Source: a virus (Duplodnaviria > Heunggongvirae > Uroviricota > Caudoviricetes). From it: a DNA stretch of 64,000 nt. The position numbers and the translations under genes are program-made. Positions within the stretch are counted from its first letter, which is position 1. Every line of letters starts with the position of its first letter. Positions 1 to 64,000 of this stretch are shown here, in pieces. Location: IMG/VR virus record IMGVR_UViG_3300032335_000499. One strand, given 5' to 3'. The notes below the pieces were generated by a model. That model was not told where the DNA came from. It did no database searches and saw nothing but the letters and a program-made list of their open reading frames with translations.

Positions 1-3
1 GAA

Positions 4-1776
4 ATGGAAGCTATTACTACTATTGACGATAAGGCAGAATTACGCAAAGCATTACTTACTAAATTAAAAGAATTAGGTATTGATGGCTTTGTATATAAGA
101 ACAAATACGAAGACAAGGGTAATATAAGTTATGTAATAGTTGACCCAAGTCAAGTAAAAGTTCTCAGTGTTGAACCTGCTGCTGAAGAAGTCACTGAAGC
201 AAGCCCAAATACATTAGAAGGCAGCTTCACTCCAGACTTAGTTGAGAGTAAGACATGGTTAGCTGAGATGTTAGCTAAGGGTCTTAAGGGCAAGAACGCC
301 GGGACTATCTATGTATTAGGTAGCTGGTATGGCAACATGGGCATCTTCTTACAACAAGCTGGTGTACAGTTTGATAAGCTTGTGTTGATTGAACCTAATG
401 AAAAATGGTTGATGCATAGCAAAGAATTACTTGATACATTGAACGATGAAGGTAAGCTAGTGCTAATTCATCAAAAAGCAGAAGATGCTGTGTATGAAAA
501 GCCAGGTGTAGTTATTAATACTAGCTGCAATGAAACAGGTCCAGTATTCTTAACTAAGCTTCCCGATAATATGCTATGTTTATTACAGGCAAGAAATAAC
601 AATGAAGATACATTATTCCCCACAGAACAAATGGAAGACTTTGTTGATTATTTCCCATTAGAAAAAGTGTACTACACCGGTGAGAAACAATTAGAAGATC
701 CAGAAATCAACTATACTCGCTTTATGAAAATTGGACGTACCGGAAAGAAACTTGATGAAGAATTTCATACCGGCGGTAGTTTAGGATTGCCCTTCCCCGG
801 AACATACGAACAAGAGTACGACATGTTCAAGAGTAAAGGTCCTCGTCGTATCACTACTAGTGAGGCACTTGATAGTTCGTATCCATATGAGGTAGATTAT
901 ACTAAACATCGTTATTATTTTACTACAGAAGACGGCATCAAATATAAAGTATATTTTCAAGGTAAAGACTTAGTTGAAGTAGCATTCAGTGCTATATTGC
1001 CCGGCGAAGAAGAAAACTTTAGACCAGACAAAACTGATTTGACTGGCACTGGCAATAGTAGAAAAGTATTTGGAACAGTTATAGAAATAGTTAAAGAATA
1101 TACTAATAAAAATAAACCTAAGGCAGTATATTTTTCAGCAGCCGGTGATGAACCAAGCAGAATTAAACTATATGACGCTATGATATTACAAGTAGGTAAA
1201 GCATTACCTGACTATTATGCAGAAAAAACACTTGACATTGGCACTGGCAAAGTATATATGCTGAAGCGCAAAGAAAAACAAATTGACGAAGCTCTTGACA
1301 GTTCATATCCATATAGAAATAGTAAACGAAATCCTGGAAATGATTTTTACTTTGACACAGAAGATGGTCAAGAGTATAAGGTTCAATTTAGTAGCATTTG
1401 GGGCGATGACGTTACCGTTGGTTTTGCTGCAAAGGGTCAAGGTGACGAACATAAGATTGGTCTCACTGGTACTGGTAACAGTAGAAAGATATTTGGCACA
1501 GTTATTAAAATTGTAAAAGATTATATCAGAAAATCTAATCCAGAGATAATATCATTCAGTGCTAATAATAGCGAACCAAGCAGAGTAAGACTTTACAAGA
1601 TGCTTGCATCTCAATCAACTAAAGAATTACCTAACTATAATTTTGCAGACGCAATCAACGACGGTGGATTCACAACATATTATCTTACAAAAGATGATGC
1701 TAAAATTCCAACATCAACTAAAGTAAAAGCCAAAGCAGGCAAAGCACTAGATGCTGTATTTGAAGAAGAATTATGA
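4..1776 (+). CDS. Multi-module protein, possibly 5'-truncated by the window edge; SAM-methyltransferase-like module plus a tandem duplicated ~140 aa domain
   Basis: Frame is open to base 1. YVLGSWYGNMG resembles a SAM-binding motif I. Two repeats begin EALDSSYPY and contain LTGTGNSRK(V/I)FGTVI and EPSR..LY. Confidence 0.6.
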   Translation: MEAITTIDDKAELRKALLTKLKELGIDGFVYKNKYEDKGNISYVIVDPSQVKVLSVEPAAEEVTEASPNTLEGSFTPDLVESKTWLAEMLAKGLKGKNAGTIYVLGSWYGNMGIFLQQAGVQFDKLVLIEPNEKWLMHSKELLDTLNDEGKLVLIHQKAEDAVYEKPGVVINTSCNETGPVFLTKLPDNMLCLLQARNNNEDTLFPTEQMEDFVDYFPLEKVYYTGEKQLEDPEINYTRFMKIGRTGKKLDEEFHTGGSLGLPFPGTYEQEYDMFKSKGPRRITTSEALDSSYPYEVDYTKHRYYFTTEDGIKYKVYFQGKDLVEVAFSAILPGEEENFRPDKTDLTGTGNSRKVFGTVIEIVKEYTNKNKPKAVYFSAAGDEPSRIKLYDAMILQVGKALPDYYAEKTLDIGTGKVYMLKRKEKQIDEALDSSYPYRNSKRNPGNDFYFDTEDGQEYKVQFSSIWGDDVTVGFAAKGQGDEHKIGLTGTGNSRKIFGTVIKIVKDYIRKSNPEIISFSANNSEPSRVRLYKMLASQSTKELPNYNFADAINDGGFTTYYLTKDDAKIPTSTKVKAKAGKALDAVFEEEL

Positions 1777-1928
1777 GCCATCTTAAAGAAGTCAATAGAA
1801 GTTACTTTCGTCATTTATATCATGCCTGGAAAGTTGCATTTATACTATTAGTACATGGATTGTTCCCGAATATATGGGAAACTAAAGCTTCTGATAATCT
1901 TTGTCAGCAATCAACACCAAAACGATAA
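1773..1928 (+). CDS. Small protein (51 aa), not in the ORF track; DUF6356-like
   Basis: ATG overlaps the upstream TGA (ATGA). MSHLKEVNRSYFRHLYHAWKVAFILLVHGLFPNIWETKASDNLCQQSTPKR has the HL..Y..H...A....L.VH...P....AS pattern recalled for that family. Confidence 0.6.
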   Translation: MSHLKEVNRSYFRHLYHAWKVAFILLVHGLFPNIWETKASDNLCQQSTPKR

Positions 1929-1931
1929 ATA
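1926..1931 (+). promoter_or_regulatory. Late-type promoter TAAATA upstream of dps
   Basis: T4-late-like core 19 nt before the ATG; the same hexamer recurs before many genes in the window. Confidence 0.6.
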
Positions 1932-1949
1932 GTTTATAGGACTATTAAC

Positions 1950-2393
1950 ATGCTTACTGATACACTTAAAACAATTTTAGCCACCGCTTATGCGCTGTCA
2001 ATCAAGGCACAGAACTTTCACTGGAACGTAGAAGGTCCAGACTTCCCCCAATATCATGATTTCTTTGGTAATTTCTACGAAGAAGTATACAACAATACAA
2101 TTGACCGTACTGCTGAACTGATTCGTCAGCTTGATTCATACACTCCCGGTAGCATCCTTCGCTATGCTGAGTTGAGTCAGATTCAAGATCAGACAAAGAT
2201 TCCTCGTGCAATGCTTATGATGGAAGAACTATATCAAGATAATGCAATTATTCTTGGTATGTATAAGCAAGCGTTCCATGTTGCTGAAGAAGCCGATGAA
2301 CAAGGGATCGCTAATTTCATTGCAGAGCGCATTGACGCACACGCTAAACATCAATGGATGTTGAGAAGCATTCTTAAAACAGCTAGGGCATAA
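1950..2393 (+). CDS. dps: Dps / DNA-binding ferritin-like protein
   Basis: K..NFHWNVEGPDFPQYHDFF, D..AE..R and HAKHQWML ferroxidase motifs. Confidence 0.93.
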   Translation: MLTDTLKTILATAYALSIKAQNFHWNVEGPDFPQYHDFFGNFYEEVYNNTIDRTAELIRQLDSYTPGSILRYAELSQIQDQTKIPRAMLMMEELYQDNAIILGMYKQAFHVAEEADEQGIANFIAERIDAHAKHQWMLRSILKTARA

Positions 2394-2395
2394 TT

Positions 2396-5347
2396 GTGAA
2401 AGCAACAGATATCTACAGTCTTCTTGAAGCACAACAAGAACTATTTGAAGTGGCAATGAACCCTTCAAATCTTAAAAAACTTGCGGCGGCTATTCCCGGC
2501 GTACAAGTAGGTATGGAATTTGAAATGGTCGTCCCTGACGCTCAAGGCGAAGACGAGGATGACTTTGAGTACGAACCAGACTACGGTCGTGATGAAAGAG
2601 CAACCGACATTGATGATATTGTTCGCTTCTTTGGTGAAGAAGATGACTATGTGGGAAATAACAATAGTGAGCGTCAACTAGAACGTCTCAGAGAAGATCT
2701 TAATGAAAAGTTCTATGAGTGGCAGAGCGAAAAAATTGACGAAGAATGGAATAGCGACGAAGGTAAAGAATACTTTATTAAATGGGTCAAAGACAACGTA
2801 GACCCTGACGATATTGCTGACCACGTAGATAAAGAAGAAGATTTATTCGGTAACAGAAATCCTGATGGATCTGATTATATGGAGTTCGTTGAAGCTGCAT
2901 GGGAAGAAAGTTTTAACGACGATAATTATCAAAATGCATACGATGAATTCCGCGAAGGCCGCGAAGGCGATTTTGACGAGGAAACATTCCTAAGAGATAT
3001 CGGCATTCGTGACATGTCAGATGTTGCTAATAGAGTCAGTGTAGACATTTCTTGGCCATATTATGAATCAAACTACGGTGGCGACGGTGGTGAAGATGTT
3101 GAAAGCATCGGTAATGATTTTAGTGATGCGATTGGTAAGCCAGTCTACACCAGTACAAGTTATCACGGCGCAAGACGAGAGCCGGGTGCATATTCACTAG
3201 AACCAGATGGCAGTATTGATGCTAGTTCAGGTGAAGCTGGATTAGAATTCATTAGTCCGCCAATGGACGTTGATGAAATGATTGAGGATCTGAAGGCTGT
3301 TAAGAAATGGGCAGATGATAGAGGTTGCTATACTAATAGATCAACTGGTTTGCACATTAACGTAAGTATTCCTGACTATAGCCTTGACAAACTTGATTAT
3401 GTTAAGCTAGCTGTGTTGTTAGGTGACAAGTACATATTAGAACAATTCGGTCGTCTTAGTAACAGCTATGCTAAATCAGCACTTGATGTCATTAAAGAAC
3501 GTGCTAAAAACAATGAAGATGTTGATAGACTATTAAAGCAACTCAAAGGCAATGTAGAAACCATTGCTAGTAAAATTCTACATAGCGGTCGAACAGATAA
3601 GTTCACTAGTATCAACACTAAAGACAAATATGTAGAGTTTCGCAGTGCCGGCGGTGACTGGTTAGATAAAAACTTTGACAAGATTGAAAATACTATATTG
3701 AGAAATATCGTAGCACTTGATGCTGCATGTGATCCAAACAAGTATAAGAAAGAATATCAAAAAGCTTTATATAAACTATTAAAGCCAAAAGATGAAAAAA
3801 GCGATATGAGTATGTTTGCTAGATATATGTCTGGTGAAATTAATCGTAGTGAATATGTCGATAGTCTTGAAAAATCTAGAACAGAACGATTCAGAGAGCA
3901 AGGTATTAGAATCCTTAAGCCAAATGAATTAGAAGAAAATGACTGGGCAATCACATATGATGATGGTAAGACTCAAGAGACCATCTATATCGCAAACACT
4001 GATAAAGTCCCTACAGAAGAAGCTGCATTCAATGCTGCTAAGAAATTCAAGCCGCAATGGTTCAAGCCAAATACAATTGATTATATCACAGTAAAGCCAT
4101 ATAAGTTTGATGAAGCATTGAAAGATCTTAAACTATATCGTGCTGATTATTCTTACAAAACAACAGCAGTGGTTGCCAAAGATGAAGAACAAGCCAGAGA
4201 ATTTATCAGAATAATGGACCCTGAATTCTTTGCTGCAAATCCTGATGAAAAAATTTCAATTACTGATGAGAATGTATCATCAATGAGAAAAATTAAGGAA
4301 ATGAATGACTGGGTGCAGGATAAGCTAGATAAGGGCAGAGCATGGATAGCTCGTCCAAAGATTTGGCTGGCTAGAGGCAGAGCAAGTGAACCAGCTTTTT
4401 CAAATCGTTATTACATTTCTGCGGTAACTCGTGATGACGCAATTGCTGTATTGAACCGATTAGATCCGGGCTACAGAATTGAGGATCTATATGTCACTGA
4501 GGAATACCCAAGTGACAGCAATTACGAAGCTTATAAGACGGCTCAGGAAGATTTAATTCGTCAATATGAGGCGGAACGTATACAGAGACAAGCCTCACAA
4601 GATGAAACTATTGATATTTCAAATCTTAAGGGATATCGTGTAAGCAACAGTACTACCTATATGTATGTTGTTGCTGAGAACGGTGGAGAAGCAGCAGAGA
4701 TTGCAAGTAAGATAGATCCAGAAAGATTCCCCAACATCGCTGATATTACAGTACAGGACGCAGGTTCAATCGGTGCGGATACACTGATTAGAGGTATGTA
4801 TGCTAGACAACAAAGTCTATTAGGCAATCAGCAACCAGCAGCACCTAAGTTTGAAGTTAATGATAGAGTTGAAGTTGTGTCTGGTTACCCAAGCTTAATA
4901 GGCATGGTGGGTACAGTACTACAAGTAAGTCCTAATTACGATTTCGTTAGTGTGCAGCTTGCCGGTAACAACGAAGCAAGTTCATTCCCTACATCTGCAC
5001 TTAAGAAGGCTGAGGAGCCTACTCAATCTAGCAACAATGACTTCCGTACATATACAGTTACTAACACTGAAACAGGTCAAGCCCGCCGCTTTGCTGCTAC
5101 AAGTGAAGAAGATGCGATTAATATAGGAAGACGGGAATATCCTGCAATGTTTAATACTGGTAATGTTACTGCTGAGGTCGCCTCAATCGGTACTCGTATC
5201 AGCGAGCTACGCTATTACAGAGTAGAAAGACAAGATGCTAGTGGAAGAGCCGATTTAGCTGCGGCTAGTCCAGAAGATGCAATGAATCGGGCTAGAGAAC
5301 GAAATCCGACTTGGGCAAATAGTCCATTGAGAGCAGAGCTACTTTAA
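2396..5347 (+). CDS. Putative amidoligase-family (COOH-NH2 ligase) protein with an acidic insert and C-terminal repeats
   Basis: VGMEFE, LEPDGS, GLEFISPP, TNRSTGLHINVS and YVEFRSAGG motifs; GTG start. Confidence 0.75.
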   Translation: MKATDIYSLLEAQQELFEVAMNPSNLKKLAAAIPGVQVGMEFEMVVPDAQGEDEDDFEYEPDYGRDERATDIDDIVRFFGEEDDYVGNNNSERQLERLREDLNEKFYEWQSEKIDEEWNSDEGKEYFIKWVKDNVDPDDIADHVDKEEDLFGNRNPDGSDYMEFVEAAWEESFNDDNYQNAYDEFREGREGDFDEETFLRDIGIRDMSDVANRVSVDISWPYYESNYGGDGGEDVESIGNDFSDAIGKPVYTSTSYHGARREPGAYSLEPDGSIDASSGEAGLEFISPPMDVDEMIEDLKAVKKWADDRGCYTNRSTGLHINVSIPDYSLDKLDYVKLAVLLGDKYILEQFGRLSNSYAKSALDVIKERAKNNEDVDRLLKQLKGNVETIASKILHSGRTDKFTSINTKDKYVEFRSAGGDWLDKNFDKIENTILRNIVALDAACDPNKYKKEYQKALYKLLKPKDEKSDMSMFARYMSGEINRSEYVDSLEKSRTERFREQGIRILKPNELEENDWAITYDDGKTQETIYIANTDKVPTEEAAFNAAKKFKPQWFKPNTIDYITVKPYKFDEALKDLKLYRADYSYKTTAVVAKDEEQAREFIRIMDPEFFAANPDEKISITDENVSSMRKIKEMNDWVQDKLDKGRAWIARPKIWLARGRASEPAFSNRYYISAVTRDDAIAVLNRLDPGYRIEDLYVTEEYPSDSNYEAYKTAQEDLIRQYEAERIQRQASQDETIDISNLKGYRVSNSTTYMYVVAENGGEAAEIASKIDPERFPNIADITVQDAGSIGADTLIRGMYARQQSLLGNQQPAAPKFEVNDRVEVVSGYPSLIGMVGTVLQVSPNYDFVSVQLAGNNEASSFPTSALKKAEEPTQSSNNDFRTYTVTNTETGQARRFAATSEEDAINIGRREYPAMFNTGNVTAEVASIGTRISELRYYRVERQDASGRADLAAASPEDAMNRARERNPTWANSPLRAELL

Positions 5348-5349
5348 TT

Positions 5350-5835
5350 GTGCGCGCCAAAGAGTTCATATTAGAATATAAGGTAGACAATGTTGAGGGT
5401 CTAGGTTCAGTTCCCTACAACTCTAATGTAGACTACCGTGGACTAAGAGTAGCAATGAAACCTAGTGTATTCCTATCACTCGCTGCACACTTATCAGAGC
5501 CTGGTAGTGTAGATTATATCGCACAACATTTAAAAGACGGTGGTAGCTTAGGTGCGCCATTTTTAACGGTAGATATACCAGAGAAATATTTTGACGGTAA
5601 CTTCTCCGGACTTAATTATGCAAATGTAACTGGACATGAAGGTCGCAATCGTATGCTAGCCATTCAGAAAGTTCACGGTGATGACCCTGTTGAGGTACAT
5701 ATCTTCCCTAAAGGCGAAATCAGAGCTAGACACCTTACTCCTGACATTGTAGAGCAGTTACAGGTAGCTATGCGAAATCAAGATGGTAAACTGACTTTTG
5801 GTAAACTTCCTGGATTATTATTTGACCTAATGTGA
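5350..5835 (+). CDS. ParB/sulfiredoxin-like domain protein
   Basis: APFL...VTGHEGRNRMLA motif; N-terminus MRAKEFILE. Confidence 0.55.
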   Translation: MRAKEFILEYKVDNVEGLGSVPYNSNVDYRGLRVAMKPSVFLSLAAHLSEPGSVDYIAQHLKDGGSLGAPFLTVDIPEKYFDGNFSGLNYANVTGHEGRNRMLAIQKVHGDDPVEVHIFPKGEIRARHLTPDIVEQLQVAMRNQDGKLTFGKLPGLLFDLM

Positions 5836-5844
5836 AAATAAAGG

Positions 5845-5897
5845 TTGACATTGGTATTGAACGGTGCTATAGTAGTTTTAGTAAGTCGTGATAAATA
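5845..5897 (+). promoter_or_regulatory. Tandem sigma70-like promoter (TTGACA 5845, TATAGT 5868) and late TAAATA (5892)
   Basis: 17-nt spacer between -35 and -10, read directly. Confidence 0.75.
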
Positions 5898-5920
5898 CTC
5901 TAATAGATAAAGGGTTACAT

Positions 5921-6259
5921 ATGAAAATTACCGAGCTACTCGCAGAGTCACAGTACGACGATTGGGACAAGGAAGAAGAACTTCCCGGAGATCCTGACCA
6001 AGATAAGGTTCCTAACCTCATCATTCAATTCAAGAAGTCAATGGACGTAGACGGTCGTTACCCTATCGTGTTTCGTGATGGAAGCAAGGTAAAGATTCCA
6101 ACTCAGATTATGGTTGACTTTCTCAACAAGTATGATGAACTAAAGCCAATGGATCGTGAAACTATGCAAAATCTTGCTGCACAGTCTGTTGACAAGTTCA
6201 AGGAAGTTCTTGCGACTTTCAAGGGTGAAAAGCCTGAACGGAGTATCTACAACAGATGA
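5921..6259 (+). CDS. Hypothetical protein (MKITELLAE start)
   Basis: ATG 5921 follows the late promoter; preferred over the ORF-track start at 5888. Confidence 0.65.
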   Translation: MKITELLAESQYDDWDKEEELPGDPDQDKVPNLIIQFKKSMDVDGRYPIVFRDGSKVKIPTQIMVDFLNKYDELKPMDRETMQNLAAQSVDKFKEVLATFKGEKPERSIYNR

Positions 6260-6699
6260 GAAAGTTTCTCGCTCTAGCACTTGTATTGCTAACCGCCCCA
6301 ACCGCAGCACTTGCTCAAAAAACACCTGCTGGTGTAACTTATGATACTCTAATCATAAGAGCAACTGACGGTGATACTGTAGTGATTGCAGCACCCTTTT
6401 TGCCAGCTCCACTAAAGCCTGAACTTGCAGTAAGAGTTTTCGGAGTTGATACTCCTGAAAAAGGCTTTAGAGGACAGTGCGAGAGCGAAAAGAAGCGCGG
6501 CGAACAAGCTAGCGAATTCACTAAATTAGTAGTCAAATCTACAAAAAAGCATCAAGTCATTCTATACGGCTGGGACAAGTTCGGTGGTCGTGTACTCGGA
6601 GACATCATTCTTGATGGCATGAGTCTTCGTTCATTATTGATTACAAACGGTTTCGCTCGTGAATATTACGGCGATGCAAAGCAATCCTGGTGCAATTGA
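6256..6699 (+). CDS. Thermonuclease (SNase-like) with N-terminal signal peptide
   Basis: DGDT, RVFGVDTPE and DKFGGRVLG motifs. Confidence 0.88.
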   Translation: MRKFLALALVLLTAPTAALAQKTPAGVTYDTLIIRATDGDTVVIAAPFLPAPLKPELAVRVFGVDTPEKGFRGQCESEKKRGEQASEFTKLVVKSTKKHQVILYGWDKFGGRVLGDIILDGMSLRSLLITNGFAREYYGDAKQSWCN

Positions 6700-6740
6700 A
6701 CCCTGCATTAAACTAGTACTTTAATTTTTACCCAAAACAC

Positions 6741-6776
6741 TAAATATTATAGAACTCCGTAGATTAAATCTACGGA
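6741..6776 (+). promoter_or_regulatory. Late promoter TAAATA followed by a 9-bp leader hairpin; heads the csg/cyclase operon
   Basis: TAAATA 6741-6746; TCCGTAGAT-TAA-ATCTACGGA 6756-6776. Confidence 0.6.
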
Positions 6777-6807
6777 TTTCCAATAATAACTATAAAAAGA
6801 GGTGCGG

Positions 6808-7089
6808 ATGGGAGAATTTTTTAAGCTAGTTGCCGATGTGGGCTTTCCTATTGCTGCCGCGGTAGCATCAGGATATTTTGTATTTCTAACATTGAAGTTT
6901 ATTCTTGCAGGTGTTACTGGCAGTATCAGTAGCATGAACGGTATTATCACGGCATTAGACAATCGTGTTAAAACTATGAATCACGATGTTATTCGTATTG
7001 ATACAGTAGTCAGTAATGCATTAGGTCTTAGACCAGATATTAGCCGCGTGGCTCGTGCCGACGGTAAAAATGATGCAAGGAAAGACTAA
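6808..7089 (+). CDS. Small membrane protein A (single TM plus helical tail)
   Basis: KLVADVGFPIAAAVASGYFVF; paralog of the next gene. Confidence 0.75.
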   Translation: MGEFFKLVADVGFPIAAAVASGYFVFLTLKFILAGVTGSISSMNGIITALDNRVKTMNHDVIRIDTVVSNALGLRPDISRVARADGKNDARKD

Positions 7090-7394
7090 TGGGACCAAAT
7101 ATAGCTAAATTAATCGGTGAATATGGTTTTCCTATCGTTGCTGCATTTGGCATGGGGTACTTCGTGTACTATGTATGGAAGTGGGCAACTACAGAAGTTA
7201 AACCTGTATTAAGTGAGGCTAACGGTACGCTAATTGCACTTATTGATCGTATTCGTATGCTTGATAACGATTTGATTCGTCTCAACCAAAAAGTTGATAC
7301 CGTATTGCACTTGCGCGGCAAGACTATTGAACGTGAAAGAGTAGAAGCAGAATATCAAATTAATCAATCAACAAAAACAGAAGATAAGGCATAA
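7089..7394 (+). CDS. Small membrane protein B (paralog of A)
   Basis: KLIGEYGFPIVAAFGMGYFVY; start overlaps the stop of A. Confidence 0.75.
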   Translation: MGPNIAKLIGEYGFPIVAAFGMGYFVYYVWKWATTEVKPVLSEANGTLIALIDRIRMLDNDLIRLNQKVDTVLHLRGKTIERERVEAEYQINQSTKTEDKA

Positions 7395-7397
7395 TCA

Positions 7398-7841
7398 ATG
7401 CTAAAGCGTTCACTCATACTATCATTGCTATTAGTAAGCACTCCAGTGCAGGCTACCGAACTGGTATTCCAATTTAAGAATCCATCATTCTCCGGCATCA
7501 ACACCGGAGCGCAATGGTTGACTATTGAGAATCAAGAAACTCTACGTAAGAAAGCTATACAAGATAAGATAGAAGCAGATCTAAAAGCAAAAGCGTTGGA
7601 AGAAAAGAACTCCATTCTAAATCGCTTCTTGAATAATCTACAATCTCGTATATACTCCCAATTGGCTCAACAGTTGACTAATAATCTGTTTGGAGAAATG
7701 GGCGGAGAATCTGGAGAGTTTACCCTTGAAGGTAATGTCATTAAGTATGAAAAGACTGATACTGAGATAAAGTTAGTTATCGTTGACGCTCAAGGTAATC
7801 AGACAGAAATCATAGTTCCAACTAGCGGATTTAAATGGTAA
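7398..7841 (+). CDS. csgF: Curli assembly component CsgF-like
   Basis: Signal peptide, then ELVFQFKNPSFSG, matching the CsgF mature N-terminus (E. coli TFQFRNPNFGG). Confidence 0.82.
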   Translation: MLKRSLILSLLLVSTPVQATELVFQFKNPSFSGINTGAQWLTIENQETLRKKAIQDKIEADLKAKALEEKNSILNRFLNNLQSRIYSQLAQQLTNNLFGEMGGESGEFTLEGNVIKYEKTDTEIKLVIVDAQGNQTEIIVPTSGFKW

Positions 7842-8629
7842 TGAATTGGAAGCTTCTCATATTACCATTCATACTTAGTGGTTGCGTAGCATCTGGCCCA
7901 GCCGGTCTTCAATTAAAAGAAGACCCAGTGAAGATGACTACCCAAGTCAAAGAGTTATATAATCTTCCTGCTCCAGAAAGGCAAGCTGTTGTAGCAGTAT
8001 ATGACTTTCCTGATTTGACAGGCCAGCGCAAAGATAAAGATGGTATAGCAAGTATATCAACTGCTGTTACACAAGGCGGCACTCCTCTTCTAATATCTGC
8101 ATTGCGGGATGCTGGTGGCGGAACATGGTTTAGAGTTGTAGAGCGCAATAGGGTCGATGACCTTGCAAAAGAACGTCAAATTGTTCGTACAACTCGTGAA
8201 GAATATGTTGGTGAAGGTGCAAATAAACTTGAGCCAATGCTGTTTGCTGGTCTTATCGTTCAAGGTGGCATCATCGGTTATGATACTAACATACAGTCAG
8301 GCGGAGTAGGGGCAAGATATCTCGGCATAGGTGGAACAACTAGTTACCGAAAAGATCAAGTAGTTATAGCATTACGCGGAGTCAATACTAATACCGGCGA
8401 AATAATCCTAAACGTACAAGTTTCAAAAACTGTATTATCTGTAGGTAGAGACCTTTCTCTTTTCAAATTCGTAGATGTTGGTACAAAACTAGTTGAAGCA
8501 GAAATCGGTATGACAGAGAATGAAGCAAATACAATGGCAGTTAAGATGGCCACAGAAGAAGCAGTGCTACAACTGATTAAACAAGGCGTAGAGAAAGGGT
8601 ACTTTAAATACAAGGAAGAAAAACAATGA
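7835..8629 (+). CDS. csgG: Curli secretion channel CsgG-like (CsgG/HfaB family) lipoprotein
   Basis: Lipobox LSGC; VAVYDFPDLTGQRK, STAVTQG, WFRVVER, KERQIVR, GYDTNIQSGGVGARYLGIG. Confidence 0.93.
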   Translation: MVMNWKLLILPFILSGCVASGPAGLQLKEDPVKMTTQVKELYNLPAPERQAVVAVYDFPDLTGQRKDKDGIASISTAVTQGGTPLLISALRDAGGGTWFRVVERNRVDDLAKERQIVRTTREEYVGEGANKLEPMLFAGLIVQGGIIGYDTNIQSGGVGARYLGIGGTTSYRKDQVVIALRGVNTNTGEIILNVQVSKTVLSVGRDLSLFKFVDVGTKLVEAEIGMTENEANTMAVKMATEEAVLQLIKQGVEKGYFKYKEEKQ

Positions 8630-9321
8630 AATTTAAGTCAATGATGTTTATTATGGCTATGTTGTCTAGTTCGTTGGCTTTTGCACAGTCAACTACTAAC
8701 TCAATTTTTATTGAGCAGGTAGGGGATAACAGCACTATTACTATTGTTCAGAAAGGTCAGAACAATAGAATCGGTTCCGAACAAAATAGATTAATGCTTG
8801 ACGGTAACGGACAAATAATCAATACAACACAAGAAGGTAACAATAACCTTATTCAGGGTTCTATTGTTCAAGCTGACAATGTTTCGACTGATACTACAGT
8901 TACTGGTGATAGTAACACTATAACTTATGACCGTGGTGATGCAGCTAGCGTATCTGGTTCATCCGAAACAGTAGTAGTTACTGGCAGTACAAACAATCTC
9001 ACATTCAATCAAGGAACAGCGGCATCTGCTACAGGTGCTACTCAAACTATTGAAATAACTGGTGACACCAACACTCTTACATCTACTATAAACGCAGATG
9101 ACGTAGTGAATACTAAGACAATAGCAGGTGACGGAAACACTATTACCACTGTACAGGATGGTACTGCTGGAAAGAATATTGAAATGCTTCTTACCGGTAA
9201 CACTAATACCGTAACTGTAAATCAAAAGAGTACAAATAATGTCGATACACTTAAGATCGATAGCACGAGCAGCGGCAGCACTATTACTATTAATCAGTGT
9301 AATGCCGGCGGCCCATGCTAA
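8626..9321 (+). CDS. Curlin-repeat (CsgA/CsgB-like) secreted protein
   Basis: Signal peptide; about 7 repeats of (I/V)xGxxNx(I/V/L), several with Q (IEQVGDNSTITIVQKGQNN, TQEGNNN, LTGNTNTVTVNQ). Confidence 0.8.
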   Translation: MKFKSMMFIMAMLSSSLAFAQSTTNSIFIEQVGDNSTITIVQKGQNNRIGSEQNRLMLDGNGQIINTTQEGNNNLIQGSIVQADNVSTDTTVTGDSNTITYDRGDAASVSGSSETVVVTGSTNNLTFNQGTAASATGATQTIEITGDTNTLTSTINADDVVNTKTIAGDGNTITTVQDGTAGKNIEMLLTGNTNTVTVNQKSTNNVDTLKIDSTSSGSTITINQCNAGGPC

Positions 9322-10327
9322 TATAGGCAAGGTTACGCAAAACCGAGGTGTAAGTGAGGTCGTCAAGAAAACCACTAAGGTTCCTACACGACCTCAATTA
9401 CCTATTGCCAAATTGGATAGAGTGCAGACAGGTAATGGCAGAGTTGAAATCACATTCATAGATGATTCTACTGTTAAGGTTACTGAACACTCTAAACTTG
9501 TAATTGACGATTTCGTATATAGTGGCAAGCCATCCACTTCAAGAATGGCTCTCAAGTTTGCAGCCGGTACTGCTAGATTCGCTACAGGTCAGTCTGGCAA
9601 GATGAACAAAGGCAACATCAATCTCAGAACTCCTACAGCAACGATTGCTGTTAGAGGTACAGACTTTGCAGCAACAGTAGATGACTTTGGTAAGAGTCTA
9701 ATAATGTTGCTTCCGGAGCCAGATGGTTCAGTAGGAGAAATCACAGTATCAAATGCTGGCGGGTTTGTCATTCTTAATAAGGCATTTCAAGCTACTATCG
9801 TATCTACAATGGACAGTAGACCCTCTCGCCCTGTTATTCTAAACCTCACTCTCAACCAAATTGACAATATGTTGATTATCTCCCCTGCGGAAGAAGTTAA
9901 ATCAGAAGAAGAAATTGCTGAGGCTAAGGCTAACATACTAGATTTGTCAGAACTTGATATTGACTATCTTGCTAAAGACGACCTACAGGAAAATCAACTA
10001 GCCAGTTCAGAACTTGATATTAATACTATTAACGCAGACTTCTTAGGGGAAGATTTTCTTGATAATGCTGACGGAAGTGATTGTGTAACAAGAGATAACA
10101 CAAAACTTTGTGGAACTACATTTGGTCTTAACAATACTACTCAGATTACTACTATTTTGTCAGGAGACTATCTACGGCTTGCTAGAACACTTAGCACAAC
10201 AGTTGATATTGTCATAAAGAAAGACTCAAATAAAACACTATTCATAGACAGTAATGGGAAATCATTTCTAATTGAAATCAATGAGCCAGCCGGAGGAACT
10301 ATTATCAATGTTAAACAAAGCGAGTAA
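9239..10327 (+). CDS. Secreted/periplasmic FecR-domain protein
   Basis: Signal peptide ending AHA; VQTGNGRVEITFIDDSTVKVTEHS and TPTATIAVRGTDF. Confidence 0.85.
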   Translation: MSIHLRSIARAAAALLLLISVMPAAHANIGKVTQNRGVSEVVKKTTKVPTRPQLPIAKLDRVQTGNGRVEITFIDDSTVKVTEHSKLVIDDFVYSGKPSTSRMALKFAAGTARFATGQSGKMNKGNINLRTPTATIAVRGTDFAATVDDFGKSLIMLLPEPDGSVGEITVSNAGGFVILNKAFQATIVSTMDSRPSRPVILNLTLNQIDNMLIISPAEEVKSEEEIAEAKANILDLSELDIDYLAKDDLQENQLASSELDINTINADFLGEDFLDNADGSDCVTRDNTKLCGTTFGLNNTTQITTILSGDYLRLARTLSTTVDIVIKKDSNKTLFIDSNGKSFLIEINEPAGGTIINVKQSE

Positions 10328-12359
10328 AATTTTATTGTCACCATGGCTAGCAGTAGCTACTATACTGTTATTGTTATCAGTGAAGTTGATGAATCCGTTC
10401 CTAGTTGATAGTATGAAATTAAAATACTACGACTATCTGATGCTGGGTGAACCAGTTAAATCAGAACAGATTGTAATTGCAAATATTGGGGAGAAAGCAA
10501 TTGAAAAATATGGACAGTATCCGTTTCCAAGGGAAACATATAGCAAAATTATTAGCGATCTTTATGGGGCAAACGCTGGTCTCGTTGGCAGTACTATACT
10601 TATGCCTGAGCCTGATCGGATGGGGACTGACAGAGTACTATCAGATACCTTAAAGCAATATCCAGTTGTTCTCAGTCAAACACTAGTTGAAGATTGTCCT
10701 AAGGATATTCGTCCCCCTCGCCGCACAGGTATTGCTGTAGTCGGTGACGGACAACCCACTGATTTTCTTCCGAACTATCCATGTGTTCTTGATAACATTC
10801 CAGAACTTCAAGAGTCTGCCGTAGGCGTCGGCATAACATCTTCTCTTCCTGAGACGGACGGGGTAACTCGTCGAGTGCCTTTATTAGGGATTTCAAATGG
10901 CGAATATTATCCTGCGTTTTCTTTAGAACTTTTGAGAGTTGCTGCGGGAGATCCTTCGTATCAAGCGAAGATAAATCAGACTGGTGTTGAAGCATTGCGT
11001 GTTCCTCAATTTGGTACAATTAATACAGATGAATATGGTCGGGTGTTTATAAATCCCAATTACGTATTTCCATCTGTTGAAGTAGGTGGCGATATTCCTC
11101 GTCTTGACGGGAAAATTGTGATTCTAGGCGTGACTGCGAAAGGGCTTGCAAATCCAATAGCGACCGCGTCCGGTGGTCAAACGCCCCCTCAGGTTCAGGC
11201 CAGTCTGCTTGAAACTCTGATAAAGGGAGATTCTGTGTCAATTCCGAATTGGGTAAGTCTTGCTGATCTTGCGGCATTTGTCGTCCTTTCATTGTTGATT
11301 ATCGTACTCTCAAGAGTAAGATATTCAATCGTTTGGATCGGTATATTACTAGTAGGATATGCTTACGCACCGATCTATCTATTTACCCATAACAAGATAT
11401 TGTTTGATATTTCTTTCAACATTTTGGCTGCATTAGTAATCTATCTGCACATCTATACTGTTAAGTTTATCAGTGAATACTTGCAGAAGCAACAGATTAA
11501 GAAACAGTTTGGTACATACTTGAGTCCAGATTTGGTTGCTCAACTACAGCGTCAGCCAGAACTACTACAACTAGGTGGCACTGAGCAAGAACTAAGCATT
11601 ATGTTTACTGATGTTCGCGGATTCACCACTATTAGTGAACACTATGGTAAAGATGTTCAAGGTCTAACTAAGATTATGAATCGCTATATGACTGCTATGA
11701 CTAAGGCAATTTTAGAGAACAGAGGAACCCTAGATAAGTATATAGGAGATGCTCAAATGGCATTTTGGAATGCGCCGGTAAACAATGCACAACACGCTAA
11801 GGATGCAGTTAGTACAGCGTTTACTATGCTTAAGTCACTAGAGGAATTCAATGATGAAGTTACAAAAGAAGGCATACCCGCTTTTGGAATGGGCCTCGGT
11901 ATTAATACTGACACTGTGGTTGTTGGTAATATGGGTAGTGATCAGCGTTTCGACTATACTTGTCTTGGTGACGGGGTCAATCTTGCTAGTAGGCTCGAAG
12001 GTCAAAGCAAACCTTATGGCGTTAAAATCGTCATCGGACCCAAAACTGCGAAGTACGTTTTGGATCAATACCAAGTAGCTGAACTTGATTTGCTTGCTGT
12101 TAAGGGTAAAACTGAACCTGCTAGAATCTTTACAGTATTCCCCTTCCACGACCCACTGGGTGAAACACAGCACATGAAATTCTTAGAACTATATCGTCAA
12201 GGACATTGGGAAGCTGCCGCAAAATATGCAAGCGAATTAAAGCAAGCATGGCGCGGCGAAATGAACCAGTACTATGATATGATGATAGAAAGAATCAACG
12301 AGTATAAAGAGAATCCTCCCGCTAATTGGGATGGAGTATATAGGGCAACATCAAAGTAG
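10308..12359 (+). CDS. CHASE2-domain transmembrane class III adenylate cyclase
   Basis: N-terminal TM, CHASE2 (YGQYPFPR, DGVTRRVPL), 3 TMs, then FTDVRGFT, DKYIGDAQMA and YTCLGDGVNLASRLE. Start at 10308 preferred over 10272. Confidence 0.92.
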   Translation: MLNKASKILLSPWLAVATILLLLSVKLMNPFLVDSMKLKYYDYLMLGEPVKSEQIVIANIGEKAIEKYGQYPFPRETYSKIISDLYGANAGLVGSTILMPEPDRMGTDRVLSDTLKQYPVVLSQTLVEDCPKDIRPPRRTGIAVVGDGQPTDFLPNYPCVLDNIPELQESAVGVGITSSLPETDGVTRRVPLLGISNGEYYPAFSLELLRVAAGDPSYQAKINQTGVEALRVPQFGTINTDEYGRVFINPNYVFPSVEVGGDIPRLDGKIVILGVTAKGLANPIATASGGQTPPQVQASLLETLIKGDSVSIPNWVSLADLAAFVVLSLLIIVLSRVRYSIVWIGILLVGYAYAPIYLFTHNKILFDISFNILAALVIYLHIYTVKFISEYLQKQQIKKQFGTYLSPDLVAQLQRQPELLQLGGTEQELSIMFTDVRGFTTISEHYGKDVQGLTKIMNRYMTAMTKAILENRGTLDKYIGDAQMAFWNAPVNNAQHAKDAVSTAFTMLKSLEEFNDEVTKEGIPAFGMGLGINTDTVVVGNMGSDQRFDYTCLGDGVNLASRLEGQSKPYGVKIVIGPKTAKYVLDQYQVAELDLLAVKGKTEPARIFTVFPFHDPLGETQHMKFLELYRQGHWEAAAKYASELKQAWRGEMNQYYDMMIERINEYKENPPANWDGVYRATSK

Positions 12360-12372
12360 TTACCCAATATTT

Positions 12373-12401
12373 TTGACACAGACACAGATATGTTGTATAC
12401 A
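12373..12401 (+). promoter_or_regulatory. Sigma70-like promoter for the outer-membrane protein gene
   Basis: TTGACA-17-TATACA. Confidence 0.6.
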
Positions 12402-12455
12402 TAACTCTGACATTAAAAATGTCAAGTTTTCAAACTTAAAAGGAAAAAACAAAGT

Positions 12456-12929
12456 ATGAAAAAGTTAATCGCAATCGCAGCACTCGCAACCGCTGCTCTT
12501 ACAACCCCTGCAATGGCATCTGAATTTGCTGGTCCTCGTCTTGAGGTAACAGCTGGTGCAGATGAAGTTCGCAACGGCGTTGACGCAACTGACATTGCTT
12601 ATGGCGCTGCCTTAGGCTATGACCTTCAGTTTGGTAAGGTAGTTGTTGGTGCAGAAGCGACCGCAGCTAACGTTTTTGATCGTGCTGACCTCGGGGCAGC
12701 CGCTCGTCTCGGTTATACATTGAACAAGAATGTTCTTGCATATACCCGCGTTGGTTACACTAAGCTTGAGCGTACTGCTACTGCTAAGGTCGAAGGTCTT
12801 ACAGTAGGTGGCGGTCTTGAAGTTAAGCTCATTGGCTCAACTTTTGCTAAGGCTGAATATCGTTACACTGACTTCGACGGCAATCTCGGTCGTCACGGTG
12901 GACTCGTTGGCTTCGGTCTTCGTTTCTAA
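12456..12929 (+). CDS. Outer-membrane beta-barrel protein (OmpA-like/porin family)
   Basis: Signal peptide ending PAMA; alternating beta strands; C-terminal GFGLRF with terminal Phe. Confidence 0.85.
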   Translation: MKKLIAIAALATAALTTPAMASEFAGPRLEVTAGADEVRNGVDATDIAYGAALGYDLQFGKVVVGAEATAANVFDRADLGAAARLGYTLNKNVLAYTRVGYTKLERTATAKVEGLTVGGGLEVKLIGSTFAKAEYRYTDFDGNLGRHGGLVGFGLRF

Positions 12930-12947
12930 TTAAGTAGAGACTAAGCG

Positions 12948-12977
12948 TAATGGCGGCGAGTAAAATCGTCGCCATTA
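12948..12977 (+). terminator. Hairpin, probable terminator of the OMP gene
   Basis: TAATGGCGGCGA-GTAAAA-TCGTCGCCATTA; no strong U-run follows. Confidence 0.55.
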
Positions 12978-13000
12978 CCATATTTACAGTAAATACATAT

Positions 13001-13552
13001 ATGAAAATAGGCTTAAGCAAATCCATTATTCACCATGAGGGCTTCGTGTACGATGCTATAGATCAAGGGTGGTATAACATCCTAAAAGGACATAATGTAT
13101 TTTGTATTCCAAACACGCTAAATCAAGATTTTAACGTTATGGCTAACGACTTAGATTCATTAATTTTAACTGGCGGAGAATATTCTGAACAAAGGCGCGA
13201 AGTTGAGCAAGTGCTAGTTAATAACATGGTAGAACGCAACAAGCCGGTTGTTGGAATCGCTAGTGGGGCATTTGAAATAGCGGAATCTATCGGAGGCGAA
13301 TTAGAATGTATTGAAAAGCACTTCGATATAAATCATCCTATATTTTATCACAGAGAAGTTTTAGAAGTTAACAGTTATCATCATGGTAAATGTATTAAGA
13401 GTTTGCCAAATTCTGCAAACGTGCTTTGTTTAGATTATCTAGGAAATGTTGAGGCATTTATATGCGGTAACTTATCCGGCATAGTATGGAATCCTGAAAA
13501 GATGGATAAACCTTGGATTCCACCTGAAATCGCTTATATGCTTCGCATTTGA
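13001..13552 (+). CDS. Class I glutamine amidotransferase-like protein lacking the catalytic Cys and His
   Basis: LILTGGE, PVVGIASG (canonical GICRG), VNSYH, WNPE (canonical WHPE); TAAATA at 12990. Confidence 0.7.
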   Translation: MKIGLSKSIIHHEGFVYDAIDQGWYNILKGHNVFCIPNTLNQDFNVMANDLDSLILTGGEYSEQRREVEQVLVNNMVERNKPVVGIASGAFEIAESIGGELECIEKHFDINHPIFYHREVLEVNSYHHGKCIKSLPNSANVLCLDYLGNVEAFICGNLSGIVWNPEKMDKPWIPPEIAYMLRI

Positions 13553-13563
13553 TAAATATATCA

Positions 13564-14358
13564 ATGAGAGCTACAGAATTCATAACCGAACGTAAGAAAA
13601 AGCGTAAGTCCAATCGAGCCTACGGCGGATATTTCTATCCAGGCTTTGGTTACGGAGATAACAGCTCCGGCGAAGGTGGCGGAGACGGCGGCGGCGAAAG
13701 TATGTACGAATCCGCGGTAGATGAATTAGCTAAGCGATTACCTTCCCTAGATAAGCACGATTACAATACTATCGATGACTTGATGCGCAAGGTTGCACGT
13801 AAGCACAAAATCACCGACAAAGCACTAAAAGATTTGTTCACTAAAAAGTTTAATGATACTCCTGATCGCTGGATCAAAGGTAAGTTAGATGAAATAGAGC
13901 ATCCGGTAACTGCTTTTATGGGAGCGATGGATAATGCTACTTCTAGTTTTGCTAACACAGCATCAGCAGCTGCCGACAAGATAATGTATGAAGATTCCGA
14001 TAAGCTAGATATAAATGCAGAAGTAGAAAAGTTTGTAGACTGGACTGCTAAAAGGTTGAATCTACAAAAGGTTCCTACAATAGAACTATCAATGGATAGT
14101 GAGGAAGCTCAAACTAATCATCACACCGGCGGACATGTTCCCGGAGAAGGTAGTGTTTGGGTATATGCTAAGAATCGTAATTTAGTAGATATTCTTAGAA
14201 CAGTATTCCATGAACTGGTACATGTTCGTCAACACGAGATAGGTATGATTAAACCCGGTGATAGTTATCCTGGGTCACCCATCGAAGCGATGGCAGATAT
14301 GCTAGCCGGTAAATATATCAAGATTTACGGCGAAAAAAACAACCACATCTTTCAATAA
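13564..14358 (+). CDS. Multi-module protein with a C-terminal HExxH zincin-like domain
   Basis: MRATEFITE start after TAAATA 13553; RTVFHELVHVRQ, then E..A downstream. Confidence 0.65.
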   Translation: MRATEFITERKKKRKSNRAYGGYFYPGFGYGDNSSGEGGGDGGGESMYESAVDELAKRLPSLDKHDYNTIDDLMRKVARKHKITDKALKDLFTKKFNDTPDRWIKGKLDEIEHPVTAFMGAMDNATSSFANTASAAADKIMYEDSDKLDINAEVEKFVDWTAKRLNLQKVPTIELSMDSEEAQTNHHTGGHVPGEGSVWVYAKNRNLVDILRTVFHELVHVRQHEIGMIKPGDSYPGSPIEAMADMLAGKYIKIYGEKNNHIFQ

Positions 14359-14421
14359 GGTTACCAATATAGTTGAATTTTCTGCACAGTCTGTTATACT
14401 AACTAGACTAAAGGAGAAAAC

Positions 14422-14679
14422 ATGTCACGTACATTCAATCAAGAAGCTAAAACTAAACTGACTCAACTTATCAACGAAGGTATGAACGTCTTACAAGAAG
14501 TAGAAACCCTCAATGAAGGTCTTAACGATACTGTTAAGGCAATTGCAGAAGAACTTGAAATCAAGCCCTCAATTCTCAAGAAGGCTATCAGAGTTGCCCA
14601 CAAGCAGCGTCTCAATGAAACTAATGAAGAAAACGAAGAACTTAACACAATTTTGGAGACTGTCGGTAAGACTAGCTAA
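14422..14679 (+). CDS. Small helical protein, possibly dsDNA-binding (T4 DsbA-like)
   Basis: Size, charge and position before the polymerase; sigma70-like promoter at 14373-14400. Confidence 0.45.
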   Translation: MSRTFNQEAKTKLTQLINEGMNVLQEVETLNEGLNDTVKAIAEELEIKPSILKKAIRVAHKQRLNETNEENEELNTILETVGKTS

Positions 14680-17396
14680 TGTCATACGTTGACGCAGTTC
14701 TCGATTCCAGCGCAGATAGAATTTACGCAGTTGAACGTACTCCTGAGGGCAAACGTGCCTTCAAAGAGTACTCAACTAACTATGTCTTCTATTATGATGA
14801 TGCAAAAGGTAAGTATCGTACTATCTATGGAGATCCTGTAACTAGATTCTCGACTCGCAAAAAGAGTGAGTTTGAGAAAGAGCGCAGGATTCATAACAAG
14901 AAAAGACTCTATGAGAGTGATGTTCCGGTAGTCTTTAGGTGCCTGAGTGATAACTATTTGGGAGCAGAACCTCCTAAACTACACACTGCGTTCTTCGACA
15001 TTGAGACTGACTTTGACCCAGAGAAGGGTTTTAGTCCGACAGATGATCCATTCAATCCAGTCACTGCTATTTCAGTGTATCTTGATTGGTTAGACCAGCT
15101 TGTTACTCTTGTCATTCCCCCGAAGCATATGACTGATGAGACTGCACAAGAACTAACTGCGGATTTTGAAAACTGCTTACTGTTCCGCAGTGAAATCGAA
15201 ATGTTCGAAACTTTCTTTGAACTTATTGAAGACGCAGATGTTCTTACAGGTTGGAACTCAGAAGGATATGATATTCCCTACTGTGTGAATCGTGTTACTC
15301 GTATTATGAGTAAGAACGATACACGCAGGTTCTGTTTGCTTGGGCAGCTTCCTAAGCCTAGAACGTATGAACGTTTCGGCAAAGAAGAACAGACTTACGA
15401 CTTGATTGGTCGTATTCATATGGACTATCTACAGCTTTACAAAAAGTACAACTACGAAAGCCGTCATAGTTATTCGCTCGACGCTATCGGTGAGTATGAA
15501 TTGGGTGAGCGCAAGACTCAGTATGAAGGTAGTTTGGATCAGTTATACAACAAAGACTTTAGAAAGTTCGTAGAGTATAACCGCCAAGATACTATGCTAG
15601 TGTTTAAGATTCACCGCAAGCTCAAGTTTCTTGACCTAGCAAATGCTCTAGCGCACGAAAATACTGTATTGCTGCCAACTGTTATGGGTTCGGTGGCTAT
15701 GATTGAAATGGCAATTTATAATGAAGCACATGAACGAGGATTTATTGTCCCTGACAAAAAGCGTAAAGATAATTACGGTGAAGAGCAGCAAGCGGCCGGA
15801 GCTTATGTTGCTGTCCCGAAGAAAGGGATTCACGAATGGGTCGGAGCAGTTGACATCAACTCACTCTATCCCTCAGCAATCCGAGCCCTCAACATGGCCC
15901 CAGAAACCATCGTTGGACAAGTCAGACAATCTCTCACAGACCAATACATGCACGAAAAAAGTGTTGACCTCGCAAAAAAGAAGCGTAAGAAAAAGAATGG
16001 TGACGATGCTGACGGGGTTACTGGAGCGATTCTTTGGGAAAACCTCTTCGGGTCAATAGAATATACTGCTATTATGAATCAAGAGCGCGGCACTTTGCTC
16101 ACGCTTGACTATGAAGATGGTCGTAGTGTAGAAATGTCTGCTGCTGAAATATGGAAGTTAATCTTCGATAGCAACAAGCCGTATATGATTTCTGCAAACG
16201 GAACCATCTTTACATATGAGAAAGAAGGAATTATTCCTGGATTGCTTTCACGCTGGTATTCAGAGCGTAAAGAAACTCAGAAGCTAGCCAGAGAAGCATA
16301 TGGGACGGATATGTTTGATTATTATGATAAGCGTCAGCTAGTTCGTAAGATTCTTCTTAACTCTGCATATGGCGCACTTTTGAATGAGCATTGTCGTTTC
16401 TATGATAAAAGAATCGGGCAGTCAGTTACGTTGTCTGGTCGGCAAATCACTAAGCATATGATGAGCCAGATAAACGAAATCATCACGGAAAATTATGAAC
16501 ATGACGGCGACGCTATTGTGTATGGTGATACTGACTCCTGTTACTTTTCAGCGTATCCTATCCTCAAAGAACAGATTGACAGCGGCGAACTTGCATGGAG
16601 CAAAGACACTTGCATTGACTTGTATGACCAAATCGCTGAAATGACTAACGTTAGCTTCCCTGCGTTTATGGAAAAGGCATTTCACTGCCCTCGTAAGAAC
16701 GGTGAAGTGATTAAAGCTGGACGAGAACTCATTGGCGACAGAACGTTGTTCATCACTAAGAAGCGTTACGCAATCAACATCTTTGACTTAGAAGGTAAGC
16801 GTCAGGACATTGACGATAAGATAGGTAAGATTAAGGCTATGGGTCTTGATCTTAAGAGAGCGGATACTCCTAAGTATGTTCAAGAATTCTTGATGGAAGT
16901 CTTGACTATGGTTCTAGGTGGCGCGCCTCGTGAAGACATCATCACTCGAATCAAAGACTTCAAGACTTATCTATCAGAGCAGGATAGCTGGACTAAAGGT
17001 TCTCCTCGTTCAGTCAACAAGCTTACATACTATGGTGAACTTGAGAAACGCAGTAAGACTGGCAAGGCAACAATGCCCGGACACGTTCGAGCGGCTCTTA
17101 ACTACAACTACTTGCGTAAGCTAAACGGAGATCAGTATAGTCAGCGTATTGTTGATGGTATGAAGGTAATTGTCTGTAAGCTAAAAAGCAATATGCTTGG
17201 CTTTACAAGTATTGCTTATCCTACAGATGAACTTAGACTTCCGCAATGGTTCTGCGACTTGCCGTTTGATGACAACGAAATGGAAAGAACACTAGTCGAT
17301 GAAAAGATTGACAACTTGTTAGGCGTTCTTAACTGGGACATTAGGTCAAACACTAATACTAACAGTACATTCGATGAATTGTTCAGTTTCGGTTAA
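14679..17396 (+). CDS. Family B DNA polymerase (T4 gp43-like)
   Basis: Exonuclease FFDIETD, GWNSEGYD and YNRQD; polymerase DINSLYPS, KILLNSAYG, YGDTDS and KKRYA. Confidence 0.98.
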   Translation: MSYVDAVLDSSADRIYAVERTPEGKRAFKEYSTNYVFYYDDAKGKYRTIYGDPVTRFSTRKKSEFEKERRIHNKKRLYESDVPVVFRCLSDNYLGAEPPKLHTAFFDIETDFDPEKGFSPTDDPFNPVTAISVYLDWLDQLVTLVIPPKHMTDETAQELTADFENCLLFRSEIEMFETFFELIEDADVLTGWNSEGYDIPYCVNRVTRIMSKNDTRRFCLLGQLPKPRTYERFGKEEQTYDLIGRIHMDYLQLYKKYNYESRHSYSLDAIGEYELGERKTQYEGSLDQLYNKDFRKFVEYNRQDTMLVFKIHRKLKFLDLANALAHENTVLLPTVMGSVAMIEMAIYNEAHERGFIVPDKKRKDNYGEEQQAAGAYVAVPKKGIHEWVGAVDINSLYPSAIRALNMAPETIVGQVRQSLTDQYMHEKSVDLAKKKRKKKNGDDADGVTGAILWENLFGSIEYTAIMNQERGTLLTLDYEDGRSVEMSAAEIWKLIFDSNKPYMISANGTIFTYEKEGIIPGLLSRWYSERKETQKLAREAYGTDMFDYYDKRQLVRKILLNSAYGALLNEHCRFYDKRIGQSVTLSGRQITKHMMSQINEIITENYEHDGDAIVYGDTDSCYFSAYPILKEQIDSGELAWSKDTCIDLYDQIAEMTNVSFPAFMEKAFHCPRKNGEVIKAGRELIGDRTLFITKKRYAINIFDLEGKRQDIDDKIGKIKAMGLDLKRADTPKYVQEFLMEVLTMVLGGAPREDIITRIKDFKTYLSEQDSWTKGSPRSVNKLTYYGELEKRSKTGKATMPGHVRAALNYNYLRKLNGDQYSQRIVDGMKVIVCKLKSNMLGFTSIAYPTDELRLPQWFCDLPFDDNEMERTLVDEKIDNLLGVLNWDIRSNTNTNSTFDELFSFG

Positions 17397-17404
17397 ACAA
17401 ACAC

Positions 17405-17455
17405 TTGACGTTTGCAATAAATTCCGCTATTATACACAATAGACAAACCTAAATA
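17405..17455 (+). promoter_or_regulatory. Sigma70-like (TTGACG-17-TATTAT) plus late (TAAATA 17450) promoters
   Basis: Read directly in the intergenic gap. Confidence 0.55.
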
Positions 17456-17475
17456 TTATAAAGGAAAGATGACAC

Positions 17476-18198
17476 ATGAAAGATTACTTACTTGATTTGA
17501 TTCAACACACTCATGGATTGGGCGTAGTTGAATTAGTAAAGATTGAAGGCACTGCAACTGAAACAAAGGTTGCTGCATATGCAGAAGACAAGAGCGTAGT
17601 TGTATACGGCACGTTTGCTTCGCCTATCGCAGATTTTCAAGGCACATTCGGCATGCCTAACTTGTCCAAGCTTAAGACTATTCTTAGTTTTGATGACTAT
17701 GATGATAAGTCTATCATCAACGTTAGCCGTAACGATGACGGTGTTCCTTCATCGATTCACTTTGAGACTTCGACTGGCGATTTCGTCAATGACTATCGCT
17801 TGATGGCAAAGTCAATCGTTGAAGAAAAGGTCAAAACTGTAAAGTTTGCAGGTACTGCATGGGACGTTGAATTTGAACCTACAGTAGCAGGTATCCTTCG
17901 TCTTAAGAAGCAGGCTTCTGCAAACAGCGAAGAACTTAACTTCAAGACTAAGACTGAAAACGGTGACTTGAAGATTTACTTTGGTGACCCTTCTACGCAC
18001 AGCGGCAACTTTATCTTCCAGCCGGGCGTAAGCGGAAATCTTTCTCGCTCGTGGCAGTGGCCTGTTAAGGTGTTTCTTGCTATCATGGATCTTCCCGGTG
18101 ACAAGACAGTTCGTTTTGCAGACGCAGGAGCTGCTGAAATCACTGTAAACAGTGGTCTTGGAACTTGGCAGTATTTGCTTCCCGCACAGGCTAAGTAA
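17476..18198 (+). CDS. Putative sliding-clamp-like replication accessory protein
   Basis: 240 aa acidic, beta-rich protein right after the polymerase; no diagnostic motif, call rests on size and context. Confidence 0.45.
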   Translation: MKDYLLDLIQHTHGLGVVELVKIEGTATETKVAAYAEDKSVVVYGTFASPIADFQGTFGMPNLSKLKTILSFDDYDDKSIINVSRNDDGVPSSIHFETSTGDFVNDYRLMAKSIVEEKVKTVKFAGTAWDVEFEPTVAGILRLKKQASANSEELNFKTKTENGDLKIYFGDPSTHSGNFIFQPGVSGNLSRSWQWPVKVFLAIMDLPGDKTVRFADAGAAEITVNSGLGTWQYLLPAQAK

Positions 18199-18578
18199 TG
18201 CTACGGACGGTCAGCGGAGCAGGTAGATATGTGATGGTGCAGGGCGGAATGCCTGCACACACATATATCAACTCTAGTTCAGGTTATATGAATGTTGGAG
18301 ATGTTAGATACAACGTTCAAATGCAGCGACTTGAAGTTTATGATGGTCAAATTTGGGTCGAAATCAGCACTGGTCATGCTAGTGTTGGTCTAACTCCCGA
18401 TGCTGAACGTGCATTAGATTGGGCTAATCGGAAGATTGAAGAAGAAGCCGAACTTGATAGGCTAGCAGCATCTAATGCTACCATCGCTGACCTTATTAAA
18501 CAGAAAAAAGAACTTGATGATAAGATAAAGATGGTTCAAATACTTACGAAGGAAGAAGTAAAAGTTGGAACAAATTAA
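18198..18578 (+). CDS. Hypothetical protein with C-terminal coiled coil
   Basis: Translationally coupled ORF. Confidence 0.65.
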   Translation: MLRTVSGAGRYVMVQGGMPAHTYINSSSGYMNVGDVRYNVQMQRLEVYDGQIWVEISTGHASVGLTPDAERALDWANRKIEEEAELDRLAASNATIADLIKQKKELDDKIKMVQILTKEEVKVGTN

Positions 18579-20118
18579 CCTTTCAAACAGTCACAATCCC
18601 GATTGGGCATTGTTTCTGCCCGCAGTCTCGTCATTTTTCATTGCTGGCTTAGGCAAGCAACGTGAAGGTGAAAACTATTTTGACCCGACGAGAATCCCTG
18701 CGGCATTCAATGGAGACGTTGAATGTTTGAACTTCCTTAATAGCAAGCAAGGTCTCTACACTTATAAGTGGGGCTTGTATTCTGCTGGTCACGCTAATCT
18801 TGATATCACTAAGGATGATGCTTGTGAGAGTATCATTCGCAAGAGAGAAGAAGGCACTTTCATGCTAGGTGACTCTGGTGGATTTCAGATTCTCAAGTGT
18901 CAGTGGCCTGCTGATTGGAAGGACCCTAACTGTCCCCGTGCTATGAAGAAGCGTCAACAAGTTCTTACTTGGATGGATGAATACATGGACTATGGCATGT
19001 GTCTTGATATTCCATCGCAGTCTCTTACGACTTATCACATTAAGGACAAGAAGACCGGTACATCAGCACACGGTATCAGCACGATTGAAGAAGCTATTAC
19101 TGCTACTCACATTAACAATGAATATTTTGTTGCTAATCGTGACGGGCGTTGCAAGTTTCTAAACGTTCTGCAGGGTCGTAATCATGGTCAGTCAGATGAC
19201 TGGTATGAGGAGATGAAGAAGTATTGCGATACGAACATCTACGGTGACAAAGCATTTAACGGCTGGGCATTCGGTGGTCAAAACAAGATTGACATTCACT
19301 TGATGCTACGTAGGCTCGTTGGTATCATTCACGATGGCTTCCTAGAAGAAGGCAAGCACGACCTTATTCACTGTCTTGGTACAAGCATTATGGAATATGC
19401 AGTTATTTTTACTGATATTCAGCGGGCAGTTCGCAAGTATCATAATCCTAAGCTACAGATTACGTTTGACTGTGCTAGTCCGTTCTTTGCTGCTGCAAAA
19501 GGCCTCGCTTACAACAACAACACATTTGAGCATAATACCAAATGGTCTTATTCAATGGAAAAGACTGCTGAAAATAAGGGATATGCAACAGATAACCGTA
19601 AGTTTAGCGATGGTGTCCTTGCTGACAAGATTCACAAGGTGTTCGCTGACAGTCCGGTAACTGACATGATGCTGATGAAAGACTTATGCTATCGTGGTCA
19701 AGGTTTCTTAGGTCAGCACGGCAAAGAAACAAAGACTAGCTGGGACACACTTAGCTATACTCTATTGCAGGCACATAACGTATATCAACATATGACTGCG
19801 GTTCAGGAAGCTAATCGTCGGTATGAGAATGGTATCAAGCCTAAGATGGTTATGGATCCTCTAGGTAATCTCAATTTTTCTGATATCGTTGATGAGATTT
19901 TCTCACTCAAGGATCGTGAAAAAAGTCTGGCTATGATTGACAAATACGACAAGTTTTGGCAGCAGTTTAAAGCTGGTCAAGGATTCAGCGGTAAGAAAAC
20001 AGTCAATGCTCACACTATGTTCGACCAGTTATTTGCAATTGAAGACGCCGACCCTGAAATCGATGAAGTCATTGAAGATGCTGATGACTTGATGGAGGAA
20101 ATATTGAGTGTTCCCTAA
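18565..20118 (+). CDS. dpdA: tRNA-guanine-transglycosylase-like protein; putative DNA 7-deazaguanine insertase
   Basis: TGT motif FMLGDSGGFQI; LD, QG, GG and H.LG elements in TGT order; clustered with folE/queD/queE; TTG start. Confidence 0.78.
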   Translation: MEQINLSNSHNPDWALFLPAVSSFFIAGLGKQREGENYFDPTRIPAAFNGDVECLNFLNSKQGLYTYKWGLYSAGHANLDITKDDACESIIRKREEGTFMLGDSGGFQILKCQWPADWKDPNCPRAMKKRQQVLTWMDEYMDYGMCLDIPSQSLTTYHIKDKKTGTSAHGISTIEEAITATHINNEYFVANRDGRCKFLNVLQGRNHGQSDDWYEEMKKYCDTNIYGDKAFNGWAFGGQNKIDIHLMLRRLVGIIHDGFLEEGKHDLIHCLGTSIMEYAVIFTDIQRAVRKYHNPKLQITFDCASPFFAAAKGLAYNNNTFEHNTKWSYSMEKTAENKGYATDNRKFSDGVLADKIHKVFADSPVTDMMLMKDLCYRGQGFLGQHGKETKTSWDTLSYTLLQAHNVYQHMTAVQEANRRYENGIKPKMVMDPLGNLNFSDIVDEIFSLKDREKSLAMIDKYDKFWQQFKAGQGFSGKKTVNAHTMFDQLFAIEDADPEIDEVIEDADDLMEEILSVP

Positions 20119-20650
20119 TAAAGAAAAACCAAATATTGCATATGACCTCTCAAAAAAAATATTCATTAAAGAAAATGCACTAAGCATTGATGTATGTGAA
20201 GATTTGATAACATCACAAGCTTGCAATGTACATAAAGGGGGCGGCGGAGCATTTAGTAATCGTTTTCATGCGTGTTTATTGCCACTTAATCATTCTGTAC
20301 ATTTAAATTTACAGGATACTCTTAACGAGGTAATAGATTTTTTCAAGTTTGAAGTAGATTTTGTAGAACCATATGAAATCAAAAAATATACTAGGGGAGA
20401 CTATTTTAGTCAGCATTACGACAACTACTATGCTTTATCTGAAAATATTGACAGAAAAATTACATTAGTTGCATTTCTTTCTAAAAAAACTTATCGTGGC
20501 GGCAACTTAAACATTGCAGGGAAATCATATGCTCCGTCTCAAGGAACAGTAATTGCTTTTCCTAGCTTTTTCCTACACAGTGTGGAACCAATTCATATCG
20601 GGGACCGCTGGACCTTAATTACATGGTTTTGGGGAGATTATTGGAAGTGA
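20108..20650 (+). CDS. 2OG-Fe(II) oxygenase (prolyl-hydroxylase-like)
   Basis: HYD...HSV...R facial triad; YRGGNL; FPSFFLH. Confidence 0.85.
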   Translation: MFPNKEKPNIAYDLSKKIFIKENALSIDVCEDLITSQACNVHKGGGGAFSNRFHACLLPLNHSVHLNLQDTLNEVIDFFKFEVDFVEPYEIKKYTRGDYFSQHYDNYYALSENIDRKITLVAFLSKKTYRGGNLNIAGKSYAPSQGTVIAFPSFFLHSVEPIHIGDRWTLITWFWGDYWK

Positions 20651-20693
20651 CCAAAACAGTTGATAAATTCTATATAGGTGATATAACTAGACT

Positions 20694-21146
20694 ATGGATA
20701 ACGTAACACAAGCTCTTGCTGAAAAACAGAAACGCATTAGCGAACAAGCTAAGCGCATGATTTGGGTGACCTTTCAAAAAGAAGGCATTCACAAGTATCC
20801 CGGTGCAGACACCGATCCGAAATTGGCAACTGGCGACGAATATGACGTTAGTTTCCTAGGCTACCCGCATCGTCACATCTTTCACTTTAAGGTGGCGATT
20901 CAGGTATTTCACAATGACCGCGACATTGAGTTCATTCAGTTTAAGCGTTGGCTAGAGAATAGCTTCCGTGATGGAGTGATGAAACTTGACCATAAGTCTT
21001 GCGAAATGATCAGCGATGAGCTATATATGTATATAGCAAATCGCTACCCCGACCGTGACATTGAAATCACTGTATCAGAAGACGGTGAGAACGGTGCCAC
21101 TATCTACTACAACACAACTAAACCCTATCAATCACTTGTCATCTAA
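20694..21146 (+). CDS. dpdL: T-fold QueD paralog; putative 7-carboxy-7-deazaguanine decarboxylase (DpdL-like)
   Basis: LGYPHRHIF matches the LxxxHRHxF signature recalled for DpdL; SCEM and VSEDGENGA T-fold elements. Confidence 0.68.
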   Translation: MDNVTQALAEKQKRISEQAKRMIWVTFQKEGIHKYPGADTDPKLATGDEYDVSFLGYPHRHIFHFKVAIQVFHNDRDIEFIQFKRWLENSFRDGVMKLDHKSCEMISDELYMYIANRYPDRDIEITVSEDGENGATIYYNTTKPYQSLVI

Positions 21147-21156
21147 GGAAAATAAA

Positions 21157-21399
21157 ATGGCAAATAATAACACTAAGAATAGTCTCTCCCGCGTTACGCA
21201 AATTTTTATCGATCTAGAGAAGTATCGTGATTTTTGCCGCGATTATGGATATCGGTTTAACGAAGCCGATTTGTATAGTCAGCGAAGCTACGTCTATCGT
21301 CAGTTTCAGAAGCTCACTTCCGGAAAGTATGTAAAGAATCAGTGGGAAGTTGACCTCGTAAAGTTCAAGGAACAAGGGGCATCTAGATTCCGTGCCTAA
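21157..21399 (+). CDS. Hypothetical protein
   Basis: ATG 21157 with AAGGA SD. Confidence 0.65.
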   Translation: MANNNTKNSLSRVTQIFIDLEKYRDFCRDYGYRFNEADLYSQRSYVYRQFQKLTSGKYVKNQWEVDLVKFKEQGASRFRA

Positions 21400-22159
21400 A
21401 ACGGTTGTCATCATTACGGGAGGATTTGATCCACTACATTGTGGGCACATTGAGTACATACATGCAGCCCGTGAGTTAGGTGACATTCTCATTGTAGGTG
21501 TAAATAGTGATGAGTGGCTGGTCCGTAAAAAGGGCCGGTCATTCATGCCATTTGAAGACCGGATTGCAATCATCGGCGCCCTTGAAGGAGTAGATTATGC
21601 TATTCCATTCAATGATCGTGATAACAGTGCAAAAGATGCAATTACGTGGGCCCGTAGAGTTTATCCAGTATGTACCATAGTATTTGCAAACGGTGGTGAT
21701 CGTACTGCTGATAATATTCCAGAAATGGATGTGCAGGATGATAATCTTGAATTCGTATTCGGAGTAGGCGGAAAAGATAAAACTAACAGTTCTAGTTGGA
21801 TTCTTGAAGAATGGAAGGCTGCTAAAACAGAGCGACAATGGGGATATTATCGTGTATTACATGAGAACGGTAAAGAAGTCAAAGTCAAAGAACTTACGGT
21901 TGAGCCTAGGCAATCTTTAAGTATGCAACGACATAATGATCGTTTGGAACTATGGTTTGTTGCAGAAGGCACAGCAACCGTGTATACTATCAATAGTAGT
22001 TCAGATGAAGAACTAGACGGGGTGTATAATAAATTTAGAAGTATTAATATTGCTGCCAATCAATGGCATCGTCTAGCTAACGAAACAGATAAGCCACTAA
22101 AGATTATTGAAATACAATACGGCAACGAATGTATTGAAGAAGATATAGAAAGAAAATAA
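21392..22159 (+). CDS. Cytidylyltransferase-family domain fused to a cupin (mannose-6-phosphate isomerase-like) domain
   Basis: GGFDPLHCGH, GVNSD, FANGGDR; C-terminal RQWGYY, SMQRH, WHRL and IIEIQYG. Confidence 0.85.
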   Translation: MPKTVVIITGGFDPLHCGHIEYIHAARELGDILIVGVNSDEWLVRKKGRSFMPFEDRIAIIGALEGVDYAIPFNDRDNSAKDAITWARRVYPVCTIVFANGGDRTADNIPEMDVQDDNLEFVFGVGGKDKTNSSSWILEEWKAAKTERQWGYYRVLHENGKEVKVKELTVEPRQSLSMQRHNDRLELWFVAEGTATVYTINSSSDEELDGVYNKFRSINIAANQWHRLANETDKPLKIIEIQYGNECIEEDIERK

Positions 22160-22160
22160 T

Positions 22161-23339
22161 ATGCGTAAACTATTTTACATGGGACTTGAAGCGTACAACG
22201 CTCGTTACACACTACAGCTTACTGATTGGAATCGCCGCGTCTTTGAAAAGCGCGGAATTGATGTTGTTTATGTACCAGGCGAAACACTTGATAACAGTCA
22301 GAAGATTGTAACTGGTCAGGTTCTTGATGCACATGGTCGTTCATACTTTGGCATGAGTCAGATGATGAACCTTGTCAAGATGATGCAGAAGGGTGAAGTC
22401 ACTAGCGAGGATGTTATCTACTTTGAAGATATGTTTCAGCCGGGCATTGAATCACTGCCTTATATCATTGACCAGTGTGATGAAGACAATATGCCCCGTA
22501 TCTTCGTTCGTTGTCTCGCACAATCGATTGACCCCGATGACTTTGTTCATGTTTGGGGAATGGATAAGTGGATGGGACTATATGAGAAGATGGTCAATGA
22601 GTTTGCAGATGGCATTCTTGCAACTAACGAAGAAATGGTTGCACACATGAAGATTGCAGGTTGGGATGCGCCAATCTACAATATCTCAGGTCTTGCGTTT
22701 GGTAAGAGCGAAGTTATTGAGCGTGTTGACGGCAAGATTAGACCCTTCAATGATCGCCGTATGCGTGTTGTATTTTCTGCACGTTGGGACCAAGAAAAGC
22801 AACCCGACTTCTACATGGACTTGATTGAAGCGTGGAATGTGCGTTACCCTAGTAAGGATGTTGAGTTCGTTGTTTGCAGTGGTGGTGAATTAAAGAGCAA
22901 CAACGACAGCTATATGGCTCGTACTCGCAAGATGGTTGAGAACGGTAAGTTGACTGTATATGATAATCTTGATAAGAACAAGTATTATGAAATCGTAAAC
23001 GATAGCCGTGTTGTGTTCAACTGTGCGCTGCAAGACTGGGTAAGCAATACTGTAAGCGAAGCAGATGCTTTAGGATGCAATGTACTCTATCCTGCATATC
23101 GTAGCTTCCCTGAGACTTTTGCGAACGACCCAGAGCGTCTTTACATTCCGTGGTCGATTGATGATGCTATCGCTAAGCTTGATGTTTTGCTTAAGAAGGC
23201 ACATCCGAACATGGGCAAGATTAGTGACTACACTGATGGAACTATTGATCGTATCTGTGACATTCTTGAAGGCAAGGGTAACAAGTATCTTCGCATTAGT
23301 AGTGACTATCGTAAGCATACTCGTGAGGCGAAATACTAA
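22161..23339 (+). CDS. GT-B fold glycosyltransferase
   Basis: FSARWDQEKQP, NCALQDWVSNTVSEADALG and YRSFPE donor-binding region. Confidence 0.75.
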   Translation: MRKLFYMGLEAYNARYTLQLTDWNRRVFEKRGIDVVYVPGETLDNSQKIVTGQVLDAHGRSYFGMSQMMNLVKMMQKGEVTSEDVIYFEDMFQPGIESLPYIIDQCDEDNMPRIFVRCLAQSIDPDDFVHVWGMDKWMGLYEKMVNEFADGILATNEEMVAHMKIAGWDAPIYNISGLAFGKSEVIERVDGKIRPFNDRRMRVVFSARWDQEKQPDFYMDLIEAWNVRYPSKDVEFVVCSGGELKSNNDSYMARTRKMVENGKLTVYDNLDKNKYYEIVNDSRVVFNCALQDWVSNTVSEADALGCNVLYPAYRSFPETFANDPERLYIPWSIDDAIAKLDVLLKKAHPNMGKISDYTDGTIDRICDILEGKGNKYLRISSDYRKHTREAKY

Positions 23340-23500
23340 TGAAGAGGTACAAGCTTGAAGTAGTCATTCACGAAGGTTCCGATGAGTTTTGGGAATCTAT
23401 TGCTGATAAAACCGGCTGTGATGAAGTGCTAACTGGTATCCGCGAAGAATTAGATACTTGGGATGCAGAAATTACATTAGTAGAATATACTGATAAATAA
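23339..23500 (+). CDS. Small acidic hypothetical protein (53 aa), not in the ORF track
   Basis: TAATG coupling; MKRYKLEVVIHEGSDEFWESIADKTGCDEVLTGIREELDTWDAEITLVEYTDK. Confidence 0.6.
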   Translation: MKRYKLEVVIHEGSDEFWESIADKTGCDEVLTGIREELDTWDAEITLVEYTDK

Positions 23501-23559
23501 AAATGTAACACAAAGGTTACAAACAACATTAACATATCCGTGTAAGGAAGGAAACAAAT

Positions 23560-24240
23560 ATGTCTTATAACAAAACTAAAACCGACCCCGAATTGGGTCA
23601 AAAGATTCACGAACACCTAATAAAGATGGGTGTTGAAACTCCCACAAAAGATAGCGCACTAGACCGTAAAGAAAAGATTGAGGTTATTGAAGCACACTTC
23701 AATGGCATTATGAGAGCATTAGGTCTTGACCTAGAAGATGACAGTCTTATGGATACGCCGAAGCGTGTCGCTAAGATGTACGTCAACGAAATCTTTTGGG
23801 GTCTTGACTATGATGCATTCCCCAAGTGTACAACTGTTGCGAACAAGATGAACTACGATGAAATGGTCGTAGAGCGTAATGTCAATGTTCAATCTAACTG
23901 CGAACACCACTTCGTAATCATTGATGGGCTTGCTACTGTTGCATATGTCCCTAACGAAAAGGTCCTCGGCCTGTCAAAGATTAATCGCATTGTTGAATAC
24001 TTTGCAAAACGCCCACAGATTCAAGAGCGTTTGACTGAACAAGTATTCCATGCACTTTGCTACATCCTTGAAACTGAAAATGTTGCGGTCATGATTGACG
24101 CACAGCATTATTGTGTTAAGAGCCGCGGCGTTGAGGATACTGGTTCTTCAACTGTGACTACTAAGCTTGGTGGTGGATTCAAGACTGATGCTGCTGCTCG
24201 TGCAGAGTTTCTTAGCATCGCCCGCATGGGTAAGTGCTAA
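23560..24240 (+). CDS. folE: GTP cyclohydrolase I
   Basis: TPKRVAK, SNCEHHF, GLSKINR, RPQIQERLT and HYCVKSRG. Confidence 0.97.
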   Translation: MSYNKTKTDPELGQKIHEHLIKMGVETPTKDSALDRKEKIEVIEAHFNGIMRALGLDLEDDSLMDTPKRVAKMYVNEIFWGLDYDAFPKCTTVANKMNYDEMVVERNVNVQSNCEHHFVIIDGLATVAYVPNEKVLGLSKINRIVEYFAKRPQIQERLTEQVFHALCYILETENVAVMIDAQHYCVKSRGVEDTGSSTVTTKLGGGFKTDAAARAEFLSIARMGKC

Positions 24241-24710
24241 TGATCTTTAACAAGATTAAAGACCTAAAGGAAGAAGGCAAGACAATAGGTATTACCTTTA
24301 GTACCTTTGACATGCTTCACGCAGGTCACATTGCAATGTTAGCAGAAGCTAAGAATCACTGTGACTATTTGATTGCAGGACTACAGACTGACCCAACTAT
24401 TGATAGACCGGATACGAAGAACAAACCTATTCAGTCAATCGTAGAGAGACAGATTCAACTTAGTGCTTGTCGCTTTGTTGATGAGGTAGTTATTTACCAA
24501 ACTGAACAAGATTTGGTAGATTTACTCTTGACATTGCCCCTAGATTGTCGTATACTGGGTATAGAATATGAAGATGTAGACTTTACCGGACGTAAAGAAT
24601 GTTATGCCCGTAATATCGATATCGTATTCAATGGTAGAGACCACAGCTTTAGTAGCAGCAATCTACGCAAGCGGGTCGCAGAAGCAGAAAGAAACAAAGA
24701 TGGAACCTAA
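24240..24710 (+). CDS. Cytidylyltransferase (TagD-like)
   Basis: TFDMLHAGH and RDHSFSSS motifs. Confidence 0.88.
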   Translation: MIFNKIKDLKEEGKTIGITFSTFDMLHAGHIAMLAEAKNHCDYLIAGLQTDPTIDRPDTKNKPIQSIVERQIQLSACRFVDEVVIYQTEQDLVDLLLTLPLDCRILGIEYEDVDFTGRKECYARNIDIVFNGRDHSFSSSNLRKRVAEAERNKDGT

Positions 24711-24927
24711 AGACCCTAACAAGAAGTATGAAGATATTTTGAAGAACATCAACTTTTCATTTATAGTGCCTGCTACGGTACCTGTTGGAACATACAAGTT
24801 TAATCAGCCTGTTGAAACATTAAATGAAACTATTGCACGTTTGGATGATGTTGATGAAACAGTCGATGCAATGACTTCTTATCCTCAGGCAAAGAAAATG
24901 CTTGACAAAGTGTATGGAAAGTTGTAA
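24700..24927 (+). CDS. Hypothetical protein
   Basis: ATG 24700 overlaps the upstream stop. Confidence 0.55.
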   Translation: MEPKDPNKKYEDILKNINFSFIVPATVPVGTYKFNQPVETLNETIARLDDVDETVDAMTSYPQAKKMLDKVYGKL

Positions 24928-25132
24928 GTTAGACTTACACGGTGTTAGGCATCAAGATGTTGATGCTCTTGTGGAGAACTTTGTTCTGATGAATCAGGAC
25001 AGTTTTCCACTCACCGTCATTTGTGGTAACAGTGTAAAAATGGTAAAGCTTACCGAAACAGTACTAAATAGGATTGGGTGTGAATACTCAATGTATCGGT
25101 TCGGTGTATTAACGATTAGGAAGTTTAAGTAA
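24914..25132 (+). CDS. Small Smr-like domain protein
   Basis: KLDLHG...VICGNS pattern. Confidence 0.5.
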   Translation: MESCKLDLHGVRHQDVDALVENFVLMNQDSFPLTVICGNSVKMVKLTETVLNRIGCEYSMYRFGVLTIRKFK

Positions 25133-25587
25133 TGTTATATTGTGCGTATGGAATGAATACTAATATTGAACAGATGGCTTCACGCTGTCCTGGTTCCGTT
25201 AGTATTGGTCGTGTTGACATTCCAGATCATCGTCTAGTGTTTCGTGGCGTTGCTGACATTGAAGTAAGCCCCGGCGATACGCTACAGACTGTTATGTGGG
25301 ACATTACTGATGAATGTGAAGTGGCTCTTGATATGCTTGAGGGCTTCCCAACGTTCTATGGCAAAAAGTATATTGATGTTCAAATCAATAACAAGACCTA
25401 TAAAGCAATGATTTATCAAATGATTGGGGATCGACTTGACTATTATAGCCCAAGCAATTACTATCAGTATTTGCTTGAAGAAGGATATAAGGACCACGGT
25501 CTTGAATTAAATCAAATTTATAATGCAGAAGGCTATAGTGAAGTTGAGGATACTCTTGACTACATCAATCGTCGTTATGCTTATTAA
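25132..25587 (+). CDS. Gamma-glutamylcyclotransferase (AIG2-like) protein
   Basis: LYCAYGMN, MASRCP and LDMLEGFP..Y. Confidence 0.85.
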   Translation: MLYCAYGMNTNIEQMASRCPGSVSIGRVDIPDHRLVFRGVADIEVSPGDTLQTVMWDITDECEVALDMLEGFPTFYGKKYIDVQINNKTYKAMIYQMIGDRLDYYSPSNYYQYLLEEGYKDHGLELNQIYNAEGYSEVEDTLDYINRRYAY

Positions 25588-25588
25588 C

Positions 25589-25652
25589 AGTGGTCTTTGG
25601 CGCTCATCCCACTATAAACACTCTGCGTGTCATCTAAAGGAGAACAAAGATG
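25589..25652 (+). ncRNA. Candidate preQ1-I-like riboswitch/pseudoknot overlapping the queD ribosome-binding site
   Basis: P1 AGTGG/CCACT; loop starts with U and ends with C; tail ATAAA; loop TCTTTGG complementary to CTAAAGG, which includes the SD. Confidence 0.45.
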
Positions 25653-26156
25653 ACAAAATATGAACCAGTAAGTTACAAGTATACAAGTACTAAAGAATAT
25701 CACGACTCGTTTCCGTGTGCGTATCGTCAATGGCGAGCCGATAGTCACTGCAATAACATTCATGGCTATTCGTTTACTATCAAGGTATACTTTGGTGCTG
25801 ATACTCTAGATGCACGAAACTGGTGTGCGGACTACGGTGGTCTAAAGGACTTGAAGGCAATTCTTGAAGACCAGTTCGACCACACTTTGCTTGTTGCAGA
25901 AGACGATCCTGATATGGATGTGTTCAAGCTGTTACAAGAACGTAACATGGCAAAGCTGACTATCATTCCAGCAACTGGCTGTGAAGCACTTGCTGACATG
26001 ATTTACAAGTTTGTTAACGGTGTCTATATCCCTGATCACTGGGGTAAGGGCGAAGCTGAACGACTTTGGTGCTATCGTGTTGAAGTTCGTGAAACACAGA
26101 GCAACATGGCTTTCCGTGAAGGTCATCGTGAATGGAATGAGGATTTGCTAGGATGA
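25650..26156 (+). CDS. queD: 6-carboxy-5,6,7,8-tetrahydropterin synthase
   Basis: SHCNNIHGYS, DYGGLK, FDH..L and EALA. Confidence 0.9.
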   Translation: MTKYEPVSYKYTSTKEYHDSFPCAYRQWRADSHCNNIHGYSFTIKVYFGADTLDARNWCADYGGLKDLKAILEDQFDHTLLVAEDDPDMDVFKLLQERNMAKLTIIPATGCEALADMIYKFVNGVYIPDHWGKGEAERLWCYRVEVRETQSNMAFREGHREWNEDLLG

Positions 26157-26326
26157 GCAACTGGTTTGTACTAGATAAAAACGACAACATTTTTGCTGAT
26201 GTTGAAGAAGAAGATGAAGCCTGTGAATTAGCAATTACCTATGTTACTGATCCTTGGACTGAGGATGCAGCACCATTCAAGGTAATGAGTTACGATGAAT
26301 ATATGGAAGCCTATCACAGGGTTTAA
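26153..26326 (+). CDS. Small acidic hypothetical protein (57 aa), not in the ORF track
   Basis: ATGA overlap with the queD stop; open frame MSNWFVLDKND...YHRV. Confidence 0.55.
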   Translation: MSNWFVLDKNDNIFADVEEEDEACELAITYVTDPWTEDAAPFKVMSYDEYMEAYHRV

Positions 26327-26344
26327 TACATAGGATACGAGATA

Positions 26345-26839
26345 ATGACTAAGAAAGTATATTACACCGACAAACAGATTGATGGCATGGTCCATGATAT
26401 CATTCGTCAAATGAACAATGATAACTGGATGCCTGATTATGTCGTAGGTCTTACTAGGGGCGGACTTAACCCTGCCCTAAAGATTAGTCATTATCTCAAC
26501 ATTCCGATGGAGACGCTTAAGGTCAGTCTTCGTGATGGTGGTGAATCAGAATCTAACTGCTGGATGGCAGAAGATGCATATGAGGGTAAGCATATTCTAA
26601 TCGTTGATGATATCAATGATACTGGTGCTACTCTCAATTGGATTAAAGAAGATTGGCAAGGTAGTGCGTTCAAACATGATCTTAAATGGGAAACTGTTTG
26701 GAACGACACTGTGCGGTTTGCTGTAATAGTTGATAACGATGCAAGCCCAGTTGAAGTTAACTATATCGGAAAAAGTATCAACAAAGCAGAAGATCCGCAA
26801 TGGATTGTCTTCCCTTGGGAAGAATGGTGGAAAGGATGA
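26345..26839 (+). CDS. Purine phosphoribosyltransferase (Gpt-like, type I PRT)
   Basis: VGLTRGGLNPA and the PRPP loop LIVDDINDTGAT; WIVFPWE. Confidence 0.88.
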   Translation: MTKKVYYTDKQIDGMVHDIIRQMNNDNWMPDYVVGLTRGGLNPALKISHYLNIPMETLKVSLRDGGESESNCWMAEDAYEGKHILIVDDINDTGATLNWIKEDWQGSAFKHDLKWETVWNDTVRFAVIVDNDASPVEVNYIGKSINKAEDPQWIVFPWEEWWKG

Positions 26840-26845
26840 TTGACA

Positions 26846-27028
26846 ATGGACTTAATTAGTGTTATAGCTGTAGTATTATTCTGTGCATTAGCATCTGCAT
26901 TCTTGTATGGAATGTGGGTGATAGAAGATGACAGATATCAATTTAGAAAGAAGCACGGCATTGATCCTAAATATCACGGCTGGGTTGTGAAAGACAAAGA
27001 AAAAAATGACGAAAATCAAGATAAGTGA
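26846..27028 (+). CDS. Small membrane protein
   Basis: Hydrophobic N-terminal helix. Confidence 0.5.
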   Translation: MDLISVIAVVLFCALASAFLYGMWVIEDDRYQFRKKHGIDPKYHGWVVKDKEKNDENQDK

Positions 27029-27860
27029 ATTGTTCTACAGTATTCAGGGAGAAGGTCGGTACATGGGTGTGCCGTCCGTTTTCCTTAGAACATATGGATG
27101 CAATTTCAAATGCGCCGGATTCGGCATGCCAAAAGGTGAACTATCAAGTGAACGAGAAAAAGTCAATCCAGAAGACTATAAAGAATATGGTACCCTCCCG
27201 CTCGTCTCTACAGGCTGCGATTCCTACGCATCCTGGGATCCTCGCTTCAAGCATCTTTCTCCCAGCAGGGATGTTGATACTATTGTCAGCGACATTATGG
27301 AACTACTACCGTTTAAAGAATGGAAAGACGAACACCTCGTCATCACAGGAGGAGAACCACTCCTCGGATGGCAACGAGCCTACCCAGAACTCCTAAGTCA
27401 TCCTAAGATGAAGGGTCTCAAAGAGATTACTTTTGAGACTAATGGTACGCAACCACTAAGTGATGAATTGTTTGCTTATCTTGACGATTGGTTGTGGGAA
27501 GGTTTGGACAACGGGATTTCACGAGAAGTCACTTTTAGTGTCAGTGCAAAGTTGAGTTGTTCTAGTGAGAAGGCAGAAGATGCTATCAAGCCCGAGATTG
27601 TTGCACGATATCAAGATGCTGGTCATGCCTATCTTAAGTTTGTTATCGCAACAGAAGATGATGCTAAGGAAGCACTAGCGGCAGTTGAGCGTTATCGTGA
27701 TGAAGGTTTCTATGGTACTGTTTACTTCATGCCAGTAGGAGGCGTTGAAAGTGTTTATCATCTTAATAATCGCACTGTCGCTGATCTTGCTATGAAGAAT
27801 GGCGTTAGATATAGTGACCGTTTGCAAGTTCCATTGTTTAAGAATGCCTGGGCAACATGA
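27006..27860 (+). CDS. queE: 7-carboxy-7-deazaguanine synthase (radical SAM)
   Basis: ELFYSIQGEG, FLRTYGCNFKC...CDS, ITGGEP, ETNG and RLQVPLF. Confidence 0.93.
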   Translation: MTKIKISELFYSIQGEGRYMGVPSVFLRTYGCNFKCAGFGMPKGELSSEREKVNPEDYKEYGTLPLVSTGCDSYASWDPRFKHLSPSRDVDTIVSDIMELLPFKEWKDEHLVITGGEPLLGWQRAYPELLSHPKMKGLKEITFETNGTQPLSDELFAYLDDWLWEGLDNGISREVTFSVSAKLSCSSEKAEDAIKPEIVARYQDAGHAYLKFVIATEDDAKEALAAVERYRDEGFYGTVYFMPVGGVESVYHLNNRTVADLAMKNGVRYSDRLQVPLFKNAWAT

Positions 27861-29209
27861 AGACTTACAGTAAACGCATTGCATTTATGATTAGTGACCA
27901 GCACTTTATCCCACATGGGGGCATTGGTCAGTTTGCTAAAGGCTTTACTGAAATGTGTCAGCGTATCGGCTGGAAAGTTGATATTGTTCTTGACAAGTCT
28001 CCAACTAATGATTTTAGTGAACTAATCAAGGATTTAGGTGCAAATATCATCTATCCAAATGAGCCTTTGCGCTACACTGACCATACTGCAACCTTTGCGT
28101 TTACTGATACTATCAACTTTGAAAAGATCATTAACTTCCGCAAAGCTATTCTCAAGGGCTTTGAAACTAATCTCTATGACATGATTGTATGCAACACTCA
28201 GGAAGCAATGACTGCTGCATATGCTATGACAGTCAATAAGTATATTCCTGTTGTATTCTATACGCACTTGCATAGTATGATTTTTAGAGAAGCACAGAAC
28301 TTCACTGATGTATTTCTAGATAGCTATCATAACTTCTATAACAAGCACATGGAGTTTTCTGATATCATCATCGGTACGCAGAGTCAAAAGAACATTGATG
28401 AATTGACTAAGTTTGGTGCTACTAACTGTCAACTGTTGCGTATGCCTATGAGTGAGCGCGGCTTGCTAGAACCCTATAACGGTACCAAAAAGGGTGTGTT
28501 GTTTATCGGTCGCTGGGAAGAGGGCAAGAACCCAGAAGCATATATTCGTGCAATGAAGGAGTGTCAACTTCCGGCTCGTGTAATGACAAACAAGAATGGT
28601 GCTAAGAAATTTGAAAAAGCGTTTCAAGAAGCAGGCATTACAGACTATGAGATTAAGGCTGGCATTACTGGTAAAGAAAAAGTAGACTTCGTTTGTGGTT
28701 CTAGCGTGTTCTTTATGCCAAGTTTGCGTGAAAACTATCCATTCGCATTTCTAGAATGCTTAGGGCATATGCCATGCGTTGTTTTAGACAAGCAAGATTG
28801 GTCTGACAATTTTGATAGTAAGTTTTACAATAAGGTAAATATCAATGACGCCGGTGAAACTATTAAGTCATTATATGGTACTAATCAGCATTCAGAAGCG
28901 TTAGAATACGTCAAGCAACTTGACGATGAAGTAGCAGTAGGTTGGATTCAGTTTTTGGATGATTTTGTTGCTAAGCGCAGCAATAACAATTCAGCTAAAA
29001 TCAACACATATGATACCGTAAAGTACAGCGATTATATCAAAGAGCTTAATAGGAATCATTTGGCACGAGAAGATTTTGAGAGCGTGTTGTCTAATAGATA
29101 TAAGTTTCTGCATGTAGTTTATACAGACACAGATACTTGGCTCTCAAAGGATCCTGCGTTTTCTCCTAAGGAAGAACTAGCTGGTTCAAATTTATTTGAG
29201 GGATTTTAA
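27857..29209 (+). CDS. GT-B fold glycosyltransferase (GT4-like)
   Basis: HGGIG, LFIGRWEEGKNP and PSLRENYPFAFLE. Confidence 0.82.
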   Translation: MKTYSKRIAFMISDQHFIPHGGIGQFAKGFTEMCQRIGWKVDIVLDKSPTNDFSELIKDLGANIIYPNEPLRYTDHTATFAFTDTINFEKIINFRKAILKGFETNLYDMIVCNTQEAMTAAYAMTVNKYIPVVFYTHLHSMIFREAQNFTDVFLDSYHNFYNKHMEFSDIIIGTQSQKNIDELTKFGATNCQLLRMPMSERGLLEPYNGTKKGVLFIGRWEEGKNPEAYIRAMKECQLPARVMTNKNGAKKFEKAFQEAGITDYEIKAGITGKEKVDFVCGSSVFFMPSLRENYPFAFLECLGHMPCVVLDKQDWSDNFDSKFYNKVNINDAGETIKSLYGTNQHSEALEYVKQLDDEVAVGWIQFLDDFVAKRSNNNSAKINTYDTVKYSDYIKELNRNHLAREDFESVLSNRYKFLHVVYTDTDTWLSKDPAFSPKEELAGSNLFEGF

Positions 29210-29210
29210 T

Positions 29211-30047
29211 ATGAAGAAGATTTTAATCACAGGTTGTTCGGGCTACATTGGCTCACACCTTACCAAACTGTTAGAGAATGATTATGAGGTTCACGGACTT
29301 GATATTTGTGAACCGCAGCATCCCGTCAAAGAGTTCAATCAGATTGATATTAATAGACTGTTTACTACAGAGGATGAATATGATGCAGTGATTCACCTAG
29401 CCGCACTAGTGAATGTAGGTGAGAGTGAGCGTATTCCCATTCAATACTACATCACTAACCTCAATGGTACTATGAATGTTATCAACAAGATTAAGACCAA
29501 AAACTTTATCTTTGCTAGTACTGGTGCTGCTGAATTGTGCGAGAGTGCATATGGTATCAGTAAGAGAGCAGCAGAGGATGTTGTGCGTGAATATTGTACT
29601 GTTCACAACCCAACACCATACACGATTTTTAGGTTCTACAATGTAATCGGTACCGACGGCTATAAGCCCACTAATCCGGACGGCTTGATGTACAATCTCA
29701 TCAAGGCGATTGACACCGATGAGTTCACTATCTACGGTAAAGACTATGAACAGAGTGAAGATGGCACTGCTATCCGCGACTACGTTCATGTAAACGAAAT
29801 CTGCCACGCACTGAAACTAGCAATTGAGAAACCAGCTAATGGCGTTGAATCACTAGGACATGGTGTTGGTTACACTGTCAGAGAGATTGTGAACAAGTTT
29901 CAAGAAGTTAACAATACGTTCTTTGATATCAAATACGGTCCTCGTAGACCAGGTGATGCTGCTGTTAGCGTGTTAGAAGATGTTTCTAGCTATATGGAAC
30001 ATTTATATAGTATGGATGAACTTTTAAAGGTTGACAACATTGTTTAA
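29211..30047 (+). CDS. NAD-dependent epimerase/dehydratase (GalE-like)
   Basis: ITGCSGYIG, HLAA, YGISK, RFYNV and RDYVHV. Confidence 0.92.
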   Translation: MKKILITGCSGYIGSHLTKLLENDYEVHGLDICEPQHPVKEFNQIDINRLFTTEDEYDAVIHLAALVNVGESERIPIQYYITNLNGTMNVINKIKTKNFIFASTGAAELCESAYGISKRAAEDVVREYCTVHNPTPYTIFRFYNVIGTDGYKPTNPDGLMYNLIKAIDTDEFTIYGKDYEQSEDGTAIRDYVHVNEICHALKLAIEKPANGVESLGHGVGYTVREIVNKFQEVNNTFFDIKYGPRRPGDAAVSVLEDVSSYMEHLYSMDELLKVDNIV

Positions 30048-30059
30048 TTGTGATAGAGT
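30031..30059 (+). promoter_or_regulatory. Sigma70-like promoter
   Basis: TTGACA-17-TAGAGT. Confidence 0.7.
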
Positions 30060-30065
30060 GGTAAG

Positions 30066-30656
30066 ATGAATATATTTTATGTAAATTCCGACCCAGAGGT
30101 CGCCGCCCGTAATATGGTTGATCGGCATGTTGTCAAGATGATTCTTGAGACAGCACAGCTCCTGTCAACTGCCCATCGTGTCATTGACGGTGAAGAGTAT
30201 GTAGGACAGTCACAGTCTGGTCGCAAAGCAAAACGTTGGAGGTTATCAGGTAATGTTGACGCTATTATGTATGCTGCTACTCATATTAATCATCCTTCAG
30301 CAGTTTGGGTTCGTGAAAACTCTGCTAACTACAATTGGTTGTATGATCATCTTTTGGCTCTTGGTCGTGAGTATACCCATCGTTATGGTCGTACTCACCT
30401 TACTATTGATAAGCTAAAAGATATTCTCAAGGATGCCCCTGAGAATATCGAGCAAAGCAATGTAATGACTAAGATGCCATCGTGCATGGACAAGCAATAC
30501 ATTGTAAGCTTAGACCCAATTATCAACTATCGCAACTATTACAATTACGGCAAGACTGACTTGCTTCGCTGGTCTAATCGACCGCCGCCGCAATGGATTG
30601 ACGGCACAGTTATCATGACCGATGGTAAGAAGCAGATATATACTATACAGAGGTAA
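30066..30656 (+). CDS. Pyrimidine-dimer DNA glycosylase/endonuclease V family protein
   Basis: MNIFY..DP..AA...DRHVVKMILETAQLLSTAH and THINHPSAVW. Confidence 0.75.
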   Translation: MNIFYVNSDPEVAARNMVDRHVVKMILETAQLLSTAHRVIDGEEYVGQSQSGRKAKRWRLSGNVDAIMYAATHINHPSAVWVRENSANYNWLYDHLLALGREYTHRYGRTHLTIDKLKDILKDAPENIEQSNVMTKMPSCMDKQYIVSLDPIINYRNYYNYGKTDLLRWSNRPPPQWIDGTVIMTDGKKQIYTIQR

Positions 30657-30659
30657 AAT

Positions 30660-31079
30660 ATGTTTGATAAAATTAAAAAGTGGCTTAATCCTGCCCCAGA
30701 TATTATTCCAGAGCCGGCTGCTCCCGAAGTAAAGAAGGCACCTAAGAAGAAAGAACTAAGTCCTAAAGAAAAGGCAACAGCAGCGGGTGAACCGTATGTT
30801 GATATTCTAAGTGTTGAACTTGATCCTGCCGATATCAACAATGGCTCATTTGAACTTGACTGGAATGATAAGTTTGTTGCAAATCTAATTAAACAAGGTT
30901 ACAAGATTCGCCCCGATGACACTGATGCACAGATTGTTGATCGCTGGTTCCAAACTGTATGCCGCAACATTGCACTTGAAGTGTATGAGCAACAGCAAGC
31001 CGATCCAGATAATCGTGAATCAGATATGCGTGTTATTCAGCAGCGTGATTTAGGTGGCGGATTTACGGAAGTTAGTTAA
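30660..31079 (+). CDS. Hypothetical protein
   Basis: Open frame in operon. Confidence 0.65.
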   Translation: MFDKIKKWLNPAPDIIPEPAAPEVKKAPKKKELSPKEKATAAGEPYVDILSVELDPADINNGSFELDWNDKFVANLIKQGYKIRPDDTDAQIVDRWFQTVCRNIALEVYEQQQADPDNRESDMRVIQQRDLGGGFTEVS

Positions 31080-31084
31080 ACACT

Positions 31085-32134
31085 ATGCCTAAGAATAAGA
31101 ATAAAAAATACCAAATTACTCATTTAGGCAAGACTCTAAACACTGACCATTGGTATGATTTGCCAGAAGATAAGTGCTTACAATTGAAGGATGAGTATTA
31201 TCAAAAGCCAGATTTTGATTTAGTTAAGAAAAATCTAGAATCAGTATATAATGGCGGTACTGTTATAAGCACTATTAATAGCTATTATGTAAAAGACCTT
31301 ATGGCTAAAGTAAAGCTAGAGTCTCCGCGATGGTCTATTGAACAAGTTTTTGAATCTATCGACTTGATACGATACTTTTGGAGTAGGGTGCTTTCTAGCG
31401 ACAAAGTATATCCAAAGACCGATTCTGATATAAAGAACTTTGAAGCTGCCCTGCGACTTAGCGGTGGCGGCGTTGCCATGAAGCCTTCTAATTACCCTAT
31501 CAAATCCGTAGATGAAGTATTATCTAAGTACAACATTAATGACAAATACTATGATTTTTCGTGTGGCTGGGGCGTAAGGTTGCTCTCGGCAATGAGAAAT
31601 CGGGTTGAGTATTATGGCACTGACCCTAATAACCTACTAGTAGACAGACTTAGGCAGATGGCTACGGACTACAACACGGTAAATGGTACATCTGCATCGT
31701 ATGACATTAGGTGTCACGGTTCCGAAACATTCGTTCCAGAATGGGAAAACACTATCGGAGTAGCCTTTAGTAGTCCTCCGTATTTCAATCTTGAAGACTA
31801 TGGTGTTGGTAATCAGTCATACAAGCCCGGAACTTCTTATCAAGAGTGGCTAGATAACTATCTACGACCCACGATAGAAAACATCAAGAAATACTTAGTC
31901 GATGATGGCAAGATGCTCGTTAACATTAAGGATTTCTTAGATTACAAGTTATGCGCTGATACTAGAGCCATTGCAGAAAGCTTAGGGTTCCATTACGTAG
32001 AAACACTTACGTTGAAGAACATAACTAGACCAAGTGCTAAAGTGGACTTGAACACTGATGAAGGCATCATGGTGTTCTCAAAGAATCCTGTACAGCCGGT
32101 AGTAGTCCCTGAAAGTTTATTCACGTTTGGATAA
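31085..32134 (+). CDS. Amino-methylating (N4C/N6A) DNA methyltransferase
   Basis: YYDFSCGWG (motif I) and FSSPPYF (motif IV). Confidence 0.85.
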   Translation: MPKNKNKKYQITHLGKTLNTDHWYDLPEDKCLQLKDEYYQKPDFDLVKKNLESVYNGGTVISTINSYYVKDLMAKVKLESPRWSIEQVFESIDLIRYFWSRVLSSDKVYPKTDSDIKNFEAALRLSGGGVAMKPSNYPIKSVDEVLSKYNINDKYYDFSCGWGVRLLSAMRNRVEYYGTDPNNLLVDRLRQMATDYNTVNGTSASYDIRCHGSETFVPEWENTIGVAFSSPPYFNLEDYGVGNQSYKPGTSYQEWLDNYLRPTIENIKKYLVDDGKMLVNIKDFLDYKLCADTRAIAESLGFHYVETLTLKNITRPSAKVDLNTDEGIMVFSKNPVQPVVVPESLFTFG

Positions 32135-32140
32135 TTTTGG

Positions 32141-32169
32141 TTGACATTCGGGCAAAATAGTAGTATATT
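32141..32169 (+). promoter_or_regulatory. Sigma70-like promoter
   Basis: TTGACA-17-TATATT. Confidence 0.7.
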
Positions 32170-32204
32170 AAGGATACTGATTAATAATACACAGGAATTT
32201 TTAT

Positions 32205-33470
32205 ATGACTAGTAAAGCTATTTTCCCTATCACGTTCAACGTGGTTACTCGTAACCCGCATGATCGCCCTATCAATAACATTTTAGAACGTGAGGAAGGT
32301 GAATACTCACAAATCTCTATTTCTGAGTTAGTTGATAAAGTTGATACTGGGAGTAACATTGAATTTAATTCTGCGTTGACTCGCTATCAAACACTGAGTA
32401 TTATGTTTGATCCTGCTAACTTTCCTACAGCTAAGATGGTACCGTTAGGTCTTCTTGCGAGTGATGAAGACATTCAACGTGAATTGGATGTGCCACATGC
32501 CACCAATATTTACGCCTACTTTGACGAAGAACGTGTTCAAGCTATCCAGGCTGTTAAAACTCCTGGCAAAGAAGAATATACGATGGTTAATGGACAACAT
32601 ACTGCGACTGGTGTGGCACTAATTGTAGCCTCAGGTCGTATGAAAGGATGGAAGGCAAAAGATTGGAAAAAGTTTCCAATGCTTGTTTCATACATTGAGA
32701 CCACTGACCGCAGTAAGGCTCGTGAAACTTTTGCCTTGCTGAACGGTGAAATGTCAAAAGAAATTACAACCTTTGATCACTGGAAGCAGCACTATCTTTC
32801 TGTTCGTCTTGACAAGAGCGGAAATCCTAAGTATTTGCACACTGCAAAATTGATTCAGATTCTAAAGGATAACGGATGTACTCCTCTTCCTGAAGGACAT
32901 GATGATATCGGACAGCCAGGCGCACTCACACATATAAATGCTGTTGAAACTGCTGCTAAAAACGGAAACTACGATAAGCTTAAGTTCATTATGAGCAGCC
33001 GAAATAAGTTTTGGAACAATTTGCCTGTTGATAATACTGAATTCGGTTTCTACGGTAGCTTGTTTGATATTACCGAAGATGAGAACATTCTTCGTAATAC
33101 CGCAGAGTGGAACGCCTTTATGACGGATCTTCACGCTGTTGTTCAAACCGTATTTCGCGGCATGCCTAAGTTGAAGAATAGTGTCACTAAAGCATACAAG
33201 AAGTATCGCTATGATCAATTTCTAGATAAGAACGCAAACGTTCCTTTCAATGTAACATTATATGTTGCATTTAAAATCTACAAGATGCTCGGCGGAACGT
33301 TTGCAATTCCGGTGCTTGAAAATCTCTATGTCAACAAGAGTGTTGATGTTACACATTATCTTGACGCTTCTGAAATTACATACATCAACACTTTGGTTCC
33401 TGCAAAGAAGAAGATTAAGGGTAAAATTGTCGTGATGCCAAAGAAAACTGTTAACAAGAAAGCAGCATAA
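32205..33470 (+). CDS. ParB-related DGQHR-like domain protein
   Basis: DIQRELD...H and MVNGQHT motifs; E...F..LN. Confidence 0.5.
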   Translation: MTSKAIFPITFNVVTRNPHDRPINNILEREEGEYSQISISELVDKVDTGSNIEFNSALTRYQTLSIMFDPANFPTAKMVPLGLLASDEDIQRELDVPHATNIYAYFDEERVQAIQAVKTPGKEEYTMVNGQHTATGVALIVASGRMKGWKAKDWKKFPMLVSYIETTDRSKARETFALLNGEMSKEITTFDHWKQHYLSVRLDKSGNPKYLHTAKLIQILKDNGCTPLPEGHDDIGQPGALTHINAVETAAKNGNYDKLKFIMSSRNKFWNNLPVDNTEFGFYGSLFDITEDENILRNTAEWNAFMTDLHAVVQTVFRGMPKLKNSVTKAYKKYRYDQFLDKNANVPFNVTLYVAFKIYKMLGGTFAIPVLENLYVNKSVDVTHYLDASEITYINTLVPAKKKIKGKIVVMPKKTVNKKAA

Positions 33471-33471
33471 A

Positions 33472-33891
33472 ATGTTGAACAATTTTTTCTACATTATGCA
33501 GCACACTCACAATAATAAAGTAGGTTTCGGCATTACTGGTAATGTCAGTAGCCGAATCTACGATTATATTGCCGGTTCCGCAGAATTACAGTCATTCAAG
33601 TATCTCTATTACGGCCCAAAGCCTGATATCGTAGAACTTGAAAAGAAACTAAAGAACGAGTGGAAACGATATATGTGGTCTATATTTAAGGGTAACAAGT
33701 GGTCACTTGAAATTCTTGATCCAGTACACGGGCTAACTACCGAAGATGTAAAGATTTGGATAGAACAAAACATTAGTGACCTCGGATTACCCATCAAGTT
33801 GGTCAAGGATGAATGGCTCCCTTATCAAGGTGACAAACGGGTTACCCGAAAGTATATCGATTTAAATCCAGATATGTATCTTAAGGCTTGA
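33472..33891 (+). CDS. GIY-YIG/T5orf172-like protein
   Basis: FFYIM...VGFGITGNVSSR...ELEKKLK pattern. Confidence 0.4.
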   Translation: MLNNFFYIMQHTHNNKVGFGITGNVSSRIYDYIAGSAELQSFKYLYYGPKPDIVELEKKLKNEWKRYMWSIFKGNKWSLEILDPVHGLTTEDVKIWIEQNISDLGLPIKLVKDEWLPYQGDKRVTRKYIDLNPDMYLKA

Positions 33892-33916
33892 CAACTGCTA
33901 ATATATAGTGTAATAT
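33888..33916 (+). promoter_or_regulatory. Sigma70-like promoter
   Basis: TTGACA-17-TAATAT with extended TG. Confidence 0.65.
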
Positions 33917-33944
33917 ATGTATATATTAACAGAGAAAGTACCAC

Positions 33945-34946
33945 ATGAAATACGCATTGATTGACACAGCTAATACTTTCTTCCGCGCTCGGCATGTTGC
34001 TAATCGCAATACCGACACATGGGAGAAGATTGGCATGGCTATGCATCTTACTATGTCTAGCGTAAATCAAGTTCAACGCATGTTTGGCGTAGATCATGTG
34101 GTATTCTGTCTTGAGGGGCGTAGTTGGCGCAAAGACTTTTATCAACCATACAAGGCTAATCGTAAGCTTGATGAGAGTGCGATGACCGAGCGTGAAGTAG
34201 AAGAAAACAAGATGTTTTGGGAAACGTATGAAGCGTTTACTACGTTCCTGCGTGAGAAGACTAACACTAGCGTATTGCGTGTCCCCAACGCAGAAGCAGA
34301 CGATATCATTGCTCGGTTCGTTGCATTGCATCCCGATGATGAGCATTTCATCATTTCGTCTGATACTGACTTTGTACAGTTGATTTCAGAGAACGTACAT
34401 CAGTATAATGGTGTTGCTGGTCAGTTGATTAAGCTTGACGGTTACTTCAATGACCGCGGTAAGCCTGTCAAGGATAAGAAGACAGGTGAACACAAGTTGC
34501 TTGAGGACCCAGAGTATCTGTTGTTCAAGAAGATTATTCGCGGTGACGCTACTGACAATGTATTCAGTGCTTATCCCGGTGTGCGTGAGAAGGGCAGTAA
34601 GAATAGCGTAGGCATTCGTGAAGCATTTGACGACCGTGAAAAGCAAGGCTTCAAGTGGAATAACATGATGCTGCAACGCTGGGTAGACCATGATGACGTT
34701 GAACATCGTGTTAGGGATGATTATGAACGTAATCGCACATTGATTGACCTTACAGCACAGCCCGAAGATATTAAGGAAGCAGTAGATAACGTAATCAAGA
34801 ATGATGTTCGGGTCACTGCTACTCCTAGCGTAGGCATTCACTTTATGAAGTTCTGCGGTAAGTATGAACTCACTCGCCTTAGTGAGCAGGGTGAAGCTTA
34901 CGCAAAGTGGCTCAATTCTCCCTATAAGGGTGTACTCAATGGCTAA
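33945..34946 (+). CDS. rnh: T4 RNase H-like 5'-3' exonuclease
   Basis: LIDTAN, YKANR, EADDII, SSDTDFVQL and GDATDNV. Confidence 0.93.
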   Translation: MKYALIDTANTFFRARHVANRNTDTWEKIGMAMHLTMSSVNQVQRMFGVDHVVFCLEGRSWRKDFYQPYKANRKLDESAMTEREVEENKMFWETYEAFTTFLREKTNTSVLRVPNAEADDIIARFVALHPDDEHFIISSDTDFVQLISENVHQYNGVAGQLIKLDGYFNDRGKPVKDKKTGEHKLLEDPEYLLFKKIIRGDATDNVFSAYPGVREKGSKNSVGIREAFDDREKQGFKWNNMMLQRWVDHDDVEHRVRDDYERNRTLIDLTAQPEDIKEAVDNVIKNDVRVTATPSVGIHFMKFCGKYELTRLSEQGEAYAKWLNSPYKGVLNG

Positions 34947-35238
34947 AGAACTTTTTTCGTGCAAAGATTGTAAGCACTCTACTATGTCTATAGTTGACAG
35001 GATTTTCACGTTAAATGGTCTCGTAGCAGTATATGATACTAACTACAAATGCTCCAAATTTCCTGAGGCAAAAACAGTAGTTGATGATATAGTTCTTGGT
35101 CCAATGAAAGTAAAGGCTAAGCTGCCGTATTGTAGCATTGCTCGGCGACACGGGCAATGCGGCCTAGATGGGAAGTATTGGCAACCTAAGCATAAGAAAG
35201 ATTTATTTAAAATGTTAACAAAGGAAACATATGACTGA
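34939..35238 (+). CDS. Cys-rich hypothetical protein
   Basis: CKDCKH...C...C...C pattern. Confidence 0.6.
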   Translation: MAKELFSCKDCKHSTMSIVDRIFTLNGLVAVYDTNYKCSKFPEAKTVVDDIVLGPMKVKAKLPYCSIARRHGQCGLDGKYWQPKHKKDLFKMLTKETYD

Positions 35239-35698
35239 ACTAGTCGCAAAGCCAATCGTCAAGAACCAATTTTGGATCGTCACTGATGGTGAGAAAAAGG
35301 TTGGTAATATTGAAGCTAACAATGCTGGATACGGGGTGCAGTTGAATGGCACCTTCCTTCAGTTCAATAACACCGAAGAACTTAAAAAGCAGACACAGAT
35401 TAAGTTTGCAAACTTAAAACAAACATCTAAAGTTCCGATTCCGTATCCGGAATACCCTACAACAGCTAGAGTATACAATTCTATCTGTGACGTTAAGCGT
35501 GGACTGCATTTATACACTAAGACTAAGAAATCAAAGTGTCTTCATGCTGCAGGGTACTTTGTTATGGACCAAAACGGCACCAAAGTGATTGTTTTTTGTC
35601 CTAAATACATCTTTATCCAACGTTATCCGTATGAAGGTCCCTTCAAAACTGAATCGGAAGCTAAAAGTAAGATAAATATCTATGATGATACACATTAA
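35231..35698 (+). CDS. Hypothetical protein
   Basis: SD AAGGA and overlap coupling. Confidence 0.7.
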   Translation: MTELVAKPIVKNQFWIVTDGEKKVGNIEANNAGYGVQLNGTFLQFNNTEELKKQTQIKFANLKQTSKVPIPYPEYPTTARVYNSICDVKRGLHLYTKTKKSKCLHAAGYFVMDQNGTKVIVFCPKYIFIQRYPYEGPFKTESEAKSKINIYDDTH

Positions 35699-35894
35699 AC
35701 GCTTCATCGATAAAATGTCATTGGTCGAATCCAAACAGTCGAAAGATGTGGTTTTGCCTATATCCGACGCACGTGGCTTACGTGATGAAGTGTCCAAACT
35801 ACTATCAGACTTACACGAGCTATCGAAAACCGATAAAAGTAACGTAAATGACGAAGTTATACAGGTAGAGATTAAAGGCGGCTCGTTTAAATGA
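35682..35894 (+). CDS. Hypothetical protein
   Basis: Follows TAAATA 35673. Confidence 0.6.
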   Translation: MMIHIKRFIDKMSLVESKQSKDVVLPISDARGLRDEVSKLLSDLHELSKTDKSNVNDEVIQVEIKGGSFK

Positions 35895-36202
35895 GTAGAA
35901 CACAACCAAATGTACTAGTAGAGTACGTAGATAAGAAGACCTACAAGTGCGACCAAATTGTCGAGGCTGCTGGTATTTGGGCTGTGTTCTATGACGATCA
36001 ACCAATCAACTTGAAATCTTCGCATTACTTAGCTAATGATGTTGCTCCCAAATACAAGAAAACAAGCTTTTCAAATCCAGGTCATGCTAGAAATCTGTGC
36101 AGAAAATTGAACGCACAATTCAAGACTGATAAGTTTACCGTTGTGTTTATGAACAGCGGTAGAACGGTCTACCCCGATGACTTATCCCAAGACCAAACTT
36201 GA
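35891..36202 (+). CDS. Hypothetical protein
   Basis: Coupled ORF; YKKTSFSNPGHA. Confidence 0.7.
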   Translation: MSRTQPNVLVEYVDKKTYKCDQIVEAAGIWAVFYDDQPINLKSSHYLANDVAPKYKKTSFSNPGHARNLCRKLNAQFKTDKFTVVFMNSGRTVYPDDLSQDQT

Positions 36203-36593
36203 AATAGTAAAACTAATACTAAATGAAGCTAAGGACGATCCAGATTTTCCTTGGAAAGACATTGCACCGGATAAGTTAGTATTTGATTGGTTTGTCACAG
36301 GTAGAGTTGGTTCTGGATTACGACTTACTGATGTTGGCATGACTGCATTTGACAAAGCTAAGATAGCTTATTATGACTTCAACTTTACTCCTCCCAAAGG
36401 TACTACCGGGGGAAGTAGTTGGGGAAAGTATACATTGATGCTTGACAAAAAGGTTAAATGTCCGTACTACATCGGCGTTAAACTTCTTGACAATGGCAAG
36501 AAACAACCGTATATTAAACTATACGACCATAGAATAGCAATGATGATGACACTATACGGAGACTTTCAAAGCTACTTAGATTCGGTTAAATAG
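36177..36593 (+). CDS. Hypothetical protein
   Basis: Coupled ORF; GLRLT..G motif. Confidence 0.65.
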   Translation: MTYPKTKLEIVKLILNEAKDDPDFPWKDIAPDKLVFDWFVTGRVGSGLRLTDVGMTAFDKAKIAYYDFNFTPPKGTTGGSSWGKYTLMLDKKVKCPYYIGVKLLDNGKKQPYIKLYDHRIAMMMTLYGDFQSYLDSVK

Positions 36594-36665
36594 TATTTGT
36601 TTTTGTTCGCACTTGCAGCATAAATAAAACGTAGCAAAGCTACACCACACACAGAGGAAAAAATT

Positions 36666-36914
36666 ATGAAGAATATCGCAATCAGCCTTTTAGCGGCTCT
36701 CACACTATCAACCCCAGCACTTGCTTCTTGGAAGACTGAATTGTTCACCAAGCTTGATGCAGACACTAGCGGGGAAATCACCCTTACTGAATTGACTGGC
36801 GCAGGTTGCCGCACTCAGCCGAAGTTTTTTGCTTATGCCGATGCAGACCGTAGCAATGGCCTTTCAAAGGTAGAATACTTCGCCAACCGTGACCTTCTCG
36901 GTCGTTGCAACTAA
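36666..36914 (+). CDS. Secreted two-EF-hand protein
   Basis: Signal peptide ending PALA; DADTSGEITLTE and DADRSNGLSKVE loops; two Cys. Confidence 0.75.
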   Translation: MKNIAISLLAALTLSTPALASWKTELFTKLDADTSGEITLTELTGAGCRTQPKFFAYADADRSNGLSKVEYFANRDLLGRCN

Positions 36915-36915
36915 A

Positions 36916-37182
36916 ATGCTTAAGATTTTAATTGAAAACACCGCAGAGGCTATCCAAACTTCAAAGAAGATTTTTGTAGATACTTTTGTGAAGCACGAAG
37001 GTCTAGCAAAAAACATGCATGACTTTGTAGATGCTCAACACGAGTATACTAAGAAGGCAATTGATGTTGGTTTTACTACTGCCAGCAATATGCATAAGAC
37101 AGTAACAGATAAGTCGTTTTACACTGAAACTATGAAAAAAATGCAGGATTCTGCACAGTTCATGTTTAAGACACAAAAATAA
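36916..37182 (+). CDS. Helical protein, possibly phasin-like
   Basis: All-alpha amphipathic character only; no diagnostic motif. Confidence 0.35.
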   Translation: MLKILIENTAEAIQTSKKIFVDTFVKHEGLAKNMHDFVDAQHEYTKKAIDVGFTTASNMHKTVTDKSFYTETMKKMQDSAQFMFKTQK

Positions 37183-37194
37183 TGGAGATACGAT

Positions 37195-37461
37195 ATGAGT
37201 GATAGCAAGATTCCAGGACTTCCTGAAATTAAGTTCAATAAGAATGGATATGAAATCCGTTCTGATATTTTAGGCCTAGCTGAAAAGCTAGTCATTGAAG
37301 AATATAAAGCCAAGTTATTTGGTTGGGAAGTATCGCAGTCAAAAGATGACGAAGGTAAGATTGTTACCAAAGTCTCGGCTCCAGAGTTTCCTGGTCTTGA
37401 AAAGGTCCTTGAGACTGCACAAAAGATGTATGATTTTGTAAATCAGAATCCAAAAAAGTAA
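37195..37461 (+). CDS. Hypothetical protein
   Basis: NKNGYEIRSDILGLA...A.KMY.FV. Confidence 0.7.
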   Translation: MSDSKIPGLPEIKFNKNGYEIRSDILGLAEKLVIEEYKAKLFGWEVSQSKDDEGKIVTKVSAPEFPGLEKVLETAQKMYDFVNQNPKK

Positions 37462-37469
37462 AAAAACGG

Positions 37470-37526
37470 TTGACAAAAGGTCTCCTTGGAGCTATAGTGA
37501 TAATATAGCTTCTAAGGAGATTTTTT
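37470..37526 (+). promoter_or_regulatory. Sigma70-like promoter overlapped by a terminator-like hairpin that also covers the next SD
   Basis: TTGACA 37470, TATAGT 37493; arms TCTCCTTGGAGCTATA / TATAGCTTCTAAGGAGA followed by TTTTTT. Confidence 0.75.
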
Positions 37527-37733
37527 ATGGGTAACGAAGATTTTGTCAGCTACGTGCTTAGCTTCTATAACGGCATTGATGGCATCTACAAAGACGTAGA
37601 CGCTACCTCTGCCGAAGTCGTAGCAGCTACCCGCAAGCTTGAAAAGATGTATCGCAGCAACGGCGAAGAGCCTGTTTATGACAGCATCGACCGTGAGCGT
37701 GTTCGTGACTTTATCCTAGAGGGGCGCAAGTAA
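37527..37733 (+). CDS. Hypothetical early protein
   Basis: Strong SD AAGGAGA. Confidence 0.65.
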   Translation: MGNEDFVSYVLSFYNGIDGIYKDVDATSAEVVAATRKLEKMYRSNGEEPVYDSIDRERVRDFILEGRK

Positions 37734-37885
37734 TGGAATTCATATTCATGTTTTTGCTGGCATTTATTGCAGCGATTGTAGGAGTTTTTTACTTCTTACT
37801 CGCAATCTTTGCTATGTTGCTCCCCATCATCTTTTGGGTTTTTCTGATTTGGTTGGTTATTCGCATAATTAAGAAATATACCTAA
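37733..37885 (+). CDS. Very hydrophobic 50-aa membrane peptide, not in the ORF track
   Basis: TAATG coupling; MEFIFMFLLAFIAAIVGVFYFLLAIFAMLLPIIFWVFLIWLVIRIIKKYT. Confidence 0.55.
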   Translation: MEFIFMFLLAFIAAIVGVFYFLLAIFAMLLPIIFWVFLIWLVIRIIKKYT

Positions 37886-37893
37886 AAAAACGG

Positions 37894-37942
37894 TTGACAA
37901 CAGTTACCCATTTTGCTATAGTGAATATATAGCAAGGAGATA
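37894..37942 (+). promoter_or_regulatory. Sigma70-like promoter with an 8-bp inverted repeat spanning -10 and SD
   Basis: TTGACA-17-TATAGT; TTGCTATA-N7-TATAGCAA-GGAG. Confidence 0.8.
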
Positions 37943-37946
37943 CTAC

Positions 37947-38597
37947 ATGGCTCGTTTCACTCGTCCTACTTACAATGTCGCTGATGTTTTTGCTGCTGCT
38001 TCGGCAGCTTATCGTATTAATGGGTCCTATCTTAAGAGTGACGATATCACTTTCCATGAGAATGGTGATCACACTATTAACAACCTTGCTAACAAGACCC
38101 TCGTCCATCAGTTTCTTAAGGGTGCATTTGACATTCGTGACGAAGACCGTGAAATGGGCGAGAAGGTCCGTCAATATTGCAATGGTCTTTCGTTCAATAT
38201 CATCACTGGTAAGACTTTGAGCGAGTTTGAGCAGGCTATGCTGTCCGTCGCCGACAAGGAAACTACTGATAGCAACTATGATATTGCTGTTGTTGCTTCG
38301 CTACCCGCAAGCTATGACCGTGCCCAGACACGTATTCAGCAGGATGCTATGCTTCGTGAAAAGAGCGGTACATTGAACGCCGATATCGGTTCTAAGGTTG
38401 AACTTGATATTGAAGTTGTACGCTGCAACTACTCTAACAACTGGGACACGCACTTTGTTACTGCTATCGTTGATAATGCAGTTGTGTTCTTTGCAAGCCG
38501 CAACAAGCTTGAACTTGGTTCTAAGCTTCGTATCAAGGGTAAGGTCAAGGCTCACAAGGAAGATCGTACCCAACTTAGCCACGTAAAATTTATTTAA
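37947..38597 (+). CDS. Hypothetical protein with C-terminal OB-fold-like domain
   Basis: IGSKVELDIEVV...GKVKAH beta pattern. Confidence 0.55.
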   Translation: MARFTRPTYNVADVFAAASAAYRINGSYLKSDDITFHENGDHTINNLANKTLVHQFLKGAFDIRDEDREMGEKVRQYCNGLSFNIITGKTLSEFEQAMLSVADKETTDSNYDIAVVASLPASYDRAQTRIQQDAMLREKSGTLNADIGSKVELDIEVVRCNYSNNWDTHFVTAIVDNAVVFFASRNKLELGSKLRIKGKVKAHKEDRTQLSHVKFI

Positions 38598-38598
38598 C

Positions 38599-38627
38599 TT
38601 GACATTTACCCTCTAATGTAGTATAAA
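38599..38627 (+). promoter_or_regulatory. Sigma70-like promoter for the ligase gene
   Basis: TTGACA-17-TATAAA. Confidence 0.7.
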
Positions 38628-38634
38628 GAAGATT

Positions 38635-39990
38635 ATGAGCGCAAGTTTTATAACACAACTAAACGAAGACAACGGACGCCTACATAAGGAAGATGTTATC
38701 AAACAAGCACTAACTGCTGCTAAACTCGGCAACACAGTGTCCACTAATTTCTTGCAGGGTCTTAAGTTCTGCTACAATCCATATGTCACATTCGGTGTCA
38801 AGCAGATTCCAGAAAGTATCGGGATCGTTGATGCTGAAAATCCATATGATGAGTTCTTTGAACTACTAAACAGTCTTTGGCGCCGAAAACTTACAGGACA
38901 TGATGCTCGTGACGCAATCGCAAAAATGTCCGAACGATTTGACAGTGATGAATGGAACCTGTTTCTTGCTCCTATCCTTCGTCGTGATATGCGTAGCGGT
39001 ATTAGTTCTACTACAGTGAACAAGATTTGCAAGGGTACAGATTACGAGATTCCTATCTTCACTTGCCAGTTAGCTACTAACAGTGAAGGTCGCCCTGAAA
39101 TGAAGGGTATGAAGCGTCTTGAGCCTAAGCTGGATGGCGTTCGTGTATTGATGCTAGTATCTATGCTAGACAGTGGAATATATGCTACTTGCTATAGCCG
39201 CAATGGTAAGGTCTTTGAAAACTTTAAGCACATTGAAGACCAAGTACTTGATAACATTTTTGAGTTGCTGAACGCGCCTAGCAAAACTAAACACACTAGC
39301 AGCGGGGCGTTGATGCAAAGTTTTGTATTTGACGGTGAAGTTGTTGGTAATAGTTTCCAAGAACTAATGCGTCAGGCTCGTCGTAAAGAAAATGTAACAG
39401 CAGAAGATAGTGTATTTCATATCTTTGATATTATACCCCTTGCTGACTTTAACCGAGGTCATTGGAACGCACAGTTGCATAAGCGTATTGAACTACTTCA
39501 TGCGATGGAGTCTGCAATTGACAAGATGCCTAATGTAGAATTGCTTCCCCATCTCCAAGTTGATCTTGATACTCACGAGGGCAAAAATCAACTTGAGAGG
39601 TATGCAAAAGCTATGGTTGCTGCTGGATTTGAGGGCATTATGATTAAGAACCTTGATGCTCCCTATCTCTGCAAGCGTAGCACTGACTGGATGAAGTGGA
39701 AGCCTACTATCACGGTTGACCTTGAAGTGATTGGTCTTGAAGAAGGTACCGGTCGTAACAAGAACCGTTTGGGTGCGTTGGTCTGTAATGGTGTTGATGA
39801 TGGTAAGGAAATTACCGTCAATGCAGGTTCTGGATTTAGTGATGCAGAGCGTGATAGTCTTTGGGCAGACCGTAACTTAATCTTTGGTCGTACTGTTGAG
39901 ATTATGGCTGATGCTATTACGCAGAACCAAGATGGTACATATTCGTTGCGCTTCCCGCGCTTCGTTAGATTTAGGGATGATAAAGCATGA
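38635..39990 (+). CDS. ATP-dependent DNA ligase
   Basis: EPKLDGVR, FDGEV, FDII, EGIMIK, WMKWK and SLRFPRFVRFRDDK. Confidence 0.96.
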   Translation: MSASFITQLNEDNGRLHKEDVIKQALTAAKLGNTVSTNFLQGLKFCYNPYVTFGVKQIPESIGIVDAENPYDEFFELLNSLWRRKLTGHDARDAIAKMSERFDSDEWNLFLAPILRRDMRSGISSTTVNKICKGTDYEIPIFTCQLATNSEGRPEMKGMKRLEPKLDGVRVLMLVSMLDSGIYATCYSRNGKVFENFKHIEDQVLDNIFELLNAPSKTKHTSSGALMQSFVFDGEVVGNSFQELMRQARRKENVTAEDSVFHIFDIIPLADFNRGHWNAQLHKRIELLHAMESAIDKMPNVELLPHLQVDLDTHEGKNQLERYAKAMVAAGFEGIMIKNLDAPYLCKRSTDWMKWKPTITVDLEVIGLEEGTGRNKNRLGALVCNGVDDGKEITVNAGSGFSDAERDSLWADRNLIFGRTVEIMADAITQNQDGTYSLRFPRFVRFRDDKA

Positions 39991-40172
39991 ACATTAAACT
40001 TAAAGCAACACTAATTACCTTAGCTATGCTACTTATTGCAGTTGCATTGATATATACTATCGCAAAGTTTCCAGCAGTATTAGTTTTTGCTGCGTTAGGT
40101 GGATTGTTGTACTTTTTGTATCGCGGAGTATTGAACCATCTTGAATATAAAGAAAAGAGAAAACCACAATGA
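39987..40172 (+). CDS. Small two-TM membrane protein
   Basis: Two hydrophobic helices. Confidence 0.55.
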   Translation: MNIKLKATLITLAMLLIAVALIYTIAKFPAVLVFAALGGLLYFLYRGVLNHLEYKEKRKPQ

Positions 40173-40360
40173 GTGACGATGAATATGACTACGTAATTAC
40201 TTTAGAAGAACCGCCACAGCGTTGCGAAATGTGCGGTATCATTGATGAATGCCGTCCATATGGATTGAATCACGAAGAAATTTGCCATGATTGTGCTATG
40301 AAAGACGAAGCACTTACTGAAATCAGAGCAAAAGAACTATTGTTTGGAGAAGAAGAATGA
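40169..40360 (+). CDS. Small zinc-finger-like protein
   Basis: CEMC...C...ICHDC. Confidence 0.6.
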   Translation: MSDDEYDYVITLEEPPQRCEMCGIIDECRPYGLNHEEICHDCAMKDEALTEIRAKELLFGEEE

Positions 40361-40641
40361 AGATTATCAAGAACGAGGAACACAAGGTAACCCGTATCTT
40401 TACCTACACCATTCCTGATGAAGATATCATCAATACATTTGGATCGCTAGGCAGATTCAAAGAGATTGTGAGCCATAATACAGAAGGTTGGGACGTTGAA
40501 GTTCTCGGTGAAGAGCCGACCGACGAAGAAGCTGACCTATTTTATAATTTCTTTGCTGACTATGATTACGATTCAGAAGATGATTGGTGGCAAGACCTTA
40601 AAGGCGGATATGAAACTAATTACGAATTAGGTGAGGAATAA
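40357..40641 (+). CDS. Acidic hypothetical protein
   Basis: Coupled ORF. Confidence 0.6.
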   Translation: MKIIKNEEHKVTRIFTYTIPDEDIINTFGSLGRFKEIVSHNTEGWDVEVLGEEPTDEEADLFYNFFADYDYDSEDDWWQDLKGGYETNYELGEE

Positions 40642-40895
40642 TGGATCCATATGATGAGGATTATGATGCAGTAAAGGACACTGCTGAATGGGCTGAAAAA
40701 CTGCTCGGCAAAATCCATGTCTTTGAAGACGGTGATAGAATAGAAGTTGTTCAAGTAAAGAGGCGTGATACAGGACCTTGGATTACGTATCATACGTATC
40801 AGGGACCGGGAATCCCCCGTAAGATGGTCATGATGGCTGATGAGTTTCACGTTACCTATGGACACTTATTTGGGTTGAGAGAGATAGAAGACTAA
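40641..40895 (+). CDS. Hypothetical protein
   Basis: Coupled ORF with GAGG SD. Confidence 0.6.
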   Translation: MDPYDEDYDAVKDTAEWAEKLLGKIHVFEDGDRIEVVQVKRRDTGPWITYHTYQGPGIPRKMVMMADEFHVTYGHLFGLREIED

Positions 40896-40902
40896 ATAAT
40901 AG

Positions 40903-42486
40903 ATGCTTTTACGAAAAATATTTAGTTTTCCAACTCTAACTCTCCTTGTAGCACTTACGCTTAGTGCCATTGCTGCCTGGTACTCTGTACTAGGCCTAAC
41001 TGCTATCTTTGCGGCGGCAGTCATTCCAATCATTATTATGGGCGGTTCATTAGAAATTGCCAAAGTTGTAACTACTGTATGGTTACACAAATACTGGGAC
41101 CGTTCAGGGTGGAAGCTTAAACTTTATCTTATTCCTGCTGTTGTAGCACTTGCCTTCCTAACGTCTATGGGTATCTTTGGTTTTCTATCAAAAGCCCATA
41201 GTGATCAAACATTAGTCAGCGGCGATGTCGGTGCTAAAGTAGAATTGATTGACGAACGAATCAAGATTTCTCGTGAAAACATTGCTATGAATCAAGTAGC
41301 ACTTGAACAAATGAACAATCAAGTTGACCAACTACTTGGTAGAACTGATGATGACAAGGGAGCAAATCGTGCTGTACAAGTTCGTAGACAACAGGCTAGA
41401 GAGCGTAATCGCCTTAACAATGAAATTGAAGCAGAACAAGTAAAAATTGCCAAATTAAGTGAGGAAGCTGCACCGATACGTGCAGAAATTCGCAAAATTG
41501 AGGCAGAAGTTGGCCCTATCAAATACATAGCTGCACTTATCTACGGAGATAATCCGGACAGTAATCTGTTAGAACGTGCTGTGCGTTGGATGATAATTCT
41601 CATCGTGATGGTCTTTGACCCTCTTGCTCTTACCCTTGTACTTGCTGCACAGAGTAGCTATAGATGGTTAGATGATGATTTAAGAAATCGAAAGAAAGAA
41701 GAAGACTCCAAGGAGAGCGAAGATGTACCAACTACCAAACTATCACAAGATGATGTTAATAAATTCAATTATGGAGTGGGAGAAGTACCACAATCGGAAC
41801 CTATTCCCGATGCGGTTGAACTTGAACCTATATTGGAAGAAGTTAAAGAAGAAGATGAGTTTCTTGACGAAAACCTAAATGAGATGCTACATGAAACTGC
41901 ATATGATGATCCGAAGGAGGACGAAAATGTTTCTGAACCTATTCAACCAAATGATATTCCAACAGATGATGTGGTACGAGAAGATGTACCTGAAACACCT
42001 ACTCCCGATGCAGTTCCGACAGGGAGCAGCGTGGCACAAAGCGAAACAAGAGAACGCAGCAGAGAAGAACCCGCTGCCGTAATAAAAACTGAAGGGGTAA
42101 CTCTACAAGAGTCTGACGGTGGCTATGTAAGTTTTGAAGGCAAGAGCGTTAGTAAGGGAGCATTACAAGGTCTGCGCCCTGACTTGTTTTTGCAAGTAGA
42201 TTCTGGAAATCAATCTAACACTAATTTTGGAACTAGCTTTCCGAGATTTTCTAAGAAGGGCGATATCTTTGTCCGTGTAGATACTTTACCTAATCGTGTA
42301 TATAAGTTTAGCGGAAACAAATGGATTGAGATTAACAAAGAACATACTGATTCTTATCTCTATGACGAGGAATACATCAAATACTTAATCAATCAAATTG
42401 AATTAGGTAATTATGATATCGATCTACTAGCAGAAAATGAAAGAGTACAAATCGAAGACTACCTCAGCAAAACAAATAAACCATAA
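40903..42486 (+). CDS. Multi-TM membrane protein with coiled coil and acidic linker (late)
   Basis: Three or four N-terminal TMs, coiled coil, IVMVFDPLA TM; TAAATA 40893. Confidence 0.7.
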   Translation: MLLRKIFSFPTLTLLVALTLSAIAAWYSVLGLTAIFAAAVIPIIIMGGSLEIAKVVTTVWLHKYWDRSGWKLKLYLIPAVVALAFLTSMGIFGFLSKAHSDQTLVSGDVGAKVELIDERIKISRENIAMNQVALEQMNNQVDQLLGRTDDDKGANRAVQVRRQQARERNRLNNEIEAEQVKIAKLSEEAAPIRAEIRKIEAEVGPIKYIAALIYGDNPDSNLLERAVRWMIILIVMVFDPLALTLVLAAQSSYRWLDDDLRNRKKEEDSKESEDVPTTKLSQDDVNKFNYGVGEVPQSEPIPDAVELEPILEEVKEEDEFLDENLNEMLHETAYDDPKEDENVSEPIQPNDIPTDDVVREDVPETPTPDAVPTGSSVAQSETRERSREEPAAVIKTEGVTLQESDGGYVSFEGKSVSKGALQGLRPDLFLQVDSGNQSNTNFGTSFPRFSKKGDIFVRVDTLPNRVYKFSGNKWIEINKEHTDSYLYDEEYIKYLINQIELGNYDIDLLAENERVQIEDYLSKTNKP

Positions 42487-42513
42487 TCAGTATAAAGAGA
42501 TAAGTAAAAGTAT

Positions 42514-43713
42514 ATGTCGGACAAGAAGTTACAGCACTGTTCCTTTTGTGGAAGCTCTAAAGATAAAGTAAAAAAGCTAATAGTAGGCGAAGACGTTGCC
42601 ATTTGTAGCGAATGCATAGAGTTATGCAACCAACTCATTGTAAACGAACACTTAACCGACAAAGTAAAAGAACATGACTCTGCTAACTTTGATGCGTATA
42701 GTATTAAAGATCACCTAGACAGATTAGTTATCGGACAAGATCAGGCTAAAATTGTATTAAGTGTTGCTATCAGTAATCACTATAAGCGTATCAATAACCC
42801 ACCTCAAGATTTAGAAATTCAAAAGGGTAATGTACTACTGATTGGTCCTACTGGATCCGGTAAAACCCTACTCGCTAAGTCAGTAGCCAAATATCTTAAC
42901 GTTCCCTTTGTTGTGGCAGATGCTACGAACTTGACAGAAGCCGGCTATGTCGGAGAAGACGTTGAAAGTATGGTTGGTATGCTACTTGCTCTTGCGGACA
43001 ATGATGTTAGTAAAGCAGAACGAGGAATCGTGTTTATCGATGAAATTGATAAGATTGCTCGTAAGAGCGAATCTACTAGCATTACTCGTGATGTGTCGGG
43101 TGAAGGGGTGCAGCAAGCATTGCTTAAGCTGGTAGAAGGAACCAAATGCAGAGTTAGTCCTGTAGGCAAGCGTAAGCATCCACAAGGTGAAACTGTAGAA
43201 GTCGATACCAAAAACATATTGTTTATTGCCGGCGGAGCTTTTGTCGGACTTGAATCAGTGATTAAGAGCAGAGTTCAAGGATCCACTATTGGATTCGGTG
43301 CTGAGGTAAAGAGCAAGGATGAGAAACAAGACTTGTCTGAGGTATCCCCTGATGATCTCACCCGTTTCGGGATGATTCCAGAATTCATCGGCCGTTTTAC
43401 GACAACCTGCACCCTAGAAGAATTGACACTAGAGCAGCTTATTAGCGTACTGACCGACATTAAGAATAGTTTTATCGAACAATACAAGTATTTGTTTAGC
43501 ATCGATGATATAGTATTAGAGTTTACTGAAGGTGCTATCAAAAAGATTGCACAAAACTGTATCGATCTAAAGACAGGCGCCCGCGGCCTACATACTGAAA
43601 TCGAAAGAATTTTGTTACCGCATATGTTTCATATTAGAAAGTACAGGGATAACAACATCGTCAAGGTAGTGATTGATGATGAATTAGTTGACAATCCTAA
43701 GGCACTTGTTTAA
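42514..43713 (+). CDS. clpX: ATP-dependent Clp protease ATPase subunit ClpX
   Basis: CSFCG...CSEC zinc domain, [32 protein letters not shown] loop and GARGL. Confidence 0.97.
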
Positions 43714-43748
43714 CCAAAATAGTAGCTTTTTTTGCGAAATTATAGTAG

Positions 43749-43818
43749 TATAAATAATGTTGTAGATGCTTTATAGGTCTACAACAATAGTCTTGCTTAT
43801 AAAGGAGATAAAAACATG
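43749..43818 (+). ncRNA. Late promoter plus ROSE-like RNA thermometer in the hsp20 leader
   Basis: TATAAATA 43749; 9-bp hairpin 43758-43786; GTCTTGCTT-ATA-AAGGAGAT 43790-43809 with UUGCU and a bulged G opposite the SD. Confidence 0.68.
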
Positions 43819-44271
43819 ACTAGAGAATTAACCCTACGTACCCTTGACATTCCGTCAATTCACAAGTTCGGTATCGGATTTGATAGCATTCTAGATGAGC
43901 TTATGCGAGTCAATGCACAACAGACAAATACCAACTATCCCCCATATAATATCGTAAAGCACAGCGAAGATGCATTCGCAATTGAACTTGCTGTGGCGGG
44001 GTTCCGAGAAGGTGATATCAACATCACGCTAGAAAAGAATGTTCTTACCATTAAAGGCCAACAAACAGAAAGCCTTGATGAGTTAGAAAAAGAAGTAGAG
44101 TATGTGCATCGCGGCATCAGTGCCCGCAACTTTGACCGCACTTTTACTCTTGCAGACTATGTTGAGGTACTTGGTGCAAAGGCTGAGAATGGTATTCTCA
44201 CAATTGAATTGGAGCGACAAGTTCCTGAGGAACAAAAGCCCAAAACGGTTGCAATTACATACAATAAATAA
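43816..44271 (+). CDS. Small heat-shock protein (Hsp20/IbpA-like)
   Basis: NYPPYNI, IELAVAGF, YVHRGISARNF and A..ENGIL.I.L. Confidence 0.95.
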   Translation: MTRELTLRTLDIPSIHKFGIGFDSILDELMRVNAQQTNTNYPPYNIVKHSEDAFAIELAVAGFREGDINITLEKNVLTIKGQQTESLDELEKEVEYVHRGISARNFDRTFTLADYVEVLGAKAENGILTIELERQVPEEQKPKTVAITYNK

Positions 44272-44285
44272 TATAATGATACATG

Positions 44286-44313
44286 TGCTTGCGGGTAATA
44301 GTGCCCGCAAGCA
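44286..44313 (+). terminator. 10-bp hairpin between hsp20 and clpS (terminator or leader hairpin)
   Basis: TGCTTGCGGG-N8-CCCGCAAGCA then TTCTT; TAAATA at 44265. Confidence 0.55.
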
Positions 44314-44332
44314 TTCTTAAAGGAAACTTAAA

Positions 44333-44638
44333 ATGGCAAATACCGAAATCCGAAGTAAGATCAAGCCCAATGCTGCACTTAAGGAGCCGCCTCTGTTCAA
44401 GATTATCTATCTGAACGACGACCGAACATCAATAGAGTTTGTGATTAACAGTCTATGTGAATATTTCAACTATAATCCTGACACTGCTACGCAAATTACA
44501 ATGGACATCCACGATAAGGGTAGTGCAGTAGTTGCTGTTCTTCCGTATGAGATTGCGGAGCAAAAGGGGATTGAAGTAACACTTGACGCACGTGCCCAAG
44601 GTTTCCCGTTGCAGGTTAAAGTAGAATCCGAAGTTTAA
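44333..44638 (+). CDS. clpS: N-degron adaptor ClpS
   Basis: PPLFKIIYLNDDRTSIEFV, IHDKG and FPLQV. Confidence 0.9.
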   Translation: MANTEIRSKIKPNAALKEPPLFKIIYLNDDRTSIEFVINSLCEYFNYNPDTATQITMDIHDKGSAVVAVLPYEIAEQKGIEVTLDARAQGFPLQVKVESEV

Positions 44639-45336
44639 ATATTAACTGTTAATCGCTTTGCCCAATAGGGGCTTTTAGCTATAAACGGGTTGTTTAAATA
44701 ATTTACATCATCTAAGATAGTATCAACATTTTTAACATATGTACCAAATACCCAGTGCTTAACTTTACGTTCTGTATCGCTCGTTAACATAGCACTTAGG
44801 GGTGTTTGGTCGTATGTCTCACTAGGCTCTTCGCCATAGAACAAGTCTGTTCTAGGAACTGCACTAGTAACTACTATTATTTTCTTAACATCTAAATGAC
44901 GCTGTAGTTTTTGAACAGTCATTTTAAGATAGGCTAAATCTTCTAATTTAGCAGCAGTTTTGATAATATCCTCCATAGGATTGTCACTGTTTTGGTTTGC
45001 CCAACCATTAACTCCCATGATTGCAATCCCATCAATGATTGCTACATGTTGATGTAGCATACATACGCTTGGAATACTCTCGCATAACATCATAAGTTCA
45101 TTAGTTCTATTAGGAATACTATCCGTAGTTTCATATTCTAAGTCACCCGGGACATAAAATACTCCTTGATAGTGTTTTGACAGATGTACTAATACTTGTG
45201 CCACAGTTCTAATATTAGAACTGATGTTTCCTGCTAATATACAATATAAACTGGATGCTTTGTTTTCCCAATTGAAACTATCATTTGGGTTCAAATTTAG
45301 ATCGCTGATTATATCAAACCCGATATCTTGTTGCAT
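44635..45336 (-). CDS. Calcineurin-like metallophosphoesterase fold with degenerate metal ligands
   Basis: DIISDLNL, LAGNI, VPGDLE and WVFGTY align to DxH, GD, GNH and GHxH motifs. Confidence 0.65.
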   Translation of the reverse strand: MQQDIGFDIISDLNLNPNDSFNWENKASSLYCILAGNISSNIRTVAQVLVHLSKHYQGVFYVPGDLEYETTDSIPNRTNELMMLCESIPSVCMLHQHVAIIDGIAIMGVNGWANQNSDNPMEDIIKTAAKLEDLAYLKMTVQKLQRHLDVKKIIVVTSAVPRTDLFYGEEPSETYDQTPLSAMLTSDTERKVKHWVFGTYVKNVDTILDDVNYLNNPFIAKSPYWAKRLTVNI

Positions 45337-45339
45337 TGA

Positions 45340-45648
45340 TTATTTTGCGATTTTGATGTTTGGCTTTTTGGTAGTCTTAACTTTAGCTGCCTTTACCTTA
45401 GGTGCTTCTTCTTTGACAGTTTTAGCGACCTTCTTAGCAGCAGCCTTGACCTTAGGTGCTGCCGTCTTAGCTACAACTTCAACCTTAGCTACAGTAGCTT
45501 TAGCTTCTACTGCGGCAACCTTTTCTCTAGCAGCATCCTCATCCTTAATTTTCTGCACAGCTTCTTGTAAAAGCATTTCTTCAAATTGCAAACTTACTGG
45601 TTTAGCATTGAAAAAAGTTTTAAGTGCATCGATAAACTTACTTAACAT
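45340..45648 (-). CDS. Lys/Ala-rich protein with histone H1-like tail
   Basis: APKVKAAAKKVAK...KVKAAKVKTTKK; minus-strand TAAATA at 45681-45686. Confidence 0.65.
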   Translation of the reverse strand: MLSKFIDALKTFFNAKPVSLQFEEMLLQEAVQKIKDEDAAREKVAAVEAKATVAKVEVVAKTAAPKVKAAAKKVAKTVKEEAPKVKAAKVKTTKKPNIKIAK

Positions 45649-45711
45649 TATATTTCTCCTATAGTTGAATTTTCTATAGTATTTATTGGATTTTATATGG
45701 TTGGAAATTTA

Positions 45712-46782
45712 TTAGAATTTGGTAACGTTGCCGTCTTTATCTACCATCACAACGTCTTTAGTACCCTTCTTGCCGATACCTCGCTGTAGAGTAACTCCTA
45801 GTGGACGCAATCCTGCAATACCTAAGCTTCCGCCATTGCGTGTACTATCGTTTCGGATGAGCCATACCATAACGTGACTCTCTGGAATATCGTCTACTCC
45901 GGCAATGACTGCGTGAGCATCGACAGTTACGTTTTCGCCGTCTTGAGTAAAGTGTTCAGGCTTGAAAGTTTGAATGACGATACCGCCCTCTGGGTTGATA
46001 TCACTGCCGAAGATAGCAGACAATGCTTCCTCTTCGGTAGGTTCCATCACGATTTCTCTACTAAGTTCGTATACCGGGACAGTTGTTCCTCTTACATTTC
46101 TAGTACCAATTTGGTTGAGTTTAATGATACCTTCTTCTACTAGATTCTTGATGACTTCTTTCGCTCTAGCGCCAAACATATTGTCAGCACTTTCCCAAAC
46201 TTCGGCGTCAAGCTTCTTAATGCTGATAGGTAATGATTGACTATCGCTGTTTAGTACAACGTCTGCTTTTCTGCGACCTGCGGTACTTCTGCCTGCTACG
46301 TCTACTTCGGTGCAATCCTCAATAGAAAGTTGTTTTCCTCTAGGGTCAACGAAGGTTACGTTGGCTCTTCCGAATTTCTCAACCACACTCTGTAACAAAC
46401 TAGCAAGTTCTAATTCATTAGCAACGCCTGCCGATTTATCGCCCTGCTTACCGGAGTCTTTTACTACGATTACGACTGGACTATCACTGAAAACAATACC
46501 GCCTAAGCTGCTTAAGCCAGGATCCTTCACGAAAGTAGGACCATGTTCTGGCATCTGTTTTTCTAGATATCCTAAAATTTCATCTAACATCGATGCTCTG
46601 AATTCGTTTTTCTTTGCACCATTAGGAATCTGCACGATAACATTAATCTTGTTACCGCTAATCTTGAAGTCTTCGTAACCAGCGGAACGTAGAACAGTCT
46701 CTACATCATTCTTAGTTAAAGGTTTGGCAGCAGTTTGGTCAACATTTTCAACCAAATTACTTGCAAATTCATAATATCTCAT
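45712..46782 (-). CDS. Putative PD-(D/E)xK nuclease-like protein
   Basis: ANELE...KADVV...ISIKK pattern; start MRYYEF at 46782 preferred over 46818; TTGACA and TAAATA upstream on the minus strand. Confidence 0.5.
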   Translation of the reverse strand: MRYYEFASNLVENVDQTAAKPLTKNDVETVLRSAGYEDFKISGNKINVIVQIPNGAKKNEFRASMLDEILGYLEKQMPEHGPTFVKDPGLSSLGGIVFSDSPVVIVVKDSGKQGDKSAGVANELELASLLQSVVEKFGRANVTFVDPRGKQLSIEDCTEVDVAGRSTAGRRKADVVLNSDSQSLPISIKKLDAEVWESADNMFGARAKEVIKNLVEEGIIKLNQIGTRNVRGTTVPVYELSREIVMEPTEEEALSAIFGSDINPEGGIVIQTFKPEHFTQDGENVTVDAHAVIAGVDDIPESHVMVWLIRNDSTRNGGSLGIAGLRPLGVTLQRGIGKKGTKDVVMVDKDGNVTKF

Positions 46783-46863
46783 GTATAGTGTACTATCATT
46801 AAATGAACGGTGTGTCAAGCTGTTCGTTAATGTATTTATGACAAGTTTTTGAAAAGGAAGAAT

Positions 46864-47451
46864 ATGAGCTTAGTTCCAATGGTGCTTGAACAGACCTCAC
46901 GCGGTGAGCGTTCATACGACATTTATTCCCGACTGCTTAAGGACCGTGTAATTTTGCTTGAGGGCGAAGTGCATGACCAAATGGCAAACCTTATTGTAGC
47001 ACAATTGCTATATCTCGAAAGTGAGAATCCTGATGCAGACATTAGCCTTTACATCAATAGCCCAGGCGGCAGTGTTACTGCTGGTATGGCAATCTATGAC
47101 ACTATGCAGTTTGTAAGGCCCGATATTACTACTATCGTGATGGGTCAAGCTTGCTCAATGGGTTCGTTACTTGCTCAAGCAGGGGCTCCTGGTAAACGTA
47201 AGATGCTTCCTCATGCACGACATATGATTCACCAGCCCTCAGGCGGCGCACGTGGTCAGGCTACTGATATGGAAATTCAAGTTAAAGAAATTCTTGCAAT
47301 GAAGAAGTCATTGACTGAAATCTATGTCAATCATAATAGTGCTGGCAAGACATATGAACAGCTTATTGCTGACATGGAACGTGACTTCTTTATGAGTGCG
47401 CCAGAAGCACTTGCATATGGGCTTATTGATGAGGTAATCATCAAGCGTTAA
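46864..47451 (+). CDS. clpP: ClpP protease proteolytic subunit
   Basis: [30 protein letters not shown] and ERDFFM. Confidence 0.97.
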
Positions 47452-47497
47452 AATTATTTCTGCGTAATAAATACTACTTTAATAGGGGAGTAATGCC

Positions 47498-47692
47498 ATG
47501 AATTCATATCGTACAGTAACGAAGCAGGCGTCTCCCGGATCTAGTAAAGATGTAGTAAACATTTATCATAACGGTAAATTCAAAATTGCATATCGCTATA
47601 AAGACTGGTCCGAAGAAGCTGTAGTCAAAGAACTTGATTTTCTTCGGATACGGTTTTCTGATAGTAACGGATATCTGATAGAAATAGGTTGA
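47498..47692 (+). CDS. Hypothetical protein
   Basis: TAAATA 47468 and GGGGAG SD. Confidence 0.5.
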   Translation: MNSYRTVTKQASPGSSKDVVNIYHNGKFKIAYRYKDWSEEAVVKELDFLRIRFSDSNGYLIEIG

Positions 47693-47723
47693 CTCTACAC
47701 TCATTTGGATGTAGAGTTAATCT

Positions 47724-47987
47724 ATGGATAATGAAGATTTTTATCATAAGTGCGCTGAACTGCTGGGAGTTGACTATGACTGCCAGCCGTTCCCATGGAC
47801 CCACTCTAACCGTACACGATGGAACAATCGTGCGCCGGGTTCTGGGCGTTATCCTGGCTTCGGTATCATTCGCAAGTTTGGTAATCAGATACATGTAGCA
47901 TTGTCTAACCCTATCAGCCATCACGGTATCTATGATAGCGAGGAAGAGGTCCTAACTTTTTTGCAGAATTTGGATAAAAGTGGTTGA
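47724..47987 (+). CDS. Hypothetical protein
   Basis: Open frame with RTRWNNR..G.GRYPGFG. Confidence 0.6.
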   Translation: MDNEDFYHKCAELLGVDYDCQPFPWTHSNRTRWNNRAPGSGRYPGFGIIRKFGNQIHVALSNPISHHGIYDSEEEVLTFLQNLDKSG

Positions 47988-48031
47988 CATTAGTTACCCA
48001 TTTTGCTATAAAGAGATATAGCAAGGAGATA
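47984..48031 (+). promoter_or_regulatory. Sigma70-like promoter, near-copy of the 37894 cassette
   Basis: TTGACA-17-TATAAA; shares AGTTACCCATTTTGCTATA and ATATAGCAAGGAGATA with 37894. Confidence 0.8.
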
Positions 48032-48036
48032 TTGAT

Positions 48037-48429
48037 ATGGCATTCACTTATAAAGCAAATCCTAAAGAACTCATTGGTAGGGAAGTGAACGCAAGTTATT
48101 TGCGTGGAAACCGTAACTGGGTCACTAGTTACGGCAGTATCTCCAAATTTCTTAGTAATAACCGAGTTCGCTTAGTACACACAGATAACAGTTTTTCTGT
48201 CCGAGTGTTTCGAGAAGAATGGGGAATACTTACTTTTGATCCTCAGGCAGGTGATACTGTTTATGGGGATAGCAAGTGGAACGACCCTGATCGTGCCGGA
48301 CAGTATAAGTTTGGTGGAGATTGGTGGTGGGAAGGCATTGTTCAAGAAGTCCATGACGATTATGTAATTGTTAAACTTCCTGTTACAGGCCGACTATCCC
48401 GTCGTAAAAAAATTCGTCCTCACCCGTAA
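48037..48429 (+). CDS. Hypothetical early protein
   Basis: SD AAGGAG after the promoter. Confidence 0.65.
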   Translation: MAFTYKANPKELIGREVNASYLRGNRNWVTSYGSISKFLSNNRVRLVHTDNSFSVRVFREEWGILTFDPQAGDTVYGDSKWNDPDRAGQYKFGGDWWWEGIVQEVHDDYVIVKLPVTGRLSRRKKIRPHP

Positions 48430-48437
48430 CATTTCGG

Positions 48438-48491
48438 TTGACATGCCCATAAAACGGGTATATAGTGAATTATAAGCTGAGAAAACGGAGA
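48438..48491 (+). promoter_or_regulatory. Sigma70-like promoter with a 24-nt leader repeated at 49661
   Basis: TTGACA-17-TATAGT; AATTATAAGCTGAGAAAACGGAGA 48468-48491. Confidence 0.8.
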
Positions 48492-48497
48492 TTGAAT

Positions 48498-48776
48498 ATG
48501 AATAAGTTTGAAACCCTCTCGCACTTCGTACTGACCCAAGCGGACAACGAAGAACTTAACACTCTCGTTGAATATATCAAGATGCGCCGTCAGCAGATTA
48601 CTAAGTCTACTGTGCGCTCTGTGACAAAGGGTACTAAGGTCACCTTCACTGGTCGCACTGGCACTGTGTATAACGGTACTGTTATGGATGTGAAGATTAA
48701 GAACCTTGTCGTTGAAACGCAGCTTGGTCGCTATCGTGTCCCTGCTTCAATGGTCAAGATTGTTCAGGAGGCGTAA
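48498..48776 (+). CDS. Hypothetical early protein (SH3-like beta C-terminus)
   Basis: KGTKVTFTGR..G.V...K.KN..V pattern. Confidence 0.65.
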   Translation: MNKFETLSHFVLTQADNEELNTLVEYIKMRRQQITKSTVRSVTKGTKVTFTGRTGTVYNGTVMDVKIKNLVVETQLGRYRVPASMVKIVQEA

Positions 48777-48777
48777 G

Positions 48778-48921
48778 ATGAAGTACTTGCTGATGATTGT
48801 TGGTATTCTTGTTTTGTGTGTCCCGGATGATGCTGGCTGGTTGCAGTTTGTGTTGCAGGGTGCTATCGGTCTTGCAATGTTTATTACTGGTGTTATTCTA
48901 ACCCTTGAAGAGGATAAGTGA
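48778..48921 (+). CDS. Small membrane protein
   Basis: GGAGG SD; two hydrophobic segments. Confidence 0.55.
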   Translation: MKYLLMIVGILVLCVPDDAGWLQFVLQGAIGLAMFITGVILTLEEDK

Positions 48922-48922
48922 A

Positions 48923-49156
48923 ATGAAAGATATTTTAAAAACAGTTTTTGATTATGTATTCAGCTTTGGGATGGTAATGTTCCTATTTTTTGTAGGATTC
49001 CTTCTTCTGATTGGTGGTATTGCTGAACAGACAAGTGCAACCCGTAAACAAACTTTGGCGCTTACCGAAGCCTGCTATGCTCAGGGAATGGTTCTCGTTC
49101 GCACTGATGCTGGTCAGCGTTGTGTTCTTCCCCAGTCACTCGTAAAGGTTAAGTAA
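48923..49156 (+). CDS. Small membrane-anchored protein
   Basis: TM followed by CYAQGMV...C. Confidence 0.55.
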   Translation: MKDILKTVFDYVFSFGMVMFLFFVGFLLLIGGIAEQTSATRKQTLALTEACYAQGMVLVRTDAGQRCVLPQSLVKVK

Positions 49157-49157
49157 A

Positions 49158-49601
49158 ATGGGTCTTGATATGTATCTCAATGCCGAGCGTTACCTGTGGA
49201 GTCACGAAGACGGTGACAAGCAGATTAGCGAAAACATCGGACAGCTTGTAGGATTGCCTACTGACGGTAAGGTAAAAACTATCACAGTTGAAGCTGGTTA
49301 CTGGCGTAAGTCTAATCAAATTCATAACTGGTTTGTTGCTAATGTGCAGGAAGGCAAGGACGAATGCCAGGAAGCATATGTCAGTCGTGAACAACTAACA
49401 GAGTTGCGTGAGGTTTGCCAAAAGATTCTTGACAATAACGAACTAGCTGAAAAGCTGCTTCCAACTGCATCAGGATTCTTCTTCGGCGGAACCGAATATG
49501 ACCAGTGGTACTTCAATGACATTGAAGAAACTATCAAGATTATTGATAACGCACTGTTGATGCCTAAACAATGGGATTTCAACTACCGTTCAAGCTGGTA
49601 A
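49158..49601 (+). CDS. Conserved phage hypothetical protein (MGLDMY family)
   Basis: MGLDMYL, YWRKSNQIHNWFV and GFFFGGTEYD. Confidence 0.8.
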   Translation: MGLDMYLNAERYLWSHEDGDKQISENIGQLVGLPTDGKVKTITVEAGYWRKSNQIHNWFVANVQEGKDECQEAYVSREQLTELREVCQKILDNNELAEKLLPTASGFFFGGTEYDQWYFNDIEETIKIIDNALLMPKQWDFNYRSSW

Positions 49602-49630
49602 AAAAAATCGTACCTGAGGTCACTTTTCGG

Positions 49631-49684
49631 TTGACTTCGGGTACCTTTTCGTGTAGAGTTAATTATAAGCTGAGAAAACGGAGA
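49631..49684 (+). promoter_or_regulatory. Sigma70-like promoter with the repeated 24-nt leader
   Basis: TTGACT-17-TAGAGT; leader identical to 48468-48491. Confidence 0.75.
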
Positions 49685-49690
49685 CACACA

Positions 49691-49966
49691 ATGATCTACA
49701 CTGTCAAGATTTATCGCTATGATCGTCGCTGCAAGAGCGGTGAACGCTTTGTCAACTCATATGACTTTGACCGCAAGGACAATGCTGCAATGGATCGTGA
49801 AGTCAACGCTCTCCGTGGTGCTGGCTACTTTGACGATATGTTTCGCATTGAGTATGCTCCCAAATTCATCACTGTCAAGAACATCATGAGCGGCAAGGAT
49901 GTGCAGATTGCTGCTGATACTCCTTGGAGCTGCCGCCCCGATTCCGAATCCTACTGGAGTGCATAA
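49691..49966 (+). CDS. Hypothetical early protein
   Basis: VKNIMSGKDVQI..DTPWSCRP.SE.YWS. Confidence 0.65.
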   Translation: MIYTVKIYRYDRRCKSGERFVNSYDFDRKDNAAMDREVNALRGAGYFDDMFRIEYAPKFITVKNIMSGKDVQIAADTPWSCRPDSESYWSA

Positions 49967-49967
49967 G

Positions 49968-50150
49968 ATGGTTAAAGATATCAACGAAGCAAACCGTATC
50001 GTAGGTAAGATGGCTAAGGAGCGTTATCGTTCCAGCGATGAAGTGCTTGCCGAATTCATGCGTTATCAGAAAGAAGGTGAGTGTCAGCATTTTTGGCCTG
50101 ACGAAAATACTGCCTGCAGGATGCTGTTGCGTATCGGAGTGCCGGTATAA
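49968..50150 (+). CDS. Hypothetical protein
   Basis: ATG directly after the upstream stop. Confidence 0.5.
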   Translation: MVKDINEANRIVGKMAKERYRSSDEVLAEFMRYQKEGECQHFWPDENTACRMLLRIGVPV

Positions 50151-50260
50151 TGGGCGGGCTGTTCGTAGTATTAGTTACATGGGTACTCAAAGATGAAATC
50201 AGTAATTGGTTATCAGACGCAGTTGCCGAAGGCATCCGTCGTAGTAAAAAGGAAAAGTAA
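50150..50260 (+). CDS. 36-aa membrane peptide, not in the ORF track
   Basis: TAATG coupling; MGGLFVVLVTWVLKDEISNWLSDAVAEGIRRSKKEK. Confidence 0.45.
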   Translation: MGGLFVVLVTWVLKDEISNWLSDAVAEGIRRSKKEK

Positions 50261-50261
50261 A

Positions 50262-50477
50262 ATGGAAGACTTGTTTAAGCTGATCGGGCTGATTGTTGCC
50301 AGTGTTGTGGTGGCCGTAGTCGTTGGGTTATTGTTCAGTCTCCCTGTCATGTGGCTTTGGAATGCTGCTTTGGTTCCTGCTATTCCGGGAATTAAGACCA
50401 TCGGATGGCTCCAAGCGTGGGGTATCTTGATGCTGTGTGGATTCTTGTTCAAGCCTATGACCAATAGTAAGGACTAA
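50262..50477 (+). CDS. Small two-TM membrane protein
   Basis: SLPVMWLWN...IGWLQAWGILMLCGFLFK. Confidence 0.65.
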   Translation: MEDLFKLIGLIVASVVVAVVVGLLFSLPVMWLWNAALVPAIPGIKTIGWLQAWGILMLCGFLFKPMTNSKD

Positions 50478-50480
50478 GAA

Positions 50481-50681
50481 ATGTATACTCTTATTGCACT
50501 GCTAACTATGACTACCCTAGGGTCATACCCTACTCAGGCCCGCTGTGAGGCGGCTGTACGACAGATTTACGCACAGCAATTGGATCCGTATAACATGATG
50601 GAACCAGCTGCCAAACAGAAGGTACTGACACTAAAGATGAAGTATGTTGCCCCTAGGGAGTACCGCTGCCAAAAGGTTTAA
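50481..50681 (+). CDS. Hypothetical protein
   Basis: AAGGA SD; hydrophobic start. Confidence 0.5.
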   Translation: MYTLIALLTMTTLGSYPTQARCEAAVRQIYAQQLDPYNMMEPAAKQKVLTLKMKYVAPREYRCQKV

Positions 50682-50724
50682 AACTAAATATGTCTGTACC
50701 CGAATAACAAAAAGGATAAAAGGT

Positions 50725-50967
50725 ATGGACATATTAGGAAAACTCAAAGGTATGCTTGCCGAAGGTGACGGCAAACTTAGCAACAAGCGTGTAATCACCC
50801 TATTAAGTACATTGATGCTCGTTGTAGCATTTGTGGCTAATCTGTTTTTCAATTACAAGATTGATGATAACATTCTAAATGCTATCATGTTTGTAATCAT
50901 CGGTGGTATGGGCATCACTGGCATGGAGAAGTTTGCTCCAAAAATAACTGATCAAATCAAAAAATAA
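50725..50967 (+). CDS. Two-TM membrane protein (holin-like size)
   Basis: LSNKRVITLL; two TMs; basic C-terminus; TAAATA 50685. Confidence 0.55.
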   Translation: MDILGKLKGMLAEGDGKLSNKRVITLLSTLMLVVAFVANLFFNYKIDDNILNAIMFVIIGGMGITGMEKFAPKITDQIKK

Positions 50968-50970
50968 TAC

Positions 50971-51022
50971 TTGACATTACCTCGTTTTGGGCATATAGTG
51001 AATCTATAGTTTGAAACGAGGT
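50971..51022 (+). promoter_or_regulatory. Sigma70-like promoter within a hairpin covering the SD
   Basis: TTGACA-17-TATAGT; ACCTCGTTT 50979 / AAACGAGGT 51014. Confidence 0.78.
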
Positions 51023-51027
51023 TTGTC

Positions 51028-51423
51028 ATGGATATGCTTACAGTAGGTAACGAAGTTACTATCAAAGTCAAAAATGTAATGTGGCCCGTTCGTCATCGCT
51101 ATGCGAATGGTGTTGCTGGTCCTGAGTTCAATGTGTACACTGGTACCGTTGTTCGTGAGAAGTGGTTTGGTGCAGAAGAAATTGGCATCACTACTGGCAA
51201 TCCCCAATTCCCCTTTCGTCGCATTCATCGTGAGCGTATCGTAGAAGTCGGTGGCGCTACGATTGATTATACTCCTGTCAAAAGTGACCGCATCACTAAG
51301 ACTGTTCAGGGCAGCAAGGGTAACACCTACATTGTCACTGCTGAAAATGGTAAGGCTACCTGCACTTGTCAGGGCTTCTCGTTCCGCAAGACTTGTAAGC
51401 ACACTCTAGAGGTGCTGGCATAA
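51028..51423 (+). CDS. SWIM zinc-finger protein
   Basis: GSKGNTYIV...CTCQGF..RKTCKH. Confidence 0.8.
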   Translation: MDMLTVGNEVTIKVKNVMWPVRHRYANGVAGPEFNVYTGTVVREKWFGAEEIGITTGNPQFPFRRIHRERIVEVGGATIDYTPVKSDRITKTVQGSKGNTYIVTAENGKATCTCQGFSFRKTCKHTLEVLA

Positions 51424-51620
51424 TGCGTATTCGTGCTGTTATTGAGTTTGACCTCACATTTAGCGATGATATTCCGAACATTGAGGAGTTAACTGCATAC
51501 CATAACGCTAACCTAAACGAGAGTATTGCTCTAGAAATCAAAAATCTTCTAGAGGATGAGCATCGTGGTCTAGCAGAATATGATAGTGCTGTTGTGTCTG
51601 TGCGAGAGGTTCTTGTATAA
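51423..51620 (+). CDS. Hypothetical protein
   Basis: Coupled ORF. Confidence 0.55.
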   Translation: MRIRAVIEFDLTFSDDIPNIEELTAYHNANLNESIALEIKNLLEDEHRGLAEYDSAVVSVREVLV

Positions 51621-51829
51621 TGCAGTGGGTTCGTGAACATAGCAAGCCTTATAAGCTGGAGCTGAAATACAAGCCCGGCTATGATGTTTGGCGTGAGGTG
51701 CAAGATACTCTCACTGAATCCAAAAAGTGGTGCAAGCAGAACAAGATGATGATTTGGGATGATGGATTGTTCTATATTCGATTTACTAATGAGCGGGACC
51801 TATCCTGGTTCCTGTTGAGGTGGTCATGA
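51620..51829 (+). CDS. LRWS-family small protein 1
   Basis: KWCKQN...RFTNERDLSWFLLRWS. Confidence 0.65.
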   Translation: MQWVREHSKPYKLELKYKPGYDVWREVQDTLTESKKWCKQNKMMIWDDGLFYIRFTNERDLSWFLLRWS

Positions 51830-52035
51830 AAACTGCATTCACATTTAAGAATTGGTATTGGGGCGATGAAGAACCTCCGCAATGGTGGAGCAACTTCTTG
51901 CGCGGCCGCTGGGCAACTGATGCTTATAAAGAATTATATCCTATTGCTAAGGTTAGAGAAAAAACAAACGGCGACATTCGTGTTGTATTCAATGATCCTA
52001 ATGAACTTGCATTCTTTATATTGAGGTGGTCGTGA
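51826..52035 (+). CDS. LRWS-family small protein 2
   Basis: VFNDPNELAFFILRWS. Confidence 0.65.
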   Translation: MKTAFTFKNWYWGDEEPPQWWSNFLRGRWATDAYKELYPIAKVREKTNGDIRVVFNDPNELAFFILRWS

Positions 52036-52340
52036 GTGTAACATCCGTTACCTACGGTAAATGGGTGCAGATTAAGCGAGTTGTACCAAAGTTTGTTTGG
52101 CGCACTGGACATGCTGCAGGAAACCCAATCGATTTAGGTTTCACCGCTGCACGTGGCAAGATTAGTAAAGGCGACATGCTCATTTCAGGCTGGATATCTG
52201 ATATTGATCCTCATGATTATGGAGATATGCGAGAATGGTGTGAACAGAATCTAAAGCACAGTGACTGGTGTACAGGTGTCTATTACATTATCCTGCAACG
52301 GGAAGAAGATGTTGCCTGGTTTATGTTGAGGTGGTCATAA
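52032..52340 (+). CDS. LRWS-family small protein 3
   Basis: EWCEQN...QREEDVAWFMLRWS; GTG start overlapping the upstream TGA. Confidence 0.6.
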   Translation: MSVTSVTYGKWVQIKRVVPKFVWRTGHAAGNPIDLGFTAARGKISKGDMLISGWISDIDPHDYGDMREWCEQNLKHSDWCTGVYYIILQREEDVAWFMLRWS

Positions 52341-52564
52341 TGGCATATTGGGATGGCGGAGATTGGCCTTTGGTAAAGAAGTGGGAATGGGAAGAACGTA
52401 GAGTTTGGTGGCCAGGCTTGCAATGTGAGCGCAACTACAAATTCTTGTTTTTGAAAAAGGCATATTACGGCAGGTACTACAGTGATTTTGAATTCGTTCG
52501 TGACATGTGGCTATCCAAAGAAGAATTTTTGTTTGCCCAGCTAAGAGGTGATTTTAGTGGTTGA
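52340..52564 (+). CDS. Trp-rich hypothetical protein
   Basis: TAATG coupling. Confidence 0.5.
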   Translation: MAYWDGGDWPLVKKWEWEERRVWWPGLQCERNYKFLFLKKAYYGRYYSDFEFVRDMWLSKEEFLFAQLRGDFSG

Positions 52565-52603
52565 CATTACCTCTATAATTTGCTATAACAGTATAGTAAG
52601 GAG
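52561..52603 (+). promoter_or_regulatory. Sigma70-like promoter with an inverted repeat reaching the SD
   Basis: TTGACA-17-TATAAC; TTGCTATA-ACAG-TATAGTAA-GGAG. Confidence 0.72.
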
Positions 52604-52609
52604 ACAATT

Positions 52610-53011
52610 ATGACGATGCAATTGATGAGCCATGCTTATACTACGACTTCTACTAAGAAGCGTAAGAACAAGCCTGTAACTATCAACGCCAAGTATGCAA
52701 CAGAGTTCCGTGAACATAACAAGTTCATGCGCCGGATTGGATGCAAAGAAAAGTCTCTTGATGAATATATTCAGTATCGTCAGGGCAACTACAAGCCTGC
52801 CTTGAAAGGTACTCCTATGCCTAAGTATGAGATTTCTAATCATCGTGAAAAGTATCCGTCAGGTGATGTTATCGGTACGACATATGCTCGTAAGGAAAAT
52901 GTCTACACTGGCACATTGATTAAGGGCATCGCTACTATGCACAAGAGCAATGCTGTTCCTGTTATTGATCAAAAGCAAGCAATTGAGATTGCTAATATGC
53001 GGCGCGGATAA
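52610..53011 (+). CDS. Conserved basic hypothetical protein
   Basis: YTGTLIKGIATMHKSNAVPV...IANMRR. Confidence 0.75.
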   Translation: MTMQLMSHAYTTTSTKKRKNKPVTINAKYATEFREHNKFMRRIGCKEKSLDEYIQYRQGNYKPALKGTPMPKYEISNHREKYPSGDVIGTTYARKENVYTGTLIKGIATMHKSNAVPVIDQKQAIEIANMRRG

Positions 53012-53118
53012 TGGGCTGTCTGTTTCTTATTGTTGCATTGTTGCTGTTCCCATCATATCCGTGGTTGGTAGCACTGTGTTTGATTTTGGCGTTTTTGTCT
53101 GTGAGGAATGATTTATGA
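53011..53118 (+). CDS. 35-aa hydrophobic peptide, not in the ORF track
   Basis: Couples the upstream stop to the next ATG; MGCLFLIVALLLFPSYPWLVALCLILAFLSVRNDL. Confidence 0.45.
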   Translation: MGCLFLIVALLLFPSYPWLVALCLILAFLSVRNDL

Positions 53119-53603
53119 CGCCAGAACTTGAACAACATATTAGGGAGAAGTACCCACTGATTTTTAGTGGCCGGTGCGAAATGAGTATCAACGATGGCTG
53201 GTTTGATATCATTGATACACTGTGCGGTAACATTCAAAATCGTATTGACAATGTTATTAGGCAGCGTGAATACACTATTGAGTGGAACAAAGATGTAAAC
53301 GATCCTGATTATGATTGGGCGGACCGTAGCTTTGTTAAGCGTAAAGAACGAGAAGTTCCGGAACTTGTTGAGCAAGTAGTTGCTAAACAGATTAAGGAAA
53401 AGTTTGGTACTCTAAGATTCTATTATGATGGGGGCGATGATTACATTCGTGGGCTAGAGGCTATGGCAGCTAGTATGAGTGGTGTTATCTGCGAAGAATG
53501 CGGGAGTCCCGGAACAAGTCGTAGCACCAAGAAACAACGGTGGGTACGAGTATTATGTGAGAAACATGCAGAAGAACAGGGATATATAGAAGATGAATCT
53601 TGA
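53115..53603 (+). CDS. Conserved hypothetical protein with C-terminal zinc-ribbon-like motif
   Basis: DGWFDII, QIKEKFGTLRFY and CEECG...LC..H. Confidence 0.75.
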   Translation: MTPELEQHIREKYPLIFSGRCEMSINDGWFDIIDTLCGNIQNRIDNVIRQREYTIEWNKDVNDPDYDWADRSFVKRKEREVPELVEQVVAKQIKEKFGTLRFYYDGGDDYIRGLEAMAASMSGVICEECGSPGTSRSTKKQRWVRVLCEKHAEEQGYIEDES

Positions 53604-53829
53604 AGTTGAAGCTTACGAAGGTGAACTTACAAAGCTTCGTAAGCTGTATGAAATGGTGAAGCATATTGACCTAGCTGAAAAGTTGGGAGATATTTACTTC
53701 ATCTGCGGCGAAGGTGGAGAGAAGGATAAGAACAATCTCCCTGATCGTATTCATATTTGCCCAGCTTACGGCGTAGATTGGTTTCAAGTTTACGAACGCA
53801 CTGATAAAACATTTGGACCAGAATGGTGA
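53593..53829 (+). CDS. Hypothetical protein
   Basis: Coupled ORF. Confidence 0.6.
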   Translation: MNLEVEAYEGELTKLRKLYEMVKHIDLAEKLGDIYFICGEGGEKDKNNLPDRIHICPAYGVDWFQVYERTDKTFGPEW

Positions 53830-53963
53830 TGCTAAGTGTAGCGGCAGCACTCGCACTTTCATATTGCCCAATTCCTAGGCAAATTGATTGTGAAAATAGA
53901 AACTACTTTTGGTTGGTTCTAGCAATCACTAACGAAAAACCAAAGCCAGATAGTACATAGTCA

Positions 53964-53992
53964 TTGACATTATGTAAATAATATGTTATAAG
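53964..53992 (+). promoter_or_regulatory. Sigma70-like promoter
   Basis: TTGACA-17-TATAAG. Confidence 0.65.
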
Positions 53993-53997
53993 AGTAT

Positions 53998-54840
53998 ATG
54001 ATGAAAATTGCACTAGCTTCGGATCTCCACTTGGAGTTTGAAACAATTACCCTGCCCAACACAGAGGGGGCGAAGGTCCTCATTCTGTCTGGTGATATTT
54101 GTGTAGCACATTCGCTGCACGACCATCCTATTGACAAGCCTGTTCCTGCTGATGCTATGAAGCCTGGACGTAATCAAGGTGCTGCTTATAAGTACCGTGA
54201 GTTCTTCCATCATGTCAGTGCAGAATATGACCATGTAGTATACTTGGCAGGCAATCATGAGTTCTATCATGGTCGTTTCCCTGATGCATATGATTGGTTG
54301 CGTGAAGAAATGAAGAACTACAGCAACATTCACTTCCTTGACAAAGAACAAGTTGAGATTGATGGCATAACCTTTGTAGGAGGCACCCTCTGGACAGATA
54401 TGAACAAGAACGACCCTACTACTATGCAGTTGATTGAGGGCATGATGAATGACTTTAAAATCATTCGTAACAGTCAGCGTAACTACGGTAGATTTACCCC
54501 TCTGAACGCCGTAGTGCATCACAGAGAGACGCTAGAGTACATTAAGAGCGTAGTTGACAGCGATGCTTCTAAGAAGTATGTAGTAGTCGGCCATCACGCT
54601 CCTTCGTCATTGAGCATTCATGAAACATACAAGAATGATTACTATATGAATGGCGGGTACTACAGCGACCTGTCAGAGTTCATTCTAGATCGCCCTCAGA
54701 TAGCCCTCTGGACGCACGGACATATGCACAACCCTTCTGACTACATGATGGGTGACACTCGCATTGTGTGCAATCCTAGGGGCTATAAGGGGCACGATCC
54801 TCACGCTGATTATTTTGAACTAAAGTTTTTGGAGATTTAA
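53998..54840 (+). CDS. Calcineurin-like metallophosphoesterase (intact)
   Basis: SDLH, GD, GNHE, HHAP and HGHMH. Confidence 0.92.
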   Translation: MMKIALASDLHLEFETITLPNTEGAKVLILSGDICVAHSLHDHPIDKPVPADAMKPGRNQGAAYKYREFFHHVSAEYDHVVYLAGNHEFYHGRFPDAYDWLREEMKNYSNIHFLDKEQVEIDGITFVGGTLWTDMNKNDPTTMQLIEGMMNDFKIIRNSQRNYGRFTPLNAVVHHRETLEYIKSVVDSDASKKYVVVGHHAPSSLSIHETYKNDYYMNGGYYSDLSEFILDRPQIALWTHGHMHNPSDYMMGDTRIVCNPRGYKGHDPHADYFELKFLEI

Positions 54841-54841
54841 A

Positions 54842-55177
54842 ATGGACTTTTTTACTGTTATTGCTTTTATCGTGTATGGGTACGGAATGTTTTGGTTGGG
54901 CAAAACTGCTGCCATAAAGGCAGTAGGATCCAAACATATTCAAGATACATTGAGCCGAGCAACTATCCCTATCGGAGTTTTGGAGAAGGTTGATAATCAG
55001 TATTATCTCTATGAGAAGGATAGTACTAACTTTCTGTGTCAAGCAGCAAAGCTTGAAGACATTCCATTGAATCTTTGGGATAACAAGAAGATTTCACTTG
55101 CTGTTGTTCTTTATCCGGAAGAAGCTGGCGAGAAGGCATTTTGGTGCATCAACGGAAAGCTTCGGTTAGTTGAATGA
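54842..55177 (+). CDS. Membrane-anchored hypothetical protein
   Basis: N-terminal TM. Confidence 0.55.
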   Translation: MDFFTVIAFIVYGYGMFWLGKTAAIKAVGSKHIQDTLSRATIPIGVLEKVDNQYYLYEKDSTNFLCQAAKLEDIPLNLWDNKKISLAVVLYPEEAGEKAFWCINGKLRLVE

Positions 55178-55716
55178 AGGTTAACCTAAGCAGATACCCC
55201 AAAGGCAATGGAAAGCGCCGAATCAATGTAGAGATTGAACCATTCGATACATGGGGACTTGACCATACCTTAGCAACTATTATCCTGCCTGCGCTCATTC
55301 AGCTTAAGAATACAAAGCACGGTGTACCTAATGAATTTACTTCTCGTGTAGGTGGAGACTTTGACAATAACTTAGTATTTGATTTTATCAAGGAAGATGA
55401 TAATATAGTTTTTGACCAACTATGCGATAGCTGGGACGAAGTACTTGATAAGATGATTTGGAGCTTCCTTCAACTTAGCATTGAAGATGATTACGATAGC
55501 CAGTATCATCATGGCAAAATGGATATTGCTTGGGAAAAATTACCGGACAAGCTACACCCCAACCCTACTACCGGAGTTAAGGAACCACTCTATCAGATGG
55601 TAGATAAAAATCCCGGAGAACACTGGTATGACCATATCGGTAGTCAAGAACATGAAAAAAGAATTCAAGAAGGATTAGAGTTGTTCGGTAAGCATTTTAG
55701 AGATTTGTGGGATTAA
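55174..55716 (+). CDS. Conserved hypothetical protein
   Basis: DTWGLDHTLA.II.P.L.QLK...GLELFGK.F..LWD. Confidence 0.75.
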   Translation: MKVNLSRYPKGNGKRRINVEIEPFDTWGLDHTLATIILPALIQLKNTKHGVPNEFTSRVGGDFDNNLVFDFIKEDDNIVFDQLCDSWDEVLDKMIWSFLQLSIEDDYDSQYHHGKMDIAWEKLPDKLHPNPTTGVKEPLYQMVDKNPGEHWYDHIGSQEHEKRIQEGLELFGKHFRDLWD

Positions 55717-55726
55717 GGAATACTAA

Positions 55727-56356
55727 ATGAATATAATTAATTTTTTACCGCTGTCTGTATATGAGTTTACGTGTGATGAGGAACTAATAGATAGGATTGT
55801 ATCAACTGTCACTGATGTGCCAATTAGAAAAAACACAAGCAATATGGTTTCTGATACAGACTTATTTTACGATGCTGACCTTTATGATTGGTTCAACTCC
55901 TGCATTGAGGAAGCTAAGGAAAACTTATATATACCAAAAGAAGTCAATTTAGAGATTACAAGCTGCTGGGTAAACAAAACAAGAAAGCTTCAAATACATC
56001 ATCGGCATATGCATCCTAATAGCTTTATGAGCGGTATTTTATATCTTTCAGAAGATCATTCAGGGGGACTCACAGAGTTCATGACTGACAATCTTTGGTG
56101 GAATAATTTTAAATGGCTTATGTTTGGAAATAGCCCGACTGCAAGAACTATTAATCAGAAATACGTACCTCAAAAAGGAAAATTATTGTTATTTCCCTCA
56201 GAATTGCAGCATGGGGTAACCGCTATACTAGATAATTCCTCCCGATATACTGTATCTTTCAATACCTTTTTTTCGGGTCCGATAAGTGATACTCAAAAGG
56301 GACGTGTTCGTTTAGAATTAAAGAGTAAATCAGTAGCAGATCATAATGAAACCTAA
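55727..56356 (+). CDS. 2OG-Fe(II) oxygenase family protein
   Basis: HMHPNS.MSGILY, LFPSELQHGV and RYTVSFN. Confidence 0.82.
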   Translation: MNIINFLPLSVYEFTCDEELIDRIVSTVTDVPIRKNTSNMVSDTDLFYDADLYDWFNSCIEEAKENLYIPKEVNLEITSCWVNKTRKLQIHHRHMHPNSFMSGILYLSEDHSGGLTEFMTDNLWWNNFKWLMFGNSPTARTINQKYVPQKGKLLLFPSELQHGVTAILDNSSRYTVSFNTFFSGPISDTQKGRVRLELKSKSVADHNET

Positions 56357-56774
56357 GTTTATCGATTATTTTATGGAAGTAGCAGAACTTACTGCTACAC
56401 TTAGCTATGCAAAGAGATTGCAGGTTGGTGCGGTGATTGTTAAGGGCAATCAGACTATCGGCACTGGCTACAACGGCATGCCAACTGACTGGGAGAACAC
56501 ATGTGAGCATGTACTTGAAGATGGTACACTAAAGACTAAGCCTGAGGTTCTTCACGCCGAAACGAACGCCATTGCTAAAGTAGCACAATCTACAGAATCA
56601 AGTCAGGGCGCTACGCTATTCTGTACTCACGCCCCCTGTATTGACTGTGCAAAGCTAATCTATCAATCCGGCATTGAAACAGTTTACTATAAAGAAACAT
56701 ATCGCAGTGAAGATGGATTGAACTTTTTGAGAAAGAGTGGCATCAATGTCCATAGACATACCGACCGCACATAA
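56346..56774 (+). CDS. dCMP deaminase
   Basis: GYNG, HAETNAI and APCIDC. Confidence 0.92.
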   Translation: MKPKFIDYFMEVAELTATLSYAKRLQVGAVIVKGNQTIGTGYNGMPTDWENTCEHVLEDGTLKTKPEVLHAETNAIAKVAQSTESSQGATLFCTHAPCIDCAKLIYQSGIETVYYKETYRSEDGLNFLRKSGINVHRHTDRT

Positions 56775-56964
56775 AGCTAACATTTCGGTAGAGTTTGGTC
56801 AGCTTAGTGCTACAGTGGAATGGTGTAAAAGAAATTGCGTTGCCGATTGGCGCTATTCAGGAGAAACTAATGAGCATTGGAATGGTGATACTGCATTCTT
56901 TGGTTATGAGTTCTTCTTCGAGTCTGAAAAAGACTATGTAGCATTTTTGATGTGGAAGAAGTAA
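56746..56964 (+). CDS. LRWS-family-like small protein 4
   Basis: EWCKRNC...W...FFFESEKDYVAFLMWK. Confidence 0.6.
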   Translation: MSIDIPTAHKANISVEFGQLSATVEWCKRNCVADWRYSGETNEHWNGDTAFFGYEFFFESEKDYVAFLMWKK

Positions 56965-57209
56965 TGAAGACATTTGTATTTCAAAGAGAGAGCAACAACT
57001 TTGATGATGTATTGAAGGATAAAAATATCAAGAAATACATTGTCGAAAAGTACAAGTTTGCAGAACACCTCATCATACGAGTAGAAGACACCCCAGAGGC
57101 GCTGGCTTATATCACGCTGATGTTTAGTGAAGAACTAGTTAGTATGAAAGATTTGGTTCCAGATAGGACTCCTAAGTCCAACATTGATTATGTGCCTAAA
57201 CGAAAATGA
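56964..57209 (+). CDS. Hypothetical protein
   Basis: TAATG coupling. Confidence 0.55.
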   Translation: MKTFVFQRESNNFDDVLKDKNIKKYIVEKYKFAEHLIIRVEDTPEALAYITLMFSEELVSMKDLVPDRTPKSNIDYVPKRK

Positions 57210-57212
57210 CGG

Positions 57213-57243
57213 TTGACATTTACCGTATAGTATGCTATAAATA
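57213..57243 (+). promoter_or_regulatory. Composite promoter: TTGACA-17-TATAAA whose -10 is also the late TATAAATA
   Basis: Read directly. Confidence 0.7.
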
Positions 57244-57247
57244 AAGA

Positions 57248-57793
57248 ATGAAGATAACTGAACTCCTTGAAAGCGTAGGTAACGCAAAGCCCATTGTTTA
57301 TGTCGATATGGATGGTGTGCTTGCTGACCTCTATAGTCATGCTGCTGAAATCAGTGACGTTGAACATTATAATCAAATGACTCCCGCACAATGGGAAACA
57401 TTCTTTAAGGATAGCGATGCTTATCAGCTATTTCGCGGTATTCAACCATTCAGTACTGCAAACGAGTTGCTATCAATCGTAAAGAACTATGCTGGTGGTT
57501 ATCGTATTCTAAGCAGCCCTCTCAACTTTGACCGTGAGGGTTCTATCAAAGGCAAGCGTGAATGGCTTGCAAAGCATATCAATGTTCCGGCAGATAAGAT
57601 TGTATTTGAACATGACAAGTACAAGTATGCTGTTCAGCCCGATGGCACTCCTAACGTGCTGATTGATGATTACGGGGTCAACACTCGTGCTTGGGATGCT
57701 GCAGGTGGTACTGCAATCAAGTATCAAGCAGATGAAGACAGTTTAGACAAGGTAGTTCAGGTTCTTGCAAAGGTCTTCGGAAAAGATAAATAA
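57248..57793 (+). CDS. HAD-family 5'(3')-deoxyribonucleotidase-like protein
   Basis: VYVDMDGVLAD, ILSSP, GKREW and LIDD. Confidence 0.88.
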   Translation: MKITELLESVGNAKPIVYVDMDGVLADLYSHAAEISDVEHYNQMTPAQWETFFKDSDAYQLFRGIQPFSTANELLSIVKNYAGGYRILSSPLNFDREGSIKGKREWLAKHINVPADKIVFEHDKYKYAVQPDGTPNVLIDDYGVNTRAWDAAGGTAIKYQADEDSLDKVVQVLAKVFGKDK

Positions 57794-57815
57794 TACATAT
57801 ACTTTCGGAGATTTT

Positions 57816-59417
57816 ATGGATACTAGAGACATTTACAAGCTTGTCAGAGAACTAAGCGAAGACCGTGACGATGTTATCAACCTTTATGATAGCATGGACA
57901 TTGAACTTAGTGAAGGATTTGTCATTGAGACCGGCGTAGTTGGCTTCACGGAAGATGGCGTGATCGTACATCTTGACGAAGACGCTATGGAGTTCCTTGA
58001 CTTCAACGGTGTCCTATTAGAATCCGAAGAAGTAGTAAAAGAATCATATGACGATTCACCTGTCTACAACGCTGTTCTTAGACGCATTACTAATCAACAT
58101 TTAGACCTACTAAGCAAGTTTGGTCCTGCTGCTGTTATGGCCGCAGTTGAAGATGTAGCAGACGGCGTTCCCAGTGACTTAGACGAAATTGGTTCAAGCG
58201 ATGTTAGCATTTGGACTAAGCAAGCGATTGAATATTTAGAAGCTGGTCATTATAAAAATCTTCATGAAAATACCGGCGGCAGCATTGACGAATTCAAAGC
58301 TAAAATCTCAACAAGTGATGATCCATTTGAATTAGTATATGATGCTATCAGTGGTAATCACGGTGAAACGATTCGTGCTGCAATGCAGGACATGTATGAT
58401 GATATCGTAATTGATTTTGGACTTCACCCAGATGATGATTTTGAAAAAGTCATTGATAAGATGCTTGACTATCTAGATGCTGATTCAGTAATGAAAGAAG
58501 GCTCAGATAATGTTAGCGAAGATTATACTGACATTAAATTTGATGCACGGTCTACTGCTGATTATGCTCAACAGATTTCACAGGCTATTCAGAAAGTAAC
58601 CGGTGCTCCAGTTTCAGTCACACCCGAACGTGGCGACCCTCGTGATGAAGGCAAATACAATCTAGTAGTAAATCCTAGTACCGATAATCGGGAAGTAGGA
58701 TATATTGTTAAGGACGGAAATGACGGAGCAACAGTAGAAAATATTAGCAAGGCAATTGATCCGTTCTATAGAATGTTTAGAGAAAAAGGATGGGTATTCA
58801 CTCAGCCATTTCGAGGCGCATTTACTATCGGAGTTCCCGCACCAGATGAGCTTTCCGAAATTAAGAGACTATCAGGTCAAGAAGAAGTTGATGAGGGACT
58901 CGGAAAGGCGCTTCTAGGGGGTGCTGCATTGATTGCTGCCATCACTGGAATCAGCAAAATGGAAGCTCATCGCATGATGACATCTGAACCACAACTTATT
59001 GCGCTTGCTCAAATGAGACAGGAAGCTGAACAAAAAGGTGACGAATATAAAGTCAAAGAACTTGACGATAGAATTGAAAAAACAATGAGTCATATCGGCA
59101 TCACTGGTCGTCCTGTAATGGGCGGAGACGGTGAACCAATTGACCCTAGAAAGCCTTGGGCAGGCGAATCAGTTCAAGAAGCAGAATATCAAGGACGCAA
59201 AGTTCCTCTTGGTAAGCCAATGCAGGGTGATGTTGCAAAGAGCAAAGTCTATGTCAAGAAGCCAAACGGTAAGGTCGTGAAGGTGAACTTCGGTGATAAG
59301 AACATGACTATCAAGAAGAATAACCCTGCTCGTAGAAAGTCATTCCGCGCTAGACATAACTGTGACAATCCAGGCCCGCGTTGGAAAGCAAGATATTGGT
59401 CATGCAGAGCTTGGTAA
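57816..59417 (+). CDS. Large acidic modular late protein with a basic C-terminal module
   Basis: TAAATA 57787; ELSEIKRLSG; C-terminal EAEYQGRKV...RKSFRARHNC...ARYWSCRAW. Confidence 0.75.
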   Translation: MDTRDIYKLVRELSEDRDDVINLYDSMDIELSEGFVIETGVVGFTEDGVIVHLDEDAMEFLDFNGVLLESEEVVKESYDDSPVYNAVLRRITNQHLDLLSKFGPAAVMAAVEDVADGVPSDLDEIGSSDVSIWTKQAIEYLEAGHYKNLHENTGGSIDEFKAKISTSDDPFELVYDAISGNHGETIRAAMQDMYDDIVIDFGLHPDDDFEKVIDKMLDYLDADSVMKEGSDNVSEDYTDIKFDARSTADYAQQISQAIQKVTGAPVSVTPERGDPRDEGKYNLVVNPSTDNREVGYIVKDGNDGATVENISKAIDPFYRMFREKGWVFTQPFRGAFTIGVPAPDELSEIKRLSGQEEVDEGLGKALLGGAALIAAITGISKMEAHRMMTSEPQLIALAQMRQEAEQKGDEYKVKELDDRIEKTMSHIGITGRPVMGGDGEPIDPRKPWAGESVQEAEYQGRKVPLGKPMQGDVAKSKVYVKKPNGKVVKVNFGDKNMTIKKNNPARRKSFRARHNCDNPGPRWKARYWSCRAW

Positions 59418-59453
59418 AAAGTTCTAGGCTAGTTAGATAAAATAAATAGTAGC

Positions 59454-59654
59454 ATGACAACACCTGCAAATGAAATCTATAAAGATAGCGAAGAAGTGCG
59501 CGGCCCACGTGAAGCTAAAGGCGGTGCTTTTGCCAGCACCGATATCCCCTTAATCAAAGCAGCACTACATACCTATATCAAAACGCTTGATGAAACTGAC
59601 CCTGATGTAACCAAGATTGCATCACTACTACACAGATTGGGTCGTGTAGGTTAA
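59454..59654 (+). CDS. Hypothetical late protein
   Basis: TAAATA 59443. Confidence 0.6.
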   Translation: MTTPANEIYKDSEEVRGPREAKGGAFASTDIPLIKAALHTYIKTLDETDPDVTKIASLLHRLGRVG

Positions 59655-59669
59655 TACATTGCGTATTTG

Positions 59670-59852
59670 ATGGCAAAACCAGGTAAACAACAGCCTCGTT
59701 ATGAGGTCATCACTCAGGAAACTGAGGACGGTGACCTCATCATTCCATTGCCAATCCCTCTCTTGAAAAAGTTAGGATGGAAAGAAGGCGACAACGTTGA
59801 CATCGGCGTTGACAAGTTTGGCAAATTATTTTTAAAGAAAGCAGATACATGA
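59670..59852 (+). CDS. AbrB/MazE-like swapped-hairpin DNA-binding protein
   Basis: LIIPLP..LLKKLGWKEGD.V.I. Confidence 0.7.
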   Translation: MAKPGKQQPRYEVITQETEDGDLIIPLPIPLLKKLGWKEGDNVDIGVDKFGKLFLKKADT

Positions 59853-60394
59853 TTAATAACGCACAGAGCAATGACACCATCGTGTTGGGTGGGGCTACAG
59901 ATGATACTATTACATTGACTGGTTGGGATAGTCCACTGTCTACCTCATTGGCAAATGCCTACTCATATTCAGCGACATTAGGAACACCTACTAGCATAAC
60001 CTCAGGAGGCGGGGGAGCATCATTAACCACCACCACTGGTGGAGGAATGATGTGGGGTAATGTAGGTACACCGTATACATATACTGGCGCGCCCGGCACA
60101 CTAACTACTACCGCACCCGGCACAATATCCTCTGGTGGCAATTGGACTACTTATAATAATCAACCACAAGTTCTTAAAGTTGCAGGCGATGCTGTGTTTG
60201 ACGGTGAAGTTACGATTAGAGGCGTGAAGTTGGATGACCGACTTACTGCTATTGAAGAACGATTGGGTATCCTACGCCCAAACAATGACCTTGAAGGTAA
60301 GTGGGAAAAGCTAAAGGCTCTCGGTGATGAGTACCGTAAGCTTGAACAAGAAATCCTTGAAGGAGAAAATATTTGGGACATCTTAAAGAAGTAA
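59849..60394 (+). CDS. Thr/Gly-rich protein with C-terminal coiled coil
   Basis: Low-complexity N-terminus; L..IEERLGIL.PN..LE.KW..LK. Confidence 0.65.
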   Translation: MINNAQSNDTIVLGGATDDTITLTGWDSPLSTSLANAYSYSATLGTPTSITSGGGGASLTTTTGGGMMWGNVGTPYTYTGAPGTLTTTAPGTISSGGNWTTYNNQPQVLKVAGDAVFDGEVTIRGVKLDDRLTAIEERLGILRPNNDLEGKWEKLKALGDEYRKLEQEILEGENIWDILKK

Positions 60395-60397
60395 TAT

Positions 60398-60616
60398 ATG
60401 GCTAAAGAAGGAAATACTTTTAAGGTAGAGGGAGAAATCATAGACGTACTACCAAACACTACTTTCAAAGTTAAGTTAGATAACGGAATGGAAGTATTGA
60501 GTTATCTAGCTGGAAAGATGCGGCAGCACCAAATTAGAATCCTTATGGGTGATAAAGTTGACGTTGAACTTAATACTTATGACCTCAAAAGAGGTAGAAT
60601 AGTAAGAAGAAAATAA
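60398..60616 (+). CDS. infA: Translation initiation factor IF-1
   Basis: EG.I.DVLPNTTFKV.LDNG.....GKMR...IRIL.GD.V.VEL..YDL.RGRI. Confidence 0.93.
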   Translation: MAKEGNTFKVEGEIIDVLPNTTFKVKLDNGMEVLSYLAGKMRQHQIRILMGDKVDVELNTYDLKRGRIVRRK

Positions 60617-61341
60617 TGGAATTCAATCAAGGTTTCATTGGGCATAGACCAAATCAATCATTAAAGTTTTTAAGTGTTGATGACGAAAAAAACTTTAATT
60701 CTAATAGACTAAAATCATTACAGAATGATTGGTATTACCGAACAGCAAAGATAACTTACAATCACAATTCTTTAGGCCATAGAAGCATAGAGCCGAACAA
60801 TCTTAACCTTGACAATTACATATTATTTACCGGATGTAGTCATACCGAAGGTACTGGTCTAGAGCTAGAAAAAACATATCCGTATCTAGTGGCTGATAAA
60901 TTAGGATGCGACTATTATAATTTAGCATTAGCAGGTACCGGGATAGATGTAATGATGCACAACTTATCGCTTTGGCTCGGAAAAATAAAAGAAAGACCTA
61001 AAGCTATAGTAGTACAATGGCCAGATGAAGCTAGATTTCAGTTGTCCGTCGGGCGTCAAATTCGTTCGATGGGGATCTGGTCTAGTGAAGAAATCACGAG
61101 ATTTATGGCTGATGGAAGTGCCATTGGCTTCTTTCGTTCAAGGAAGAAAATAGCGTATAACTTTATCAACTCATTTAGTGATGATACTAAAATTATAAAT
61201 GTAAATATTGAACCTGGTAATACCGAAAATATGGAAAATTTTCTTCTCTTTCATCAGTTAGATAGGGCTAGAGATTTAATGCATTTTGGAATTCAATCTA
61301 ACGAGAAACTAACAAACGACTTACTAACAATACTCAGATAA
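60616..61341 (+). CDS. SGNH-hydrolase-like hypothetical protein
   Basis: LFTGCSHTEG, YNLA..G.G and ARDLMHFG. Confidence 0.6.
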   Translation: MEFNQGFIGHRPNQSLKFLSVDDEKNFNSNRLKSLQNDWYYRTAKITYNHNSLGHRSIEPNNLNLDNYILFTGCSHTEGTGLELEKTYPYLVADKLGCDYYNLALAGTGIDVMMHNLSLWLGKIKERPKAIVVQWPDEARFQLSVGRQIRSMGIWSSEEITRFMADGSAIGFFRSRKKIAYNFINSFSDDTKIINVNIEPGNTENMENFLLFHQLDRARDLMHFGIQSNEKLTNDLLTILR

Positions 61342-61349
61342 ATACTCTC

Positions 61350-61910
61350 ATGAGAGAATATATAACCCTGCTTGAAGAAAAATCAAAGCCACTCGACATA
61401 GAAATTATCCCCCTTAACTTCACTGAGAGTGAGGTTAGTCCTGTTATGAGTCAAGACACTCTTGACCTGCATTATGAAAAATTAGCCAAAGGCTACGCTA
61501 CTAGATATAATAATAATGAGGGCGACAAAGACTTCAATTATGCTGGAGCCTTCTTACATAACACCTGGTTCCCTCAGTTTAGAGAAGTAAGAAAAAACAA
61601 TCTTCCAAATGGACCTATGCTAGGATTCATTAACAAACACTTTGGTAGCTACGACAAGTTCAAGAGTGAGTTTGAAGAAACTGCAATGAAGATACAGGGT
61701 AGTGGCTGGGCATACCTAGCTTATGATGGTAAAATAAAAACAATCAAGAATCACGAAGTTCGAGACGATATCCTATTATTAGTTGATTGGTGGGAACACG
61801 CATGGATTCTTGATTACGGTTCAGACAAAAAGAAGTATCTTAGTGAACTATGGAAAATCATTAATTGGAATGTTATGTCTACACGATTAGGAAAGTCTTG
61901 GTCTGCATGA
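61350..61910 (+). CDS. sod: Fe/Mn superoxide dismutase
   Basis: LHY..L, LHN..F, GSGW.YL and DWWEHAW.LDY. Confidence 0.92.
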   Translation: MREYITLLEEKSKPLDIEIIPLNFTESEVSPVMSQDTLDLHYEKLAKGYATRYNNNEGDKDFNYAGAFLHNTWFPQFREVRKNNLPNGPMLGFINKHFGSYDKFKSEFEETAMKIQGSGWAYLAYDGKIKTIKNHEVRDDILLLVDWWEHAWILDYGSDKKKYLSELWKIINWNVMSTRLGKSWSA

Positions 61911-62089
61911 ACATAGATGATATGAAAAGACTTGCTGGCATTGTTGATAGTAGAGGCAAGCCTACGCACATGGAGCCTATCAATCGTAGCGGCATCACTG
62001 CTAAGCCAGGCACAGATGAATGGTTCAAAGCGATGTTCCCAGTGAACGATATGCAAATGCCAGTTGGATTTAGAGGGCGTAAGAAATGA
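61907..62089 (+). CDS. Small hypothetical protein (KRLAGI motif)
   Basis: ATGA overlap; MNIDDMKRLAGI...KPGTDEWFK. Confidence 0.6.
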   Translation: MNIDDMKRLAGIVDSRGKPTHMEPINRSGITAKPGTDEWFKAMFPVNDMQMPVGFRGRKK

Positions 62090-62643
62090 GAGCAACTGAA
62101 TTTATCACTGAAAAGTGGTCGCAAAAATATAAGAAATCTATCAACTGTTCTAATCCAAAAGGATTCAGTCAGAAAGCTCACTGCGCCGGACGTAAGAAAA
62201 ACGAAGAAGTAGAAGAACCAACAACTATCAAGTTAAGAGGTTTTGGCCCAAGTGAAAAGACTAGAGAGTGGGTAGCCAATGTCAATGATATGTTCTACAA
62301 AGAAGGGAACAATGGTTACATCTTTTGGAATCACGAGGGTAATCAGATTCCTAAGGGTAAGGAAGAAACGAAAGACATTGCAGCATATGTACAGTTTGAA
62401 CTTGTTCCTAAAGGTGGAAACAAAGTAGAAGTCAAATGGATTCAGGCTACTCCATTACGAGGTGGCTATGGTTCAAGGGGCATGAAGATATTGCAAGACT
62501 TAGCACAGCAATCCGGCATCGCTCTTACACTGTTCCCCTGGGATAAAGGCGTAATACCACAATCTAAGTTAATGAAGTTTTATAAGAAGCAAGGGTTCAA
62601 TCCACTAAATAAGAGTAAGAACATGATATGGGAACCAAAATGA
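62086..62643 (+). CDS. Modular protein: Cys/His micro-domain plus GNAT-like domain
   Basis: MRATEFITE; KWSQKYKKSINCSNPKGFSQKAHC; RGGYGS...L.KFYKKQGF. Confidence 0.65.
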   Translation: MRATEFITEKWSQKYKKSINCSNPKGFSQKAHCAGRKKNEEVEEPTTIKLRGFGPSEKTREWVANVNDMFYKEGNNGYIFWNHEGNQIPKGKEETKDIAAYVQFELVPKGGNKVEVKWIQATPLRGGYGSRGMKILQDLAQQSGIALTLFPWDKGVIPQSKLMKFYKKQGFNPLNKSKNMIWEPK

Positions 62644-62963
62644 TTACATTAACTGAAGCTGCAATTAAGAAAGTATCGTCTATCCTAGTAAATGAGGGAC
62701 CAGAAGCAAAACTAAGAATGTATGTATCCGGTAAGGGATGTGCTGGTTTAACTTATGGATTCGGCATCACCGACCACGTAGAAAGCGATGATCTTACTAT
62801 TGATCAGGATGATGTTACAGTAGTGATTGACCCGGACTCTCTGCCCTATCTGAGGGGCTCTGTAGTCGATTTTATAGACGGTTTAACTGGCTCTAAGTTT
62901 GATATTAAGAATCCCAATGCCAAAAGTGCATGTGGATGTGGAGATAGTTTCAACCCTTATTGA
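62640..62963 (+). CDS. A-type Fe-S carrier (IscA/ErpA/HesB family)
   Basis: GKGCAGLTY and NPNAKSACGCGDSF. Confidence 0.93.
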   Translation: MITLTEAAIKKVSSILVNEGPEAKLRMYVSGKGCAGLTYGFGITDHVESDDLTIDQDDVTVVIDPDSLPYLRGSVVDFIDGLTGSKFDIKNPNAKSACGCGDSFNPY

Positions 62964-62987
62964 TAAATACTATCATAAGGATTGGAC

Positions 62988-64000
62988 ATGAGCATACCAG
63001 GACAACAAGTAATTAATGTTGGGTTACCAAACGAACCTACTAATAGTGATTCGTTGTACACCGCCTTTACCAAAGCAAACGTAAATTTTAGCACACTGTT
63101 CAACAGTGCAAGTCCCTACAACACATTCACTGCTGGCGCAGGAATTGGTGTAACATCTAATGCTAACACCGGAACGGTGACAGTAACAAACACCGGTGTT
63201 ACTAATATCATTGCCGGCACTAATATAGTAATTGACCAAGCAAACGGAAATGTAACTATTAGTTCAACCGGCAGTAATGGAAATGGTGGCGGAACGGTAA
63301 CAAGTGTAGGTCTAGCGCCGATATCAGCAACTAGATTAACTGTTACCGGTTCTCCGATTGTTTCGGCAGGAATAATGAACATTGACCTTGCCACATCGGG
63401 CGCTATTGCCGGAAGTTATTCTAATCCTAATGTTACAGTCGATGCATACGGTAGAGTTACAGCAGTGGCTAACGGCACTATTGCAGGCACAGTCACTAGC
63501 GTAGGTCTCATTTCGTCACCGAACAGCGGCATTCAGATAAGCGGCGGTCCAATTACTTCTTCTGGAAGTATCACAGTAACTAACACCGGTGTTACTAGAC
63601 TGAACGCCGGCGCTGGAATTTTACTATCTAGTGGAAACGGAAACGTAACCATCTCTGCTAACACTTCTAGCGGTACAGTTACCGCAGTAGGCGTAACTAG
63701 TAGTCAGTTAGTAGTTACCGGCAGTCCAGTTGTAAGTTCAGGTACAATAACTGTAGAGTTGCCTGCTAGCGCAACATTTACCGGCACAGTGACTACGAGT
63801 AACTTGATATCTTCGGGTAGAGTATTATTCTCCGGAAGCGAAGATTTGGCAGCAAGTGCAGCCGCAAATTTATTAGTTACTGCAAGTCATTTTACTACGA
63901 CTACCGCAGAAACAGCAACAGTAGCAGCGGGGACCGAGGGTCAAATTAAGACTTTCATGATGAAAGGTGACGGCGGAGATATGGTAATAACAGTTACTAA
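62988..64000 (+). CDS. Tail fibre/baseplate-type structural protein, runs off the window end (not in the ORF track)
   Basis: TAAATA 62964; INVG.PN....DSL..AF.K.N.NF motif typical of T4 gp9/10-like fibre N-termini; repeats GTVT(S/A)VG and VTNTGVT; no in-frame stop before 64000. Confidence 0.8.
   Translation, partial: MSIPGQQVINVGLPNEPTNSDSLYTAFTKANVNFSTLFNSASPYNTFTAGAGIGVTSNANTGTVTVTNTGVTNIIAGTNIVIDQANGNVTISSTGSNGNGGGTVTSVGLAPISATRLTVTGSPIVSAGIMNIDLATSGAIAGSYSNPNVTVDAYGRVTAVANGTIAGTVTSVGLISSPNSGIQISGGPITSSGSITVTNTGVTRLNAGAGILLSSGNGNVTISANTSSGTVTAVGVTSSQLVVTGSPVVSSGTITVELPASATFTGTVTTSNLISSGRVLFSGSEDLAASAAANLLVTASHFTTTTAETATVAAGTEGQIKTFMMKGDGGDMVITVT

Follow-up and report, generated by a model that had tools for sequence, protein, structure and literature searches.

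A predicted glycosyltransferase gene travels with DpdL in a QueC-less 7-deazaguanine cluster of a tailed phage

In many unrelated phages, a glycosyltransferase gene that we call X travels with the gene for DpdL, a putative 7-carboxy-7-deazaguanine decarboxylase, an association that is new here. Both genes lie in a cluster within a 64-kb stretch of DNA (the window), which is part of a phage genome probably >300 kb in size. We see about an even chance that the module as a whole, X included, exchanges guanine in the phage's own DNA for a QueC-independent 7-deazaguanine-type base. It is very probable that a deazaguanine base is placed into DNA by a 517-aa enzyme of the cluster. X is probably a functional part of the deazaguanine system, judged on gene neighbourhood only, because every X-bearing lineage has it next to DpdL or no more than two genes away. 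The 7-deazaguanine genes of the window are tightly packed, all on the + strand and some with overlapping ends, downstream of genes for a DNA polymerase (PolB) and a clamp:

14679..17396, + strand, family B DNA polymerase of the replication module preceding the cluster (Pfam DNA_pol_B E 1.2e-39, DNA_pol_B_exo1 E 4.6e-23)
17476..18198, + strand, sliding-clamp-like protein (35% identical to PA5oct EST35_0314, 31% to 2.275.O gp465, 28.5% to the Phosso sliding clamp; Pfam scan without match)
18565..20118, + strand, putative DpdA-like base-exchange enzyme of TGT fold, 517 aa, PA5oct-type clade (contains DSGGFQ)
20108..20650, + strand, 2OG-Fe(II) oxygenase, variable accessory (Pfam 2OG-FeII_Oxy_3 E 1.7e-14)
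20694..21146, + strand, DpdL, putative 7-carboxy-7-deazaguanine decarboxylase (contains LGYPHRHIF)
21392..22159, + strand, nucleotidyltransferase-cupin fusion of sugar-nucleotide metabolism (Pfam CTP_transf_like E 3e-14; C-terminal MannoseP_isomer E 3.6e-21)
22161..23339, + strand, X, predicted GT4-type (retaining) glycosyltransferase of GT-B fold (AF2 model, pLDDT 84.7, with Foldseek)
23560..24240, + strand, FolE, GTP cyclohydrolase I (Pfam GTP_cyclohydroI E 1.5e-61; 63% identical to the ACP17 protein)
24234..24710, + strand, small nucleotidyltransferase, like RfaE domain II or glycerol-3-P cytidylyltransferase (Pfam CTP_transf_like E 2.3e-10)
25132..25587, + strand, gamma-glutamyl cyclotransferase-like protein, variable (Pfam GGACT E 9e-6; PHROG 2520 E 2.9e-26)
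25650..26156, + strand, QueD, 6-carboxytetrahydropterin synthase (Pfam PTPS E 1.7e-18; PHROG QueD-like E 2.4e-37)
26345..26839, + strand, 6-oxopurine phosphoribosyltransferase, PRT (Pfam Pribosyltran E 7.5e-17; best PDB matches archaeal purine PRTs and XGPRT)
27006..27860, + strand, QueE, radical SAM 7-carboxy-7-deazaguanine synthase (PHROG QueE-like E 4.9e-54; Pfam Radical_SAM E 2.8e-8)
27857..29209, + strand, Y, second GT-B/GT4-like glycosyltransferase (weak Pfam Glycos_transf_1 match, E 2e-4; atlas look-alikes in GT1/GT4 clusters)
29196..30047, + strand, NAD-dependent sugar epimerase/dehydratase, variable (Pfam Epimerase E 8e-33; in a few relatives and contig L101)

A sequence-only reading of this DNA had named a TGT-like gene, the protein with LGYPHRHIF, folE, queD and queE, and all of them were recovered on the + strand where it placed them or close by. 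The region also encodes a 2OG oxygenase, two nucleotidyltransferases, two GT-B glycosyltransferases, a GGACT-like protein, a purine phosphoribosyltransferase and an epimerase, none of which that reading used. No tRNA genes and no hydroxymethyl-pyrimidine pathway were seen in the window.

In queuosine chemistry, FolE, QueD and QueE together convert GTP to 7-carboxy-7-deazaguanine (CDG). The QueD of the window has CxxxHGY in place of the usual CxxxHGH, a variant also found in QueD of phages ZZ01, ACP17 and phiST, while QueE is matched below cut-off by several NCBIfam QueE models and is 46% identical to that of ZZ01. The DpdL motif fits the published signature LxxxHRHxF, and the role of DpdL as a decarboxylase is a published proposal; no dDG was obtained from E. 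coli expressing dpdL together with dpdA from phiST or ACP17 (PMC10516641). DpdL of the window is 71% identical to that of Phosso, 61% to PA5oct, 58% to ACP17 and 33% to phiST, and H59, H61, F63, S102-C103-E104 and E129-D130 are invariant across eight phage DpdLs. PA5oct DpdL reads HFH in place of HRH. Pfam scans of about 50 of the larger ORFs detected no QueC, QueF or ArcS in the 64-kb window, and tblastn of the window with QueC, QueF and Gat of Vibrio phage 2.275.O gave no match, which upholds the earlier statement that these genes are missing from the window. QueC was likewise not found above cut-off in two near-complete relatives (G001, 333 kb, 92% complete; G002, 352 kb, 100% complete), nor in the complete genomes of PA5oct, ACP17, phiST and ZZ01, with 2.275.O as a control scoring E 1.7e-51; a queC gene may still lie in the rest of this particular phage's genome. 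The proposed logic of FolE, QueD, QueE, DpdL and a transglycosylase holds, with DpdL recognised by its motif and by homology to the ACP17 and phiST proteins.

The same logic, with FolE, QueD, QueE, DpdL and DpdA3, is the dDG pathway of Cellulophaga phage phiST (Cui et al. 2023, PMC10516641). The two systems are alike in their biosynthetic steps, the lack of QueC, the DpdL signature and the QueD variant, and phiST has a purine PRT related to that of the window. They differ in that DpdA3 of phiST has 259 aa and shows no profile-level match to the 517-aa protein, in that phiST has no X homolog, and in the MazG-like and small ATPase genes of the phiST cluster, neither of which was recognised in the window.

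No HMM library confirms the TGT-like label of the 517-aa protein, and Pfam TGT does not match it. Structure prediction and profile-profile alignment support a TGT fold, and we propose that it is a DpdA-like enzyme, a putative exchanger of guanine in phage DNA. It shares its fold and catalytic residues with tRNA-guanine transglycosylases, but not the zinc-binding CxCxxC...H site of those enzymes, which none of the 79 family members has. Identity to the bacterial and archaeal enzymes (TGT, ArcTGT) is ~13%, and the gene of the window's enzyme lies among DNA replication genes and not beside queuosine tRNA genes. The enzyme falls in a large and very divergent clade with proteins of PA5oct (EST35_0316), 2.275.O and Phosso. 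Members co-occur with deazaguanine genes in distant phages, namely PA5oct (QueE, DpdL), 2.275.O (QueF, QueC, Gat, FolE and a YhhQ-like gene) and the distant contig L101, whose DpdA-like protein is 51% identical to the window's enzyme. The gene order PolB, clamp, TGT-fold protein recurs in PA5oct, 2.275.O and the metagenomic contigs L095 and L101; the large gene upstream of the clamp in 2.275.O is unannotated.

The sequence-only reading had invoked the DpdA3 subfamily and its link to complete replacement of G. DpdA3 identity was rejected: the family profile gives no match in either phiST or Campylobacter phage CP220, and structure and profile ranking place the enzyme nearest its own clade, followed by DpdA2, DpdA1 and DpdA3. 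Complete replacement therefore cannot be deduced from the enzyme type. DpdA2 (Vibrio phage nt-1; ACP17, BUCT-ZZ01, Xanthomonas X1) is the closest named subfamily, by a distant match (hhalign to ACP17 96%, E 1.6e-9, 176 columns; family HMM E 4.9e-9; Foldseek to nt-1 DpdA2 E 4.7e-9) in which the catalytic core alone aligns and pairwise BLAST is not significant. Unlike DpdA2, the clade carries a long helical C-terminal extension, to which the window's own protein adds an acidic tail; DpdA2 in ACP17, ZZ01 and X1 has the same DpdL and X partners. In nt-1 less than 0.2% of G is modified, with preQ0-type bases (PMC6884629), and modification levels are not transferable to the window's phage.

Of the cultured relatives with data, the nearest is Pseudomonas jumbo phage PA5oct (Wroclawvirus), whose genes EST35_0316 to 0322 include a transglycosylase of the same clade (33% identity over 80% of the window query; family profile E 4e-151). 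PolB, clamp and transglycosylase are arranged as in the window and are followed by X, DpdL, a PRT-like gene and QueE; in GenBank QueE is annotated and the other genes of EST35_0316 to 0322 are hypothetical. In the part of PA5oct that was examined, sugar-nucleotide genes did not turn up. Several, but not all, restriction enzymes with G-containing sites fail to cut PA5oct virion DNA, a result that the authors interpret as modification in a GA and/or GG motif (PMC12191111). The high occupancy envisaged in the sequence-only reading is unsupported, as occupancy is not readable from sequence and the resistance of PA5oct is partial. In the literature searched, neither the PA5oct transglycosylase nor its clade has a name, and the chemistry of the modified G is not given.

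X is kept in all 38 related contigs of at least 15 kb, and Pfam Glycos_transf_1 matches 31 of 59 family members. Profile and BLAST searches place X next to DpdL in PA5oct, ACP17, BUCT-ZZ01, Phosso, L102 and L103, one gene apart in X1 and two genes apart in L101 (L101, L102 and L103 being metagenomic phage contigs chosen on length alone); BUDD and BCSR5 carry an X homolog too. Phages that carry the pairing include a Kyanoviridae cyanophage, Busanvirus, Arenbergviridae, jumbo phages of Xanthomonas and Sinorhizobium, and marine contigs, and the pairing occurs with two different DpdA types. No X homolog was found in phiST, RHph_I1_18, CP220 or 2.275.O; both of the deazaguanine phages tested that have no DpdL are without X. 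As phiST and RHph_I1_18 have DpdL, X is not needed for its retention. The best Foldseek matches of the X model are MshA, BshA, PimA and glycogen synthase (prob 1.00, E ~1e-11); X shares with the retaining GT4 enzymes MshA, BshA and PimA the GT-B fold of two Rossmann domains, and the closest structures act on small-molecule or lipid acceptors, not DNA. The protein is acidic (pI 5.1), and no known DNA glycosyltransferase matched it specifically among the best 50 PDB and best 30 Swiss-Prot rows. T4 DNA glucosyltransferases offer a functional analogy in that they, like X, sit in a phage DNA-modification gene cluster.

The remaining sugar-nucleotide genes are lineage-specific. Y is 43% identical to a ZZ01 gene sitting between FolE and DpdA, with further homologs in X1 and BUDD and partial ones in Erwinia jumbo phages. 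The nucleotidyltransferase-cupin fusion occurs in about half of the related contigs. The small nucleotidyltransferase (NCBIfam rfaE_dom_II E 1e-20, under the model's cut-off) is present in most of them and in L101 (58%), and was not found in the X-bearing phages PA5oct, ACP17, ZZ01, Phosso and X1. L101 has this gene again, together with the epimerase, the PRT, X, DpdL and the DpdA-like gene. The 2OG oxygenase is found in 4 of 38 related contigs of at least 15 kb, at 42-56% identity. PRT homologs in phages occur almost only beside deazaguanine genes: they were found in 8 of 50,697 phage records (ZZ01, the phiST group and Brevundimonas phages MaInes and StAshley), all eight of which carry deazaguanine genes, and also in PA5oct (EST35_0321) and L101.

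In the pathway that we propose, FolE, QueD and QueE would make CDG from GTP, and DpdL would decarboxylate CDG to 7-deazaguanine, the role already suggested for it in phiST. Once the DNA has been replicated, the 517-aa enzyme would put this base in the place of guanine in double-stranded phage DNA, using a conserved Asp nucleophile (D302) and an Asp pair (D103/D148). We propose that the PRT recycles the guanine freed by the exchange, by way of GMP to GTP, the starting material of the pathway itself; alternatively it might ribosylate a deazapurine. X may add a sugar to the deazaguanine, whether to the free base or to the base within DNA, or may be needed for base synthesis. Provision and extension of that sugar could fall, in the window's lineage, to the nucleotidyltransferases, the epimerase and Y. 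Plain 7-deazaguanine has no evident hydroxyl for a glycosyltransferase.

The second role for the PRT leads to a different route, which we consider improbable, in which the PRT and PRPP turn CDG or DG into a nucleotide that is reduced and phosphorylated to a dNTP and incorporated by the phage polymerase, with the TGT-fold protein secondary (for example in repair or proofreading at G sites) or acting on another substrate. In the tubercidin and toyocamycin pathways a PRT does convert a deazapurine base and PRPP into a nucleotide. The near confinement of phage PRTs to deazaguanine clusters and the proximity of polymerase and clamp genes would fit, as would the L101 PRT adjoining a HIT-family nucleotide hydrolase and that of MaInes lying between FolE and a dNMP kinase with ribonucleotide reductase, in a genome where Pfam TGT is undetected. 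However, a transglycosylase is present in all lineages examined save MaInes, where DpdA may be too divergent for detection; ACP17 lacks this PRT yet carries the pathway; the window yielded no recognisable dGTP-specific hydrolase or dedicated kinase; and the sequence neighbours of the PRT are guanine/xanthine enzymes, which fits guanine salvage. Post-replicative insertion is argued for all known cases by Cui et al. (PMC10516641). Less credible still is a TGT-fold protein that modifies host or phage tRNA with a queuosine-precursor-like base for control of translation and not for DNA protection. It would account for the fold and catalytic residues, but the zinc site is missing, the window has no tRNA gene, the gene is embedded in a DNA replication module in several lineages, PA5oct, with an enzyme of that clade, has DNA whose resistance to restriction points to modified G (PMC12191111), and phage TGT-like proteins studied to date all act on DNA (PMC6884629, PMC10516641).

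It is also possible, though unlikely, that the phage carries bare dDG (and/or dCDG if DpdL is weak) and that the glycosyltransferases, nucleotidyltransferases and epimerase are unrelated to DNA; glycosylation of virion proteins or remodelling of the host envelope would be possible functions. The QueC-less FolE-QueD-QueE-DpdL-transglycosylase set is shared with phiST, and measurement showed phiST DNA to be fully dDG (PMC10516641). The acceptor preferences of the structures closest to X, the want of an evident sugar acceptor on 7-deazaguanine, the variation of sugar-nucleotide genes between relatives and the occurrence of Y in Erwinia jumbo phages, which are absent among the DpdL matches, all point the same way. 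Against it, X keeps to a place beside DpdL or at most two genes from it in phages that differ widely and have two DpdA types, a linkage that is hard to explain if X is unrelated, and the only group with measured dDG, that of phiST, is without X.

For the virion base, the CDG pathway, DpdL and the lack of QueC speak for the unsubstituted 7-deazaguanine of the sequence-only reading, while the company that X keeps with DpdL and the lack of X in phiST speak against it, and plain dDG as the only product is doubtful. Plain dDG is a plausible prediction for this phage, though not the safest one: with X in the DpdL system, the base in its virion DNA may therefore be a sugar-bearing dDG and not bare dDG.

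The window encodes a predicted phage 7-deazaguanine modification system in which the transglycosylase comes from a divergent clade that is apparently unnamed, and DpdL, the proposed decarboxylase of 7-carboxy-7-deazaguanine (CDG), is partnered by a conserved glycosyltransferase. Its sequence is phage-like, with a G+C content of ~40% and nearly all genes on the plus strand, and it closely matches none of 50,697 phage records. A TGT-like gene, a protein with the motif LGYPHRHIF, folE, queD and queE had been named after the polymerase and clamp genes by the sequence-only reading, and each is present on the plus strand. These gene-by-gene observations stand, and the interpretation placed on them stands in part: the predicted stop of the pathway at CDG or 7-deazaguanine is retained and the appeal to DpdA3 is not. 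The locus is laid out as follows.

14679-17396, plus strand, family B DNA polymerase
17476-18198, plus strand, clamp-like gene
18198-18578, plus strand, 126-aa protein of unknown function
18565-20118, plus strand, 517-aa TGT-fold protein
20108-20650, plus strand, 2OG-Fe(II) oxygenase
20694-21146, plus strand, DpdL, 150 aa, with LGYPHRHIF
21392-22159, plus strand, nucleotidyltransferase-cupin fusion
22161-23339, plus strand, glycosyltransferase-like protein X, 392 aa
23560-24240, plus strand, FolE (Pfam E 1.5e-61)
24234-24710, plus strand, small nucleotidyltransferase
25132-25587, plus strand, GGACT-like protein
25650-26156, plus strand, QueD (Pfam PTPS E 1.7e-18; PHROG QueD-like E 2.4e-37)
26345-26839, plus strand, purine phosphoribosyltransferase (PRT)
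27006-27860, plus strand, QueE (PHROG QueE-like E 4.9e-54; Pfam Radical_SAM above cut-off)
27857-29209, plus strand, second glycosyltransferase-like protein, Y
29196-30047, plus strand, NAD-dependent epimerase

NCBIfam equivalog cut-offs were not reached by QueD or QueE of the window. Scans for promoters and terminators gave no excess over shuffled expectation, and a permissive Rfam search of positions 17000-31000 (E up to 1) found no preQ1 riboswitch 5′ of queD (25589-25652). The sole Rfam match, a cobalamin riboswitch inside the PRT gene (E 0.54), was dismissed as chance.

The 517-aa protein has no match in Pfam, PHROGs or NCBIfam, and neither phmmer nor a 79-sequence profile found anything meaningful among PDB sequences. 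It has the TIM-barrel fold of TGT enzymes and belongs to a family of >6,500 proteins (E 0.001, among 8,000 candidates scored) in 822 clusters at 50% identity, a clade that is very common in metagenomes. S73, D103, S104, G106, D148, P150, H269 and D302 are invariant in an alignment of 79 members, homologs 24-40% identical to the query. The family profile matches E. coli TGT by hhalign (91%, E 9e-7), and this alignment pairs the catalytic and substrate Asp residues of the two: D103 corresponds to D89 within a common DSGGFQ loop, D148 to D143, and D302 to the nucleophile, D264, within a common FDC motif. The gathering score of PF01702 is not reached by the 517-aa protein, which gave no match, and marginal matches were seen in 4 of the 79 members (best E 0.0087). 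The structural zinc site of the tRNA enzymes, CxCxxC...H, is likewise missing from the alignment: CxCxxC occurs in none of the 79 sequences and no conserved Cys column follows D302. Thus, the protein keeps the fold and the catalytic machinery of TGT but lacks the zinc site and escapes the Pfam model. Residues ~490-517 form a strongly acidic, low-confidence tail following a helical extension. Given this tail and the fixed place of the gene after PolB and the clamp in several lineages, the transglycosylase might be recruited to the replisome.

Comparison with the DpdA subfamilies does not place the protein in DpdA3. The family HMM, which finds PA5oct at E 4e-151, gave no match, even at E as high as 1, in the DpdA3 carriers phiST and CP220 (a Campylobacter phage). 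BLASTP against the DpdA proteins of ACP17 and phiST was not significant, and hhalign against phiST DpdA3 (CGPG_00065) reached 72% over 82 columns only. Foldseek against predicted viral structures ranked the protein's own clade first, followed by DpdA2 of Vibrio phage nt-1 (E 4.7e-9) and DpdA1-type proteins, with phiST DpdA3 below these at 27th (E 6.8e-3). Taken together, the BLASTP, hhalign, HMM and Foldseek results rule out DpdA3. The transglycosylase of ACP17, which groups with that of Vibrio phage nt-1 and is thus a DpdA2 (PMC6884629), is matched by the family HMM at E 4.9e-9 (profile positions 99-292 of 478) and by hhalign at 96% (E 1.6e-9). DpdA2 phages were not reached by tblastn with the 517-aa protein, and the reverse search did not return the window's clade. 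From sequence profiles and predicted structures we conclude that the 517-aa protein probably represents a DpdA-like clade of its own, for which DpdA2 is the nearest, though distant, named subfamily. The clade is apparently unnamed, as no paper among those searched gives it a DpdA label, and it may already be listed in the supplement of Cui et al. 2023.

Among phages, tblastn with the 517-aa protein found PA5oct-like Pseudomonas jumbo phages (33%), Sinorhizobium phage Phosso and Vibrio phage 2.275.O, in all of which the gene is annotated as hypothetical. In PA5oct the order is PolB, a clamp, the gene of this clade, X, DpdL, a PRT-like gene and QueE; in 2.275.O a series of genes for QueF, a YhhQ-like transporter, QueC, a Gat-like protein and FolE begins two genes downstream of it. 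Members of the clade occur with deazaguanine biosynthesis genes in the window, PA5oct, 2.275.O and the metagenomic contig L101; a divergent member, on contig L093, has no deazaguanine genes within its contig. The PA5oct study named QueE and a PTPS, and did not name the transglycosylase or the chemical identity of the modification (PMC12191111). The resistance of PA5oct DNA to restriction described there (PMC12191111) gives indirect support to the predicted exchange of G in DNA by this clade. Recognition of this clade, unseen by standard HMM libraries, gives PA5oct-type jumbo phages a structure-backed candidate for their missing transglycosylase.

The motif LGYPHRHIF at 20694-21146 carries the DpdL signature, LxxxHRHxF, which stands in place of the CxxxHGH of QueD (PMC10516641). 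The window protein aligns with the DpdLs of ACP17, phiST, freshwater cyanophage BUCT-ZZ01, Phosso, Xanthomonas X1 and RHph_I1_18 (by tblastn, ACP17 58%, E 1e-38; phiST 33%, E 2e-7), and His, Cys and Glu positions are invariant across the DpdLs of eight phages. As to a QueD/PTPS-like T-fold, there is no Pfam match, hhalign of the eight DpdLs against the window QueD is weak (10%, E 0.003), and PTPS appears in 10% of the members of look-alike clusters in the Atlas; the published HHpred T-fold value of 99.9% is for phiST DpdL. The QueD proteins of the DpdL-bearing window, BUCT-ZZ01, ACP17 and phiST all have CxxxHGY, as against the canonical CxxxHGH.

QueC, QueF and ArcS were not detectable within the 64-kb window. 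Two near-complete relatives (333 kb and 352 kb), whose transglycosylases are 84% and 80% identical to that of the window, also have no QueC above the cut-off, and QueC is absent from PA5oct, ACP17, phiST and BUCT-ZZ01; the positive control, 2.275.O, scored E 1.7e-51. FolE, QueD, QueE and a DpdA without QueC thus accompany DpdL in the window, its near-complete relatives, PA5oct, ACP17, phiST and BUCT-ZZ01. A PP-loop ATPase in three relatives of the window (within G001:C1:67535-70720; also in G002 and G003) was considered as QueC and rejected: the 327-aa protein is generic, matches only in its N-terminal nucleotide-binding part and scores 20 bits against the QueC model, for which the cut-off is 22. 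The window holds no homolog of it. Because QueC is lacking from the window, the two near-complete relatives and these four DpdL phages, and FolE, QueD, QueE and DpdL are present, the pathway is expected to stop at CDG or 7-deazaguanine, in agreement with the dDG (2′-deoxy-7-deazaguanosine) and/or dCDG product first proposed. Decarboxylation of CDG to 7-deazaguanine by DpdL is a published proposal, which we infer to apply here.

The remaining conserved component is X. By predicted fold it is a GT-B, GT4-type retaining glycosyltransferase: the model (pLDDT 84.7) has two Rossmann domains, and Foldseek returned MshA, BshA, PimA and others with a probability of 1.00 and a TM of up to 0.69. PF00534 (Glycos_transf_1) matches in 31/59 members of the X family (best E 5.5e-9), and X of the window itself has only a weak Glyco_trans_1_2 match (E 0.0014). 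Its homologs in ACP17 (gp124) and PA5oct (EST35_0317) sit between DpdA and DpdL, and a gene adjoining DpdL in BUCT-ZZ01 is 66% identical to it; profile matches also adjoin DpdL in Phosso and lie one gene away from it in Xanthomonas X1. Each of 38 related IMG/VR contigs (those ≥15 kb) carries the clamp-like gene, the transglycosylase, DpdL, X and FolE. QueD and QueE are found wherever the contig extends to them, and the remaining genes vary. The same neighborhood recurs around three distant metagenomic homologs of X, on contigs picked only for length: DpdL is adjacent in two of the three and two genes off in the third, and FolE, QueE and a 420-510-aa transglycosylase are all nearby. Of the phages that lack X, phiST and RHph_I1_18 have DpdL, and CP220 and 2.275.O do not. 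On this neighborhood evidence X probably belongs to the deazaguanine system, and DpdL usually travels with a GT4 glycosyltransferase whichever type of DpdA is present. Since X is acidic and similar to enzymes with small-molecule acceptors, it may act on the free base or an intermediate and not on DNA.

Beyond X, seven parts (FolE, QueD, QueE, DpdL, X, Y and PRT) are common to the window and BUCT-ZZ01, which differs in its DpdA2-type transglycosylase. Contig L101, with a transglycosylase 51% identical to that of the window, also repeats the small nucleotidyltransferase, the epimerase and PRT; elsewhere among phages with X, the first of these genes is not conserved. A macro-domain (Appr-1-p processing) protein after DpdL in RHph_I1_18 and a PAPS-reductase-family protein after FolE in X1 are possible further lineage-specific additions to DpdL clusters. 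Directly 3′ of the window cluster, at 30066-30656, lies a DenV-like pyrimidine-dimer DNA glycosylase (Pfam Pyr_excise E 1.5e-6), with a 44% identical gene two genes after X in BUCT-ZZ01; among the compared loci it is common only to these two, and the "glycosylase" just before DpdL in Phosso is unrelated. An N6/N4 DNA methyltransferase domain just downstream of the cluster (31085-32134, Pfam E 2.6e-6) raises the possibility of a further modification, of the methyl type, in the DNA of this phage.

Several other genes of the window lie outside the cluster. A second 2OG-Fe(II) oxygenase is found far from it (55727-56356, Pfam 2OG-FeII_Oxy_5 E 2.4e-20), and ClpX (42514-43713, AAA_2 E 6e-32, with the ClpX zinc finger) and ClpP (46849-47451, E 4e-80) are a few kb apart. 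The region 6741-12359 encodes CsgG (7835-8629, Pfam E 2.6e-47), a curlin-repeat protein (8626-9321) and a CHASE2 adenylate/guanylate cyclase (10272-12359), all phage-encoded. A 983-aa protein with an Amidoligase_2 domain (2396-5347) and a class-I glutamine amidotransferase/peptidase C26-like protein (12950-13552) are also present, a gene pair typical of large phages.

The conversion of GTP to CDG by FolE, QueD and QueE is established chemistry, and in the window these genes, identified by homology, would supply CDG for DpdL to turn into 7-deazaguanine. The TGT-fold enzyme would then exchange G in the phage DNA for 7-deazaguanine through a covalent Asp302 intermediate, a step to which the conserved residues and the gene context point. 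PRT, which is of the 6-oxopurine type, could convert the released guanine to GMP and so return it to GTP. A rival reading is that PRT makes a deazapurine nucleotide for incorporation during replication. PRT homologs were found in only eight of all 50,697 phage records, every one a deazaguanine phage, and in PA5oct in addition; the enzyme is thus an almost exclusive companion of phage deazaguanine clusters, which bears on whether insertion is purely post-replicative. In Brevundimonas phage vB_BpoS-MaInes (ON529866.1 40884-59336), PRT lies between FolE and a dNMP kinase with ribonucleotide reductase, and QueE is nearby. That genome has QueC, no DpdL and no Pfam-detectable TGT, and a 266-aa gene in it has no BLAST similarity to phiST DpdA3; the phage is a candidate for the nucleotide-level route or for another hidden DpdA. 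High occupancy is hinted at by the presence of PRT in the fully substituted phiST group as well and by the place of the cluster beside replisome genes. The digestion pattern of PA5oct DNA and the low modification levels of nt-1 argue for caution.

Expression of dpdL with dpdA in E. coli gave no product, and "other unknown enzymes" were invoked (PMC10516641). X is a concrete candidate for such an enzyme, and its pairing with DpdL suggests that a new class of modified purine may exist. We can suggest, tentatively and as the less probable outcome, that phages pairing DpdL with X (this lineage, PA5oct, ACP17, BUCT-ZZ01, X1 and Phosso) carry a sugar-bearing 7-deazaguanine in their DNA, with X adding the first sugar to deazaguanine or a CDG-derived handle, and Y and the nucleotide-sugar genes extending or supplying it here. 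A bare 7-deazaguanine offers no obvious hydroxyl as a sugar acceptor. If true, this route would explain why DpdL and DpdA alone yielded nothing in E. coli. Carrying 7-deazaguanine in DNA protects phages against restriction enzymes and CRISPR nucleases, and interest in such modifications extends to phage therapy and enzymatic tools; a sugar-bearing form would be, to judge by the papers searched, the first glycosylated purine hypermodification of DNA.

Follow-up and report, generated by a model that had tools for sequence, protein, structure and literature searches.

The preQ1-I riboswitches (RF00522) are the closest described counterparts of the RNA reported here, and were considered for comparison as type I (e.g. 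from Carnobacterium antarcticum) and type II (B. subtilis queC and T. tengcongensis). Their specificity cytosine is found in a UC context in type I and in an AC context in types II and III (PMC11625349), and all preQ1 riboswitches described to date are OFF switches (PMC11625349). The preQ1-II and preQ1-III classes (RF01054, RF02680) control queuosine-related genes by pseudoknotted aptamers as well; these are HLout pseudoknots of 80–100 nt with other conserved pockets. Translational ON control via an anti-sequestor is exerted by the adenine riboswitch of Vibrio vulnificus add, and in T4-type phages hairpins that hide the ribosome-binding site (RBS) occur together with an internal promoter. To our knowledge riboswitches are rare in phages, and the known ones are copies of bacterial classes. 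The literature on riboswitches of phage queD or for 7-deazaguanine yielded no description of an RNA of the kind presented below.

The element is located in the window, i.e. the whole stretch of 64,000 nucleotides of phage DNA that was analysed, and the evidence strongly supports a genuine RNA pseudoknot that is conserved and coupled to a helix hiding the RBS. The queD leader comprises 62 nt and fills the entire gap between the stop codon of a GGACT-like ORF (TAA, 25585–25587) and the ATG of the regulated gene (25650–26156, + strand), which encodes a QueD-like T-fold protein of the PTPS family in its CxxxHGY form. Letters and coordinates of the element at 25589–25652 had been given correctly in the first-pass annotation. 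On the + strand, stem P1 is formed by AGUGG (25589–25593) and CCACU (25609–25613) and encloses a loop of 15 nt (UCUUUGGCGCUCAUC, 25594–25608) which ends in UCAUC. This loop contains L1 (UCUUU, 25594–25598), consisting of a variable first base, a near-invariant C-U and a spacer of variable length, the 5′ strand of P2 (GGCGC-U-CA, 25599–25606), and L2 with U25607 and C25608 (25607–25608) directly 5′ of the second P1 strand. The tail AUAAACACUCUGC (25614–25626), whose A-rich portion AUAAACACUC (25614–25623) constitutes L3, leads into the 3′ strand of P2 (UG-C-GUGUC, 25624–25631), and GUGUCAUCU is positioned between the tail and the Shine-Dalgarno (SD) sequence AAGGAG (25637–25642), 7 nt 5′ of the ATG. 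A second, sequestering helix combines the 5′ arm UGUCAUCU (25628–25635), which shares 25628–25631 with the P2 3′ strand, with the 3′ arm AGAUGACA (25648–25655), which includes the queD start codon (25650–25652), so that the SD sequence lies within the hairpin loop. Since the aptamer of the window begins 2 nt past the upstream stop codon, P1 may be disturbed by terminating ribosomes. No convincing promoter was found near the motif in the window, and no terminator is predicted on the + strand.

The motif recurs widely among related phages. When IMG/VR was scanned at the protein level with the QueD-like sequence as query, 595 relatives were obtained, 80 of which were kept, and the same motif is present just upstream of the queD-like gene in 76 of 81 sources (the 80 kept relatives and the window). 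Two of the five motif-less sources end at a contig edge, with the upstream sequence missing, and a third carries a partial copy only. A gene-blind DNA pattern made from the invariant core identified at least 120 additional loci, with the full motif in about 100 of the 120 pattern matches listed. A covariance model built from the protein-derived leaders locates a single copy in the 64-kb window (25587–25636, 59.5 bits, E = 9e-12; runner-up 12.6 bits), and one copy per locus in 86 of the first 100 pattern loci listed. With both sets pooled, at least 158 distinct phage leaders carry the motif. Both the single high-scoring copy in the window and this recurrence place it far beyond chance. Among the 156 ORFs called downstream across the 158 leaders, 147 are QueD-like, with 30–98% identity to the window protein, whereas, of the remaining nine, six are miscalled starts before queD and the others encode a cupin, a methyltransferase-like protein and a protein without assignment. 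A -10 box matching at five of six positions lies 3–12 nt 5′ of P1 in 57 of 155 leaders, as compared to 13 in a control window, which suggests that the motif is often situated at the 5′ end of the transcript.

Outside this group the motif is nearly absent. A blastn search with the region and a consensus-like motif against 50,697 GenBank phage records gave no true match, and the covariance model had zero matches genome-wide in the five closest cultured phages with QueD-like genes, namely Acidovorax phage ACP17, Dinoroseobacter phage R5C, Xanthomonas phage X1, Cellulophaga phage phiST and Flavobacterium phage immuto 2-6A, in which queD is found without any such leader. When a strict pattern was applied to 185,579 cellular species genomes, only two short contigs of metagenome-assembled genomes were matched (L209:5788–5824 and L210:119–159, from bins assigned to Bacteroidetes and Chitinophagales), with the motif preceding a queD truncated at the contig end; by their shortness and the truncated gene both contigs are probably phage fragments, and they give a weak hint of Bacteroidota hosts. 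As far as these searches show, GenBank phages lack the motif, cellular genomes hardly ever carry it, and uncultured phages are its only known source.

Pairing was evaluated in a MAFFT alignment of 64 distinct leaders (A1) and in an independently found, pattern-derived set of 79 leaders (A2). P1 (AGYGG/CCRCU) is paired to 100% in A1 and to 99.5% in A2, three of its five pairs covary (counts that ignore phylogeny), and the variants comprise GUGG/CCAC, GCGG/CCGC, CCGG/CCGG, UCGG/CCGA and GAGG/CCUC. Its two closing pairs at the top are G-C in all 64 and all 79 leaders, respectively. The P1 stem put forward in the first-pass annotation is hence confirmed by covariation across queD leaders. In the second helix, bases towards the 3′ end of the P1 loop pair with the sequence starting at the UG of an invariant UCUGC; this helix is paired to 89% in A1 and 90.6% in A2, with changes on both sides in six of seven pairs (A1) and in five pairs (A2), again ignoring phylogeny. 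The observed covariation score was reached by none of 500 shuffles, and sliding the partners by 1–3 columns lowers the pairing to 30–45% in A1 and to 30–49% over both sets. In the window G25599–A25606 is paired with U25624–C25631 (GGCGC:GUGUC, the invariant U·C opposition 25604/25626, then C-A:U-G), with an RNA duplex energy of −7.8 kcal/mol. The C-A:U-G part is changed to CG:CG in two relatives (L041 and L045), in which the A-U pair is replaced by G-C and UCGUC faces UCCGC. As P1 and P2 interleave, the fold is an H-type pseudoknot.

Several single-stranded positions are invariant or nearly so. Bases 2 and 3 of L1 are CU in 155 of 158 leaders, the overall length of the P1 loop ranges from 13 to 19 nt, and the U preceding the CA of P2 is found in 158 of 158. 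The last loop C, directly 5′ of the P1 3′ strand, is likewise invariant (158/158), as had been proposed; the base before it is U in 147, C in 8 and A in 3 leaders, and L2 as a whole reads UC in 141 of 158, the remainder being CC, TTC, AC, TCC and CTC. The A-rich tail is retained as well, with A at tail positions 3, 5 and 7 and UC at positions 9–10, before P2, in each of 155 leaders. The bases adjoining P2 are, however, Y-U-C and not A. The supposed conservation of the first loop U is not seen in the family, where this base is U in 60, C in 55 and A in 43 of 158 leaders.

The plain minimum free energy (MFE) of the window leader is ordinary (z −1.2). In the corresponding fold (−14.8 kcal/mol) UCUUUG of L1 (25594–25599) is paired with CAAAGA (25645–25650) just 5′ of the AUG, a third alternative structure that is confined to the window and its close relatives and does not extend to the wider family.

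The pairings originally proposed for the loop differ from the ones described above. The extra ACAC/GUGU hairpin is not conserved, as GUGUC is part of the P2 3′ strand, with GGCGC of the loop as its partner, and ACAC belongs to the conserved tail; the real second helix is formed between GGCGCUCA of the loop and UGCGUGUC, not between loop and SD. The anti-SD pairing UCUUUGG:CUAAAGG can be drawn for the window (L1-to-RBS duplex −6.0 kcal/mol, z −0.9) but has no signal in the family (median z −0.05 versus shuffles). Comparison across leaders thus rules out both pairings. These data also bear on the alternative of an ordinary preQ1-I OFF switch, with the SD bound by the loop and queD repressed by preQ1 or by a closely related compound. 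Such a switch would be consistent with the alignment of P1, UC and AUAAA tail to the RF00522 consensus, and also with the UCUUUGG:CUAAAGG and UCUUUG/CAAAGA pairings available to the window. We nevertheless regard it as very improbable: the L1:RBS pairing has the absent family signal just mentioned, the base equivalent to U6 varies, P2 is located 10–30 nt 5′ of the SD, and the P2 3′ strand competes with the sequestor instead of forming it. RF00522, moreover, gives no match in the window at E ≤ 10 and reaches at most 10.6 bits in relatives, at a cut-off of 39.

The competition between P2 and the sequestor takes place in the expression platform. Folding of the downstream segment shows that in 141 of 144 leaders the RBS window pairs with at least four of the eight nucleotides following UGC, which form the P2 3′ strand, and that in 139 of 144 either the SD or the AUG is sequestered. 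For the duplex of arm and RBS the median energy is −7.6 kcal/mol (z −2.3 versus shuffled arms), and 64 leaders have an uninterrupted helix of at least 6 bp across the AUG. In the window the MFE hairpin UGUCAUCU/AGAUGACA pairs the start codon at −8.5 kcal/mol. Compensatory changes in the sequestor are found at positions −2/−1 (CU/AG versus UG/CA), +3 (U-A, C-G and U·G) and +5, counted from the A of the AUG. Four platform designs can be distinguished, namely a short AUG hairpin as in the window, a long AUG hairpin with an inner stem, direct pairing with GGAGACA, and a CCUAUG/CAUAGG(AG) hairpin, all of which take the P2 3′ strand as sequestering arm. The platform thereby shares nucleotides with the aptamer, the pseudoknot and the sequestering helix are mutually exclusive, and the resulting logic would be ON. 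Nearest-neighbour energies, in which neither the tertiary nor the loop contributions of the pseudoknot are included, favour the sequestor duplex over the P2 duplex in 94% of leaders; on the same basis the values for the window are −8.5 kcal/mol (sequestor) and −7.8 kcal/mol (P2). By default the RBS should therefore be hidden, and stabilisation of the pseudoknot should set it free. The first-pass annotation had implied the opposite, i.e. OFF control by burial of the SD in the aptamer, which does not fit a P2 strand competing with the helix that hides the start codon.

OFF logic could still be achieved by a route that is not visible in the secondary structure, e.g. by blocking a standby site or by recruiting an RNase. 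Feedback repression is the usual logic for biosynthetic genes, and the ON reading is based on anatomy alone; yet the four platform designs sharing the P2 3′ strand as their arm would be hard to explain unless P2 releases the RBS, and we consider a hidden OFF route improbable.

In a group of related loci, termed class A, a sigma-70-like -35/-10 pair with a spacing of 16–18 nt is embedded in 62 of 68 leaders, the window leader not being among them. The -35 element is provided by the aptamer tail (TTTACA or TATACA) and the -10 element by TATAAT, TAAAAT or a similar sequence in the SD-hiding hairpin loop; examples are L095:3528–3600 (− strand), L090:96–175 and L088. Transcription from this internal promoter would yield RNAs that have neither aptamer nor 5′ hairpin arm and thereby escape control. 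Only one of 87 non-class-A leaders has such an embedded promoter. That tail and hairpin loop can be read as promoter elements in those 62 class A leaders might indicate that a DNA element (promoter or operator), and not an RNA, is the object of conservation. This explanation is hardly credible, as the window and 86 of 87 non-class-A leaders keep the motif without that promoter, two interleaved helices that both show compensatory changes are characteristic of RNA, and the motif keeps to one strand, on which it invariably precedes the gene.

On balance the most likely reading, which we consider rather probable, is that the leader is a new phage-specific riboswitch variant with ON control of queD translation. 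The candidate translational riboswitch would consist of an aptamer (25589–25631) and the expression platform. A 5-bp P1, a P2 of about eight positions and the 2-nt UC junction would assemble into the H-type pseudoknot, in which the junction cytosine would occupy the place of the preQ1-I specificity cytosine and the A-rich tail would line the minor groove of P1. Without extra stabilisation the sequestering hairpin would be favoured over P2 and translation would be low. A small-molecule ligand bound at the P1/P2 junction would lock P2 and withdraw its 3′ strand from the hairpin, whereby the AUG (in other phages the SD) would be freed and translation presumably be switched on in vivo. ON logic is unusual for a biosynthetic gene, which counts against this reading.

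The same anatomy would also be compatible with an operator that is independent of a ligand or depends on a protein, where an RNA-binding protein, the ribosome or S1, temperature or co-transcriptional folding selects between P2 and the hairpin. A conserved pseudoknot with a competing helix fits any trigger that stabilises P2, and the class A hairpin with its embedded promoter is a purely structural device. T4-like phages use RNA-binding translational repressors and RBS-hiding hairpins, which may by analogy serve as a precedent. Three features are, on the other hand, typical of metabolite aptamers, namely about 20 invariant unpaired or junction nucleotides within a 45-nt fold, the strict linkage to one enzyme family across QueD-like proteins of 30–98% identity, and a likeness to the preQ1-I pocket that extends point by point to the G-C pairs closing P1, the C that precedes its 3′ strand and the A-rich tail. 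Among the neighbours, no conserved gene is conspicuous as a candidate for an RNA-binding protein. An operator of this kind is the main rival to the riboswitch, albeit an unlikely one.

The protein under control was assigned by Pfam (PF01242, 1.7e-18) and PHROG (phrog_2389, 'QueD-like'). Of the 147 QueD homologues linked to the motif, 146 have CxxxHGY where CxxxHGH is the canonical signature of QueD. It was considered whether proteins with CxxxHGY might not be genuine QueD enzymes, but this was dropped, since Rhizobium phage RHEph04 has the HGY form beside QueC, QueE and FolE and near a transglycosylase gene; judged by this genomic context, CxxxHGY is probably a working QueD variant. In a number of relatives (L032, L037, L018, L034, L052, L053 and others) the QueD-like proteins have 15–30 extra N-terminal residues, and in these the leader-controlled start codon is placed further 5′ of the conserved YKYTSTK block.

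The gene neighbourhood provides hints on the pathway. In the window, queD is accompanied by folE (23560–24240), a cytidylyltransferase-like gene, glycosyltransferases and an epimerase, and is followed by a phosphoribosyltransferase (PRT) gene (26345–26839) and a QueE-like radical SAM gene (27006–27860). Homologues of the phosphoribosyltransferase are similarly placed in 36–47 motif-bearing loci, which suggests a nucleotide-level step or guanine salvage in the pathway. Frequent neighbours at motif loci are genes for QueE-like, FolE, glycosyltransferase, cytidylyltransferase, UvdE, epimerase, PRT and HIT proteins. Further upstream in the window, a T-fold-like protein of 150 amino acids (20694–21146) resembles DpdL and contains LGYPHRHIF; LxxxHRHxF is the signature proposed for the CDG decarboxylase DpdL (PMC10516641). 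It is preceded by an ORF of 517 amino acids without Pfam or PHROG match (18565–20118), with a 2OG-Fe(II) oxygenase gene between the two. DpdL-like homologues are present in 14 and homologues of the 517-residue ORF in 13 of 15 large motif-bearing contigs, usually close together. A full QueC was found in none of these 15 contigs, three of which are 92–100% complete, and tblastn with phage QueC gave no match in the window. The gene set of motif-bearing phages thus comprises FolE, QueD-like, QueE-like and DpdL-like proteins without QueC, which supports the earlier proposal that the phage is unable to make preQ1. Going by gene content, the pathway product points to 7-deazaguanine, as in Cellulophaga phage phiST, and the FolE-QueD-QueE-DpdL route probably yields 7-deazaguanine DNA.

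Given the missing QueC and the DpdL-like protein, a ligand other than phage-made preQ1 is reasonable. The guanine-pairing cytosine together with the pathway defines the candidates, which by analogy include 7-deazaguanine, CDG, preQ0 or preQ1 of the host, guanine, or a pterin such as the substrate of QueD. In its most specific form the proposal is that of a virus-only riboswitch class, possibly derived from preQ1-I type I, which would sense a metabolite other than phage-made preQ1 (7-deazaguanine, CDG, guanine from base exchange or the pterin substrate of QueD) and turn on translation of the committed enzyme of DNA hypermodification; this full combination is tentative and falls slightly short of an even chance.

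The motif appears to be confined to uncultured, mostly large phages of freshwater type. If the proposed reading is true, phage DNA modification would for the first time have a riboswitch of its own, and a preQ1-I-like fold would for the first time be seen in an ON switch. Identification of the ligand would imply that phages meter their anti-restriction DNA chemistry with an RNA sensor of their own, and would provide an ON-type relative, with a longer P2, of the best-studied minimal aptamer fold, which would inform on the evolution of specificity and logic, as well as a compact inducible translational switch of about 65 nt. The question is directly testable with the exact boundaries, the pairing partners and invariant bases, and the few candidate ligands given here.

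In order to relate the motif to known RNAs, Rfam 15 was searched at gathering level, without a match in the window or in 20 relatives; at E ≤ 10, three leaders gave matches at chance level only (CyVA-1, freshwater-2, miRNAs and a scaRNA). The weakest likeness is that to CyVA-1 (RF02965), which consists of two hairpins, the second with a GGAGAAC loop, and scores 19.5 bits (E 0.049) in the window. This is below the cut-off of 41.4 bits and the relatives are not matched, so that the identity was rejected as a chance match, sub-threshold and restricted to the window. Published CyVA-1 RNAs come from large intergenic regions and are not linked to queD (PMC5737381). The preQ1-II and preQ1-III models did not match in any of the Rfam searches.

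Two of the known systems resemble the platform. With the RBS-hiding hairpins of T4-type phages the class A relatives share a -10 box in the SD-hiding loop, from which transcripts would start that lack the 5′ arm and would hence be translatable; the feature is missing from the window leader, and class A combines the hairpin with an aptamer. In the add riboswitch, as is proposed for the phage leader, a ligand-stabilised aptamer pairing takes away one arm of the helix that hides SD or AUG. The add aptamer is, however, a purine aptamer with a three-way junction and not a pseudoknot, it is bacterial, and it controls a catabolic gene.

The likeness to preQ1-I is the most extensive. RF00522 had no match in the window, neither at gathering level nor at E ≤ 10, and its best score at any motif is 10.6 bits (L019) versus a cut-off of 39, which agrees with the departure from preQ1-I noted in the first-pass annotation. 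In one relative, the RF00522 consensus can be aligned to P1, to the UC that precedes the second P1 strand, and to the AUAAA tail. Both have a small H-type pseudoknot with a 5-bp P1 and conserved closing G-C pairs, and the RF00522 consensus P1 is identical to AGUGG/CCACU of the window. Both further have a cytosine immediately 5′ of the second P1 strand, with a U before it as in type I, as well as a 3′ tail rich in A, and lie in the leader of a 7-deazaguanine pathway gene. In contrast to the P2 of preQ1-I with its 3–4 bp, P2 of the phage motif spans about eight positions with an invariant U·C mismatch. The conserved first U of L1 in preQ1-I (U6), which reads N9 of preQ1, has its place taken by a varying base at the start of a long L1, and the UU atop P1 in types I and III by a variable base followed by CU. 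While in preQ1-I an adenine next to the P2 3′ strand reads the ligand edge, the phage tail ends in YUC. In preQ1-I the SD bases are part of P2, or a terminator follows, and the logic is OFF, whereas in the phage motif the SD is found 10–30 nt downstream of P2, and P2 competes with the RBS-hiding helix, which would give ON rather than OFF logic; moreover, the phage motif is seen only in uncultured phages without QueC. Since model score, U6, a short SD-containing P2 and OFF logic all differ from preQ1-I, the motif is not filed as a member of that class. It may nevertheless work like preQ1-I and perhaps be its descendant.

Follow-up and report, generated by a model that had tools for sequence, protein, structure and literature searches.

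Does the gene for a small heat-shock protein (sHSP) in a tailed phage carry, in its 5′ leader, an RNA thermometer of the ROSE type, and has the heat-shock promoter of the bacterial versions given way there to a promoter of the phage's own? The locus that raises this question lies in a stretch of viral DNA of 64,000 nucleotides, here called the window, in which a sequence-only reading had singled out positions 43749–43818 as a ROSE-type thermometer behind a late promoter. ROSE thermometers are familiar as devices of the bacterial heat-shock response, under sigma32, and our search of the literature found no paper describing a ROSE-type leader on a phage hsp20 gene. Taking the anatomy of the leader together with its conservation and with the promoters that precede it in phages and bacteria, we consider it likely that the region as a whole is a promoter and a ROSE-like thermosensing leader of a phage ibpA-like gene under late control.

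Anatomy and conservation of the leader

The product of the sHSP gene matches Pfam HSP20 (E 5.6e-20, 71.8 bits), and its top NCBIfam match is the IbpA equivalog, at 118.6 bits, under the equivalog cut-off of 212. With an alpha-crystallin/HSP20 domain and IbpA as its best named family, the protein is of the IbpA type; its identity to Salmonella IbpA is 40%, and the residues that correspond to IbpA Y34 and R93 are retained. Searching IMG/VR with this protein gave 80 related viral loci (57–100% identity), in which the order clpX-hsp20 is kept at 76 and the order hsp20-clpS at 70. The DNA polymerase encoded in the window is 42–48% identical to those of the Rak2-like jumbo phages Atu_ph07, Phosso, XaC1, CBB, GAP32 and RaK2, and the clpX-hsp20-clpS cassette belongs to a phage of this kind, whose locus had no megablast match among 50,697 phage records. 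An unrooted sHSP tree, for which two peptide patterns had biased the sampling, groups the jumbo-phage copies in a clade of their own (support 100/97). Because the tree is unrooted and its sampling biased, and because the Rfam ROSE_3 model scores the phage leaders and not those of SAR11, we leave the donor of the gene unnamed.

Table 1. Features of the sHSP locus, in window coordinates
Feature	Position	Strand	Remarks
clpX	42514–43713	+	directly upstream of the sHSP gene; NCBIfam ClpX equivalog, 531.7 bits (cut-off 359)
T-run plus GCG box, TTTTTTTGCG	43727–43736	+	12–13 nt upstream of the promoter core
Late-type promoter core, TATAAATA	43749–43756	+	conserved part ATAAATA, 43750–43756
Hairpin I	43758–43786	+	9 outer bp in DNA, arms TGTTGTAGA (43758–66) and TCTACAACA (43778–86); also recovered by RNAalifold; aligns to ROSE_3 hairpin I
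Predicted transcription start	43762	+	inferred from T4 geometry; could lie a few nt upstream
Alternative or outer helix	43788–43822	+	UAGUC 43788–92 with GACUA 43818–22; covers the G of AUG and codon 2; the MFE fold
Hairpin II, putative thermosensor	43790–43809	+	anti-SD CUUGCUU 43792–98, loop AUA 43799–801, SD AAGGAG 43802–07
sHSP gene, IbpA-like, 151 aa	43816–44271	+	HSP20 domain; ATG at 43816
clpS	44333–44638	+	directly downstream of the sHSP gene; Pfam ClpS E 6e-24

Each feature that the sequence-only reading had described between 43749 and 43818 is found in its place (Table 1): TATAAATA is followed by an inverted repeat, by AAU, by AGUCUUGCUU-AUA-AAGGAGAU (43789–43809) and by AAAAAC, which leads into the ATG. 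The inverted repeat bears out the stable 9-bp hairpin that had been placed after TATAAATA. Inside these outer pairs, Hairpin I continues with U43767·G43777 and C43769–G43776, with G43768 bulged between them, and closes on the loop UUUAUA; the part conserved in relatives pairs 43761–67 with 43777–83. A terminator scan found none at this hairpin, and a role as terminator was rejected on that ground and for want of a U-tract.

In Hairpin II, GUCUUGCUU (43790–98) and AAGGAGAU (43802–09) form eight pairs around a bulged G43795, so that UUGCU (43793–97) stands opposite AAGGA (43802–06) of the Shine–Dalgarno (SD) region. Six pairs are Watson–Crick (U43798–A43802, U43797–A43803, C43796–G43804, U43793–A43806, C43792–G43807 and U43791–A43808) and two are wobbles (U43794·G43805 and G43790·U43809); U43791–A43808 and G43790·U43809 extend the helix at its base. 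The claim that the two strands pair fully except for the bulged G is right as to the bulge and the eight pairs, provided that the two G·U wobbles are counted. C43792 is common to this SD helix and to the UAGUC/GACUA helix, and the two therefore compete in the window copy.

Within the window the case for such a leader is weak to modest: chance alone would produce 0.33 strict anti-SD/SD/start patterns per 64 kb and there is one, and the 74-nt leader folds with a z-score of −2.2. The comparative evidence, drawn from aligned sequences, is strong and in our judgement decisive. Of the 80 related viral contigs, 79 have the leader ahead of the homologous gene. Among 57 distinct leaders, Hairpin I shows compensatory changes at 9 of 11 pairs and is paired in 94% of cells, against 43–48% when the partners are slid, and none of 500 shuffles equalled the observed value; the SD helix is paired in 97% of cells in these 57 leaders and in 96–97% across both alignments. 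A larger set of 96 sequences, which combines the phage leaders with bacterial and isolate-phage copies and spans sHSP identities down to about 35%, agrees (Hairpin I 94–97% paired). In all 96, the U, the bulged G, the C and the final U of the motif are invariant, as is AGGAG, while loop and spacer lengths vary; the motif takes only the forms UCGCU and UUGCU, and the clamp pairs C43792–G43807 and C43796–G43804 are C–G in 92 of 96 and in all 96, respectively. An invariant, unpaired G that weakens its helix would be expected of a tuned sensor or of a specific contact rather than of a plain stem.

The phage leaders were made into a covariance model and 64 loci from genomes and metagenome-assembled genomes (MAGs) were searched with it; at 49 of them the element lies upstream of the sHSP homologue. 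The leader is also present in the isolates Melnitz-3, S-RIM4, P-SSM4 and C48C1. Most relatives have a separate GUCAU that pairs with AUGAC and so places both SD and AUG within one long imperfect hairpin. The window's clade has a shortened GUCAU segment, and in it the inner stem of Hairpin I has been lost, reduced to a C–G pair plus loop. By sequence comparison, then, the leader can be taken as confirmed to be a real, conserved ROSE-like element. In two relatives a second copy of the leader lies before a short ORF and groES-groEL; in one of these, L067, it occupies positions 794–869.

The promoter in phages and bacteria

The heptamer ATAAATA is nearly invariant in the 57 leaders, where it lies 5–6 nt before the conserved stem; from the end of this word, or of a near variant (CTAAATA, TTAAATA, TATAAGTA, TATACATA), to the ATG the distance is 57–69 nt at 78 of 79 viral loci. 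In the bacterial versions the corresponding place is taken by another word. At about 26 bacterial loci, mostly from Pelagibacterales and including the chromosomes of HIMB114, HIMB109 and CODY6, the sigma32 consensus CTTGAAA-N13-16-CCCATAT stands before the Hairpin I stem, whereas viral loci and phage-type MAG contigs have (A/T/C)TAAATA or a close variant in its place and sigma32 words in none; the window likewise lacks a CTTGAA..CCCCAT word and has TATAAATA there. The MAGs with an ATAAATA-type promoter contain two to nine gp23 capsid genes, compared with none in the isolate HIMB114, which marks the contigs in question as phage DNA that was binned with bacteria. The sequence-only reading had proposed that the phage replaced the heat-shock sigma promoter with its own, and the division between sigma32-type promoters in Pelagibacterales and ATAAATA-type promoters in 78 of 79 viral copies bears this out; an exchange of promoters is supported as the probable origin of this pattern.

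The proposal that the phage promoter is a late one also found support, with caveats. Within the window, ATAAATA is the second most enriched 7-mer upstream of genes (12 genes, 1.3 expected); ATAAATA (12 of 16 sites) and CTAAATA (8 of 10) head the list, beside GGTTGACAT, a sigma70 word of early-looking type. The genes behind ATAAATA in the window are not structural, and the late class was therefore tested in G004, the closest large relative (244 kb). There ATAAATA is the most enriched 7-mer in the 100 nt or less upstream of starts (46 genes, 3.6 expected), usually lies 14–30 nt before the ATG, and precedes genes for baseplate wedge, baseplate hub, virion protein and a Clp-type ATPase. G004 also encodes a gp23-like capsid protein, a portal and a gp55-like sigma that is 35% identical to CBB_244 (E 1e-50); no such sigma gene was found within the 64-kb window. 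The same heptamer is the predicted late promoter of the Rak2-like phages CBB and GAP32 (PMC5259590). No sigma70 promoter with a −35 element was found on the + strand upstream of the sHSP gene. The enrichment does not extend to the full octamer: the window has 2 copies of TATAAATA where 4.8 would be expected, three near-complete relatives show no excess of it either, and the same is true of TAATAAATA, which leaves the heptamer as the informative word. On these comparisons, late timing of the sHSP gene promoter is probable.

Two further features of the promoter region deserve mention. At the leader promoter site, G004 and its sub-clade have TATAAGTA, and most relatives have TATAATAAATA, which contains the perfect sigma70 −10 hexamer TATAAT. 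Upstream of the core, 36 of 57 unique upstream regions have the T-run/GCG box, always at the same spacing, and the box is absent from every other ATAAATA site of the window and of G004; T4 late promoters need no such box. In T4 geometry, transcription starts 6 nt past the last A of TATAAATA, and we infer a start on this rule at 43762, which belongs to the first conserved pair of Hairpin I. In the SAR11 leaders the sigma32 −10 element is placed equivalently relative to the hairpin. If the T4 rule applies, just five of the nine outer base pairs of Hairpin I would be transcribed.

Proposed opening of the leader and the competing explanations

We propose that the leader is a short, two-hairpin ROSE-like element that shares ancestry with bacterial ibpA leaders. 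Transcription would most likely begin about 6 nt after TATAAATA, by host RNA polymerase carrying a phage gp55-like late sigma, at a phage promoter that appears to have taken over from the sigma32 promoter of the bacterial versions. Hairpin I would then form a stable 5′-terminal hairpin, and Hairpin II would hold the SD AGGAG in imperfect pairing with CUUGCU, one G being bulged; the AUG would also be paired, with GUCAU, in most relatives, and in the window copy a competing helix would cover its G. Weak and AU-rich as it is, Hairpin II when closed should limit 30S binding; it may open on warming, and possibly also when the sHSP is titrated away, and chaperone synthesis would thereby be tuned post-transcriptionally.

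Folding calculations make Hairpin II marginally stable, its free energy weakening from −6.2 kcal/mol at 15 °C through −4.5 at 25 °C to −2.5 at 37 °C. Under the Turner model the SD helix lies 1–3 kcal/mol above the MFE fold, in which UAGUC and GACUA form a helix and the SD falls in a loop. In a partition function computed over 5–45 °C, AGGAGA is open with a probability of 0.04 at 5 °C, which grows to 0.24 at 37 °C. The folding model shows no special occlusion of the SD, shuffled 5′ parts hiding this purine-rich stretch at least as well. ROSE structures are known to contain non-canonical pairs, which energy models ignore, and such models therefore neither support nor exclude thermosensing.

Several other explanations have to be set against this one. 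That the leader is a chance resemblance with no functional RNA structure has a practically negligible probability; the frequency expected of the strict pattern in the window (0.33) and the sub-threshold Rfam match would suit it, but the leader occurs with covariation at 79 of 80 loci and also before the same gene in bacteria and isolate phages, and conservation, covariation and recovery elsewhere refute it in practice. Improbable, in our estimate, is the reading of the leader as inherited baggage, namely a 5′ stabilising hairpin and constitutive translation damper that arrived with a captured gene and has no temperature response now. The energy models, which see no special SD occlusion in the window copy, agree with it, as do the loss of the Hairpin I inner stem and the compressed GUCAU arm in the window's clade, which leave competing helices, and one may reason that phage infections are short relative to environmental temperature change. 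Yet a plain damper could pair perfectly or vanish, whereas the UGCU and its destabilising bulged G are invariant in 96 sequences under strong purifying selection and Hairpin I is upheld by compensatory changes. The promoter, for its part, might not be of the gp55 type: host sigma70 could act through the −10-like TATAAT or TATAAA, or a middle-type promoter through the T-run/GCG box near −30, giving early or middle expression. This we regard as rather unlikely. It would account for the perfect TATAAT within the TATAATAAATA of most relatives, for the sub-clade that has TATAAGTA instead, for the conserved TTTTTTGCG box, which has a fixed spacing and is unique to the sHSP leader promoter, and for the lack of enrichment of the octamer; a compensatory change in one relative (L009), which keeps an outer Hairpin I pair upstream of the start given by the T4 rule, also hints at a start a few nucleotides upstream. 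On the other side, there is no −35 at sigma70 spacing, ATAAATA is invariant and TATAAT is not, the prevailing upstream word in the lineage is ATAAATA(C), which stands ahead of structural genes, and a gp55-like sigma is present (G004); for the middle type, four relatives gave no MotA/AsiA family match in a search run without a positive control.

The most substantial rival concerns what opens the leader, and it is compatible with thermosensing. The leader might be mainly an operator to which the phage sHSP binds, blocking its own translation, with release once aggregating proteins, such as virion proteins made in excess, titrate the sHSP; output would in that case follow folding load and not temperature. 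Gammaproteobacterial IbpA represses its own translation in this way through a thermometer-type 5′ UTR, and needs R93 and an aromatic residue at Y34 to do so (PMC10474464). The equivalents of both residues are conserved in the phage sHSPs (invariant in one alignment) and differ in IbpB, the sequence GAUGCC..GGGUC of Hairpin I is kept beyond the needs of a mere stem, and the second leader before groES-groEL in two relatives would suit a shared operator. Against this, the arginine is common across alpha-crystallin domains and is to that extent weak evidence, IbpA K98 is not conserved (it is T in the window protein), and an invariant bulged G in a weak helix is a hallmark of thermosensors; we hold a mainly self-repressing leader to be possible, if somewhat unlikely. 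A wider version, quite doubtful and put forward tentatively, makes the leader the common operator of a phage proteostasis circuit, in which the sHSP would bind its own mRNA and, in some relatives, that of the short-ORF/groES-groEL operon, and would be titrated late in infection by aggregating virion proteins. If this were so, chaperone synthesis would follow assembly load, with temperature as a second input.

Significance and comparison with known systems

Strong selection has preserved the RNA of the bacterial heat-shock genes in phages that range from T4-like cyanophages to a jumbo-phage lineage, with the promoter exchanged for the phage's own. Phages and bacteria thus offer a natural experiment in which two layers of heat-shock control are separated. 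The arrangement suggests that virion assembly benefits when chaperone synthesis is tuned post-transcriptionally, whether by temperature or by folding load. It also provides short, AU-rich putative thermosensor variants, from waters that are cold or temperate, to basic study and to synthetic biology, and a regulatory element that can be recognised in phage annotation. The window itself adds a freshwater jumbo-phage lineage with a clpX-hsp20-clpS cassette and the contrast between sigma32 and ATAAATA promoters, as well as a compressed variant of Hairpin II, the T-run/GCG box upstream, and the second leader before groES-groEL in two relatives.

Phage translation governed by a temperature-sensitive RNA structure has a precedent in the cIII mRNA of lambda. 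That structure is unrelated: it has two alternative folds, allows more translation at physiological than at high temperature, controls no chaperone gene and is not of the ROSE type. A closer parallel is the self-repression of IbpA (Miwa/Cheng/Taguchi; PMC10474464), which likewise joins an IbpA-like protein having R93 and Y34 equivalents to a thermometer-type leader as target; it has been shown for gammaproteobacterial IbpA alone, and the phage case would be by analogy. As to the promoter, the window resembles T4 late promoters and the ATAAATA of CBB and GAP32 in its TATAAATA-like −10 element without a −35 (the octamer itself in the window), in a heptamer that recurs upstream of structural genes in G004, and in the gp55-like sigma of the lineage. 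It differs from them in its leader of about 60 nt, against the usual 14–30 nt or so, and in the extra upstream box, and some relatives depart from the T4-type word with TATAAGTA or GATAAATA.

The classical ROSE elements (ROSE1 of Bradyrhizobium, RF00435, and the ROSE_2 of E. coli and Salmonella ibpA) have three or four hairpins and longer leaders, and are driven by sigma32 or sigma70. The phage leader shares with them the U(U/C)GCU anti-SD with its bulged G and the position upstream of small heat-shock genes, and they enclose SD and AUG in the last hairpin, as do most relatives of the window leader. Searched with the corresponding Rfam models, RF00435 and RF01832, the window leader gave no match even at E up to 10.

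The nearest relative by structure is the short thermometer of Pseudomonas ibpA, which has two hairpins, the second with U(U/C)GCU and the SD in imperfect pairing, G–C clamps around that core and a sigma32 promoter (PMC3669281). All 69 positions of its Rfam model, ROSE_3 (RF02523), align to 43760–43821 of the window, at 25.8 bits and an E of 0.0063 per 1-kb search; the relatives likewise match over the full model length at 25.3–40.2 bits, all under the gathering score of 43, and a search of 20 relatives at Rfam gathering thresholds reported nothing. The check by Rfam ROSE covariance models that had been suggested for this locus came out divided, with an end-to-end alignment to ROSE_3 on one side and, on the other, a score below the cut-off and two ROSE families without a match. 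The assignment to the ROSE type itself is upheld, in that the published definition (PMC3669281) agrees with the leader in its architecture, its motif and the gene it precedes, and ROSE_3 aligns at full length, below threshold. Like Pseudomonas ROSE_3 (RF02523; Krajewski et al. 2013, PMC3669281), the phage element lies in the 5′ UTR of an ibpA-type sHSP gene, with two hairpins in a leader of about 60 nt. Hairpin I in both has a bulged G and a GAUGCC..GGGUC core, present in the relatives of the window, where GAUGCCGA..UCGGGUC is the conserved core of the Rfam consensus; hairpin II in both sets U(U/C)GCU with a bulged G opposite the SD, with C–G pairs on either side of the core. The phage element differs in being phage-borne, in a score short of the gathering threshold (25.8 against 43 bits in the window), in having an ATAAATA late-type promoter instead of sigma32, in a hairpin II that is far more AU-rich, and, in the window's clade, in the lost inner stem of Hairpin I; and the start codon, unpaired in Pseudomonas ROSE_3, is paired in the phage relatives and partly so in the window copy.

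Hairpin I and the region upstream of the hsp20 promoter

The outermost 3-4 bp of hairpin I in the hsp20 leader lie 5' of the transcription start predicted by the T4 rule, and at the related locus L009 one of these outer pairs is preserved through a compensatory change. The real start may be located a few nucleotides farther upstream than the rule predicts; alternatively, read-through RNA from clpX may matter. Upstream of the promoter, a T-run followed by a GCG box (TTTTTTTGCG) keeps a fixed distance of 12-13 nt from the ATAAATA core, a constant spacing seen in 36 of the 57 distinct hsp20 leaders of related viral loci, and the box was not found at any other ATAAATA site in the window or in G004, the 244-kb relative.

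Coordinates of the features described in this part
Feature	Record	Position
T-run and GCG box	Window	43727-43736
Outer pairs of hairpin I	Window	43758-43761 / 43783-43786
ATAAATA overlapping the hsp20 stop codon	Window	44264-70
GC-rich hairpin, 11 bp, weak T tail	Window	44285-95 / 44304-14
Three-hairpin leader	L098	1385-1500
Three-hairpin leader	L100	1383-1500
Three-hairpin leader	L151	1276-1381
Leaderless hsp20 homologue	L040	~3001
Match to freshwater-2 RNA	L025	2907-3003
Second ROSE-like leader	L067	794-869
Second ROSE-like leader	L080	810-884
Open reading frame, ~6750 codons	G004 (L159-L160)	34949-55207

Leaders at related loci

L040 is the sole related viral locus without a leader; the sequence 5' of its hsp20 homologue resembles coding sequence, rich in GAA and GCT and extending as far as the ATG. 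In L098, L100 and L151 the leader has three hairpins, an additional one being inserted after hairpin I and ahead of the CUUGCU hairpin, with 87-99 nt separating the ATAAATA core from the ATG. At L025, the leader overlaps a weak hit of the Rfam family freshwater-2 RNA (RF02980), which scores 32.5 bits where the cut-off is 49.9; the common part is chiefly the AAAGGAGAAAACAAAUG end.

In L067 and L080, another ROSE-like leader, composed of ATAAATA, hairpin I, CUUGCUU or UUUGCUU, and AGGAG, precedes an ORF of 11-14 codons. Next after this ORF come groES and groEL genes of the phage (95 and 547 aa in L067).

Four of the compared loci (L101, L090, L096, and L104) come from bacterial MAGs (G007-G010) that include mis-binned phage contigs: each contains 2-9 T4-type major capsid (gp23) genes, with nine matches in Rhodobacteraceae Water_Bin34, and the MAGs also hold several hsp20 loci with phage-type promoters.

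Other putative promoter words

A further ATAAATA overlaps the hsp20 stop codon, and 3' of it, immediately 5' of clpS, stands a GC-rich hairpin that may terminate transcription or, alternatively, form the 5' end of a clpS transcript; Rfam matches across 44264-44314 are weak and at chance level only. ATAAATA also occurs 6 nt 5' of the start of the ~6750-codon open reading frame in G004, located 3' of the baseplate wedge gene.

Across the whole window, GGTTGACAT is enriched 5' of gene starts, with GGTTGAC there in 10 of 14 sites and TTGACAT in 10 of 25. It resembles early promoters of the sigma70 type and would make up a class separate from the ATAAATA one.
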